Assembly: GCA_036172245.1 (NCBI GenBank) | Contig: JAYWIR010000002.1 | Location: forward strand, 4,340,001 to 4,404,000 | Length of the DNA stretch: 64,000 nucleotides | Direction of reading: 5' to 3' | Source: Raillietiella orientalis | Lineage: Eukaryota | Shown here: piece after piece, positions 1 to 64,000 of the stretch | How the letters are laid out: every line of letters begins with the position of its first letter | Numbering within the stretch: position 1 is the first letter of the stretch | Translations under genes and position numbers: made by a program | Notes under the pieces: model-generated | What the model saw: only the letters and a program-made list of their open reading frames with translations | Told to the model about the DNA's origin: nothing | Database searches by the model: none

Positions 1-1899
1 CGCTGTCGTGAGTTACGTATTGGAACGTTGACCTTTTCGAATCGTCCGTTAAAGAAGGAGCAGGCCGAACCGTGAGTGAGGGTTAGATGGTTCGGCTTTT
101 CCTCCACGATTTCATTGACGATTCCAACAGCTGGGCGACGTTCCCTCAATGATTCAGCTTTCCCGGGGAAGGAAGGGAGGGGGGGGGGGAGCATTTGTCA
201 GATATTTCCAATGGATGAACAAAATGCGCAGCGGGGCTTAGCACCACCGACTGGCAGAGTTCACGCTGGCCGTAAGCATCAAGGTCAAAGATTTTTTGGC
301 TCATGCATCTTCACCCCTAAAAATTCGAATGCGCGTTTACGTCGCAGCAGCGTCGAGCTCGGCAGCGAGGGGCTCAGCAACTCCCTTAACATTTGCAAGG
401 GTAAAAACTGAGATAAGTTTTTTCGTTGATGTGAAACTTCGAACTCGAGATAACTTCCGCATCAGCGCGTCCCGCTTGGTGAACCAATTTATTGCCGCTG
501 CCACATTCCTTCCCGCGCTGAGAGAAACCATGACGCCAAATTGGGGTCTTAACGAGCGGACCTGAGTCTGAGGAATTCGACAAGTCGATCGTTTCGCTTG
601 AAGATGAACAGGAGGCAGATCTGCGCCCTCCAGGAGCTGTAGCCACGGTAACGAACGTCCGCGTTTCGGCAAGGCCTGATGCTGTGGTTCACATCGCATT
701 GACCCGGGATCGTTTTCGAATGCCCCAAACTGGACCTGGAGGAACGGAAAGACCTGTTGCGCTTCTTGAGTCTCCACCCTGCAGTGCTTTGGGTAGAACG
801 AAATTTGATTTTTTGGAGCGGCCTCACGGCTCGAGGAAGAAACGCGCGGAAATATAAAATATTCCCAGTGATTGGGTTTGTCGTGTTTTCTGCGCAGATC
901 TTTTTCCACAAGTTCCGCCACGAATATTTGTCCCCCCCTCCACACCTTCACGCAGAGGAGTCTCACTCCCGATGATCGCTATGAGATCACCAAGATATGC
1001 TGTGAGAATTTTCAGTCCTTTTTTGGGCGGAATGCTGCTCTCTCCAGCACAGTCAAGCTGATAATTGTCACGCCAATTGCCAAAGATTTTTTGTTCCTTT
1101 TCTCAAAGACGAGATGAGCTGCATGGTCTTTGACGCCGATAGGTGTCATTTCGGGACAGAAGGTGCCCGTTTCTCGCCTTTCGACGAGTTAAACCAACTC
1201 TCTTTTGTTTTATCCTGAGCCTCTTGACTCGCCCAACCTTTCAAAGTTATCCGTTAAGAAAGACGAAAAACCCAAGTAGGTAAGAGTTGGATTTTTCGTG
1301 TATGAAAAACTTTGAGTTAATGGAGCAGACCAGCATTGATGCTTCGTATCTTTCTCTCGTTCTTTCATCCGCCCGAGCTTCAAATTTGAACAACGTCGCT
1401 TCGTTCCCATGGTTGCAGCATGGTTGCGCCTCATGTGCCGGAAAATCGTACCTTGTTTTCATCGAAGGAAAGGGAACCCGTTGTTTCCCAGATCATCAAA
1501 TAGGCGCCTTTTCATTGTGGGAAAGCACCCACGATTCCATCATGTCGTGTGCTATAAATGTTTCCGGAAAAACCAAGCGTCGAAATTCGGGTCTTCCCCT
1601 ATTTCACGTCGGGCGGCAAAAAGAACCGAAGCTGCCAATTGAGCATCACTATGGTAGCGCAAAGCAAATCGTCTTTATAGCAACTGTGGTGTGGAAATTG
1701 AGCAGCTTCCTTAGCCTTTTGTGGCTTCCTGAAATGCTGACCCTTCTGAAATAATGAACCTGCGCTGCTGGTGACCTTTCTCCATCAATAAATTTGAAGA
1801 TGGGACACGCAGCGGTCCAGACAATTCGAAATCAGTCTTGATAGGAAACCAAGGAGCCCATTGAATACCACACAGTGGGACAGACAGATATTCTTAAAT

Positions 1900-1905
1900 T
1901 TTATT
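1900..1905 (-). terminator. Candidate polyadenylation signal (AATAAA) of the SYT14-like gene
   Basis: AATAAA on the minus strand about 385 nt after the stop codon. Confidence 0.4.
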
Positions 1906-2290
1906 GGAGTAGTAAGGAGGCACTGATTGGACAAGTAAATTCGGAGGTTTTCTGCGGAATTAAATTCTGTTTGCTTACTTTTCTTATCACAGATTTCGGT
2001 TTACAAAATGAGGAACTCATCCATCCGCTTTTGTTTGCGGAAGTTCGAGAACTCTTTTCTCTCTCCACGGTACTCGAAAGTCCTCGCGTTTTTTGTTTTT
2101 CGTTTTCGGATCATGCGGACAACAAGAAAGCACGGCGGGAAACTAAGGAGCTCTTGTCCCCTTGTACATTATGGTGTTCGGTGCATCTTACAAGTGCCGT
2201 CGCTGTTACCTCCGACGGGCGAGGAGGCAACAGGACGACGAAAGCCAAGTTCGTCGCGGGAGAACAGTTTGAAATCGGAAGTGCTGTTTT

Positions 2291-2488
2291 CTATGAAACA
2301 CTGAGGGAATGCCAACAGCACACCTGTTCACCTCTCGCCAGTTTCATCGCGTTCCAGTGCTGCATCTCGGCTTCCCCTGTATTCCTCGCTCCAAGGAAAC
2401 ACCACCCCAAAGACTGCCTTTTCTTAATGACCTTCTTCATGTAAGCCCCGATGATAAGCGTGACATCAGAAAGTTGGAAAAGACACAC
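2291..2488 (-). CDS. SYT14: SYT14-like terminal coding exon (end of C2B)
   Basis: Acceptor ttgcag|GTG. Encodes VCLFQLSDVTLIIGAYMKKVIKKRQSLGWCFLGARNTGEAEMQHWNAMKLARGEQVCCWHSLSVS*, closely resembling the SYT14/16 C-terminus (VALFQLSDVTL..QVCRWH). Confidence 0.95.
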   Translation of the reverse strand: MCLFQLSDVTLIIGAYMKKVIKKRQSLGWCFLGARNTGEAEMQHWNAMKLARGEQVCCWHSLSVS

Positions 2489-5400
2489 CTGCAAGTTCAT
2501 TATGTAAGGGACAACGGCTTTGGGTACACAACGAAAAAGACACAAATCGCTTTAGCAAGTAAAAGGTGAATTCGGTACGGAAGATGCGAGATGAAACCTC
2601 ACTTTCGGTCGGCAGAGAGTGACTTTCGATGTGCGTCATTACCTTTGTCATTGGAGGCCGGGATGCCGCGCTACCATCTCACAAGTTCGCGAGAGGTCGT
2701 GAATGGGACGATTCGTGCATAGCATTTGCTCAGCAATCGCAAAGCGTGATGTACTCATAAATCTCCATCTTTTTTTCTCCCGTTTTCTCAAGATTAAATA
2801 CCTGAATTCTTTCTTGTCTAGCAGATGAGGTCTATCGATATCCCCTCAGGCTCCCTCTTCTTGGATTTCACAAAGAGGTTCCAAAAGTCAAAATCATGCA
2901 GTGATTAGATAAAAACGCTCAAGTTTATGTACACAGTATATAAAGCGGGGAGAATTCATTTTTTTGTGTTTTTCTAGTACTAAAGCAATGCAAACATACG
3001 CTCATGCAAGTTTGCCTCGGGGTCGGCTTTCTTTGAAGTGTCATCGTGAACCAAATTTGCTCTCTGGAACGAAAAATATATATATATATCCGAATCTTCA
3101 TTCGAAGGCCTATGGTGATTTCTTCTTCTTCTTCTATCTTTTCGCTGCCCTCCAAGAAAACTTGAACACAAAGAACTTACTTTTGATTCTTCTTTAAAAG
3201 CGAACTTCCAGACAGTTTTTTTGGCATCCTGGAGTTTGAAATGCTCACGTCAGTTTTTCGGAAGACTTTTCGAAAGAGTCCTTTCGTGGGTGGGAGCCAT
3301 CCATTTGTCGGTCATCAACGCGGTCACGAGAATGCAATGCTTTCGTGGCTCTTTGCTTTCAGGTTTTCTTGAAAGGAGTTAGTGACGGGAGGGCTCTTTG
3401 AAGGAATAGACATTTCCGGGATAACAGGTAGCTGGAAGGCTTATGAACAAAAATTAGGGACCTCTGTTTTTTGTAATGACACGTCATGACGGCTGCATTA
3501 AATTACGGATCATCCTCTACAAATTGCAGAGCACCTTCAGCATTATGAAGACAGAGATGATGGATTAAATAACGAATGTTCGGATGATTCCTATTTTTTG
3601 CTCTTTAAGAACGAACGCACTTCTGGGAAAACGGGATGAGGGCAGGGCGAAACAGGTGTTCTAGCAAGCGGCTACATTGCTTCGTGAATTCAGATTCTGC
3701 AATCCGAAAAATTCATCCTGTGACCGAGCACACTACCAGACGATTCGACCTGCAAACGCCAGCAGGTCAGCTGCGTATTCTGCATCTCGAATAATAGAGA
3801 AATCCCGAATAAGATGGCGGAGTCATTTCGCGTAATCGAAGCGACTGTCGTCTTGAGCGGGCAAAAACTCGCATTTGCCGTTCTTTCCCCCCCCCCCCCT
3901 TGTATCCAGGGATAGAGCAATTGCTCCCATTTGCTTCAAAAGTTCTATTCCTTTCTCGTTCGGCAGTGAGCAGCCGTCGGGATGTCCGAATCGTGATGGC
4001 TCAATCGCTGGAGCGTGGCCGTTCAACGGCGTGAAGCTGAAGACTGCAACTCCAGCTGGTAAAACAACCTGGAATCATCTTCGGTAGCAGCAGCAAGCGT
4101 CCTTAAACGAGAAGCTTCCCAATCCACTGCAAAACGCGGTTCGCAACATGTGATCGATCCAGATTGACGATGTGGGCAAGTGGGTTCGTTTCAGTTGGCT
4201 AAGAAGCATGCAGATGCAAGAGGAGATGAAGAGCTGCTGGCTAGTGCTCCAAATAATCTGTTTCCGTTCCGGTGCTTACGACGGAACGAGACTTCCATTA
4301 TAAAAAACTCGTCCATGCAGTTTCATAGAATCGGCTTTGAAAGCTCCGTCTGTCGCTTTGACGAGCAGAGTGAATGAATTTCGCAGCTTTCCTTCTTCTT
4401 CCTACTTTGTTTCGGTTCCTATGGATTTTTCGCATTTTATAAATCGGTCGAGACTTTCGTGGTCTTCTTTCGCCCTCGCACTCGCTCTGGATTCAAATCT
4501 GGGAACACCCATTACTGCTAAGAGGGAAACCGTTAGAATTAGAAGACGGAAAAGACGAATCGTCAGCAGTGCCGCCACAGCCGCGCTATAGACCTCGGGA
4601 GGCTGTTTCATCGTGTCGGCTGACTTCTGCAGCTCGCGTGGAGAAAGTCACTTTCCTGAAAGTCACTTGGCGTGCTCCAACTCTCGTGGAATGCGAGAGT
4701 CAAGCCGCGAGCCAAGACACGATTCTTCGAAGGTGTTGCTGATGAAGCAGATAACCCGTACCCACGTGAAATTTGGGGTGAACTTTTGTTGAGGCACTTC
4801 TCCCCTAGCATTCACGGTAATGTGCAAAGCCATCTGGATCTGAAAACCGCAAGGCTTGGTGACCGCGCGGCTGCTGGAAGGGCAAAAGCGGTGTGGGCTG
4901 CTTGAAATACTTCAAACCCAGAAAGTTCGTTTCTTCAGAGCCTGCTTGTCGCGGGTACCGGTGACCGTAGCGTTGTAGCTGCCCTCCGACAAAGACCCTG
5001 GGGTCAGAGGGAATCCCCGATTTGAAAAGTTCTGAAACCAAACCGTGCGCGCAGCTGTTATGGAAGCACCATCCTTTGGCCCGTCGATGGCTCTTGGACG
5101 AAACATCCCGAGCGCCAGGTCACCCGGAACCGGCGTTTTCCTGCAGATGCTTTCTTCGCCCGTTTGCATTCGACGATTGGGAATCTGCAGGAAGCTTTTC
5201 CAATCACCCGGCGATTTAAAGTGCTTCGAGCGAGACGTGGAAAGCAATCAAGCGATTATCGAATCCGTTCGCACGGGCAGGGATGCCAACAGTTAATGCA
5301 GATTTACGATACCCCTAATTACGAAAAGGAACAGAGTATCAGATCTTCGTCAGCTAATTGGCGAGGGAGCACGGAACGAGCAAGGCGTTGTCTTCGGCTC

Positions 5401-7251
5401 CATCCGATCTGTCCATCAAGATTGCTCGGGAAGGGAGAGGAGGGAGGAAGGGAAGAGGGGGGGGGGGGGAATCGCTCTTATCCGTGTGCGCATCTTCCAC
5501 ACGAGTTTGCTTATTTCAAGTTTTCGAGCCGAGCTTCTCCCCGGAAACAACGACAGCAACCGAAACCGGGTGAGCCTGGATTCGGGACTGGTTTCCCGCG
5601 CTCGCGGGTTCACATGCGTAAGCGAAACGTTCATTCCGTGAAGCACCTCGAGTCGAACGACGCCAAGGGCGTGTTCCGCGAAACCGAGTGTTCACGAACG
5701 CAGCTCTCGACCAGCCCATCTTTCCTGCAGCCATCCCATCTGCTCCAGCCCCGCTCTGAAAGCATGGCAAAGGTACCTTTGATCTTTGCTGTTTCCCTGA
5801 TTGTGACCGGGTTCGCTTCGCAGCTCCGCACACAGGAACACGTGCACGCACACACTCCCGCGCGCGCGCGCGCACGTGTGCTCGGAACATGGGCTTTGAG
5901 CAGAGCACCGGAAAAGATATCGCAGAGAGAGGTTTGCGGCATTTGCCTAAGGAGGAAGGGAGCGTGCAGAGTCCTTTCCGCACTCTCCGGAAGTCTTTTG
6001 GAGGTCGCAGGGATTTCTTGGGCGGCTACTAGAAAACGGGAAGCGGGTCTGCGCTCTCGTACAACACCCACACACGTTTGTACAGCGCGCGAACGCGTAC
6101 TTACTTCAAAGGCGAAGCTCTCCTTGAACTCGAGACTCTCCTGTGATTTCTTGACCGAAGTTTTGTTCTGACCTATAAAATACCCTGGGCTGCTCTCCAA
6201 GCTTAGCTTGACGTAAACATCCGGGGTCTTGGAAACGGTACAAGACCTAGAAGGGAGGAGGGAGCTGCTTCGCGCTTCCGCTCGGCCACTCACTTGAAAT
6301 TGTTGCCTTTGATGATTTCGACGTACAGGTGACCTGTGTTGCCACTGTAAGCAAGGCCGATCAGTAATTCAGGCGACCTGGTTTGAGGAAAAATGACAGC
6401 AGAAGAATATGACCCCGGGGATTCGCTCCTGGTCAAGCTGGACGCATCGCTGGAATTGCTGATTTAACCTCGCGTGTTTTTTTCCCCTTGGCCAGTGAGT
6501 CTGAAGCTAACCTCGGGGAGCGGAATGCGAAACTCCCAGCGGGTTCCAGCTTAATCCATCGGGGTGCAGACACTTGGAAATTTATGGAAGCAAACTCCAC
6601 AACCGCTTCCCCCAGCAGCTTCTGCTTTCTGAAAACCTCGCATCCGTACAGCTTCAAGGACACGCCCATGAGATTCAGTTTTTCTGGAAGGAATGTACTG
6701 CTAACGGAAAGCCGAAGCAGCTGTCGCTGCTCCTTGACAGGAAGGTGTGCCAACTGCTTTTGCCATGGCAACCGGCTAGGGCTCGCGCGTCTGCTCACCT
6801 GAAGTCACTTGGTGGAAAGAAAAGGATTCGTTGTAGTGGGGGTTCCTTCCCGGCTTGTTCTTGGTTTTATACTTCTCTTGTCCGGTCGGGAGCAGAATAA
6901 GCTGTACCTGGAACAGAGTGAGATCGATCAACAACCCTTCCGAGTTCCTGATTGAATCATCAGCGTTGGTGCTGGGGCCACGTCCTGGATGGATGACCGT
7001 CGGCTAGCGTGGCGCCTTGCCGACGGCTCGGGTCGAACTGGATTTCTGTAAAGGTCTTGTACTCTGGGAGCTTCCGTGACCGTGTGTGACGACGAGCAAC
7101 ACGAGACTTTCCCGTGGTCAAATCCGGGGACAGCTACGGGACAGGTCATTTAAGGATTCGGTATGCATGGAAGATGAGTCTGGTCCAAAATCCCAAACGC
7201 CGAAATCACGACAATCAAAATTCCGAAAGATCTTAGAAATAAATACATGTT

Positions 7252-7333
<82 letters not shown>

Positions 7334-10300
7334 AAGATTACAAGGATAAACAACATATGTGTCTATTATATGTACATTAACATATATGATAAACATATAT
7401 TAAATGAATATATAAATATAGAATGATAAAATAATGGTGACACTTGAAAATAGTGAAAGCAAACAAACAAATTTAAAAAAAAAAAAAATTGGTATCTCAC
7501 TTTCCCATCATATTTGGCACTCAATAAATGGAGCTTTCTCAGCAAACGATAGATTCTATTCTCAGAATTTAGATAGTTCGATAAATATACATATGTTTAT
7601 AATTCCATATTTATATATTCTTTTCATATATATATATATATATATAAACATGTATATTTATTATTGTAGTATTGAAGATATCATAACAATACATTATTTG
7701 ATTATATGAATGAATATGTACATTAAAATAAATTCGCGTGTAATCTATATTTAAATGGATGTATCACGATCATAATGAGCATACATACTTATTTTTCATA
7801 ATCTTTAAAAAGTATGTGAATCTCTATATAGTAAACATATCATTAATTATATTAACATCTATAATAAGCATGTTTAAAATCTTGACGATGCATATGAATC
7901 TGTATATAATAAACAATTGTATTTGTTTGTTTGTTTTCATGATCTTTCGGGATTTTGATGGGCACCGATGGAAGATGAGCCGAACCTTCAAGTCGGCAGT
8001 CTGTCACTGCAGAGAGAGCAGAATCGCGGTCCAGCGCGGTCAGCTGACGGAGCCGTCTCCATAGGAGCGCAGTTTTGAATAGGCGCTTTGATTCAACGGA
8101 AAGGATTTGGAAATCTCGCGAAAGGAAACGTAAAAAAATTTTCCAATTCGAACGTCAGCGATGAGACGGTTCGGAATTGCGCGGTTTGGACCGAGGGTGG
8201 GGTCAGGGGGTAGCTGCAAGCCGAATACGATCCCCCTACGCGTGGAATGACATGACACAGTCAGGAGGGGGCGGGGAGGGGGGGGAATGTTACTCTGACA
8301 GAACGAGCCAGTTCAGTTCTCCCCAAAAGGCAAAGATGAAGGCGCCAGTTTTGAATCGGGAATGTTAAAGGTTCCGGATGGCTAACAATTTTTCATCCTC
8401 CTTCAGATGATCTCTATTCGCTCCGGTAATTCATCCTTCAGCTGCCAGGAACGGCTTTTTTCTTCCGGAGAAAGCATCTCCACGAGATGTGCGGTCAACT
8501 TGAAGAAGTGAGAATGTGCCGATTCCGAAGAGAAAATTCAAAGAAGCGGACACGAGGAAGACGTCGATGGAAATTTCACGGTTAGGAGGTTGCATGATCG
8601 AAATGCACATCAGCAAATGCTTAATGAGGATCGTCACTCTTCTTCCTCGAGAAGATACACAGCTATTGCAGAGGAGTCAGCCAGTCACGTGATCGATGGT
8701 ATTTGCTCTGCAAAGTCCCGTTCCCGATATCTGAAGCGGGCTGTCCGATCCCGAAGTCAAAAGCAAAATGAAGCACGAATGTGATGGGGGGATCTGCGCG
8801 AAGTGAGAAGCGGAAATCTTGAGGAAAGACTGCTGCGGTCTTCACGATTTTATTCTCTAAACTTCCGGGTTGCCTTCCGCTCCCGTCTTCCCGCCTTCCT
8901 TCACGCGCGCATCGCACGCTAGCGCGTGGTCTCGGCTGCAGTGAGGTGAGCGGAGTCCCGAAAGATGGCACCGTACTTCGAGGCAACGGAAAAAATGTCT
9001 GTGAAGCAGAAAGGATGTCGCCCCGATCCCTGTGAGGGTCGTCCCAAACCAGCTGAGGACTTCGAAGGAGCTCGAACGTGGTCCCGGAGTGCGAAGAGGG
9101 GAAAAAATAGCCAATCCCGGCAGTAAAAATAGCACAGACAGGAAGGTGGCAGTCGTGGCAAGCGGAAACCACGGACTGGAAAGCGAAATTGGAAAGCGAT
9201 TGGGGATGCGATGCCTCTTGAGGTCTCGGTTCCCGGCCCCAGACAAGAAGCACTCCAGGACGTGCATCCCAGACTTAAGGCAGCTGTGATTAGAAGGGAA
9301 AAGAAAAAAAAAAAAAAAAAAACCGAATGGCCCCAAACGTGAGGGGCTTCATGTTACAGTGGTGCCCTTCGGGGACAAGGGGGGATTTTGAAACTTCTCA
9401 TACCGCTCTCTAGCGACGGTGGAAAAGTATTTTCACGCTCCTATTTTTGTGCGGGTGCGGCAGTGCTGTCGGCGGGACCTTCCTCGACTTCTGTGTTGCC
9501 GTGACAATTCGGGGAAGTGATCCCAAAGGACAGCCGTCGAGTTGGAACCGAACAAGCAACAGGAACCGAAAGCTGAGCGCGCGGCAGCCGAAGGACTGCA
9601 ACCTTCCGTACGAACTTTGTGAGCAGACCCCAGAGACTGTGATCTTGGCGGATAAACAACAACCCTCAAAAGCTGATCAGTTGCGCTTGCCGTCTTCTCA
9701 CGATATTCGGTGTTCCAATGCAGTTTCTCCTAGAAGGTTTGGGTGTGGACCTAGCAGCCCTCGCCCATTTTTTCCCCGTGTCATCTCCGTTGTTGTGGCT
9801 TCCGGGGGCTCGTCTTGATCGCGTGGATCTTCTATTTTCCGCAGCATCGTTCAGCCCACCGAGGTTCTGCGCTCGTCGACGAAGGTTTGCTCAGCAGTTT
9901 CCGGTCAGTTCGCTTTCGCCGATGTAGGATTTTTTTCTTCGGAGCCGAAACAAACCTGCGTTTCGAGACAGCGCGACACGTAGAGTATTTTTATTTTTAT
10001 TTTTCTTTAGCCCTTGTTCGTCTACAACTTTCCATATTTGCACCACAGCAGCAGTCAACAAAATCGCAGACAGCAGGGAGTGCGATCGAAGCCTCGAGGA
10101 ACTGACGGAATCCAGTTTGGTTCCTTTTTTGTTTGTTTGCCTTCTGTTTTTTCCACACTCTCAGTCCTTAAATAATCTTCGAGATCGATCACTCTTGACC
10201 ACATTCTCTAAAATTGTCCCGTGTACGAGGAAGGATCCTTGCCTGCTCCTGGAAACTGGCTCTTGAACACGACGTCCCATTTCAAGCGCTCTGAAATACT

Positions 10301-13300
10301 AAAATCAGATGTCTTCGTCAGACTTGGGGAGCTGTTGCGAGGACGGAAGATGACCGACTTGCAGGTGTTACGTCATCGTCATCCTCCATGATGCAGACAA
10401 GTGAGTCGATTCTGGAGTTTGAGCAGCATCTACAGTTGAGTGTGGTTGTGCGTGGCTCGTGGACTGGGCACTACATTCTGTGAAAGCAACGGCGGTGCGT
10501 GGCCACTTTTTACCATAAGGTGGGGGGTGGCTCTGTTGAAAGAAAAGTGGAATTCGCAAACGGAGGAAATACAGAAATGGAAAGAATTCGAAATATGTTG
10601 TGATGACCCCATAAAATGCGGGGATACGAATCCGCCTTACACTAGCCCTGAGGGCAATGCGTGGACAATATTAACGGATTCATAAAAGAGATGGCATGTT
10701 TCTTAAACCGTTGTTATAGCGACAGAATATTTTCCTTGAAATTATTCTCAAGTTTGTTGGATTTGAAGTTTTCCAGGAATTTTCTTTTGTTTTCACTTGA
10801 AAACAAAAGAAAATCGAAAGTATTTATTCATTACTCAACCTGAAGTGGATGGAAAAAAAAGCTTTCAGGTTCGCTGACGTGCAGTTGCAGCTTCAGATCT
10901 ATCATCCTCATCCTTGGAAAGTGTATCTTCTGCTATTTGATACCTTAAAATTCAAATAAAATGGTATTCAACCTGATCAAACCCATCGTGCGTTTGCAGT
11001 TTTTTTTGGGGGGGGGCAAAATGATTGGAGTGTCGTTTTTTCAAAATTGAAATTTGTCGACAACGCTGTATGACAGTGTTGACAACAAACGCTGTCGTAC
11101 AACGTTTGCTGATTTCCCGCCTTACATGAGGACTGCCGCCATTTGTTCGTCGCGTTACGCGAACCCTCAGTGTACGGGGGTTGTGTTGTGTACACGTAAT
11201 GGAACCCGTGTTGGAAGACAAAGGTTATCAAACCTCCACTTGCACGAGCTGCCTGCAAAATTTACAAGTCTTCAGCACAAGTAATTTAGAATGTCAAGCA
11301 CCCGTAAGACGGAGGGCGGAGGACTCCCCTTAAACGACCTACGAGGCTGAAAGAGTTCTGACAGGGTTGCGGCGTAAGAGAAATCGGAAAAGAAATTCAC
11401 CGAAAGCAGTGAAATTTTGGTTTCTGCGTTAAGAGAAACTTACTGTACAGTCCGGCTGTTTGGCAAGCAAGGAAGATAAATCCGAAAAAGACTCCAGTGA
11501 ATGCTCCGGCGGATTCCACAGGAACTCCTCTTCCCTAGGCTGAGCCCAAACTTCGACCACGGACGAAAAAGAGTGGCCAGAAGAATAGAGGGAGAAAGTG
11601 GGGAAAAATACAGGACGTACGCGAAAGAGCGGCACTCTGTCGTGTGCAAGGCAACCTCCCTATGCTTTTGCAAGAGGATGCTGTTCAGCTCTCCGAAACA
11701 CCAAAGTTCACCATGGTAGCGAACCTGGATACAAACGAACTGCGACGTTGGACTTTGGATCAATGATGGCTTTCGTAAGTCCGTCAGGAAAAAAAAAAAA
11801 AAACATTGTCCGAGCTTCCTCGATACCCAGTGCTTCTTACTTCCCAATCTTCAGTTTCCTCGACACGATTGTCCTGGACCACTGAGTCTGTTGAGGAAAA
11901 TCCTTCTGACGCGAAGCACAAAATCATTCTTGAGGAAGGAGGGAGGGAGGGAAGGGGGAACGAACGTTCCTAATTCCACGACCTCATCGAAGACTATCGA
12001 GCGACGTAGAAGCGGGAGCAAACGTCTCATCTGCACATCAAAGATTTCCCCGGCAATACGCGGGTTCGGATCCCCCCAGCAAATTCGTTTCCCTTTCAAA
12101 GGTGTTCAGTCTCTCCGCAAGTCTTCCCCCCTCGCTCTGTGCGGATTTCACGTCTGAGAGTAGGCCCACTGCCCTTTTGCCTGTTGCTTCTTGCGGCCCT
12201 CTTTGGCCGGCGTGTGCGCGCTGCAACGATTATCCCGGAAAAGTGGGCTGCATTCCATCCCGGTGACCTGCAAAACCGTTCCCTCCCGAGCTTCCTGTCC
12301 GTTTTCCAGATCTGCTTCGTTTGGGGATGCACACACCGCCTTTCGTGTGAAACAGCACATGCCTCGTGGTCCTTATCTTCGCTACGTCTCATGAGATCTC
12401 GCTAATAAATCACGTGAGCCGTTTGTTTCTCAGTACCATTTCTCGCAACGTCGTCCCCCAAAGTGTCCGGTACGACAACGTGCGTGATTTCTACGCACCT
12501 GCGAGCATACGGATCCTCAGCGCAAGTGACTGGAATGTGCACATTCGAAACACACCTACAAAAAAAACACACACACACACACAGACAGAATGTGCATGAA
12601 ACGTATAGGTTGTCTGAAAAACGCATATGTGCGTCATGTAACGGATGCGTTTGTGATGTGGAAATTCGTGCTTTGCACAAATTTCCTCCTATTTTTGTAG
12701 TCGTGATGAATAGCATGAGATGCTGCTACGTAAAACGTAGTTTGAATGCGTTCCCACTTCTATCAGCATTTCGTCATGGTTGACTGCTACCATGAAGTCT
12801 CTGGGATCATCTTAGGATAAGCCCTCCAGCTGCGTCTGTCTCTATTGCTAATTCATTAGTACACACTGCCTACGATACCTCTGTGGACGCCTTTCCAAAA
12901 ATTGAGGAAAACAAAAAACAAATCCCCATTCGTTAAACTAAGAAACGCATCAACTCAGCACCTAAGAGGTCTTTGATTTTCTGTGCAAGACTGCAAAGCG
13001 CCTTACCCTTTCGTTCGCAACAACCGGGTCCCCTTCACCCTACTTTCGCTCGTATTTCCCTACGCCTAAGAGTCTCTAAGATCGTATTTTGCCCGACGTG
13101 TGCTGAAAGCGTTCCAACAGTCCTGAATGAAATTTTCGGCCAATACAAGAATCGTTTCAAATGACGTATTTCGAGGTGGGCTCACAATCAGATGGCTGGA
13201 ATGATGGCCGAAGGCATCAGAAACTTGGAATGGAAACTAATGATCCTGACTTCCGTGCACTGACACCCAGAAATACACACACGTACACGCACGAATACAC

Positions 13301-16300
13301 ACATACACCTGTACACACATACATCTCTTTATATATAGACACTGCACACACACATACACACTAAGCACGCACGCACACACATATGCGCATACTCACACTA
13401 TACATATGTGTGTACACACGGAATCTGGAATTGGCTTTCACGTATAAAACGAAATGCAGCCGTGTCGACCGTCCTTCAGCGCGCGCACGAACGCAACTCT
13501 GGTTGTGGCGCGTGACGTCGGGAAAGCTCCCTGTGCGCGCTGGGACCCCGGGACGCAGACACCGATCTACTTTTCGGAGCGGGTTCCAGGAAGAGAGCGC
13601 GCACTCAAGGACTCCGGGAGGAACCTTGGGCGGATCACACTCGGCTAATCCCCTCTCTCCCCTTCCCCTTCCCCCCCTCCCCGGACTGCGCCGCTCCCCC
13701 GGTGCGGCGGACGCGCCGGTGACCCAATGACCCAATCCCTTTGTTTCCAGTGATCCGTCCAGATAGGAAAGGGCCCGTTCGCCCCTTCAGGAAATCGCGA
13801 CGGCACTCTGCGGTTTTTCGGGAAACCACAGAGGAATCGGCCAGGAGACCAACCCGGGATCAGCAGCGCGCGAAGCAAATTGAGCTGGATTGCGCGGTGG
13901 GGTAGCGGCATCAAAGGCGGGGGACAAGGAAGGTTTCCCGGAAGTGCCGGACGGAATGCGTCGGGGCCCCCGCGAGCACCCAGGATCGCCTTCAGGCGTC
14001 GACCGGGGGCGGTTGCGGCGTAGGGAGCGCGTGGGCAGCGACAGCCCAGCTGAAGCCGTCCTCTCCCCCCTCCTTCCCTTCCCCGCAAGCAGACCGCCAA
14101 GGGAAGACTCCAATGGAACGTTCCCCAGAACGCTGGCTCCGGGATGATCGAGTCCCCACGCTGGTCGGCGAGGACCCCCTCCGCCTAGCTCCCTCTCCCC
14201 TTCCCTCTGGCACCATGGTCGCCACAGCAATTTTCTGCGTGAGCGACCGCGCCCAAGCAGGGGTCGCCGCCATCATGAAGGGGCGCAACCCAGTGGGAGC
14301 GGAATGGCAGGGCACGTGGAGGCGTTGGGAGGACAGAACTGGAACCCAGGCACCAGCAGGAACCGAAAGAGTAGCGCGTGGAGGAGGCGCTGACGCGGAG
14401 ACGAAGGAAGAAGGCTGCGCGCGGCATCTTCCTGAATAATAAGGGGAGGAGGAAGAGGCTGCGGAAGATCAGTTTCCGATGGAGCCAGGGCGGCGGGAAC
14501 GGTGCAGGGGCGCGAAGACGGAGCGGATTGGATCTCTTCCAGAGCTCCCCTCTAGACAGTCGCGACCTCCGACCCCTTCGCTTCGCTTCCGGTCCCGCAG
14601 AGCGTTCGTGAAGCTCGCGAGAGGCGTCGTCGCTTCCGCCGGGGGGTGGGGGTTTTATCTGCTTCGACGAGAGGGGGACGGCTAGAACCGACCGCCAGTC
14701 GCCGGCTCAGGAAGATTCTGGTGACCTCGCCTCGGTCTCGACTGTGCGATACGACCCTCTTCTCCCCCTCTGTTCAATTCCCCGCTCGCGGCACCGGTCG
14801 ACGCCGCGCCCCATGTAGATGGGGGACGGGCGATGACCCTTTCTGGTCACCGGCTTCCTGCAATGCCGGGCCCTTGCGCCCGTTCCATCCGCCTCCTATT
14901 TCACTTACGAGCTCTCTGCAGCCTGCTCGCCGGAGACCTGGTTGATCCGCAGCTTGTATTCCCGTCGGCGTCCCCGGCTGCGTCACGACTGCACCGCCTC
15001 GAGGGATCGCCGCCTAGTCGACGCCAGACCCGCCGCTGCGGTCGAAAATTCCGATTTCGATCTCCCCCTCCCCCGTCTTCCTATGACGGGTCCTGCCGAA
15101 CCCGCGCGAGCGCGCCCGCTCACGTCCTGACGGGAGTGGCGTGTGGCTTCCCAAACCCGCGCGCTCCCTGGCATCGCGGTTCCCCGAGATCCCCTCGCAG
15201 CCTCCACCTTTCCTGCAACAGGCGCCTCCCCTTTGGAAGATCCCCTTCCTCTCCTCCGTTCTCTTCCTGCCACTCGTCGGGAGAGTTTCACGTCTTGCCG
15301 CACGCCGTTCGTACGGGGTCCACCCTGAGTGGAAATGCAAAATGGTCAGGAGAGGACCTTCCTTCCTTCTTTTCCCGCGCCTCTTCGATTCGATCTCGAG
15401 CAACATCAAGGTGGACCAATGGAATGCCCCCGAAATGGAGTTTTCTTTTTTCTCCAGCCTTCGGTGAGCTGCTGCAAGCTGGTGGGCCACTAGCGGACCG
15501 AGGCGCCGCCACGGTAGCCTGTCCCAGCCGAGAAACGTCATACCGCCTCCACCTAGGAAGTCCACGACTTTCCAGCTACCCTCGCCTTAATCTGCTATCC
15601 ACCAGCCTAGCCGATGCTGCAAGAGGTGGCCCGACGCGTGACCTGCTCCGGACCGTTCCGTCCTGGAGTCGCGAACTCTGCAGCGTTCTCGCTCCTCTTT
15701 CCGAAATGTTCCAGCTTGCGGGAATTCCGGCTCGAACAAGGACCGCGGATGCCACTGCTCTTCCTCCCGAGGAACCTCGCGCCAAGGCCGAGGGCTTCTT
15801 TTCCTCTCCTCGCTTCTTGCCCCGGCAAGGCGAATCTCCCGTCGAGAGCAGCAGTCGACGTGAAAGGACCGTTTTCGAAAAATGTGGCACTGACCTCTTG
15901 GCCACCCCGCCGCGAGGTCGCTTGAACACGTGTGATTAACCACATTCAGGAAGCATTTCATAGGGGTGGGCCTTGGAGTTGCTTCTCCGCCATTTTCCAA
16001 ATTCCTTGGCCCGGTGGTGGCCGTGTTTGCGATGCCTTCGAGCTGTGACCCGCTGACCAAGTTGCAGGCAGTCATGCAGTCCGGCGTGCGTTTCGAACCC
16101 GCTTCCTTGCTTCGAGGACGCGGCAGGGACTGTTGAATGAGTATAAAATACGGATGGCACCCTGACCACCGAGCTCTTTCTCGGAAAGCCGTAGAGTGGT
16201 CCTTCGTAAATTTGACCCCACACACTTGAAAGGCACTGCTGCTTTTCGATTAATTTCGACTTCGCTCGTCCTCTGCAGCTCTTCAGCAGGATATCCCGTC

Positions 16301-19300
16301 GGCACACTTCCCACAGCTCTTCGTACATTTTCGGAAACCTCCCCATTCGCCAGTAGCGGTTTTGTCTTGCGCATTTCGTATGCTCCACTTTCCTGCTTCC
16401 GTAGGATGCCTTTTGCTTTGTCCCGAATGTTCAGATGAAGCGCTCCCGTGAGGACAACCATCGCGGTCGATTTGGGTCTCGGTTTTTGCGAGCGCAGCCG
16501 ACGTCCTTTGCGCAAATGGTTTTAGCGGTTGTCATTTTCTTTTTGCTTTTTTTTCTTTTCTCCTGTGGAACCGATCCAATAAAGACGTGTCCAGGAAATA
16601 CGATGATGGCGACACAGTAAAGGACAACAGTTTCGAGCAACTGCTTTGGAGATGACGGATCATCCCCTCCTTTCTAAGACGCGGATTCGGAGATGTGCCA
16701 ATGCCGCCGAAGCTTTCGTCTCGCCCAGCCCGTGCCTCGGCAATGCACCTCCTGCTTGATTCCCACGTGCTCCTGAAACCCTGGCGGAGGCTTCACGCAC
16801 TCGTGCCTATCCTTAACTAATCGTTTTTTTTTTTTTTTTTTTCGTTTGTTTTTGTTTTCGTCTTTTCTTGTTTCGAAGCCATCAAGAACGCGAGACGAGG
16901 AACAGATCTGCCTCTGGTCGAGAGAGCGTCTGCCGTCCGCCCGTCCAACTCTGGAGTATCTGCCTCTCTGTTTTGAGAAGAATGGAACGTCCGTCGGGCC
17001 GTCTGCTGGTGTGCAGAGGGTTTCCTTCTCGCGGGACCCGAAACGCGAATCCACCTGGTGCTCCAAAAGGGAATGCAAGCTGCTGCGACCTTTCGAGGAA
17101 GCGGAAAAGATGCTCCTTGCTAAGCGAGCAGTCGCTTCCTCTCTCGAGTGGCACTACCAGGTTCGCCGGGCGTCCGATCGAAAGAGTGGGCAAAGCCTTG
17201 GGGAAAAGCAAAGAGTACACTCACCCTGGAGGAAATCGAATTTTGCTTGCTAGAGATGTCCTTCGCTTCTAAAATACTCAGATGCATCACACTAGAAAGC
17301 ATTTCGTAACAAAACGTAACTTTCAGAAACCCACACACAGGAAGTTCTTCCGGGCAGAATGCCGACGTGAGTTTCTGTTGATTGTCTTCAGTTTCCTGGG
17401 AACACAGTTGAGTGTGGACGTTGCACAGCTTTTTTTTCTTTCTACTCACAGAGACGGTGAACCAGAGGTCGTTGAATCTGTCATTCGGCAACAGGAGATC
17501 GTGTTCTTTGAGTGACGATGGATTGGGATTTTCAAAATGTGGATCTCTGTGGCTAATGATGCGGTGAAAGTAGTCATTGTCCGTGGAGAAGGAACTGTCA
17601 GACAGAGAGTAGCTGTTTTTCCTGTGAACGAAATCTTTCTCTTCCGGGAAGCTGCTCTCGAAATCTACCTCATCCTCGTTGAAAACTGAAACAGAAAGCA
17701 GTCGTGAAGCCGTGTGTTCTTTGTGATGCGGAAGGCCTGGCCGGATCGTGCACGTCACAGCAGAGAGCTTTCGGGAGGATGTCATAAGGAATCTGCGAAA
17801 ACGAGACGAGTGGGCACATTTTTCTGTGCGCTGCGTAGCCAGGGAAACGCGTGCGGTAAACAGTCTCGACCGAGACGAGATCGATTCGGAGACAGCCAAA
17901 AGGCTCACACGGGCAGCTGCTTGGCTACCAAAGGTGGGAGCGAATAGTTACAGGAAATGCATTGCTCTCCCAACTACGTTCTGCGAGATGTGATTCGTTC
18001 ACAAGATTCACCAGGGTACTGTACGAAGGCAGTGGGTCAGGGAGTCACGTGTTGGGGTCACGCGAAACTTGATCTTAACAAACGTGAGCAAGAAACCGAT
18101 AGGGAAGGAGCAAAGTCAAGTTCATGGGTGCATAAATCTATTACTCGCCCATCAATAGTAGATCTGACATTATTGCGAGCTGGTCATCTTCATCTAGGCT
18201 AAGGCTTAACAGCAAACGAGATTCCTCGATGGAGCGACCAAAGTCCGACGGTCTCGTGACGATTAGAGGACACCGCTCCGAGATGCAAGCAAAGAAAGGA
18301 GGTTTGTCAGGAGGGAAAGAAACGCCGCTGACCAGATGCAACAAATTAATTGCTGGGAAGCAAAGTCCAGTTTGGGAAACCACGAAATTTGGAAGACAAA
18401 ATGGATGTCCTTGATGTGCCCCGAACAGAGATAAGCAAGTCAGACCTCCCCCCCCACGACAGCTAGCAAAAGATGGATCTCGAGAAAGGAGCAGCTTGAT
18501 GCTGGCATGTTAAATACGAACAGGCACCAAGAAGATCCCAAAAGGAAACCTTTCATGCCAAAAATAGTGATTAAATAGTAACTCTCACGGTAGCTTTCGG
18601 ATAATTCTCAGAGTCGATAATAATCCACATAATAATTCGCACAAGAATCCGGAAGATATAGATAGCAAGATGGTATACGTTCCAACCTTTGAGGATCCAA
18701 AAATAGGGAACTTTCAAAACGTAGCAACGTTAAATGGATGTATATTAAAAAAATGCAACTTTGTTTTCAACTTGGTTCTTAAAATAGGCAACACTTGATG
18801 GAATTTGGTCTTCCTAAGCGATCAAAGCCCTCACACATGGTATTTGCATCCACATGAACTTCGAGTTCCGAACTCCGTTTACAAGAAATCTTGGGAAAAC
18901 TGTGGCAAAGAAGGCAATTTTGCAAAAACAGTAAATAATAACAGCTATCGTCTGCTTAATCTGCAAAGGCATCAAAGTTATACACAGTGGTATGCCTCCA
19001 TCCTTCCAAGAGGATCGAGGCATACCACTGCCTAACTCGGGATCCTCTTGCCGTCACAAACCTCCCCGACACACAGGACACCAGAACGAGGATCTCATAA
19101 GTTCGGATCACGGGTGGTGAGTTTTGCAGACGTCCTCTGAGGCAGGCAAAAAGATCCCCAAACACCGGTGGTGACAAACACGCCTTCATTCCCGTGGTCT
19201 GGAAGCGACAGCTTCAACACCAAAAGCAAAAGTGTTTGGAAACACCCAGAGCAAAATTCACCGTGACTTTTGCAGCCGTGTTCGAAACGCATCCCTTGGA

Positions 19301-22300
19301 CAGTGTGCGTCAGGAAGGGTCGCTGAAAATTTTCGCGACGCGGACGAGTTTCGGGAATGACCCCATTTTAAAATTTGAAACGAGTGGGTTTGCTGTTTAC
19401 ATGAGCTGAAGGTAAGAAATAAATTGCTCGTAATGTACGATTTGTCGCTTGAACTACATGAACAAACAGGCATGGGTTCAACAAAGGTTTCAGGATTGTA
19501 CACGTACTTTGATACATCGGACTGAATAAGTGCATGTGTCTGCCCTATCAGGAGAAGTTTACATATTAATGAAGCTCTCCTGCCACGCTGAAAACTTACC
19601 TTGTTAGAAATCTTAGGCCGTTTGAACTAGAATGTTCTCTAGAAAATGTATATCCATCTACACTGAAATTTCTTTTCCGACGTCATACCATATATGCATC
19701 TGCAACATACACTCCGATTATGAACGAAACAAATATGAAGGAAGTAATCAGAAAGAAGAAGAAAAAGATAGGGGGGGGGGGATCTTTATCAGATTCAAAG
19801 CTTGGTGTCATCCTCACTTTTTGCCAAAAAGGTAAGGACCGCTCGAGAAAACGTAATTTGCCTTTTATTTTGGAAATGCTCTTTTCTCTATGGATGCTCG
19901 CGGTCTTCTGCCGTGTGCGGAAACTGTTTCCAGAATTGCTGCCTGGATCCGCTTGCCAGGGCAAGGCAAGGCTCTTCGTGTTTCACGGACTGTCTTGGAT
20001 GCTCATGCATAACTTACAGCACTTCCACTCGAACGTTATTCAGGAGGCAACTCCATAATTTACGGCCACTCTCCAGCAATGCAGCTCGTTTCCGTGTTTC
20101 AGGAGGGGGGGGGAGAGAACCTGTGAGGATCATTCCGAAGTGCTATAAGTCATGTACGCTTGATCACGTCAGCAGTAAGGAAGTGGCAAGGGGCGCTGAA
20201 GGACTCCGGACGTCGCAAAGGCGCTGCGGAGTCCGCGCAGAAGGGGACTTCGTGCAGCCCGTTCGCGTTTGCCATCGAGAACGCATTCGTGAAAGCAGGC
20301 GGTGGCGGCAGCAGAGATGCTGGGAAGGCTCAAGACGGGCCTAGAGGGAGGGGGGGGGGGGAACGAAGCGGTCGGAAGCTTTTCCAGACACAATAAGAGT
20401 GGGTGGGAAAGGGTTTTTGAATAGAAGGGCAGCAGCAAGGAGACTTCGACCGTTTGCAGTCACGGCTGTTTCTCGAGGTCACAGTGGCCAATGCCACTGC
20501 CCCCGTGGAAAGACGTCGCCAGTTAACGAGCGGGGATCATGCAGCCGTGATGGCCGCGGAAAGTCGGATGATTGGAAGACGGTGGGAAGAGGAAACTTTG
20601 AGAAAAGCAAAAGAGGAGGACCAAACAAAGGCGCCTGGGAGGCAGGGATGAAGAAGGATGCGTGATCTCTGTTCTGTCGCCAGAATTCGCATCTGGTTCG
20701 GAAGGAACAGAATCTTCGGTAAACGTCACAGGATGTGCAAAGCACGATTCATCGTTCTGTCGTTACTAAGACGAGGCTTCTTCGTCAGGTCCTTATTGTT
20801 TGCTGACTGGAGTCACGTCATAATGACCAGGGATGTTCGACGTGCCTTTGGTGAACAAGCATTCTAGAACAGAAATCATTACCGGACACCTGGACCAAGA
20901 AGCTCTCGTCTTTTTTTCAATTCCAGTCAACGGATCATTCGCGTGGAAGACACGAAACCGAGGAAAGTGCGTGGCTGGAGGCTACGCGGCGCGTACGAAA
21001 GCTGGTTGGTTGTAAAGCTGGGATGACAGATATCTGAGTTTTGGTCGGAAGCACCTCTGGTCATGGGAGTAGGTGACTTCTTATCTATATCCGCTCCACG
21101 GAATGAATTCGTGATCACCTCCAAGATCCATGGTGACTCATCACCTGATAGATCGGAGAAGACATCGACTCATGATTGATTTCCTAGACCTATCAGTCAG
21201 TATGGCTCGATGAATGTACATGGAAGGTTTGAAGAATTCAGGAGTCTGGAAGATGAACTCCCTCTTTAGGCATTAAATACTCCCTGGGAATGGACTAACT
21301 ATCTGGAAGAAGAAGAAGAAAAAAATTGCGCTTCGTGAAACTTCATGGGAGCTGAAGGATAGGGAGTGAATCATTCCTTCATTTTTCTTTTTCCTTCTTT
21401 TCACCTGGAGATTCCTGGTAAGTTCCATGAAGGCCATAATCGGGTGAGACTGAAGTCGAAAGTTTCCGAAAGAAGAGATAAAGGCTGTCGCGTTCCGGTC
21501 GCTTGCGCTCAAAACAGCGCTCCAGACGGTTCCCAAGCACAGAGTACTGGAAATGGCTACGGGACGCGTCAATTCCTATTCCTCATTTTTCTTTTTTTTT
21601 TTTCACCAGTGGCCTTTCTGGTACCAGATGCTTCGCCGGATGCATTCATAATAACGCCGTCGGAAATTCAGATCTCCAGGAACGAAGGTTAACGGAAAGT
21701 AATGGTCCGTGATCGAGGGAGTGGATGACAGCAGCATATGAATGCGTAGTTTACAAATAAAATCCAATGCAACGAAATGTTTCGAACGCCTGGAATGTGT
21801 TGCCGTTTCTGTTTCGTTAAGCAGAAGATAAAAAATAAAAATAAAACGGTGGAATGCGATGCTGAAGAACGTGAAATGACCTCTCTGTAAAGAGAGGCGA
21901 AACGAAAGAACGAACGGTATCTCTGTAAAGGGAGATACCGCCAACCGCAGCTCGACCACGCCGCGTCCACCTTCGCGTCTGCGGAAAAAGTTCGCCCTCC
22001 ATCAAGCCGGCACTTTCCTTCACGAATGCGTTCTACTGAATCCTCAAGAACTTACGAAGACTTAAGTACGCTGGCCAAAGTCACCGAGGATAACATCGAA
22101 AACAACACGGTGACCTCTCGGCAACATGGAGCAAGGAAACCGTTTCCTGGATTTCCAGCTTCACTGTGCTTCCGTTTTTCGTCCACGGATGTTCTCAAAC
22201 GGGATGACTGTTTGACCTGCCGGCATGGGGTTCCAGGACGTCCTCCGGATCTCGTTTGTAGCTGTGGTTCCTCCCACGAGCGTTGGAACACGTTGGATTC

Positions 22301-25300
22301 GGCCCCGCCGGAACACAGTGGTTCGATGCACACGGGGGAACCACTGCCATCGTGGGTCAAAACGCCGCAGTTGCTTGCAACCACCGTGGCTTCCCGATGC
22401 TATGCTTTTTGTCCTCCGTCGCTGTCGATCCCCGCTGATCTGTCTTCGGCTCCGCCAGTGTGTCTCACTCCCGGTCGACCTTGGTTACCGTTCCTCCGTG
22501 CATCGGCACTTCAGGTCCACTGAACAGCAGTTTCCATTTCGGTTCTGCTCTCAAGGGCAAAGTCCACCGTGTTTCGGTGTTGCATGCGGGTCATCGATTT
22601 TTCCACTGCGTGTTTCGCACGCCTGGATCCTCTGCGTTGAGAACACCTGCAGCATGTTTCCGATGCAGCACACGTTCCACTGTGCGGTCCACAGATGCGG
22701 AAAGAAAAGGCCTGCGCCATTCGCACTGGGTCGGGTTTTCCCGATAATGTACGCCGGGCACTGACCAAAGTCCATGGAAGCGTCATGGTAACAAGTCGTG
22801 GTAATATCGATCGAGATGGTAGAGTTCGCTTGGAGACATCGGAGACGCATAAGCGGATTCGGGATCAGCAAATGTGGAAGCGTGAAGATGTAGACGAAAA
22901 GATTGGAACCATCGAAGCGTTCAAGCGTTCCAAAACTATTCGATCACCTCGGTGATGGCGGTCTCGCGCGTGCGCGCTGGACGCATCCGTTTCCCGCCGT
23001 AAGCAGGAGGGAGGGAGCAGAGCAGAACCGGGCACGTTGGAGGGCTTCCAATCGGATCACGTGAAACCTCTCCTCCCCCCCACGACACCGCCTGCACCAG
23101 GGGACCGCGAAACCAGCGGGAGCGGCTTCCCGATGCCCTCCAGGTGGGGATTTTTTACATGCTGAAGGTGCCGCAGCTCGCTGAGACCGTCCGGACGGAA
23201 TCCCGAGAGAGGGACGTTTGGGAGCAGCTGCAAACGAAAAACCAGTGCCGAAGTGGTCTCCTGACCACCCTCGTGCGAGGGGGGAAAGAATAGTCTGCGG
23301 ATGCGTTGCGTCGTGACGTGGCAACAGCTGTCTTCCGATGGAACCTTGCATGTTGCCCACATCTTTCCTAAAGGGGGGAGGAAGGGGGGTAGGGGGGTAA
23401 ACACTCGAAGGATCGGAGCTCATTCACAAAATAAATAAACAGTGGAACGGATCGTGTATGATTTCACGTACATGATCTCGTTTGACACGCTACTGTGACC
23501 TTCTCGGCTGTCGATCGATCACGTTGTGCTCGCGATGGAACACCTGCTCGCGCCACTCGGCTGTTTGTAATCCCATTGGCGTAACCCCCAAGGGTGGGAA
23601 GGATGTTGTACGCACCCTTGAGGTCACCTCCATGTTCGACTGCCCTCCCGACCGTTTTTTGTTCTCCTCACTCTTGATCCCAATTTTTTTCCCCTTCCAT
23701 CAGCCACCTTTCAAACGCTTCCGCGTCCTTGGCCTTCCTTCCTGCTGCGGCATGCCGCCAGAAGGAAGGAAGCGGCGTAAAGGCGACACCTGGTGGCCGT
23801 TGCTTCTGGCGATCTTCTTCGTCCTTCGACCGTCGATGCCCCTAGGCCCCCGTTGGCACCCCTGTTGCTGCTTCCTCGCGTGCGCGTTTCAGCGAAGCGG
23901 TTTCCTCCCCATCATCGAGAGAAGGGTCTAGGAGACTTCCTTCGTAGTTTTCACCCCAAGCTTTCCCCCCTGCTGAGAGAATGATCCGGGCAGCAGCCGC
24001 AGCTGGACAGTGGCAACTCGCTCCCGGACGCAGAAATCTAGCCGTGCGGGAGAATCTGCTTCGCGTTTCGCTCTTTCCACGAGTGCGCGCACCACCTTCC
24101 GTCCTCGGAGGCGCGCCGCCGCTGCCTCTTATCCACGCCCGTCCGTTGGCCAGAAGGAAGGAAGGAAGGACGACATCCGGAAGGGCTCACAGAGTCCCCG
24201 TGGCTGGAGCTCAGCTTCCCGCCCCCCTCTGCTGCGCAAGGGAGGGAAGGGGCTGCCGATATCTCCGCCTTCGTGTTTGCCCGCGGCGATCACCTTTGAC
24301 CGCCCTATGCAAACAGCCAATGAAACGCTTCAGCGAAAGCGAATCGCCGGGGTTTTTTAGCAGTCATGGCAACCGATTTCTCCCGCATTTCATTCGTCCG
24401 GGTAGCTCGTCTTCGCCCTCCTGTAGGGCCTGCGGTTCACGGAGTCTGGTCAGGTACGCCGTGACCCACCTTGAAGATCACACCGTCGTCCGGGCAGTTT
24501 CCGGGTCCAACGCCTCCATGAAACGAGGGATTGCTAAACGGGGAGCCTCTTCTTTCGCTCGAGCACGGAAGGGAGGAAGGGTTGTAGGTCACGAGGTCCT
24601 GGCTCTCCCCTTCCCCGGAAAGCTCTCTGCCTTTCCTTCTCTCCCTCCGCGTCTTGCCGGAGCGGCGGTCCCTGCGCAACCTCTGGAGGAAAACGGGAAC
24701 CAACCCCAATTCCGCCTCCCTCTCCCAGGAACCCACCACTGCGAAGACCTCCGCTTCGCTCGCCTCTCTCCAGCCGGATGATGGAGGGAAACTGAAGAGA
24801 CTCTGCCACATTGCCGACGAGCACCCCGCGGCGGCGGCTACAGCAGAGGCGACCACCGCGGTTTTCCTCCGCACCGACGGAGGGTCTTCTTCAGGGGTTC
24901 AGGGCAGTGGCGAGCGGGTCACACGCGATAGAGGATGGGAGTCGCTCACTCGCTTCCCTCCCCTCCCCTCTCCCTCCCGCGAGGGCTCGCGCGCACAGAT
25001 CCAGCAATCCCTCTCACGGGAAAGCGAACAATGCGGAGCATACAGTATCGAGGGGGGGAAGGGAGGGAGGACCACGGCCTGCTCCCGGCACCACCCTCAA
25101 TGGGCGGAGCCGATCGCCTGTGCAGATGGTATCGAACACGGGAAGAAGAGAGCCTCCAGGTCGCATCCCCATCCGGTGGTCCAGCGACCAATCCGCGATC
25201 GCGGAGAGGGCGCAGCGAGCGCGGCCGGTCCGAGAGGGCTGCCTCCCGCCTTCGCGAGGGCACGCCAGCGTCATCAGGAAGACGCGAGTTGGGAGAGGCG

Positions 25301-28300
25301 AGCGAGCATCGGCTTCGTTTCCAAGCTAGCTGCCCACATGCGAGCGCAAGAGCAGCCTCCGGGATCCGAGGGGCGGGTGGCAGAGTATCCAAGGGATCCA
25401 GTCCCAAGAGCCTCCGAGGACCGCGGAGAGGGCTCGGAAGAAGAGACGGGCGAGGCAGGAAGAGGAGGAGGCGGTGGTGGTGAAAAATCCCCCCCCTTCT
25501 TTCATCCCCCCCCTCTCCACTCTTCGGCGTCGTTTCGCGCGGGAACGTCGAAAACCCGACGTCGTTAGCGTGCTGCGAGCCGGTGTATATTCCCTCCCCT
25601 ACCTCCGGGGGTTTCTTCGCAGCAGCAGTGGGGATCCTCTCAGAAGGTCCTTTCCAGAATGCCGCGCGCTGTGACCAGAACGGGTTCGTTCAACGAGCAT
25701 CCCAGGATTCGTTCCTTTTCGCTGTTGCTGTCTTCGTGGGAGCCAAAGAGGAAGCTGCGTAGGCACAGACGCTCGAACGCAAGGATCTTTTCGGGGTTCT
25801 TTCGTTTCCCTCGGCGGTTGCCCGTCGGAGCGCCATGGGCGGTTGGTTCCTCCTGCCTCTTTCGTTCGCTTCCTTTCCCAGCCTGTTCCCTCCGCCTTCC
25901 CTCGAGAAAGGACCGATTCGGGGGTGATCGGACCAACGGGAAAACGGGAGGACCTCCGCACACGTGACCGAAGAGAAGAATTCAAAGAGGGAAGCTGGCT
26001 GCTGCGAACTTGGAATCCACGAAGGGTGGCGTCGCGCCGAGAGCGAAACCGCGACGGGCAAGCAGTTGCGGTTTCTCCAGGCGGCCCTCCGCGTTCCTTC
26101 TGGGGACGGAAGCGCCGCACGCCGCTGCAGAAAGGTTGGTCGTTGCCGTCCTGCAAGGGATGGGAAGGCTGAGCCATGAAAGGCTTGGGCCTTCGTGATC
26201 AATCGGATGACGTGCCCTTTCTCCATGACGACGAGTAGCGATTGGGTACGTGGAGACTGCTGAAGAACACACACATGCACAGAAAGAAAAAAGAAAAGGT
26301 TCGTTTCGTTGCACGTCGGGAGTAACAGCGAGTTGCGAAACGATATCTATCTACCACATTCTATTAGTACAATGCTGAAGAAACTTTTCCGAGCTCTGAT
26401 GCATTCGGAAAAGCTTTTGATTGTTGATAGATTATTTTGATTGATAGATCGATTGTTTTGTTGTTGTGGTTGTTTTCTGGATGCCGTCACTCCAGGTTCC
26501 AGTTCTCGTGATGTGCTGACGAACCAAATGATTACAACGACTCTGGAGATTGATTTTCAGGATTGCTGCTCCGGGCGCTTCGTCCTTCCTTGCCTTTCCT
26601 TGTATTTGAGGTATCCATGGAGACGAGGGGGACACGGGAGGTCCGGACACTTCCTTTCTCGGAGGACACCAGCAGGTAGCTCCTACTACTACTCGAAACG
26701 ATTACTCAGCGAGCCATCTTGGTGGCACTCGATGGCAGCGCGACCAATACTACATCAACCAATTCTCAGTCTACAAGTTACATTCAACATACCCTGTAGA
26801 CTCGAATTTTAGCGCCGCCGCACGAGAGAGGGGGGAAGGGGGGGGGAGAATGTTTCTAACGAAAGGAAATGCATCCTCTCTTGCGTACGCGTTGCTGAGT
26901 TGCTCGAATCGAGCTTTGATGACTTTCCTCCACCTATCTACTATACGCTCCAGGCTAAAGCAACATTTCTACTTATGCGTGCGTGTCTGCGTGCAAGGAG
27001 AAAGGTTAGCATGGCGTAGAGAGTACGTACATATCTATACAGTGTATTAGTGTGCAACTATGTGCTAGAATACTAGCAACGGTGTGTTATGCTGCTAGTG
27101 TTCCAGAAGCAGAAGGCACTGAAGAGGACACTTCTGTGTACGGTCATCACTGTTGCCAGTATGTACACGTGCACCCTAGTATCGTGCACCAACATAATAT
27201 GCATATCATCATTTATGCACTGCCGTATAGTGCATGTTTGCGACAGTGCATATGTACACACATAGCGTGTATATGTACACACTAGCCCCCGTCGGAGGCT
27301 TTGTGGTTAAGGCTTCCGCGCGTGGCACCATGAGTCGCGGGTTCGAATACTTCGGCAGATAACTGACGCCACTGCGTCGTCGAGTTCCGAGTTTCTCCTG
27401 CAGTGGCTCTGGTTGGCCGAGACATTCGGGCGTGGCACCGGCGGTGGATAAAGCCCCGGAGGCCTCCCGATGAAGGCCGAAACAATGGGAGTCGACCTTC
27501 GGGTCCTCCCAGGAATAAAGGAGTGGGGAGTTCCCCCTCCGGTCGTGCAACGGAGAGCGGACCCCGTCACCGGGGGAGCGCCTCCGGTTTCAAGATGGAG
27601 CAGGAGCCCTCACGGGCACCTCTCCAGTTGTTCAAAGGAGCGGATCTCCCTGTTGGGGGGTCCCTCCGAGTCGTCGCCTCTTCACAGAGTGTGCACAAGG
27701 AAGCAAGCGAGAGCGATTCCCTGTGGGAAGCTGCAGCGCCCCTTCTGAGTTTCGGAAGCGTCCCTTCGGGGTTCTCTTCAGAGGAGTGAACAGGAGCGGT
27801 TCCCTTGGGGGTTCCCTCCGGAGAAGAAATTCCTACAAGCGGATGCTTTCCGGGTTCCCCTCGGAGAAGTTGAAATGGAGAGGACCACCCCCCGTTAGGG
27901 GGGTGTCCCTCCGGAGAGAATGAGGAAGGAGATTCCCTTCGGGATTCCCCTTCGGAGACAACCAGGGTGGAAGGTGCGATCCCCCCCCGTCCGGGGGGGA
28001 TCATTCCCCAAGCGTGAGAGGAACGGACTCCGAGCCCTTCCTGGATTCATTGGGCGGACCCCATCCCGGGGTGCCCCCTACCACTGAAGAATTACACGCC
28101 CCCCCTGCGGGTTGCCGCGCGCGGAGAGGCGTGGAAACATATGTACACACATAGCGTATGTATACGTGTGCTCACACGTATACTTGCACTATTAAATCAA
28201 CTTCTGTGTGTTGTGTGTGTGTGTGCACGCACATCAGTTAATAGTGTATATCTATACACCCACATACACTTCGATCTCTGCCGAGAAGCTGAAGACGCAA

Positions 28301-31300
28301 AGCGCGTGTAGCAGCACGCGTTCGTCAAGGAGAGGGACGACACATTCCCCCGCGCGGACGCGCATCCTTCGGACCAGCCATACTCACTCAACCTGCGGCC
28401 CGCCAAACTTCCATGCGCGGCTCACATCATTCACACCTATTAAGTATTTTTTTTAAAAAAAAAAACTTCTGATAGTCGGGCGGTGGTTTTTATGAAGGGC
28501 AAATCGTGGGCGGTTGGCCCCCGCGCGCACAGCGCCTCTCGCGGGCCGTGTCGTTTGTTTAGTAATCCATGGCAATAACGTCGGTGCGTACAATGTTAAG
28601 CGTTGGTACGCGGAAAGAATACAGTCTGCGCTCAACTCACCGCAATTTAAAAAGCGTTTGTTTACATCCATCCGTTCTTCCGATTTTTTTGCACAAAGTG
28701 TATGAACGTAAAAAAAAATTTCTGGTGTGCTAAAACGTGTAGGATTAATGAAAATATATTAATGTATGAAATTTTTTTTTACATGATTGTATCATAACAC
28801 ATAACGTACTATATAGAGCCCCGTGTAATGCTGCAAGCTTATGTATGTGGCCCCGAGGAGAAGGAAGGTTGGGTATCCCTGCTTCAGACGGGCAAGCGCC
28901 CTTGCGCTCCACGCGCCATCTTGCCGATCGCGGTCAGGTGGTGCTGCTGGCTGGCTGACCTGGGGCCTCGCAGCCGCGGACGAGCGCCGCACGCGCTGTC
29001 CGGGGTCCCGGGGCGCGGTGCAATGCCGGAAGCGGAGCGAACGAACGTCCGGCTGCTCCCAACGTCCTGCTCCGTGGCCTTCCCGCGCCCCGGGACATGC
29101 CACGGATGCACGCGCCACTCAGCCCGAAGCAGGCAGGCCACCTCGCAGGCCACGCGCTCCTCCGGGAACCGGCTCTTGCCCAGTGAAAGCAACAAAGTCT
29201 TACTTGATTCGTAACTGTTCCTCAGGAGCTTCCGATCTTTCCCGGCGTGCACGGGAGTTGGAGAAGCGCCGAGTATCGGGCTTGAGGTCATGGAAATTGC
29301 GCTTGCAAACAGAGACTCGCTGCGAACGCACCGAACCTTGCTTTGCTCCATGCTATCCTCGCTATCTGAAAGACTAGGGTTCCCGACGCTGAAACACTCC
29401 TCTGCATGAGATGAAGAAGGCATTAGCACGGGGGGGAGACTCTCCCCCAGGACGTCCATACTTACTAAAAATTTGCAACGCATCTACTGTTCTAAAGTTT
29501 ATCAACCTGCTTTGTCTGTGCGAATTCTTTCCGGTGCTCACTGGTGGAAAGCACCAAAATAATTGACAAGTTCTGAACCTGTTTTATCTATTTATTTATT
29601 TTACGCAAACATTTACCAATCCGGAAATGATTCATAGAAGAAGCAGTGCAATCTCACGGTGCATCAGATTTCAGCGATCACAGCGATTGTTGCTACTGTT
29701 CTGAGTCAACGGGAGTGACCTCTCGGACGGAGGAGAAACGAGTGCAAAGTCGCTGGGGACCTTCGGGAGTCCGTAGGGATGCCGAGGGCGAGACCATCGA
29801 TCAACGCACCGACGTGGCGTGAGCGGGACCGCATCCGAAGCGGCGAGGTCAGGCGCGCGCGGGGGGAGGGCAGTCGCTTCCCGGTGTCATCCGGACGCGG
29901 AAAAGACGAGGGCGGCACTCGCGCGCGACTGCCAGCCGCAGCGGGCCGGTCGATCTCGCTCGAGGTCGAACCGTCCGCTGGACGCCTCCTCCACCTCCTC
30001 CGTTTCCGCTGGGAGGTTTCGCCGCTGCCCCGTTGCAACGACCAGAGTTTCCGGTCCAGGTTGGCGTGCAAGAAACGCCAGTCTGTCCAAGAAATCGTCA
30101 CCTGGAAGGCAGATGAGCTGCCGAGGGATGCAACCACGCGGCCGCCGCGACCGTCTTCGGCCGACTAAGGTCGCGTCTCGGGTCGAGGTCAGTCGCGCGC
30201 GCACGTGGGGCAGTGCGTGCACGCGCGCGGGGGAAGGCCATCCATTAATCTTCCTCGGCGGCGGACGCTCTCCTGAAGCGCTGACTCCCGCCTGCAAGCC
30301 CCTCCCCTCCCTCCCCGCAAACCTTTCCGGTTCCGGAAGAGCGAAAAGCTCCCAGAGATCGCTTCTTTTGCAAGCGGGAGCGAACTCACCCCCTCCTCAC
30401 TCCGCCCCTCTTCCCCATCGGTAGCGGCGGCAGGCTAAGGGCACAGATATCGCTGCTGATCGATCTCGACTCCGTCTTTGCCCCCCTCCTTCCAGGAGGA
30501 GAGAACCTGCAGAGGCTGCGCTCGGAAGCCTCCCATCATCACGAAGTTTTAGTTTTTATTTTTTCAAGCAGATGGCAGGAAGATCGACGCGTCGTCTCCC
30601 GTCCCACCGGACTTCAGGCAAGCATTTCAGAAAGAGGGGAGCATGAAAAAGTCCTAATCCCCTCCCGTGTTCGGGAAAAGCCATAGCGAATGTCATGGGG
30701 GAGGGAGGTGAGAGGATAAGGAAGAAAACGCGCTGCCGAGACGATCCCCGCTCGAAGGCATCCGTCACGGCGCGGACGGCTGGTCGCCAGAAAAGAATCG
30801 ATCTTCAGGCGGACGGACACCAAATCGGACAGTTCACAGATTTTTGTTGTTGTTTTGCGACTCGCATATCCCCGGAACGGGAGGCTGGAATCCCGTCACG
30901 GAGAAAGCCGCGGAAGGCGAGCGGGAAGCATGTAACCGCAGGTCGCGACGCGCGCACCTGGGAATGAAGAAGGGTTGCCGACGCCGCCGATTCTCTCTCA
31001 GGTCGCGATGGCCGCGAGATGGATTCCGACCCGATCCAGGCCACCCTTTGCCGTTGCTCTTGCTGCGGCACGGAAGGGATGCACCCCTCTGCGGCCGAGC
31101 GCCGCCGATCCGGCGGGAAACAAACGTCCACGATGAGAAACCGCCGCCGCAACGTGTGATCCAGCTTCCGACCCATCTTGCCCTCTATCCCTTTCGGCAG
31201 CGGGATTCAAGATCGGCGAGAAGCCACCCCTTGGGGGCTCCATCTTCCACCGACCACCTCGACCGGTTCACGTTTCGGGATCACAGTCGACTGGCTCACG

Positions 31301-34300
31301 CGTTGGGAAACGAGAGCCAAACAAGCTTCGCCACCGGCGGACACGTTTGCTGTCCCCCTAAGAGCAGCAACGAAGACATCGCTGCCGTGGCTTTGGGGCA
31401 CACGCGAAGGAGACCTCTCTTTCACTCTTGAAAAGACTGGCCCATCGCTGTTGATTCCGGCTCGGGACGGAGAGACCACCTCGGAAGACCCGCGAAGTCC
31501 TCTGGATTCAGTGCCCCAGCTCGGAAACTCGCGCGGTTGTTCCTCCCGCGCTGGCTACTGGACTGCGGTTCCGATGGCGAAGAGCGGCGAAGGGAAGTAT
31601 TCTGACGACGGGACTTCCTCCTGCTGCCCCTCGGCATGAGCGGCCAAAGCCGCCTCGTCGCGGAGCCGGTTGTTTCAGAGGGTGCTCGGAAGTTGGACGA
31701 CGGAGTCGGGAGTCGCCGAAAGGAAAGGGGAGGAGGGAGGGCACCTTGCCCGAATCGTTCACGCCGCTTTCTGCGGAAGCATCCTCTGCGGAGAGATTGC
31801 GCCCAAGGAAGCTGGCAGCTCCAGGGTCCACGCAGAGGCCGGAAAGATTATTTTCCCTGAGAATCCGGGAGCGAAGGAGCGGAGCAGGGAGACGCGCGGG
31901 CCTCATCCCTGCGTTCCTTCCCTTGTCACTTCGTCCGAGTCTCTTGAAAGACTCCAGTAAATATTTGCTGCATTTTTTTTGCTGGGTACCACCATTCTTC
32001 AGCATTCACAAAAAGAGAAAGAGAAAAAAAAAAAGCGTAACCAAAGAGTCGCGGGTTGCTGAGCTTCTGGAGGAGCGCATGGGGCTACTGCCACGCACAC
32101 TCGGGTGCGCTCTCCGGTCGCGAGGAGGCGAGAGCCAATTGGGATGTCCATCTGCAACAGCCTCTTCTTTACCACGAGGATTCACGGGGCATTAGGTGGC
32201 AGGGCTGTCGCCACCTCGACACGTCTTAGGGCTGCCTGTTGTGAACTCAAGCGTTCAGCTCCTCGGAATCGGCCTTCCCCGCGGGAAACCCATACCCCAG
32301 GAACTGAATTCCCAATTCCAGTTAAAAAAAACACACACACACAGGCACGGAGTTTTTTTCAGCGCGTACGGATCTGAAGCAAAACTCCCGGCAGTGCAGA
32401 CTTCAAGCGAAGCCCTGCATTCGGGTGAAGTGCCGTTGTTCCCTCTTCCTCCTGCTGGCAGATTCGTCCTGCAGTGGTTGAGCCTCGTGCTGCAGGCTGG
32501 CCAGATTTTCCACAGCCTGGAAAAGCGTTTTCCGTCCCCATGTTTTTTTTTTTTTTTTTCTTCCGGAACCACCGCTGCCGTTCCCTTCCCTGCATGTGAC
32601 GCTCCTTCGCCGTCTTTCACTCGAGATTGATCTTCAAGCGATTGGAATTCTGGTTCGGCGTACAGTGGTTCCCTCAGCATTATTCCTGTCGCAGCATCCG
32701 TAAGTCAAAGACGGCACTAATTTTCTGCCCTAAGGAAGCATCTCTTCCTTTCCAGATGGCCGACAAACCACGTTCGTGGGGACACGTTTTTTAGGATCGT
32801 CGTCAACATCGGTAACGCCTTTGGGGTCCGTGCGTTCGGTATTGCATTTGGATCGCAAGACCTGGCTGCTTGAATCTGGGGTCACATCAATCTGCTGCTC
32901 CTCCTGCATCACGCATGCATCCGCGCCTCACCGTTCACGCCGACCATCAGTCATTCAATGCAGAGGAATCAAAAATTGCTGTGCCCCTCTACCCCCCCTT
33001 TTTTTTTTGTCCCAAGGTCGCTGCTCACAGTTCCCGGTCTCGGAATCCAGGGGAGAAGAAAAAGGGATGCACTCACGTAGTGCTTCGTTTTGCAAGATCC
33101 AGGCTGCAGAGCCATGGAACCTCATACAGAATCACTGGCTTGATGATAGTTCCGTGTGCACCCATTGGCCGTCTTGACAACACGAGATCAAAGTGCGAGG
33201 GCTCAAAATATGTAGTTCATAGCTGCTCTGAATGTCTTCATTACCTATGGAACCGCCTCTTCAGCTGACTCTCCTGAAACCCTATTCATCCTTCCGGTCA
33301 TACAATGATATCTTGAAAAAGAAATCACAGATAACTCCAGCTTGTCTTAGCAGCCACCGTGCTGTTCGTTTCCTTAAAAAATCTCCTGATTGATTTTTTG
33401 AACCGACTACGAAAACAATCGAGATGCTGAACAGAAAAGTGCGAAGATAATCTTTCTTATCCGAAGGCCGTCCATGAGTTTTTGGGAGGTGGGAGATGGG
33501 GAAGGGGCATATAAAATTTTATTACAGCTGATGCAAGTTCTAGTCCACACGATATTCTTCATCCTCTAACAGTGGACCTACATGAAATGTGGTATTCTCT
33601 AGAAATCTTCTTTGAAGAACTTTTATGTTTCGAACCGTTATATGCCGCTCAGTTAGCACCTGGAGCTTGCAGCAAGTGCGGAAAGGCATCTCCTCCTTCG
33701 GATGCAAGCTGTGCTGTGTCCGCCAAACGGAGATGGTGTTCAGACAGCTCGGAATGCAGCAAGTTGCTTCCCACTCCAGGCACTCTCAACGAACGAGCTG
33801 CCCACACACAAGTCATCAGCTCCACCGCCACACCACCTCTTCCCTCAGATCAGTCCCCTACTGGCGATCTGCAGATGAGACAACTGAAGAGATAGTTCCG
33901 TGCATCCACTGCCGAAATGGAGCTTTGAACGGTCGTGCTGCTTTGTTTCGCCGCCATGAAATTGATGGCCAAGCATTACTGCTTCTGAGCAGTGTGAAGT
34001 GCAAGAGTCTCGCATCGGAACCTGTTCAGTGTCCTCTTTCCTCCTGGCACTCGCCCCTATCAGAATCATGCTTCCGACCGTTGTTCGTAAGTTTGCAGGA
34101 AGCAGCAGAGTAGAAGACGTGAGTGAATGCACTAAACAAGCAAGGAACGAAAACAGAATCCCTCTGAAATCAACTGGAAAAATAGGTGTTGGTCTCAGCA
34201 CGTGTCGTGAAGACTGCACCTCAGTTGCTGGAAGACGTATGCGTTCTGTTAAAGCGCTCTGTCAGCAGCAACACGCCTAGCGAAGAAAGAGAGGAAACCC

Positions 34301-37300
34301 ATGAGGACTTGGAACAAATGGACAGGCAGGGTCAACCAATGAACTCCCCACGTTTGTTCAGTCTTCACACGAATAGCACCGGTCGTCTTTCGTTGGCGTG
34401 TCTCTTAGAAAGGGCTCTTTTTTTCGCGTCTTAGCGTTGATCTTTTTTCGAAGCTGATAACCGGTAATGATAGCCATAGCACTCATTTGTAAGGATATCT
34501 GTGGTGCTAGTTGTTCTCCCGGCTTATTTTATTTAATTATCTGCAATCAGAAAGCCACCCGTCGACGGCTCTGGAATTTCGATTCTTTCGAAACTGAACA
34601 AAAAGCAAGTGGTTTCAGGCGCTCCAGAAACTGTCGAGTGAGAGAAACCGCAAGCGAATCTAAAAAATACATGAAAATCGGACCTTTAATGGATGAAGTG
34701 ATGAGCGAAATTGCCCAAAGCGTCATTACCGTGCCAGTATTTCACCTACAAATTGCAAAGCTTATTCCAACGTAAATGGGGAAGAAAAGAACCAACGAAG
34801 GAACGGTTCCCACTGGGAGTGCCCCAATCCTCCTCATCGGCTGGAGGTTTCTGCAGAAAACAAAGCCATGTCAAAAGCAACGGAATGCACTTTTGGGCGC
34901 ACGTGTCGTCTCTTACTTCGTGTGTCATGTAAAAATAATTAAGCATGCACACGATCATTCAGTTCAGGTATCCGGAAGTGAGCTCTTTTATGCAGTTCCA
35001 CATGAAAAAGGAAGAATCATTTCGGAGAGAAGCAGGATGGATGCTTCGGGTGAGGTCACATGCATTTTTTCTTTGACGGATTTCTGAAACCAACTGGACC
35101 AAATCGCACCAAGAGAGACCATGAAAACGAAGAAAGCGGATGCATATCCCAGTAGTGGCTGGGAAGAATTATGCGTTAGAATGGGGACCAGCGGGAAATC
35201 CAGTTGTTCAAATGCTGCTAGTCTGGAATAAACAAAACCAGAGCTGTAGAGGGTGGATGGGTGAAGGAACTCAGAGAAGCTGATACCGAGATGGCGGTTA
35301 CCATTGCATTGAAATGGAGGAAGCAAACATAAAAGTTATGATCCAACATATCGCCTCGTTGAACGGCCGGAGGTGGTTTTCTAGTGGAAAAGAGCAGGAA
35401 GGCAACTGGAAACGCCGTGAACACTATGAAAAGAGTACCCTTTTCTGAACGCAAGCATCCAAGAAGCTGTTCAGCCTGTAATCCTCTAGATTACAACCTT
35501 CATGAATTTTCTCCACGAGCAATGGTAGGCTGTTAGCCTGCACCAAAATCGAAAAGCTTGCCCTTGGTCTTCAGTGTACAGTGTCGGGAACAGGTACTCC
35601 AACAGATCCTCAGATGAGTTCGTTTCATCGATAGAAAACCGGTGAATGAGCGTTTTGACTGTTCTTTCCTTGAAAGAGAATGGCTCTTCAGGTCCTTCGG
35701 GAAGCATCTCAAATTGAAGAACGCCAAACCGGGATTATGGAAGGAAATTTTCAGATCTATTTTAATCTGTTTTCACTTCGAAGAAATTTCCTTTCTACAG
35801 CATCCATATCCAGTTGTCATTTCCTGGTTCAGTTTTTTTCCTTGTGAACGTGGACAGCAACAGCTTCTTGACTCAGACTGCAAGAAAGGTCGAAAGCAAA
35901 AGCAGAGAGAGACCATAGAGAAAATCTTTGGCGAAAATCAATCCTTGAGTGTGCAGCATTTAAAGAAATGAGAAAACACCAACTTTTGTGGTTGGAAGAA
36001 CGGCTATTTTTTTTTGCATATTTGATGGACGTGAGGGATGGTGAAGATCGTGGATACCGTGGGTAGTTGAATAGTCAACCTCCATCACTGTTTCAACTAT
36101 TCAAAAGTCCAATCAGGAAAGTAGACTTTTTAAAAAAAAAAAAAGAAAGAAAGAAAGAAAAAGGAAAAGGAAACTGCGCTTGTAGGAAAGGGACCTCTAG
36201 CAGATCGAAAAAGTACAGAGTGATGAAACAAATCAATGTTGGGACTTTAGCTCGAAGTTTTTCGAACCTCCATTCGTACGACGTCGCTCCTGATATGGAT
36301 ATTGGATATGGATTCCTCTTTGAGGAACTTTTCTTACTTTCGGGAACGTCTGTGTCTTTCTCATTGTCCCGTTTGGCCTGCTGGAAAGACTCTCATATCT
36401 CGGAATTCAATGGTTTTTTTTTTTTTTTTCTTTTTTTTTCATCGAACAGCTCACATCTTCGACTGATGTCAAGAATTATTGAACGAAAAGCACCCACGTG
36501 GCAAAACAGGGAGAATGGGCAGTTCACAGCTTACGGTCAGTGGTGCATCTGGTGTAGCACACTCTACGTGCAACCGCACGTTTTGATGATATCCGCAAGC
36601 ATCACATTCCGAACATCTCAATAGCATGAAGAAACTTTCAGCATGATCGCATTCTTCGATCTAGGAAGCTCACAAGCTGATCCTAGCTGGACCATCGCTC
36701 CTTGAATCAGCGTGTCCTTGTAATCTCTTCGACTTGCTTGAAAAAAAAAGCCAAGCAGGGGAAACTTCTTCACGTGATGAAAGTGCAAAGCAGGCTGATC
36801 GAGCGAGCGCTCGATCCAAACAGTTGAGCAATCAGCATCTTTGCAATCTGTATCCATGAGGACTGACTGCGGGTGCACAAATGAGCGTAAACACTTGCGT
36901 GCACGGGTACATTAAGAAAACGTGTTCATAGCGAGAAACGAACGGAGAGACTCTGGTTTCTATGACAGAAAGCATCGACCTTTCTCCTGGATGTAGAGAG
37001 TCTCCAAGCAAATGCTACTTTTAGCGAGGGAGCAGGACTTGGTCGACGATCTCGGTTACGAGGGAAACGGGACACCCTGGAAGAAAATGGGAGGACGGAT
37101 GGAATTTTGGAAGTGCATTTCAAACCGCGCCGACTGGAAGCACTCAGGTCACATCGACATGCATCGCAGCTGCAAACAAAGCTATGAACAAGGTCAAGGT
37201 CGCTGTCGCAGATGCAGGCTCCAAAGATCGAAAGATAATGCACCTTGCGAAAATGAAGATGCCCACGGAGAGAGCAGATTTGTGTAGCCGCTGGATTTAT

Positions 37301-40300
37301 TATCGAAACAACTGATTTCCTTGTCGGTGTGGGAAATTCGCGAAAACGATTCTGATTTCTTCCCACAGTTCGTGCCTTTCGGTTCCAATCTAAAAAGGAT
37401 GAAGTCCAGACGAGCAGCGGGCTTATAGAAGGAAAAAAGAAAAATAGCAAATCTAATTGTACGGGGGTCCTCATCTTAGTTTCAGATTATTAGCTAAAAG
37501 GGATTGACAAGATTGCGAAGAACGGGTGGCGTATGCTCTGAAAAAAGACATACGCTGTGAAATCCAAGATATTTCGTGAAAGACAGTCAACAGGGAACGA
37601 TGAAACAGTATCTGGCTGGATTCTTATCTCTGGTGGAGAAAACGGAAAAAAAGTGAAACCTTGCACGTTTTCACTGACTCTTTCTTTCTTAGAAAAAAAA
37701 AGATAATTCGTTACTTGGAAAACTAGCGCTTCTCATAAGTATCTACGTATGTATGTATACAGACGCGGATACGTAGGTGTGATAACGCAGGTCTTTTAAT
37801 GGAAAGATGAAAAATATCTTACGTGGTTGAACGCGTACAAAAAGTTCCGACTGCGATGACGAGTAATTTACTTGTACAAACTTGAGCACGAATTAAGGTT
37901 GTGCACACGTGGTGTAACCCCATTGAGTAAGCTATGGTACAAGCTAGCGTGCAGCCGGCGAGAGGAAAGGACAGTGGACATTGTCCACTGGCCGCTCTGA
38001 GCCGGGCGAGATTCAAAATGGATGACCCGACTGACCAACGACCTGGCGGGTATCCTGAACTTAATTTTCCAGCTTTTGTACACACTGCGGATGTTTACGG
38101 CTACGGTCGAGATCACTAACGGTGTTCCTACAATCGGCATTTTGCTACACCCGCAATGAAGGAAACACTATTTTTTTTCAAGTGATTCAACTGACACCGG
38201 ATGCTATTATTATCACATTCAAGTAAGAAAACACCAAAACAAAAAACAAAAAAAAAAATACAATGAAAATCTCAGTAAAATAATTTATGCCATTACAATT
38301 TCTTAATAGGAAATCTTTAGAAGTAAATTCAATTTTACTCTCACCTGGATGGGATTTCATAAGATCTGAATAAAACTGAGACTTCTTTTTTATCTCATTA
38401 GAACGCTGAAGTTTCTGTAGATTCCAAGAATAAAATTTCTTGCTCAGATAGATGTATAAGTTTAGTAGAATTATGAGACATAACACAGAAATCCCCAGCA
38501 ATGTTTTCGCATACGAAATAACTGAAACAAATCAAAGAATTTCTTTGAAATCATTTGCAAAAACCTACACGACGCAACATGAGGATTTTTTTTTTTTTTT
38601 TGCTTTTCCGCTTCCAGAATCTGCGTGGAAGCTCCAAATCGAAATTGTCACAATTCTTTTTTTTTTTCTTTTCTTTGATATAAGAAGGGCGTGATTTCTT
38701 TATGGAGGAATTGATCCGTTTTATGATCCGAGGCTGCACAAGGAATCGGCACAGAGTGTTCCTCGTCGGGGAGCAACGGGGAACAACGAAATACACATAT
38801 TCTCATTAGAACGAATTTTCTCGAATATATAATGTATGTATGTATATTGCTCTCTTCATGCCTTTGATAGAGTCATTTCTGGTAAAGACGCAAAACAGCG
38901 GATACTCTTTCGCTCAAGGAACACGGCGCGGCACGAAGAGCAGGAAAAATTCCATCCAGAAGTGCCTCCCGGAGAGAAATTTCTGGCTCAGAAGAATCGT
39001 AAAACTCCGCGCAGGTTTTCAATCCTCGCTTGAGGTCAGAAGGGAAAAAGTGGCTAGACGATGCGAGCCGGGGAGAGAGACGGCGACCGGATTCCGAAAG
39101 CGTGGGGATGGGGATGAGGGAATGGGGATGGCAAAAAAAATCGGTCAGGAACAGAGACCATCACCGTGCAGCACACCTTGTGCCCACAGGTCAGACCTCT
39201 CCACAGCAGCATGCCACCACCGCCTGTCTTCCCTCGCCGGAGACTCGAATTTCAACCCGGTCCTGAGCCAGAGGAACGCATCTTTTCATACCGTTGGAAA
39301 TTCGGTTGGAGTTCGAGTGAAAAAGCCGAACCCGTTGAATCCTCGAGCGCCAGAAGAGAGGACCGCAGAGTGCTGGATGTACGAAACACACGTGGAGTGA
39401 AAGGAGTAGCAGACACGAATTCCAGCTGCGGGGACAGTTTCCAGCCTCCCGTTCTAAGACGTATTTGTTTCGAGGGGGGGGGGAGCCGACATCCGCCCAC
39501 AGAAGAAGTACATTGGCTCTCACTGCTTTTGGAACGCTCGAAAAGGAGCAAATCAAAATCCGGAAAGATTAAAAAAAGAAAAAAGGAAAGGAAAAAGAGA
39601 TGATCTTGCTGCTTTTATCGAGACAAAACCATCATCTTTCGCAAATCACCGCCAGTTTTCTGATATTTCCTTCATCTGCTTTATCCCGAAAATAACTGAA
39701 GTCAGAAACGCTCCCATCCTCCACACATAAATTACGCAAATATAAAAATCCCCAAATGAATGTTTCACCTTTGAGTTCATCCTGAGGTCGATTTCAAATT
39801 ATGGCATTTGCATTTCAAATGCCATGTCTGTGGACGTAACGAAACAACGGCACTGTGAGCACCAATTCGTTGGTGATTATGGGCAGCAGGGCTCTCTGCC
39901 AAAAATCATATTTGAATTGCAGATGCTGTGATTCGAAATCGACACCGGGATGAAACTCACGGGAGGAAAAATCGTCTTGGTCATGCCTCCCACAGCAGTG
40001 CAGCAACAGTCAGCCAGGAGCGCTGGAGCCCAGAAAGGTGAGGAGGGCTTTTGGCTTGAGGACCCTCTGCACCTCTTCCTTGACCTCTCCTCTGCTCCTT
40101 CGAGCCACTTTGGCATTGGGGACCCCCCGGCCGTGGGTTGCCACCATGGATGCGCCCGAATTTGTGGTACCGCATCTCTTCGCGAGCCCCGCATGCGAAG
40201 GAATTTCCATGAATGAGTGTTCCCCCCAGCTGTTCGCCCCGTTCGAGGAAGGAAACGTGGTCACTGTGGCACCTTTATCACGAGTAGGTGGTTCACGATT

Positions 40301-43300
40301 CGGAACGCTTTCCCGAGGAATCGGCAGCATTGCATTCGTAGATTACGACGCAGCGCCAATCTCTGAGAGAGTCTAACGGATTCAAGGGAGACCCGAATGG
40401 TATCTGTATATTGCTTCGTCTCGTGAGTAAGCAAAAAATCCAATCTAGAACGAACCCTGTACACCTCATGTTACCGAGCGCCGACACGTGGCCTGAGCGG
40501 CATCGTTTGTTCTTATGTTCTTATGCGCTTGTAAAGATTTGGTTCTCCGAGGTCCTTTGCAGCAGCTCACTCGAATCACATCCTCTTTTATTCTTTCAAC
40601 CCGTAGTGCAGGACAGCATTTGGAGCGTAGGCGAAATTGCATGCCTCCGTAGAGACGATGGGATGGAGCAGAAGTAGAAATCTCCAAAGCGAGCTTTCTC
40701 AACAGTGCATATTAGAAGACCAGGAGCAGGAGCAGTGTGTGTGTGTGTGTGTGTGTTTTCAATTCCTTCACTTCCGATCAATAGCCGAGTGAACTTGGTA
40801 GGGCATTCGGGACTTTGGATTGCCGCTCGATTTCCCTTGTTCCCTTGATTTGTTTGCTGTTGAGCATTCAGATTTCCCGTGGAGGTCCCTGGGAATCACT
40901 TCGAGAAAACCGTTAGCACAAGCAAAAGCGAAGGCGGCGGCCGTGAAGATGGGAAAGCAGTCGTTCTGTTCGGGGTCTCTAAGATCCCAAGTTGATCAGG
41001 CAAAACTCCCTTTTCTAACGCAGGCATCCCATACGACTGCTGTGGCCACTTCACACCTATTGGGATACTTGCTGTAAGCCCGTCTATGATGGACACACAA
41101 CAACATGTTTGCTTTACCAGCATCCATGGTGTTCAATTGCGATAAAGTGACACCTATGCAGAAGAAAAAAAAAAAACGAAGAACCCGTTCAATAAAAGTT
41201 CAAGCAAATTTTGTAAAACATTCTACTTCTAGATATTTGATCACGCTACTCGTTTGCTCGCACTGTCAAAAAACGACCCATGTCGAAATCGCGTTATTAG
41301 CGCAGGAGCTCTTCCTTTGACCTTTCTTTGCATCCACCGTTTTCTTGGTTCACTTTTTCGTTAGGTCATTTGGGAAAAGTGAATTACTGGAGTCTGCATT
41401 CATGATTCTCTTATTTGCCTCATAAGCATCCCTCGGTAAGCACATTTCAGAATAATCTGGCTGTGCGATTGCGATGAGCATCCAAGAAACACACTGAAAC
41501 AGTGCTTCCTGGGAAGGAAACCCGACCTCGAATCCAAAAGGAAGAAATTGGGAAGCCATCAGCAATAAGAGACACCAGAAGAACCGCTGCACTTCTTCCT
41601 TCATGCATTCGTTATCCCAGACTCTCCTTTGGTGAAAACGACGCAGCATCCCAAGATAAATTGAAGATAAACTGTACCGGATTAGAGAGCAAAATGAAGC
41701 CATCTGCAAATACGAACAGCAAGGAATGTGCAGAAGATCGCATTTACGGAACAGATTTTACAGGGCCCCAGGCAAACACTACCATGGAATAAAGCAGCAA
41801 ATCACTTTAAACGCTCAAGAACTTCCGTGTCCTTCGACCAGCTGCTGACAGCAAAGCAATTTGCTTCCTCCTAGAAGAATTCATGAGAAGAAATACTGGT
41901 GGTTGGCTCTTATTGAAACGAAGGAGGACTTTAGAATAAGGGAATAAAACAAACACGCAGTAGAGAGAGAGAGGGAGGGAGAGAGAGATTTTAGCGGTGA
42001 AGGATCCTTTTCTGCATTGCCGGACTGTTTGTTTGGAGCGGAAAACTTGAGGGAAGCACTTGAGAAAGACAATTGGCTCATACATTAAACCGATTCCCGG
42101 GGAAGATCTTTTCTCTTCGCTTTTGAGTTTCCGGGGGAGAGCAGCCGAAAACAAATAAAAATCTTCCACCCAAAGTGCTAAAATGCTTCACTTGAAGTAA
42201 AAGCCAAACACTTTAGAAGTCCAGATAATCACGGATTTCCAATGGTCTTATCGCATTTTTTTTTTTTCTTTTTTTTTTTAAAAAAAGCGTGATCACGAAG
42301 CAGAGAGGCATTCCATAGTCAGAGGGAAGCGACCGAGCCAAAGTGGTCGGAAAGCTTCCTCGTGCGCTTATGAAAACAAACGGCCAGGAAATGAATTTTC
42401 GAATGCTTTATGATTCGCGCCAAAATTGAACACTGAACAGCACCTATGGATGGAAAGACTGGAAAAATAAGGAACGATCATCAGTGCTCGTCATCAAACT
42501 GAGACAAACTGATTTGCAGTCAAATTATTCGTAAATCAACAGATATCTGGGTTCCTCCACCCCCACCCCACCCGATCCTTCCCTTCCCTCGTCCTCCCCA
42601 CCTTTTCGCTAAAATTCCAGTCACTGCTATTGTGCGTTTACGAGATCCCTGAAAGATCATTTCTGTCTCTTTAGAGCAAGAGCCTTGTGATGGGTAATGT
42701 GTGATATGTGTTCGCACGTGTTCGAGAATACGCAGGCTTTATAGGAAATCAAAAGGCTTTTTCCGAAAGGAAGGCACTCGGGGCATTGATAAGATTAAAA
42801 TGAATATAAAATAACGGTGACACGTGGTATGCCTGCAATCATGTGTTTAACAGGCATATATACACATCCATACAAAAAAAAACGAAAGGAAAAAAATACT
42901 CCCCAGGAATACGTGACGTTGCATACATGCATACATGAATATGCATTTCATGAACACACGTTGGCAAAGACTCACGAGCAGACGTTTTCGCCACCTCGAA
43001 CGCTGAGGCTCCTCACAAGAAGACTTCATTAAAGCAGCATTTAAACGCGTGTGCGACAAAACGAATCCCCTTGTTTGTTTGTTTTGATTTTTTTCTTTTT
43101 TCTTCCCCCCTCCCCAACCCCCTTCCTCCCCTGTCCCGAATGATCTCAGATAATCTCGCACTACAACTGAGGAAAACTACTGCCTTTATTTCTCATTCGA
43201 AACATTTAAGCCGTCCGTCTGGAAAGACAGGCTGTGTTTATGGGACTCTCGTAATTATACGGAATCATATTTTCAAAGTGGACACCTCTTCCCTACCCTC

Positions 43301-45010
43301 AGCCTCGTTTTTGGACTCACGCGGCCCATTTTCAAATGACTTGTGAAGGGAAAAAAAAATTGCAAATGGTCTGCCTGTTTGCCTATTGAATAGCAGGAAA
43401 GGGACGAATACTTTTTCCAAGATTCCACGAAGATTAAATTGGATTATGATACGTTAATATGAGATTTAATGGCTCAATTGCATCCTAGAAGAAAAAAAAA
43501 AAAGAGGCATTCGTTACTCTTTTCGATCCGAGTAAGCACGCGCGATGATGATGATGATGATAATAAAAAGAGCGCATTAAGGTCAGCAGTAAAACAGAAA
43601 TACGTAAAACAGGACAAAGCAGTGAATTGCAGCACCGTCGAATTTCAATAAATACTTAATGGAAATTCCGGGTGCTTTGCTATCCCAATCGATGAGAACT
43701 TATCCTGAAAAAAGGGATTTCTGGTTGAAAAGAGGAACGCGACGCTTCCATCCAAGGAATAATAAATGCTCGGTGAAACGTGGAGACAGCAGCAGCAGCG
43801 TATCCGCAGTTGCACTCTTTCTGAGCAAGTACCAGAAGCATGTGGACAGCTGACATGAGGCAGTGATGGTTGCCTGTCTATCCTGAGCGAGTGGCACCGC
43901 GATGGCAACCGTACAATCTGAAGTACATGTACGATGCCTTGCGGTTCGGATCGAGGAAGGCTTCGAGTCGTGAACATTTCGCAGCATCCCGATCATTCTG
44001 CGGATCCTGCCGCTGGACAAGAGGGCCCTAGGAGGGTTTCGCCGTGGGGAGGACGAAGGTAGACCCGCGGCCAACGGGCATGTTGAACCAAGGAAATTCG
44101 AGCGTGTGCTCGCACCTTCGTTCTCAGGCACGGTCCCAGCACGGTGACCGAGATGCTCAGTCGGGATGAGAAAAAGTCCCTACCTAAAAGGTCATTTTCA
44201 GAAAAACAGGTCTCAGCAGGAAGACATGGCAGAGGTACGGTTTGCGAAAAACAAAACCGCTGGTCTCTGTGAGAACTAAGCAGAAGACCGTTTCAAGTAT
44301 TTGGGTGGGAAGAGCAGTGGCGCAATGCTCCCAATTCCATTTTGCATCCATGTATTTGTTTTTGTTTTCCGACAAATGTCAAGAATTCATTTGATGGTTT
44401 TTCGCATGGAGATCGACTTCCTTTTTGAAAATGAAACTAAGCAAACGCAAGATGAAGTAGAACGACATGCTGACCTAATTTTACGTAATCTGTTTATTCT
44501 TCAAATATGGCGTGTCAAACTCGAGGCTTGGATACTGTAGTCAAGGAACGTGGAATCATCACGAAATTTTCAGTACCAAAGGATCGCTCCCTAAAGATCA
44601 CAAGGAAATAATAGACAGTAAAGATAATGAGACATGTTTTTCAGATTCCATAGGAGGAGACTTGGGGAAGGGAATTGGGATGCAAGGAATCACCACGGAG
44701 CCACATCATTACAGAGCCACGTCGATTGCTCGCTAAAGGCAAACAAAGCAAAAGGCAGCTCAAACAGATAAAGCAGGGCATGTTGTTACTTCATTTGAAA
44801 ATTCCTCCGATAAGGACTTGTTCGTTCTGATGGGAAGATTTAAATGAAAACGAAAATTCCAACAGAATAAGAACGTAGCAGTGGAAATGGATGAGGAACG
44901 AAAGGCCGATTTAATTACAGGTTTCCAGGAATCTCCCATCAGAGGAACCGAAAGAAAGCCCTGATGAACTCAAAGCATTTCTTGCGTGATTGGTTTTGAA
45001 ACAAGAATAT

Positions 45011-45066
<56 letters not shown>

Positions 45067-48000
45067 ACAGCCTTATTCTCGTCAAGAAAATAAAAACGGA
45101 AATGGAGAAATGCACTTTATAAAAGTGGGGAGTTCGATTCGACTGATTACGGGGCAAAATCACGCATCTCGCTAGAAATCAATTAGGTACATAAAAACAA
45201 CAGGGAATTCCTCCTTCAGCAGGTCATCACCGCACAATCTTGAGCATCGTATTCTTCTGTCGCATTTTCCGAGTGCTGCTTCCAACTTTTTATTAGTAGG
45301 AGGCGAAAAGATCTCTGCCTTGAATCCGCGAGAAACAAAAAGGAAAAATCGCGGTTGAGCTTGGAAAGAGGAGGAAAATGCAAATACGTCCACAGTCCAA
45401 GAAACTGTGGCTCCAGGACTGCTTCCATGGACACGCTTCCAGTTCCCTTGCTGGTCGAATCAACACTGAAAGATAATCCAGTGCATGAAATCGACCCAGA
45501 AAAAAAAGCAAAACCGGATAAGATGATACAGTGCAATGTAATCACAGCGATATGAGCCGACTGACCCTTGTCTTCTTTTGTACATTGATCTTTCTTTCCG
45601 GAAAAATGACTATGGATGCATCAGGTACAGAAGGCACCCGAACATTACTTGACGTGGTGGGTCCAGAGGAGCGATCGTTTTGTCCGGGCAAAACGATCGT
45701 CGCTGACTGATTTTTTGTATCCTAGTTATTCGACGAGCAAAGGGCATGTTTTTTAATCGGGATGCTGTCTTTCCATTCTACTTCCACCTTTCACCTGCCC
45801 AGAATACCTGCATGTTAGAAGACGCAGGTGTTAGAAGGCAAAGAAACTCCATTTTTTTTTTCTTCTTCTTTTTTTGACTCTTTTCCCTTCCAAGACTCGC
45901 AGTTCTCCGTTTCCATTCAGTTTTGATGAATCGCTTTAGACTGAACGAACGGAAAAAAAAGCTCCAAGAGCAGCTTTTCACACTTACAGGGCAGCTGCAA
46001 ATTATCTTTCAGTTGCGGTGTTTGATGGCATCATTGATACGCGAATAGGAATGATTTTAATGACCGTCCCATCACTAATGGACAAACTTTGGGAAACAGG
46101 AACGGAAAAAGAGAAGCAGGAGAATCAGCAAGATCAGCAAAAACTGCTTACTCAGCTGATGATAAGGAATTGCTAGCAAACGAGCCTAATGATCTTCCTT
46201 GATTAATATTCATCTGATGTTCCATAAATTATGAGAAAAGCACTTTTGCCTTCGATTTTCCATAAACTAGGTAGGTAATTCTTCATTCCTCTACCTAATC
46301 ATCTCGAATGATTGTGCTTAAACAGGATGTTATAACTTCATAAGCAAGTGCCTTCCATTCGATTCGCTTTATTTATTTTATTATAGCACACAAATAGGAA
46401 AGACGCGCGCGCGCGCGTGTGTGTACATTGCTGCTTGCATGTATACCCAAACCTATTGCAATCGAGGCACGCAGTCAGGGAATTATAGTATTCTAACGAT
46501 TGTATTTTTTCAGGCACCCTACCAAACCGTTATGCAATAAACTGAAGCTTAAATTAATTTAAGCTTTTTATTGCACGGCGGTTTATTTATTGCATTACAT
46601 AGAAATCGCGTTCCCAGGGAAAATTTGAACTGGGTCAACAGACCGACCAGCCTACGTTTCTTTTTTTTTTTTAATTAATTGATGTCTTGGTCGACGATAA
46701 GTACCACACAGCCACAGAGTTTACCACATTATTAGCCGATTGGAAGCTCTTTGGATGAAAGTCTATGAAAAATGAAGGCCACCGTCGTGAATCGGTCGGC
46801 TTCAGTAGGAGATCCGAACAGAAGATTCCATTCCTGGACCCTTTCGAATGGGCCGTTGAAACGGACAATGATACTGAAGTGTGAAAGAATTCTTTGGGTG
46901 GAAGGAACGGCTGCTGCTCCCGACAGATCCTGAGCAAATGAGAAATTTCTCGAAGACTCTTGAACTGGGAAAAGAATTCCGGATGAATAGGCGAATTCAC
47001 CGAGAATTCGTGTCAACTTCGCTCTGTGTTTAACAGGCGAGCTGGCAGAAATTATAAACAGTCATTTACCAAATGGAGAAATTTGCGAGTGCTGTTGATA
47101 AATTCAGCATATGTTCCCGAATAGAGACAAATTGAAGCACACATTCATGTCAACAGCTTTCTGATCTGTGATTTACACGGGGATATTTGCGTGAGAAAAC
47201 AGATCATTTGGGGGAAACAAACACAGAATCGTAAGGCGGCAGCAGAAATAGGTCTTACGAAGCTCTTCGAAATATTCACATGAACTAGGTGACGAGGAAT
47301 GGCATAAAAACTAGGTGTGTCACTTTCTATGCGAGTACGAATGCAAGAGAAATGGAAAAACACGTCTAATATGCTGCTCAAAAAGTTTGGAAGCTGAGAA
47401 TCACACGGAACGGGAGCCGCTATCAACACTAGGTAGAGTTGTGATTCATGTGGTTCTGGCAACACTGAAGCACGATTGGAGCAATGAAATCGGTCCAAGT
47501 GTGCATGCAATCCAAGACAAAATTCTCTCGAACAAATTCCTGGGCAAACACTCAGTGGCTTCAGACGTTACACTGCAACACCTGTGGAAATGATTCGATA
47601 AGGACAGTCCTTGCCGATGACTATCTATTCCAAAGTTTGCATCAGTCCCAAGACAGATATGCTGTTGAGTTTTTATCCGTGTTTGGAACCCTTGACATCT
47701 ATGTTCCGTCTCTGAGATAACTGCAGGTATTTCGGTTCACGACCCTCAGACTTCACGTAAACACTTTTCTGAGTTGCGTCGAGACCAGGTCTGGCTTCAA
47801 AAGCTCAAATCCTCACTCTGTTCCAGCTGGAGTGTCTATTGCTCAAGTACCTGAAACTAGCAGCCACCACCCAAAGATCTCATCTCTGCGTACGTTTTGT
47901 GTTTTTTTACGCTGTGTTATCATATCAGCAGCCAGTTGATTGAATCTTGAAATAATGCTCTGAAGAGATAAACGTGGAATCGTACGTCAGGTTTGTCCGA

Positions 48001-49686
48001 AGTTGAAAATGATCCAATAGTGCTTTTTTTTTTCTTTTTTCCTTTTTTTTTTCCAGAAAGGTATTTAAGGATTCAAAGAGCCCCCTCACTTGCTGGTAAG
48101 CTCATATTGAAGAGAAAAGATGAGATGGGGAAAAGGTTTGAAGAAGAACGATTTTGAATGAGGAAATTGACAAGATCAAGGGGTCCTAGTGATGCTGAAA
48201 CATCAAAAAAAAAAAAAAACACGATAAGTGAGAAGTTTTCATCAGCAGCTTTTGCTTCCAGAAATGAAAAAAGGTCGTAGGCTCGAGTCCTCAAGAGCAG
48301 ATCTTACTCGAACTTTCAAACGTCTGCCCTTTGGATCTAAACTAATCATCCACCATTCAATCTTCTGGATTTTAAGAACGCGGACAATTTTCGAAAATGA
48401 CCATCAAGAAAAAAAAAAAAAAAAAAGGCATTTCCGTTTCATTACATGAGTTCATGGTTTCGACTTTCCAGCAACCTAACTCAAAGCAAGGAATCTTTGG
48501 GGTTCACTATTCCAGGACCTAGATGAGCATCTCGTGCAGTTCAAAATGTATCTTGTTAAGATATTCTCGCGGGGGAAACGAAAAAATAAAGCTTTATTGG
48601 GGGGGAGGGGGTATTTTTTTTTCGATCCTTCACGTGACAGAGCTCTTCTCAGACGGATGAAACAGAAGCACACGCGAAATCAGACAGCACTGGCAGGTGC
48701 CCCTACTATGAAATGGACGGCTACTCGTTCTCTGAAGAGCGGATTCCAGAACGGAAACAAGATTTAAGCTCCGGCTCAGAAACTCGTTGTCTGGGGAACG
48801 GCTCCTCGCAATGCTGCAATACGAATGCACTCTTGTAAAACATGACCGCCGATCAACAGTTCTCTCGAATTGCCGAAAAGCCTAAAGAACATCATGCATT
48901 GCTCCCAGTCATTAACGAATCTTTGCCTCTCACGTTTCCAACGTTTTCCCGCTGGTTTCCCATCAATCACAGATCTGCTCCTGCTGATGGTACTGAGCCT
49001 TCCTAAGTGTGTGTTTAAGGTGAAACTTTGAATTTTCGGCTGAGCCTTTTGTCTCTCTCGCGCGCGCTCTCCTCTTCTTTTTTTCTTTCTTCCCATGCAA
49101 CTAAATAATCAGCAATAACCGATGTTGGTGTTGCAGGGGAGGAGAGGGGGGAGGTGGGGAAGGGGGCTTTTTGTCGTGTTTACTGTCGGAATTCCCGAAA
49201 AGTCTAAGAACTAGAAGGAATCGTTCGCCGCGTAAACACTGCAAATCAGCATGATAATAACATAAAAAGGAAAAAAAAAAAAAACGAAAAATCACACAAG
49301 TTGCCATTGATTTTTTTTTTTTTTTTTTTGCGATTATGTCGCCTGCAAGTGCAATTATCATTTCCTCGAACGAAAGATCAGAGTTCTGAGTTCCGAGTTG
49401 ACAAACACAACTGTGACACTATTAAAACAGGGGTTTACCGATCGACACGAAGGATGCATCGGCATCTCAACAGCCACGAGCCAGATGTAGAAAAGAAAGG
49501 GGACAGAAGAAAAAAAAAAAAAAAACACGTAAATTCGGCATGTTCCACGTATTCACAGAAGTTTTCCTTCCGTACAGAGTGCTCCGTAATCAATAAAAAC
49601 TTTGCGAGTTCACGATGAGTGACATATGTTGAAGCTTAGCTTACAAACTTACCTTGTGCGATGCATCCCGGAAATTCAGTTACCAT
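2291..49686 (-). CDS. SYT14: Synaptotagmin-14/16-like protein, spliced model join(49653-49686,38345-38521,17450-17685,17225-17395,6799-6907,6512-6683,6294-6458,6105-6246,2291-2488), 467 aa
   Basis: Exons are bounded by GT..AG with consistent phases (1,1,0,0,1,2,2,0) and total 1404 nt. The translation follows SYT14 architecture: TM (LLGISVLCLIILLNLYIYLSKKF), C2A (CGFLKVTFCYEMLSSVMHLSILEAKDI..VQLILLP..NPHYNESFSF..KLYGC..LLGEAVV), C2B (PELLIGLAYSGNTGHLYVEIIKGNNFK..PDVYVKL..FKESFAFE|VCLFQLSDVTLII..GWCFLG..GEQVCCWHSL). C2 exons are secure; the first exon and possible missing exons in the long introns are less so. Confidence 0.88.
6105..6246 (-). CDS. SYT14: SYT14-like exon (C2B middle)
   Basis: Acceptor cttctag|G, donor GAA|gtaagt. 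Encodes SCTVSKTPDVYVKLSLESSPGYFIGQNKTSVKKSQESLEFKESFAFE. Confidence 0.93.
6294..6458 (-). CDS. SYT14: SYT14-like exon (C2A-C2B linker and start of C2B)
   Basis: Not in the ORF track. Reads NSSDASSLTRSESPGSYSSAVIFPQTRSPELLIGLAYSGNTGHLYVEIIKGNNFK. Donor AA|gtgagt; acceptor aatcag| (alternative ttccag| 9 nt further in). Confidence 0.9.
6512..6683 (-). CDS. SYT14: SYT14-like exon (end of C2A)
   Basis: Acceptor ttccttccag|, donor AG|gttagc. Encodes EKLNLMGVSLKLYGCEVFRKQKLLGEAVVEFASINFQVSAPRWIKLEPAGSFAFRSP. Confidence 0.9.
6799..6907 (-). CDS. SYT14: SYT14-like exon (C2A middle)
   Basis: Acceptor tgttccag|GTA, donor G|gtgagc. Encodes VQLILLPTGQEKYKTKNKPGRNPHYNESFSFHQVTS. Confidence 0.92.
7214..7959. 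mobile_element. AT-rich non-autonomous TIR (MITE/foldback-like) element
   Basis: ATCAAAATTCCGAAAGATC (7214-7232) is the reverse complement of GATCTTTCGGGATTTTGAT (7941-7959) at 18/19 positions, with further inner symmetry (TGTTTATTATATA / TATATAATAAACA). The interior is very AT-rich compared with the flanks. Confidence 0.6.
7255..7330. repeat. Compound microsatellite (TA)15(TG)23
   Basis: Directly visible. Confidence 0.95.
13274..13418. repeat. Degenerate (CA/TA)n alternating purine-pyrimidine tract
   Basis: Interrupted ACAC/ATAC/GCAC repeats, directly visible. Confidence 0.7.
17225..17395 (-). CDS. SYT14: SYT14-like exon (start of C2A)
   Basis: Acceptor ttcccag|GAA, donor AGG|gtgagt. Encodes ETEDNQQKLTSAFCPEELPVCGFLKVTFCYEMLSSVMHLSILEAKDISSKQNSISSR. 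Confidence 0.9.
17450..17685 (-). CDS. SYT14: SYT14-like exon (acidic/Ser-rich spacer)
   Basis: Acceptor ttctgtttcag|, donor TCT|gtgagt. In frame with the C2A exon; encodes FNEDEVDFESSFPEEKDF..LWFTVS. Confidence 0.75.
27285..28137 (+). mobile_element. tRNA-His-derived SINE-like / Pol III element with a tandem hairpin body
   Basis: A-box-like AGGCTTTGTGG (27296) and B-box GGTTCGAATAC (27340) at tRNA spacing; GTG at the anticodon position (27322-27324). GC-rich body of repeated GGAG..CTCC hairpins. Identical 20-mer CATATGTACACACATAGCGT at 27249-27268 and 28138-28157. Confidence 0.7.
33668..33993 (+). pseudogene. Frameshifted Polycomb-group Scm/Polyhomeotic-like fragment (FCS-type zinc finger + partial SAM domain)
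   Basis: CSKCGK..AKRRWCSDSSECSK (FCS-like), then an S/T/P linker, then after a frame change near 33875: TTEEIVPCIHCRNGALNGRAALFRRHEIDGQALLLLSS, matching the Scm-type SAM signature FRKHEIDGKALLLL. Confidence 0.72.
38345..38521 (-). CDS. SYT14: SYT14-like exon encoding the transmembrane helix
   Basis: Acceptor ttgtttcag|, donor CCAG|gtgaga, phase 1 at both ends. Encodes ISYAKTLLGISVLCLIILLNLYIYLSKKFYSWNLQK.., resembling the SYT14 TM followed by the YxxKKF segment. Confidence 0.8.
45011..45064. repeat. Interrupted (TA)n microsatellite
   Basis: Directly visible. Confidence 0.9.
49653..49686 (-). CDS. SYT14: Candidate first coding exon of the SYT14-like gene (MVTEFPGCIAQ)
   Basis: ATG at 49686, strong donor CAAG|gtaagt, phase 1 matching the TM exon. 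CIAQ|V resembles the vertebrate SYT14 CIRK-V segment as recalled. Short, so tentative. Confidence 0.5.
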
Positions 49687-50282
49687 ATCGTTGACACATA
49701 GAGTGTTGCATTTGAGAAACTCCAAATCGTTGCCGCTAACTTGGTTCAGTCTGACTTATGCAAAAAGACAGGATCAATGTTCCCACGGAACCTTAAGGGC
49801 GCTTGCGTCTGAAGAAAATATTGTACGGTTACTGTCTAAACAGGTAAATGGGATTCCAAGAACCATCTCGGCCTAATAGCGGACAAATAAGGATGCGTGT
49901 TCCGTCTGAGCGGACCAAATGGTACACCGAGTGAGTGAGTGGGGAATTCTCGATGAGAACGGTGTTGGGGTGCACTTCGTCCCCTGCGAAGCTCAACGAC
50001 GCTCTTTGCGCTCGTAGTAATTCGTGTCGCAGCTGATATTATTGCCGGCCCTCGGTGCTGCCTATTCGGTTACTGCAATTTTGTAGAAGTCCACGCAGCT
50101 GGAAGGAAGCGGAAAAGTGGAAAAATAGAGGCCGGCCTTTCGAAAATCGATGATGGCACGAGGTTGCTCCCATTCGAGGATGTACTAAAGAAACAAAGTG
50201 CTCACGCAGCAAGACAAAAGAACTTGAACCGTGCTTTGTTCCATCTGGTTTGATGGATTTGTAGAACACCCTGCTGAGGATC

Positions 50283-50284
<2 letters not shown>

Positions 50285-50322
<38 letters not shown>
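50285..50322. repeat. (CT)19 microsatellite
   Basis: Directly visible. Confidence 0.95.
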
Positions 50323-50326
<4 letters not shown>

Positions 50327-53300
50327 TTCGCCGCTTTTGTTAATCCCGCGATTCTTTCGATGCAGTCCAAGATTCCTCAACCGTCTCCAGTTTTTCTTGT
50401 GAAAAAATTCCTCAGCAGTTTTTTTGATTTGACTTGAGATAAAGTTCACCAAATTTTCATGCGATCGCGTCGAACGAAACAGCAGGCTGAGAATATGCAA
50501 GCTGAGGTGTCTAGGAAAAAATTGGATGAGTTCCTTGAACTAGCGACACTTTGGGACAGCAAAAATTTAATATAATAGGAAATCTGACTGCAATTAAAAC
50601 AAACTCGACCGCTATATTATAACTGAATAGAAAGACTTATCAAAGAAAATCGAAAACCAGTACCAGAAATGGCCTTCAGTGTGGCTAGGGGCTGGAAATC
50701 GTTTCATCCGGCCATGGGAAACCAACTCCTTTCCTTTTGTGGGTAGCTGAAGGAATTTTTACCAACGAAAAATCTCCAATCGGAGAAGTAAAGTCAATCC
50801 AGCCACTATTTCCTTCCGTCATCTTAGATTACAGAGAAGGTATTTCAACGTACAATTTCATACACCTCTAACGGTGGAAGGAAACCACCAGATGAATCCT
50901 TTTTCTTCGGTGAAAGGAATTTCTGCATCGATTTTTAAATTTCCGTTGCATCGGATTTCTTTATCATTTTTCGAAGAGCAGAAACGAATCTCAAGGGCTG
51001 GAGAAGTGCGTGCCTATTTGAAGAGCCTAGCAGCTCGATCTCAAAGAGCGTGCAGCGAAAAGGTGTCACGAAAAATGGGTACAGATATCTGAATGAAAGG
51101 AACTCAGTTTCCGTAATATCACAAAATACGTGTTTTTTTTTTTTTTCTTCTCGTGTCCGCGTGTCCGCGCGCGCGCGCGCGCGTGTGTGTCGATTGTTCA
51201 CCCCAGCAGTTTCGTGAATTTTCTTCCCTCATCATTTCCCAGCCTCCTTATCCCATCACGAAAAAACCCATCCTCCTTCATGACGGACCTAGGGCATCAG
51301 GAGGTATTCCTTCGAGAAGAATTTTCCTGTTCAATGAAGTTGCAGTCCCTGCAGCGAGCGCAGGGCTCTCCCCGGTTTCCCCCCATAAGCTAGCTCGCGC
51401 CCTGATGGTGAGCTGCAGCAGTTGCTGCTTTCGCGTCTTCCGCTGTGCGTTTTATCGGTTTGTTCAATCATCCACCACCCTTCCTAGCGTGTGCTTAACC
51501 TATGCCAATGGTATAGCGTACAGCCGCTCACCCACGAATGAACATCAGTGGGTGGCGAATTCTGCGGAGAAAGACGGCTTGTAAATGTACTCTCTCGCAG
51601 TCATATGGTCAGTGCTTTGCCGATGCCATGTTTCTGACGGCACCAGTCGTTCCAGCAGGGCCCAATCAGAATGATTAATGATTAACTTCTTACCTACTCA
51701 AAAAAACCTCCTTACCTATTCTTCTTGACCTTCTTACCCACTGAACTTGGTACCTTTCGTGTACCCCAGGCCTGTTACTAAAAAGGAACTACACAAAAGC
51801 GAGGCAAAACTGCGCATTTTTTTCTTTGAACCACTCCCATTCACGATTAGAAACCTCTTCATCTATCAGATGAGATATGGGCACTGTCTTGGATGCTTCC
51901 ACCGCCAAAAATAGGAAAGAGTGAATTTGAGATTCTACCTTTGAATCAGTTTATGGTCCATCTGTGGTGGAATTCCAAATAAATTCTTTTGCATCATTTC
52001 AACACTTCCAAAGTTCTTTTGCATTGCCACGACGAGGTTCTCGATGTTACCTTTTCAGAATTGGCTTGTGGAATTCAATCTCCTTCAGCTCCACGGATCA
52101 TGCGACCCATGATCATAGAAACTTGGACTGTGATCATCAAAATTTCCCTCCATCTTCTTCTGATCGAAAAATAGCTTTCCTTTGCAAAAGAAGTATTCTT
52201 TCTTTTTGCTTTGAGTCTTGCAAACCTCACTTCTATGGGACTTGCAATTATTAAAATTCAGCAATATGGCTGCCTACCGGTACTCAAGACTACCTTTCGC
52301 GACCCATATAATTCGGTTACATATAATGTTTTTTTTTTTTTTTTGGAGCCACAATCTATTTGCCTATCATTTAGATTACATACTCCCATTCGTTCCTTCT
52401 GATCATTAAACAAAGATGGAGTATTTATCAAAAGTCACGCTTCAAGTCACACCCAAAGTATTTCCATAAATGCTTCCAGGTTTGTTTGTTATAATGTAAG
52501 TTTGTTTGATATAATTCATCTTCCATATACAGTTTGGTAATCTTTACATTCTTGCTCCGTACATCGAAAGTGGATTTCTCGGAGGAGAAAGAAAATCCAA
52601 AGTAAATTTTGATAAATTATGTCTCTAACATGTTTGCATCCTAAAGAAAATGGCCACTCCATTCCTCTGTAAAAGAAAAGAAAGCAATGGTTTTTCATCA
52701 CCAATTTCGAACAAAAAACAAAATATATATCTACAAACAGAAAAGCCAAAAGCTCGAGAAGCAGTCATGCACAAAAATGAGACAAGGAAGGTCATGAATA
52801 AGACGGATAATTAGGCTGATAACAGTGATCTTGATAAGAGTCACCTCAACAGTGCCGTAAATAAGATTACTGCTATACTGCTCACCACAGTACAGCATCA
52901 CAATAATCAGATTCGAAAGACTTTCGGGAAATCCCCTAAACGTATGCAATAAATTTTGAATCCCTCTGCTAACATGGATGAAATTTGAATCGTATGCATG
53001 GTAATAAAGGAAATGTGTGCAAACACCATGCTGAAAACAGTACTTTGCGACAAATAGGGTGTAATAGAAGTCATGTAATAAATGATAGAAAGATTCACAG
53101 TTTCCTATCAGTCATGAGGTGGAGATTGGCAGCACTTTTTCTCAGAAATGCGTTAGAATCTCATCCTATGGACCCATTTTGACATTCTCTACTTCCAGAT
53201 TCCATACCATGGTTTAATCAAGATGGGTTGACGTGGAAATTTTGCTAGAAAATACGCGAATGCATTATGAAGCAGTTGGCGATCCGTTCGGTGGATTTTT

Positions 53301-55379
53301 GACTGGAAAAAAAATTGAGAATCCTATCTTTCCATCTTGCGACCGGGTGACGTAAGCTGTCTTTGAGTGCAGCACCTTATTAGAAAATCTCATTGTACGT
53401 CGGTTCAAAACTCGTTTCTCTATCCCTATCTATTCATGGTTTGGTGCTACCATTTCGCGGTGATGGATTCGTGAACCCTTCGAACTATTTTCATCTCAAC
53501 TTTGTTTCGAAATGGTGGATCTCTTTGAAAGAGTAAAATATAATGTAAACTGTTGACTATTAACTTCTGATAATAGGCGTGCTGGAAATCCACATTTTCT
53601 TTAAACTGTAACCTTACCAGTTTAGGAAATGCACCGAAAAGGATTTAGGATTCGCTCCCCCCCTCCCCCAGCTAGCCTTTAGAATAGTTGCACCCTCCTG
53701 CTTCTTCGACCTTTAGTTCTGGTAGCTACAAGTTATTTTCAGATTTCCTTCACATTCGATATTCCTCATCAGATCCTCATGGATTAAACTGAATGGCAGT
53801 TCCCACTCTAAGCTGGATAGAATCGGAAAATAGCATACAATGAGGCAAGCGGACACGATGATTGAAACCAGATAGTCTCAGCAAATAGAAGCAACTCTTA
53901 CCTTCTCGAATGAACACCTTTGTAGAAGTACGATGTCCGTGTTTTCTTGATTTTGTTTCTAGAGCATTCTGAATTCCGTTTTCCATCGCATTTTCCACCC
54001 ATGGAGAATTCGTTTCCTATTTTTTAATCCCTCGAGATTCGAGATTTAAACTAGGGCGCCTTTCCTATTTATAACCCACAATAAAATTCAATGGCATTTC
54101 ATTTTCTTCATGAGAAAACAACGTGTGCATAATTGAAAAAGATCGTTCATCCCTCCATCAAAGGGCATCCAGGTTTCATTTTTCTTCATTATTCCTACCA
54201 CTGGCAATATTTTTTTTACAGTAGTTTTCAAAGTTTTCCGAGACGAGAATTTCCCTTAATAGGTTTACTTATGGGCCAACTATATCAGCATGCAGATTTC
54301 AAATAAAATGAAATGAAGCTCTTCACTTCAGAATGTTTAAATGGAAGCCAACTCTTGCCTTTGAACATGCAAAACAAAGGGTGCAGGGAACCATTTAATT
54401 ACGAAGTCTGTGATCGTTCCTCTCTACGCTGCTCATCTGTTGGTCACTTGGACGACGGAAAGCAGTGAAATGAGGCTGGTGTGGAAAGAGAATTTGATGG
54501 TGCCTTTTTGGAAACTGAGTCTCACAATATTCATTTTTGACTAAGATCCGCTGGAAGTTTTGAAAGCTCTTATAGCTCCGAAATTAGTTCGTTTGACCCC
54601 TTGAACACCTTTTCATGTTATCTGCATTACTCATTGGATGTCATCGAATTTGCAATCCCAGCCTGTGGTTTAAGTTTGTTCGTTTTAACTCTAGAAAATT
54701 CGTGCTAAATCCAAAGAAAATTAAAAAAAAAAAAATCATTCTCCTTTATAATTTGCGAAGTAAACCAAAGAATTGGTACGTATGCTGTTAGTTTTCCTCA
54801 AGCAATAGGAATCGCCAAAATACTTTTGTATTTTTTAAGAAGAACCACGGACTATGCGGAAGATTCTTGATCCGGAAAGTGTTCAGAGACCCAATTAGAT
54901 TCTGAATTTTACAGTATTTGTTTTACTGTGCCATCATTACGGGAGCTCATATCATGAGTTGTTTTTAATGGTGTTTGTAAGAATCGATAATTTTTAACTA
55001 GCAATAGTTTGTTACACATTGAATATTCTATCGAAAAGTCAGAAAAGATTCATCCTTAACATGTTTCGATTTGTCCTTCTGTTTAGGTGATTCCCTGCAA
55101 AAAAAAGAAAAAGTGGTTTTTCTTAAAGGAAAAATAAAGTGTTCTTTTATCGTTACCCAACATGAACTCATTCAAAATACAGCAAATAGCTGAAATGCAA
55201 AGCATTTTTTTTTTTCTTGGATGCTCTTGGACCAAAGTCTCAAGAAAAAAAAAAACACAAATGAGATTGCCATTCTCCTTGGACCCTGCAATCGAGTGTT
55301 AACCCTTCGACCTTTGTTCTCTCGTTTTAATTTGAGACCCATATGTATCTTAATTCAGTTCTATCATCAATCTTGTTTT

Positions 55380-55399
55380 GGGGGGGGGGGGGGGGGGGG
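55380..55399 (+). repeat. G20 homopolymer
   Basis: Directly visible. Confidence 0.9.
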
Positions 55400-57207
55400 T
55401 GCACGATTCGAAGTACCTGAACCCGGACGAACCGCTATTATTTCAAGTCCTCAATTTCATTGGCAATAAAGCACGCTATCACGAGTGAAATTGTACTGTA
55501 TGGTACCAAAGAAATAGTGCAGTCTGGGCAAAACACTGCTTGCTCTCTACTAAGGACAAAGGATCTTTTGGCATGTTCTAATACTACGAAGCCCCTTGGC
55601 ACTTAGTGGTGCTAAGAATGAGCTGCTGCCACCCAGTATCTGCGTGAAAGTCGAGCTCTGTAGGTAGAATCATGCTGAGTTTCAGGTACATTTACATCTA
55701 CTTGACTAATTTCCTTCCGACACGGTCGCAGCTCTTGGCTGCTCCGTATAAGCACATATTTATACTCATTTACTTCCTAATCAAATATCTAGGGACGCGG
55801 CGGAAAATTTCTTTAAAAACTTTTCTCTGTGTTAGCATTATAAGAACTTTGCGATTTAAGAGCAGTGGATATAATTCATGTGCACAGGTATCCATGAAAA
55901 CCTAAGAAAATTTGGAATTTGTGAATTTTTCATCATCCAAATTTATGGATTGGAACATTATAAGTATTTAATGCATACTTACATTTGTGCTATTACTCTC
56001 AGCATTTTTTGATGCTTTCAAACCTAATGTTTTCAACTCATATAAAGTGAAATACATTTCAAAAGACTGTTTAGAGTTAGAATAATAAATTATTACCTTT
56101 TCTAATATAATATATTAGCAGTCGTGTTTTAAAATTGTTTTAGGGTTTTTTTGTTGTTGTTGTACTTTGGCTGTGGTAACCTTTTATGCATAAACTATAT
56201 TCTCTTTGAAAGATTTTGATTTGACTCGAACAAAACTCTAGTTTTCAGTATTAAGTAGAAGCATTTTTTTGTCATCACCTTATTTATTATTCATCTGTTC
56301 CTCTATCGGGTATCGCTGATTGTTATTAAAGCATATTGAACTTGGGAAACAGATTTTGAATGTAGGTGAAAACATCCAAGTGCTCTTTAATTCCATTATT
56401 CAGGAGTTCAAAGTAACCACTGATTAAATTAACTTGATTCCCGAGTGATGCTAACACACAAGGGCTCAGGTGGCTCATGTGCCCAATTAAGGTAACACAC
56501 GCTGACTGAATGTTCAAGTTTTTTGTTGTAAAAATGCTCGACTGTATGGGATCTTTGGAAGTTTAGGAGAGAAACCAGAGGAAGGATATCGGTTTGGTGT
56601 GCGTTCAAAAATTCAGTCAGATATTACTTTGCACATTAAGCACATATATTCACTTTCTTGAAGGCAAAGATGCTTCTCTTTTTTTTTTAAGGAAAAAAAA
56701 GTCGTTATTTAATATGACCATCTAGCACTAGTACAGTGCCACGAATGGTATTTCACGTCTTCATCTTTCAATTCCATTTTAAACGTCCTTCGCCGCCCTT
56801 GAGTTTACGTGCGCAAATGTGGATCGTTGCAAGAGGTATATATATTCGGGGTGTGGTAATTGATGCAATATACTTAAAGTGGCTACATGTGCACTTGAAT
56901 TATATATGGCTATAGTGAGAAAACTTAATGTTGTTGCTACGAATACTTTTTGCATGCTTTAATGCCTTGAAAATCGTTAACTAATTTTTGAGATGTACAA
57001 TGATAAAGTTCATGACAATGAACTGCATTTTTTTTTGTCTAAACATTTGTCTAGTAGTGTTAGTAGAAATGTTCGTTACCAGTTAGGAGTGTTTTCATAT
57101 AACAATTTAAGTATTTCTTTGAGTATCCAAAACTTTTCTGCCTTGAAATATGTACACATGTTCAATTTTGCAGATATTAAGACTTGTTTTAAGCAGTTCA
57201 AAGTGAC

Positions 57208-57226
57208 TTTCAGAAACTCCATTCAG
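57208..57226 (+). promoter_or_regulatory. Splice/trans-splice acceptor-like sites just upstream of the MDH1 ATG
   Basis: TTTCAG (57208-57213) and ATTCAG (57221-57226) lie immediately before the start codon. Could be a 5'UTR intron acceptor or an SL trans-splice site. Confidence 0.4.
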
Positions 57227-57228
57227 AT

Positions 57229-58409
57229 ATGGTAAGACAAGCTTAAGGAATAACCCAAATACCTACATCATTACGTTTAATATGTTATTATTTTAGGCCA
57301 AGAGTCCAATCAATGTGTGTGTGACGGGAGCTGCTGGACAGATTGCCTACTCCCTTTCATACTTAATAAGCAAAGGCGATGTATTTGGGGCAGATCAGCC
57401 CATTAATTTACGTTTACTTGATATTCAACCTATGATGGAGACACTGCAAGGTGTCATAATGGAATTAATGGATTGTGCATTACCTTTACTCAAAGGTGAG
57501 AAAGCATATACAATAGGATTGTAAGTTTTCTGATTTCTTTAGAGTTGGTGGGAACATATGATGCTGAAGTAGCTTTCAAAGACATTGATGCAGCCTTTTT
57601 GGTAGGAGCTATGCCTCGCAAAGCAGGCATGGAACGAAAGGATCTCCTGAAAGCAAATGTTGGTATTTTTGCAGCACAAGTAAGAAAAATGCCTTTTTCA
57701 GTATGATTGTTATATGTGCATACTTTATTAGGGTCGAGTTCTCGATAAAGTTGCAAAAAAAACAGTGAAAGTATTAGTTGTAGGCAATCCTGCCAACACT
57801 AATGCTGCAATCTGTTCTAAATGTGCACCATCCATCCCACCCCGTAATTTTAGTGCCATGACACGCTTAGATCAGAATCGTACTACTGCACAGATTGCTG
57901 CTCATCTGGGCATTGGTTCTGAATCTGTGAAGAATGCCATTATATGGGGAAATCATTCATCCACTCAGTTTCCAGATGTGAAACATGCTTCTGCATTGCA
58001 AGATGGAAAATGGGTACCTGTATATCAATGCATTCATGATCTTGCTTGGTTGCAAGATGGTTTAGTTAGTACTGTACAGAAGAGAGGAGCAGCTGTCATA
58101 GCTGCACGCAAATTATCGTCAGCTATGTCTGCAGCTAAGGCTGCTTGTGACCACATGCATGATTGGTGGCATGGCACTGCACCAGGAATTTTTGTTTCAA
58201 TGGCTGTCAAGTCACAGGGTGCATATGGAGCACCTTGTGATGTTTTTTATTCCTTTCCGATAACCATAGCTAATAAGGAATGGAAGGTTGTTAATGACCT
58301 AGAAATTGATGAATTTAGCCGCCAAAAAATGGAACTAACCGGAAAAGAACTTGTGGAAGAACTGAGTGAAGCTGAACAATTTTTGAAAAATTCACAGGGT
58401 TTTGTGTAG
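57229..58409 (+). CDS. MDH1: Cytosolic malate dehydrogenase, join(57229-57231,57297-57495,57543-57679,57732-58409), 338 aa
   Basis: ATG|gtaaga micro-exon followed by GT-AG introns of 65, 47 and 52 nt; 1017 nt in total. MDH1 motifs: [94 protein letters not shown]. Confidence 0.97.
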
Positions 58410-58472
58410 AGGATTTATTAAGACTTATTAAATATGGTATGTGCATAACAAGTTTGCCAGTTGCTCCTTCAA

Positions 58473-58478
58473 AATAAA
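58473..58478 (+). terminator. Candidate polyadenylation signal (AATAAA) of MDH1
   Basis: AATAAA about 64 nt after the TAG stop. Confidence 0.55.
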
Positions 58479-61400
58479 AACAAGTATTTGAAAACTTGTG
58501 ATTTATGTATTAACATTAGTTTGCAGAAATCATTTGCATTTACAAAAATACAAGTTTCACGGATATTAGGATCATTCACAAATGTGCTGTAATGCACACG
58601 CGTATACTTTAATTGCATGACTGCAGACCGAAAACGAAAATCAAAACTTATTATTACGGTAAATTAAATGATAAAAAGTATAACTTTTAGGTCCGGGCGA
58701 AAGACGAGTTATGTGGATCGTTGCACTAAATTACAAAGTTGGGCTGTTAAACTACTGGAGATTTGAGCAACCGCACTTAAGATACTTATCTTTTGCTTTA
58801 GACTTACAAAATAATAACCAAGAATAACGTAATAAAAGAGTCAACCAAGCATTATGAACTCAGCTGATCCTTGGATCGAGACTTCACAAGTAGAGCATTC
58901 CGGAAAACAGTTTAGATGCAAAGCAGAATAGTTGCCAGAGTTTACGATGCCTCACCCACGTGCCTGGAGGACACAACACTTCACGCTTGTGTCCTCTAAA
59001 ATCCTGCCAAGTTCGAAATTTAGATACAACGTGTTTCTAGTTGAGTACTCTGCGTTGTAAGCATTTAATTCGTTTTATCAGTTCAAGTGATGTCTATCCT
59101 AATTAAAATATGAGAAATTCTAAAACATACCTACGTGTGCATCTTTAAAATGGCCTTCACTGCAATTTTCAAGGCACATTTCTCTATATTATTCAGTCCC
59201 CATTTTTCTACGGGCCTTGTTTGCAAGCACTAACTAGGTTTCAAGGCATCTGATTACGTATTACTGTAGATTTGTTTAAAACTGTTTAAAGTTAACTATC
59301 CTATATTGCACGTACAGATCAGTTCATTTTTAACATTCCTACATCATCAGGGGTTTATTTTTCGTTAACATTAATAACGAGTAAATTTTCTAATTATTAA
59401 AACAATGAGCATCAAATTCACAAACTCAGGCATCAGACTCAGTCTTGGATCTCCCTTGGATCCCCCTCCCAAAATGTATGTGACAAAGATCATTACGGGC
59501 ATATGTTCCCGATACGACAAATTTGAAACTTTCGTGGCTAACAAAAAAAGGAACGATCGCACTTGTTCGAACCTCACTCAATTAGTTTGCAACTGCATCT
59601 CTGGATAACATGAAAACAGTAGACTTCTTGATGCTTTTAGCACTTCCAAATCTAAAATTGCCTAGCTCACATTATGGCTCAGTGAACAGCCCACTCGGAA
59701 ACTGATTTACATTCTCCGTTTTTATTATTATTTCAGATTTTCAGCATCTTCTCTGATCTGATTCATTTTTTCGACTACTTTATAAGTTGAATGACTACCC
59801 CCAAAGATTATGGTATACTTCTATTTTCATATTCAAAATAGGCTTACAAAATAGGTTATCGGGAACCGTAACCATCTCCGTAATATAATCCGAAACCTAA
59901 CGGTGCTATTTGCTTCCTATTTGTATTTAAGTTACTTTTAGGGAGTATAATCACCACGAAGAATAAGTCATTTCTTTTAGTATGCTTAATTACACAAGAT
60001 ATAATTCCTGAGTGATAATTTAAGCATGATAAGATTGATTAAGATCTATCTGTGGAATTAGAAACTGTTTCTAGGAAATTAGAATCAGCTCTAGGATTAT
60101 AAAAACGAGAAAGTGTTCTACAGATGTTCTCTTGATACTCACATAGACATAAATTTCCAATGCCACACTCTAAAGGTCACTTATTACCAAGACAAAGCTA
60201 CATTTTCTAATCTATTAATTTTAAATCTCATCACTTCATTAAGCTTGTTGAGAATTTCTTTCAGTCCATATTATGATGCACTTCATTCTTAATAAAGCAT
60301 TTAAAAAAAAAAATAAGTGTGATTTTTATTCAACAATAAGTAGAAGTCAGCAGATACTCATTAAATTAGATAACACAGTCTCACTTCAATGAATGAAATG
60401 ATAGAAATAGAAGTATCTGTTTTTTCCTGAGATTTGCTGACCTTTGCTGATTCTTTTTTTCTTCATATTCATTATTTATTATCTTTTTCTAATTCCTTAA
60501 AAACAATGATACCAAACAAATCTTAGACATTTCGGGAATTGTGATTCATTTTTCTAAAGTGTACACTTTATTGACTGCTTATAATAGAGCTTCAATTTTC
60601 CTAATTGATATCTCGTTGCTTTTATCATCATTTTGTTCCGTTTTTCATAAATTGGAGACAAATGAACTGACTCTTCAATCTTGTATCCTCTTTTTTATTT
60701 CGATCTTTCTATCAAATTAACTATCAAAAAACAAAGCATCATAAAAACTGAAACCATTAATAGGATTTGCAGTGTTTTTGCCCCAGATATCTTAATTTTC
60801 CATCACGACAAATTTTCAATGTACTCATTCTTGGATGTCTGATTTGGATCAACTTATGTTCCACAGTATTTCCATTTCAGTCATTGGAAAGAAAAAAAGC
60901 TGACGATTTTAATTAAACAGTCATTTTTATTAATTCATTTCTTTTTTGGATTTTGCCTTGTAATTTTTCTTTCTGGATCAACTTAGGTACAATTTTGTCA
61001 CACTTGTATCCAGAATTCAATTGTGTAGAAAAATATCAGTATGCATTCAAAGCATCATGCAAATCTTTATTTTGAAATAAACTTTGTAATTAGAGGAACA
61101 TGAAATACAAAATGTAACTTGACAATCCATGTGTAATTACGAACTACAACGAGCTGTTAACTGTAACAGCAGCTCATATGGAATATCACACGAATGGAAT
61201 GTAAAATACTCTAGTAATGCAATCAGTTCTCACCTACAAATACTTTGTCAGGTCTTAAATCGAAACTTGAATTCCAAACGAATTTTGTTTTTTTGCATTC
61301 TATGCTAAATTCTCTTCATTATTTAGCACAATTAAAGATATCTGAGCAAAATAACGCTATCGCCGTCATGGAAAGGAGAATTAAATTTGTCTATCCACAG

Positions 61401-64000
61401 TCCACTAGACAGGATATATGTAGTGTTTTTGATTTACAAAAAAAAAGAACAGAAAAAAGGAAAATCAACTATGAGAGTAATTGAGATACAACAGTTGGAC
61501 TTTTCAAGTGATATTGCAAGAAAACCTTAGTCAGTTTATTCATGAGGAACTGGTTAATCCTAAGATGAAATAGTAGAATTCGAAAAAATTCTGAATGAAA
61601 AAAGCATGTTAACAAATCGAACGCGTCGAAAGTTCAGTAATATTGAAACAGTTGAAAGTTCAATGATGTATAATCACCGCAATATTTAGTGATTGAGTGA
61701 GGGACGGTTTCAAGGAATCGCAGTTGAATGCAAAAAGTCAAGTGAGCATCAGAAAATCCCCAACTCTAATATTTGCTTTGGTCATCATCAGTGGAAGGAA
61801 TTGACACGAATGCCATATAAAAGGGAACACTGTGGATAAAGAAAGGTGAAGAAGCAGATTGGTTCAATCACTAAATCTTTCAATATGCATTAAGCTATCA
61901 TAACTAAAATCGGAGATATATAGTTTTATTCTCACAGATTGATCTAGTTAACATTTCTATGAGATATATAGGATTTCATTTAGGCAAACTGAACACCTTG
62001 TTTCATAAACTTGGTAGTTGATGAAAGTTTTGAATTATATGTACAAATGAGATCATTATTCCTCTAAGTAACTAAAAAAAAGAAAGTGACTGTTTCCTTT
62101 GGCTTTTTATTTTTGGCAAACAGTTAAATTCATGTCTTAGCTTCTTGTTCTTTGTGAATGCCATTCTCATTTAATCTAATTAAAAGGTTAGTTGAAATAA
62201 TTGGATGATCTTCAGTTTTTTTCTATTTTGTATTCTCCAAACTAATGATCTTCTTTTCTACGTAAAAATATGGGAATAAAATGTTATTTGTTTCGTCTTT
62301 TTCCAGTTCTCTAGTAATGATGATTCTTGCTTTTAACTTTCGTTAACCAAAACACTTAATCGTATTTTTTTTTAATTCGTCATTAATATCTATAGAAACG
62401 TGTAGTCTTGTGAGACTCTTTTTGATCTTTTCATTTAGCGAATTTCTCATAATAAATCGAAGCTGTATTTTTATTCTTATTTATTGATTGATTTGTAGCT
62501 CAAAATCCAAATAGGTCAATAAATTCTGTCTACCTGTCCTAATCATGTTAAGCGAATTTGTAAGCGGTACTATTGTGCATTTTTCGCTCGATTTATCTAT
62601 TCTTTGGTATGAGCAATGTTTTCCTATTGATGTTTTTTTTTTATATAAGAACGTACATCCCATACGTTTACTAACTCAGTACTCTACAACTTTTGTAAAT
62701 GTTTCACTCTCTATAAACATATGTAATGCATACACATAATATACAAAGCATACCTGAGAAATACATTGCATTTATTTTCATAGATACTCAAAGCCATGCC
62801 AATGAATGAATACTGCCGTTGAAACTTTCAAAATACCGACTTCAAAGTGCTATAAATTGATTTCGTGACTTGTTCATAAATGCAAAGGTACTACATTTCT
62901 GATGATATGCTAGAACACGAATGGAATTTGAGGCTCACAGTGCTTTATGTGTGGCTCTCGAGACTTTTGGAAAATTACAATTAACTTCTTCATTATAATC
63001 CTCGCTGATATAAATCTACCATCTCATCTAATAGCAGACATTCATATAACTTAAAAAAGAAAAAAAAAAAGACTTTTACAAGCACTTGGCATTCTTGTAG
63101 CACATTTCTTAAATGGGCATGCGGCTTGTTGACAATAGGCTTTCTATGCTTCTTTGCTATAAGATGGCGGGATTTTTGATTGCAGGATGTTTTACCTAAA
63201 GTGGAAAATCAGATTTTAGCAATGGATAATGATCTCGAAGAAATAAATAATTTTTAAGTTTATAAGAAAATTCCAACCTTTATTGAAAAATATACTTCAT
63301 AAATAAATGATCTAAAATAAATGGCATGTGCAGATAAATGTTTTAAAGATTACATTGAGACAATTCACCTGTTTGTCCCACAAGAAATCAAAGTATGTAA
63401 TTGCAATGTATTTGGTGGGGTAGTATATGTTTATGTAGCAAAGCTTTGAGTGAATATGCTTTAGATTTTTCTGGATTAAAGCTTTTACGGAGGCAAAGAT
63501 TAAGGTTCGCATTTATGATATTTTGATAATTCTCTTTTAACGTAGGTTCAGATTTTTTTTTCTAACAATAACTGAATTCAGATTCAAAGCAAAGCATGTA
63601 ACAGTAGAGTTCTTTTGTTCGGCAAATTTCGAACTCCGTTGAGAACTCATCACTTCCCGTCTAATGTGAAAACTGTTAAGCAAACCGCCTTCGTAATTAG
63701 AGTGGAGCAGGTGGGAACGATGCACATTTAGGAAGTAGTATTGACTGAAGTAAACGTAACCTTAGTGATATGGTGTACACACTTTTGGAAGAATCAGCGT
63801 TTAGGAACAAGAGAGAAGATTCTGTTTCAATGATTTACTACGTTTTCTAAGCGTGTTCTTCATTTCAATTTATTGTGTTTTGAGTAAATAAAGCTATTTT
63901 ATGTTGCTGTGAGCATGGAAATAGTTCATACAAACATGTAAACTTGTACGGTACTCGAAATTGATTATGAATTAAAGAACACTGAATATCAGTAATTGTC

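Follow-up and report, generated by a model that had tools for sequence, protein, structure and literature searches.

A cytosolic malate dehydrogenase gene, with arthropod proteins as its best named relatives, is the only one recognisable in the window (here, the whole stretch of 64 kb that was analysed). The named matches of an exon of this gene, from arthropods, stay at or below 71% identity, and one unnamed protein reaches 91%; in the protein atlas the exon falls only into generic dehydrogenase clusters. Elsewhere in the window lies a GC-rich element, the subject of this analysis, with the following parts and flanks.

27249–27286, no strand assigned: 5' flanking direct repeat resembling a target site duplication, matching the 3' flank best at 27249–27274
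27285–28137, plus strand: the interspersed element in full (853 nt, 62.5% GC), with copies in the sequencing runs X1 and X2
27285–27485, plus strand: 5' module ("head"), with motif-level features in its sequence
27486–27957, plus strand: tandem array with about 11 degenerate units of 34–50 nt, seen in anchor spacing, unit alignment, and hairpin energies
27966–28078, plus strand: two further GC-rich hairpins (27978–28002 and 28052–28076) lacking the GGAG/CTCC base, from hairpin folds and internal repeats
28095–28137, plus strand: 3'-terminal hairpin (28095–28133; −21.1 kcal/mol) followed by GAAA
28138–28163, no strand assigned: 3' flanking direct repeat resembling a target site duplication, starting right behind the last base of the element

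A second copy of the element was looked for in the 64-kb window, and none was found. Copies with different flanks are seen directly in X1 and X2, two other sequencing runs (each with a 0.07 share of the sampled words). The 955-nt contig from X1 covers 27300–28119 with 41 substitutions (identity class 90–95%); beyond the shared end ...GGCGTGGAAAC it continues with 100 letters that differ from the 3' flank in the window. The word depth of one X1 contig is 15.4. X2 contributes 116 contig pieces, a number not to be equated with that of copies: 7 pieces at identity of at least 99%, 18 at 95–99%, 42 at 90–95%, and 49 below 90%, with identities of pieces spanning 80–99%. Of these, 83 lie only partly on the element, and a 0.49 share continues into unlike sequence. 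The sole 5'-side piece listed for X2 stops matching at 27296, close to the start of the window copy. In the two runs, 27150–27260 and 28149–28250 in the flanks are uncovered and the element is bridged by no contig; an empty site is thus not seen, which argues neither way. No RNA run was among those listed as containing the sequence, and this has no bearing on expression. X2 contigs also omit or replace 71–220 nt within the array, a weak observation given the likeness of the units and the 80% likeness threshold.

Direct repeats are likewise observed at both ends of the window copy. They share 92% identity over 26 nt (17–26 nt on the 5' side) and may reach 26–35 nt; a second, shorter 5' repeat copy at 27270–27286 adjoins the element directly. 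The local alignment of the two flanks scores 44, a value attained by one in 2000 flank pairs drawn at random from the window. Such repeats correspond to the target site duplications of SINEs and LINE-mobilised retroposons; however, this reading is weakened, since the surrounding host stretch is already repetitive in its own right. It is TG/TA-rich on the 5' side, with a 21-nt tandem at 27246–27286 (Tandem Repeats Finder, period 21), and holds a 16-nt motif in five copies. The element itself ends in ...GGCGTGGAAA, with neither a poly(A) nor a simple-repeat tail, and its ends 27285/28137 show no terminal inverted repeats, those found being located in the host flanks or within single hairpins. 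A preliminary description of this DNA had named a structured retroelement among its alternatives, and the interspersed copies in two other runs, together with the direct repeats flanking both ends, support it.

None of the four longest reading frames of the element contains a Pfam family or a reverse-transcriptase remnant, and with the indels listed for the X1 copy (1, 2, and 3 letters) a reading frame would be lost; hence, we consider the element non-coding. Rfam yields no match at the gathering score in the whole window, including the hammerhead ribozymes of retrozymes and Penelope-like elements, and at E ≤ 1 region 26500–29000 yields only chance-level matches (mir-297, mir-3149, and the serC leader; E 0.3–0.8). 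A 27-nt stretch of the first hairpin has no matches among metagenome, viral, and prokaryote genome contigs.

The 5' module had been taken for a Pol III tRNA head. It contains an A-box-like stretch at about 27302–27312, a B-box-like motif GGTTCGAATAC at 27340–27350, an 8-bp stem (27368–27375/27400–27407), and a weak internal duplication, 27297–27329 against 27405–27439 (score 29 versus 21.2 ± 4.0, with 24 of 500 shuffles reaching 29). A and B boxes are treated in SINEBase as an indication only (PMC3531059), and here B-box motifs with at most one mismatch occur in the window at chance frequency (12 found, 14.2 expected). ARAGORN predicts no tRNA gene; Rfam at E ≤ 10 gives no tRNA, 7SL, or 5S match on 27270–27420 (151 nt), where the only match is a 7-bit one to a Pseudomonas sRNA, and at E ≤ 1 on 2.5 kb tRNA, 5S, and SRP matches are all absent. 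Judged by ARAGORN and Rfam as a proxy, the head falls short of the identity of at least 60% over at least 60 nt to tRNA, 5S, or 7SL by which SINEBase recognises heads. A 19-nt stretch of the B-box region recurs in five metagenome contigs, which have just 19–21 bases in common with it, contain no tRNA, and look coding, hence a chance match. The fold of 27285–27485 shows no excess over shuffles (z −0.7). Taken together, these results do not bear out a tRNA head. Neither TTTT nor AAAA occurs in 27285–28137; however, only about 1.1 TTTT runs are expected from the base counts, and their absence thus means little.

Each hairpin exemplified in the preliminary description is present, with its position as given there or shifted by a few bases, and the stand-alone energies range from −6.8 to −28.9 kcal/mol. 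A unit of the array consists of a purine-rich linker and a hairpin, with the consensus GGAG-C-GGnTCCC-TTNG-GGGnTCC-CTCC; the anchors are spaced by 45, 40, 42, 78, 34, 40, 43, 50, and 41 nt, where two units, fused or decayed, seem to fill the 78-nt interval. The homology between units is seen directly: ten of them, about 40–46 nt apart, can be aligned by sequence (alignment A1) with a mean column identity of 51% and a clear consensus, and three neighbours in a row, at distances of 40 and 43 nt, share 69–78% identity. Tandem Repeats Finder missed the ~40-nt array, since the units are under its identity threshold, and reported only a 13-nt two-copy repeat (27931–27955) and the 21-nt host tandem. 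Behind the array, hairpin 27978–28002 has 10 bp with runs of C8 and G7, and hairpin 28052–28076 retains 83% identity over 18 nt with the core of the hairpin at 27557–27574.

The design that all hairpins had been said to share, a GGAG/CTCC or GAAG/CTTC base with a 5' bulge, holds for part of them: GGAG, a bulge of one or two bases, and CTCC are found in only about eight hairpins, and GAAG/CTTC in two or three, while the design is missing from the three 3'-most hairpins (27978–28002, 28052–28076, and 28095–28133). The sequence alignment A1 and a hairpin-only alignment A2 are out of structural register; the pair tables were counted from the loop and the base instead. In the resulting table (n = 12), the three top pairs are C–G in 9, 10, and 9 hairpins, and the two basal pairs are G–C in 9 hairpins each. 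The one-base bulge lies on the 5' side of every bulged hairpin, in about eight of them at the same place; unit 27793–27819 contains T·T mismatches. RNAalifold on A1 finds only four pairs and no two-sided changes. The proposal that units differ in sequence while keeping their pairing does not agree with the near-invariant top and basal pairs and the alignment of ten units. The conserved parts of the design, being conserved as sequence, are uninformative on structure. On this comparison of sequences, we regard the hairpins as decayed tandem copies of one palindromic unit, not as independent designs; their common design would reflect a common ancestor, the ancestral palindromic unit having been multiplied.

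Much of the design resides in the shared sequence, since chimeric hairpins, built from the 5' half of one unit and the 3' half of another, still fold with a mean of −11.0 kcal/mol, compared to −16.8 kcal/mol for the native ones. Part of the pairing goes further. In 7 of 11 hairpins, no 3' half pairs better with the 5' half than the native one, and the lengths of C-runs and G-runs agree within units (e.g., 6/6, 8/7, and 4/4). Because of this native-partner preference and the matched run lengths, some of the complementarity is unit-specific, beyond shared ancestry.

The array folds strongly. The local minimum free energy (maximum pair span 50) of 27486–28133 is −280.7, against −230.3 ± 10.7 for 200 dinucleotide shuffles (z −4.71), none of which is as good, so that the comparison with shuffles proposed earlier favours the array. 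A regression on GC over 196 windows within the 64 kb sets it furthest from expectation (residual z −5.7); the remaining 23 windows with more than 58% GC average −204, with the best at −245. The minus strand shows an equal excess (z −4.93, 0 of 200). G–U pairs, claimed to mark the plus strand, favour neither strand (17 of 205 pairs on the plus, 13 of 199 on the minus). Three C(UUCG)G tetraloops are indeed present, as C(TTCG)G at 27497–27502, 27764–27769, and 27937–27942, and the 853-nt element holds 5 of the 35 matches to CTTCGG in the window, all five on the plus strand. CTTCGG and the 5'-side bulge are the only strand-asymmetric features, and their asymmetry can be inherited from the ancestral unit. 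The orientation of the element is indicated by these two features and by the B-box-like motif, located on the plus strand 56 nt from the 5' end.

Comparison of the copies gives a mixed picture of the stems. Of the 21 stem substitutions that separate the window copy from X1, 11 disrupt a pair, a number not significantly below the random expectation of 14.9 ± 2.4 (P 0.08). One change is two-sided (27372 C>T with 27403 G>A); in X2, A is seen at 27403 in all three contigs and T at 27372 in none of the contigs covering it, and therefore many copies are mismatched at this pair. Through a paired insertion (C behind 27561, G behind 27571), one stem of X1 is longer by a pair, and a substitution (27767 C>G) turns one of the three UUCG loops into UUGG in this copy. 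When 40 X1 substitutions are applied to the window copy, the local fold improves from −353.5 to −372.5 kcal/mol, whereas random sets matched for substitution type give −344.9 ± 9.8 and are as good as those of X1 in 1 of 300 cases on the plus strand and 3 of 300 on the minus strand. Since the X1 substitutions better the fold, the window copy appears to be decayed.

With a probability of roughly 70%, we interpret 27285–28137 as one decayed copy of an interspersed, non-coding, non-autonomous SINE-like retroposon with a hairpin-repeat body, residing in an animal genome. As such, the element falls among the ordinary genomic repeats and is no dedicated RNA gene. It agrees with the SINEBase description of SINEs as short (<1 kb), interspersed, and non-tandem, with its 853 nt and other flanks in X1 and X2. 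The retroposon would consist of three parts: a 200-nt 5' module with A- and B-box-like motifs; a body in which the ~40-nt unit is repeated in tandem about 11 times, with divergence, and is followed by two or three related hairpins; and the terminal hairpin followed by GAAA. The plus strand would be transcribed, possibly by Pol III from the 5' module. The reverse transcriptase of a partner LINE may then recognise the 3' stem-loop in place of poly(A), hairpin 28095–28133 being the candidate recognition site, and copy the RNA into new sites, which would generate the flanking duplication. The master copy probably carried more perfect stems than the window copy. Several observations speak against a SINE, namely the head without a tRNA, 7SL, or 5S match in ARAGORN and Rfam, the length, the absence of a tail, the repetitive host flank, and the unit-specific complementarity.

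A tentative and on balance unlikely possibility is a mobile element other than a Pol III SINE: a composite retroposon transcribed by Pol II and built around a VNTR, with an architecture like that of SVA/LAVA; a LINE fragment, either internally deleted or 3'-derived; or some other non-autonomous element leaving long flanking duplications. The head that fails the tRNA, 7SL, and 5S tests, the length above the SINE range, and a flanking repeat of possibly 26–35 nt would all fit, and so would the VNTR-like body, with its ~40-nt units and the (weak) skips or replacements in X2; GC-rich VNTR domains are known in composite retroposons (PMC4432496). However, the element has neither a poly(A) tail nor a polyadenylation-type end, its longest frames hold no reverse-transcriptase remnant, and the 5'-side X2 match ends at 27296, i.e., not at a random truncation point.

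A more doubtful possibility concerns the origin of the stems within any such element. Mutational template switching, i.e., fold-back copying during replication or reverse transcription, might create or restore unit-specific complementarity without selection on RNA; such a mutation mechanism has been described (10.1101/2021.04.15.439925, PMC8794818). It would produce a strand-symmetric signal, as observed, along with the matched C/G-run lengths and the paired C/G insertion in X1. On the other hand, switching would tend to erase both the bulge that recurs in about eight units and the T·T mismatches at 27793–27819, which persist, and inheritance from one palindromic unit accounts for most of the pairing.

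Selection on the RNA itself can be considered in two forms. In the first, which we hold to be improbable, the element represents a new architectural type of SINE-like retroposon, longer than the SINEBase families, whose master copies were selected to present about a dozen singly bulged GC hairpins of the C(UUCG)G type on the plus-strand RNA, as a multivalent platform to load an RNA-binding protein or reverse transcriptase encoded by the partner LINE, or as a sponge for a host protein. If true, this would account for the unit-specific complementarity, the matched C/G runs, and the confinement of CTTCGG to the plus strand. The second form, that of the preliminary description, is a structured Pol III RNA in which selection keeps about 13 bulged-hairpin protein-binding sites, as a multivalent sponge or scaffold or an array recruiting reverse transcriptase or capsid; this we consider very improbable. 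In its favour are the very strong fold excess, the five plus-strand CTTCGG (three of them forming C(UUCG)G loops), the single-base bulge equally placed in about eight hairpins, the preference for native partners, the paired insertion and the two-sided change in X1, and an element without TTTT runs. However, the minus strand folds with the same excess; the units arose by tandem duplication, and their common design is a common sequence; the stem changes between copies break pairs about as often as at random; one UUCG loop is lost in X1, and many X2 copies are mismatched at 27372/27403; the tRNA head lacks support; and the missing TTTT runs are matched by missing AAAA. The claim that the array reflects selection on RNA structure rather than simple tandem duplication thus finds no support, in view of the homologous tandem units, the design conserved as sequence, the strand symmetry of folding and wobble pairs, the pair-breaking stem changes, and the head without a tRNA match. 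Selection for a multivalent RNA scaffold appears unlikely on this sequence evidence.

Other candidates were rejected. A MITE or other DNA transposon does not fit ends without terminal inverted repeats, and an LTR-type element (TRIM/LARD) does not fit the lack of long terminal direct repeats inside the element; satellite DNA does not agree with one element copy per 64 kb and tandem repetition only in the internal ~40-nt units. A coding reading, as a repeated PEG-like peptide within a 159-aa minus-strand frame, has no Pfam match, and the copy indels are not kept to multiples of three. A miRNA or Dicer substrate is rejected, the stems of 6–15 bp being below the length needed for such precursors.

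The structure signal at this locus is a property of repeat ancestry and not evidence for a selected RNA, which calls for caution in structure-based scans for non-coding RNA among GC-rich repeats. For genome annotation, 27285–28137 should be masked as a repeat. Should the family turn out to be undescribed, a poorly sampled animal lineage would contribute a SINE-like element of unusual length whose body is a hairpin VNTR, and with it a natural test of whether selection or template-switch mutation maintains the stem perfection of master copies. Among the papers listed in our literature search, none deals with a SINE that has a hairpin-array body.

Among known systems, SVA and LAVA produce Pol II transcripts, carry poly(A) tails, combine Alu-like with other known pieces, and are not known outside hominoids; none of the Pol II, poly(A), Alu-like, or hominoid features is present in the element. 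What it has in common with these VNTR composite retroposons of hominoids, as described in PMC4432496, is non-autonomy and a central GC-rich tandem array that varies between copies.

SINEBase in its 2012 description comprises 175 families of 75–662 nt and defines SINEs as shorter than 700 bp, with a working limit of <1 kb (Vassetzky and Kramerov, 2012; PMC3531059). With its 853 nt, the element is beyond all of these families and the <700 bp definition, and within the <1 kb limit. With tRNA-derived SINEs, as characterised there (PMC3531059), it shares interspersed, non-coding copies of <1 kb, flanking direct repeats, and the layout of head, body, and end; same-strand A- and B-box-like motifs close to the 5' end; and variation between copies by substitutions and internal deletions or duplications. 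It differs in a head that covariance models do not recognise, in its length, and in the absence of a simple-repeat or A-rich tail. The quasi-oligomeric CHRS SINE, whose body is a degenerate motif of ~20 nt repeated more than 10 times (PMC3531059), is similar in architecture, by which alone the two are likened: both bodies consist of a short degenerate tandem motif in more than 10 copies, and the repeat number varies among variants. However, the unit of our element is about 40 nt long and a GC-rich bulged palindrome that forms a string of hairpins, and the host is invertebrate-like.

Finally, in the stringent-type LINE/SINE pairs, as presented in PMC5135761 and PMC6510757, one terminal stem-loop suffices, and a 3' end shared with a LINE is the defining observation; an array of about 12 hairpins is outside the mechanism known from these pairs. 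The 3' end of the element does resemble theirs, with the stable hairpin 28095–28133 located 4 nt from the terminus and no poly(A).

The analyzed element is an interspersed, non-coding repeat. Direct repeats flank it, its body consists of palindromic units in tandem, and we consider it a SINE-like retroposon with a probability of about 0.7. It is a block of 62.5% GC embedded in low-complexity TG/TA-rich sequence. The features discussed are:

27285–28137, +, the element (853 nt)
27285–27485, +, 5′ module, previously described as a Pol III tRNA head
27486–28133, +, array, a string of hairpins
57732–58409, +, exon of cytosolic malate dehydrogenase (Pfam Ldh_1_C, E 6.8e-41)

The window is eukaryotic sequence, and the malate dehydrogenase exon is its sole recognisable gene. 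The open frame of 225 codons covers the C-terminal two thirds of the cytosolic-type protein, hence one or more exons upstream must supply the N-terminal part. Among named proteins, the closest are from arthropods (at most 71% identity); one unnamed protein shows 91%. Stop-free frames, many of them long (up to 404 codons), occur on both strands of blocks with 56–66% GC at about 13000–16500, 23000–26500, and 29000–32500. R, S, P, G, and A abound in these frames, none of the seven tested has a Pfam match, and the blocks look non-coding. CpG observed/expected is 0.99 in the window and 0.81 in the element; this absence of CpG depletion suggests little germline cytosine methylation in the region. 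(TA)n-rich microsatellite stretches are seen at 7225–7665 and 44987–45061, and long T runs at 16803–16843, 21562–21602, 32519–32559, 38627–38667, and 42239–42279.

The hairpins listed in the preliminary description are present in the sequence, and the array folds better than dinucleotide-shuffled controls. With base pairs restricted to a 50-nt span, the local fold has −280.7 kcal/mol vs. −230.3 ± 10.7 for 200 dinucleotide-preserving shuffles (z −4.71, 0/200 as good); the whole 853 nt folded with no span limit give z −4.19 (20 shuffles). Energies of 196 same-length windows of the 64 kb were also regressed on GC. Here the array deviates more than any other (residual z −5.7), and the three scan windows with the most negative values each overlap the element; the remaining windows with GC above 58%, 23 in number, have a mean of −204 and a best value of −245. 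As the array exceeds both backgrounds, its hairpin richness is real and far beyond chance, and the structure signal is genuine. The 5′ 200 nt of the element show no folding advantage over shuffles (z −0.7 on + and 0.0 on −). The next-strongest residuals after the element, z −2.97 at 57673 and −1.95 at 57349 (57349–58320), overlap the malate dehydrogenase exon together with the intron upstream of it.

The minus strand of the array folds equally well (z −4.93, 0/200 shuffles), and the reverse complement of the element gives z −4.19 in the global fold. G–U pairs, earlier thought to mark the + strand, do not do so, accounting for 17 of 205 pairs in the + fold and 13 of 199 in the − fold. All three C(TTCG)G loops occupy the positions given for them earlier; five of the 35 CTTCGG matches in the window are inside the element, all on the + strand. 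We infer that the RNA strand is + from these motifs, from the 5′-side bulges, and from the B-box-like motif, which lies 56 nt inside the 5′ end.

Contigs from two public sequencing runs containing part of the window (X1 and X2) were placed on it. A single 955-nt X1 contig covers 27300–28119 with 41 substitutions and, past the common end ...GGCGTGGAAAC, runs for 100 further letters unlike the window flank. X2 yields 116 contig pieces on the element at 80 to >99% identity; 83 of them lie only partly on it, and about half continue into unlike sequence. Some X2 pieces skip or replace 71–220 nt within the array, these joints being weak, since the units are alike and the likeness threshold is 80%. 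No second copy is seen within the 64-kb window.

The 26-nt stretch directly 3′ of the last base is 92% identical to 27249–27274, and a shorter copy of this flanking word adjoins the 5′ end; of 2000 flank pairs drawn at random from the window, 1 reaches this alignment score, evidence tempered by the repetitiveness of the host flank itself. In the host flanks (27227–27286, 28135–28260), Tandem Repeats Finder shows a 21-nt tandem at 27246–27286, and the repeat finder shows a 16-nt GTGTATATGTACACAC-like motif five times (family D1) and flank-to-flank inverted repeats (27227–27260 vs. 28159–28192; 28151–28170 vs. 28173–28192); the latter tool reveals neither terminal inverted repeats nor internal long terminal repeats of the element. 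No Pfam family matches the four longest frames of the element, and among the indels that distinguish copies are events of 1, 2, and 3 letters, through which a reading frame would not survive. At the 3′ end stands a hairpin of −21 kcal/mol, then GAAA, with no poly(A). That the element has no TTTT means little: base composition predicts about one, and AAAA is missing as well; the first + strand TTTT past the element belongs to a run of about 9 T directly followed by about 11 A at 28444–28466, about 300 nt 3′.

The array had been attributed to selection on RNA structure rather than tandem duplication. This is not borne out: the units are tandem copies, and in an alignment of ten of them, cut at CTCC-GG anchors, column identity averages 51%, with a consensus including ...GGAGCGGnTCCCTTGGGGGTTCCC.... 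Spacings between anchors (or close variants) are 45, 40, 42, 78, 34, 40, 43, 50, and 41 nt. Three adjacent units, 40 and 43 nt apart, are 69–78% identical (D2), with several further cross-unit matches (D3–D5, D7, D9, D10); the units are too dissimilar for the identity range of Tandem Repeats Finder, which therefore does not detect the ~40-nt unit array. In 12 hairpins, pairs 1–3 counted from the loop outward are C–G in 9, 10, and 9 cases, and pairs 1 and 2 from the base inward are G–C in 9 of 12 each. With top and basal pairs nearly constant in sequence, the shared hairpin design is shared sequence, and is neutral on structural selection, neither for nor against it.

Chimeric hairpins, combining the 5′ half of one unit with the 3′ half of another, still fold, averaging −11.0 vs. 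−16.8 kcal/mol for native ones. Some of the complementarity is unit-specific: in 7 of 11 units no other 3′ half suits the 5′ half better than the native one, and the lengths of C-runs and G-runs correspond within units. Any hypothesis of selection or template switching would have to explain this residue. Template switching, for which a mechanism creating perfect stems has been published (10.1101/2021.04.15.439925), remains a rival as its source.

The 40 substitutions listed for the X1 copy relative to the window copy were mapped on the local fold of the latter: 19 are unpaired, 10 pair-keeping, and 11 pair-breaking, vs. 16.4, 8.8, and 14.9 when substitutions of these types are placed at random. 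Pair-breaking changes are not significantly depleted (P 0.08), and the test, omitting most indels and using the window-copy structure, is indicative only. The X1 set improves the + fold (−372.5 vs. −353.5 kcal/mol; random sets −344.9 ± 9.8, 1/300 as good) and the minus-strand fold (−350.3 vs. −341.9; 3/300 as good). Positions 27645 and 27647, T in the window copy, carry C in X1 and most X2 contigs, restoring C–G pairs. X1 shows a single two-sided change (27372/27403) and a single paired insertion of C and G (27561/27571); X2 contigs have an unpaired combination at 27403. The simplest reading is that the palindromes were more perfect in the family master and have decayed in the window copy. A multivalent scaffold RNA, as initially proposed, is improbable.

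The proposed Pol III tRNA head was not recovered: ARAGORN finds no tRNA across the 64 kb, and Rfam yields no match at gathering score in the whole window, nor a tRNA head at E ≤ 1 (2.5 kb) or E ≤ 10 (151 nt). GGTTCGAATAC (27340–27350) has one mismatch to the B-box consensus; 12 such fits are found in the window vs. 14.2 expected. The stretch around 27302–27312 presumably resembles a class II tRNA D-loop, and we take it as a lead. The 5′ module has a weak internal duplication, 27297–27329 vs. 27405–27439 (D8; alignment score 29 vs. 21.2 ± 4.0 for shuffles, reached by 24/500), and one X2 contig skips 27355–27483; the head may be a quasi-dimer whose second half is optional in some copies.

The structure signal is explained by ancestry: a palindromic ~40-nt unit was multiplied in a SINE-like retroposon, of which the window holds a decayed copy. 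Pol III could transcribe the element from the 5′ module, and a partner LINE recognising the 3′ stem-loop, not poly(A), would copy the RNA into a staggered break, which would give the flanking duplication. LINE/SINE pairs with such recognition exist, according to PMC5135761 and PMC6510757.

Literature searches brought up no description of such an element, which may nonetheless exist. By the SINEBase criteria (PMC3531059), the element is a short interspersed repeat with a target-site duplication, and with ARAGORN and Rfam as proxies no formal SINE head is recognised; at 853 nt it is longer than the families listed there (75–662 nt). The closest architectural precedent for its repeat-built body is CHRS, a SINE with a body of a ~20-nt degenerate motif repeated >10 times (PMC3531059); the VNTR domains of hominoid SVA and LAVA (PMC4432496) are a looser one.
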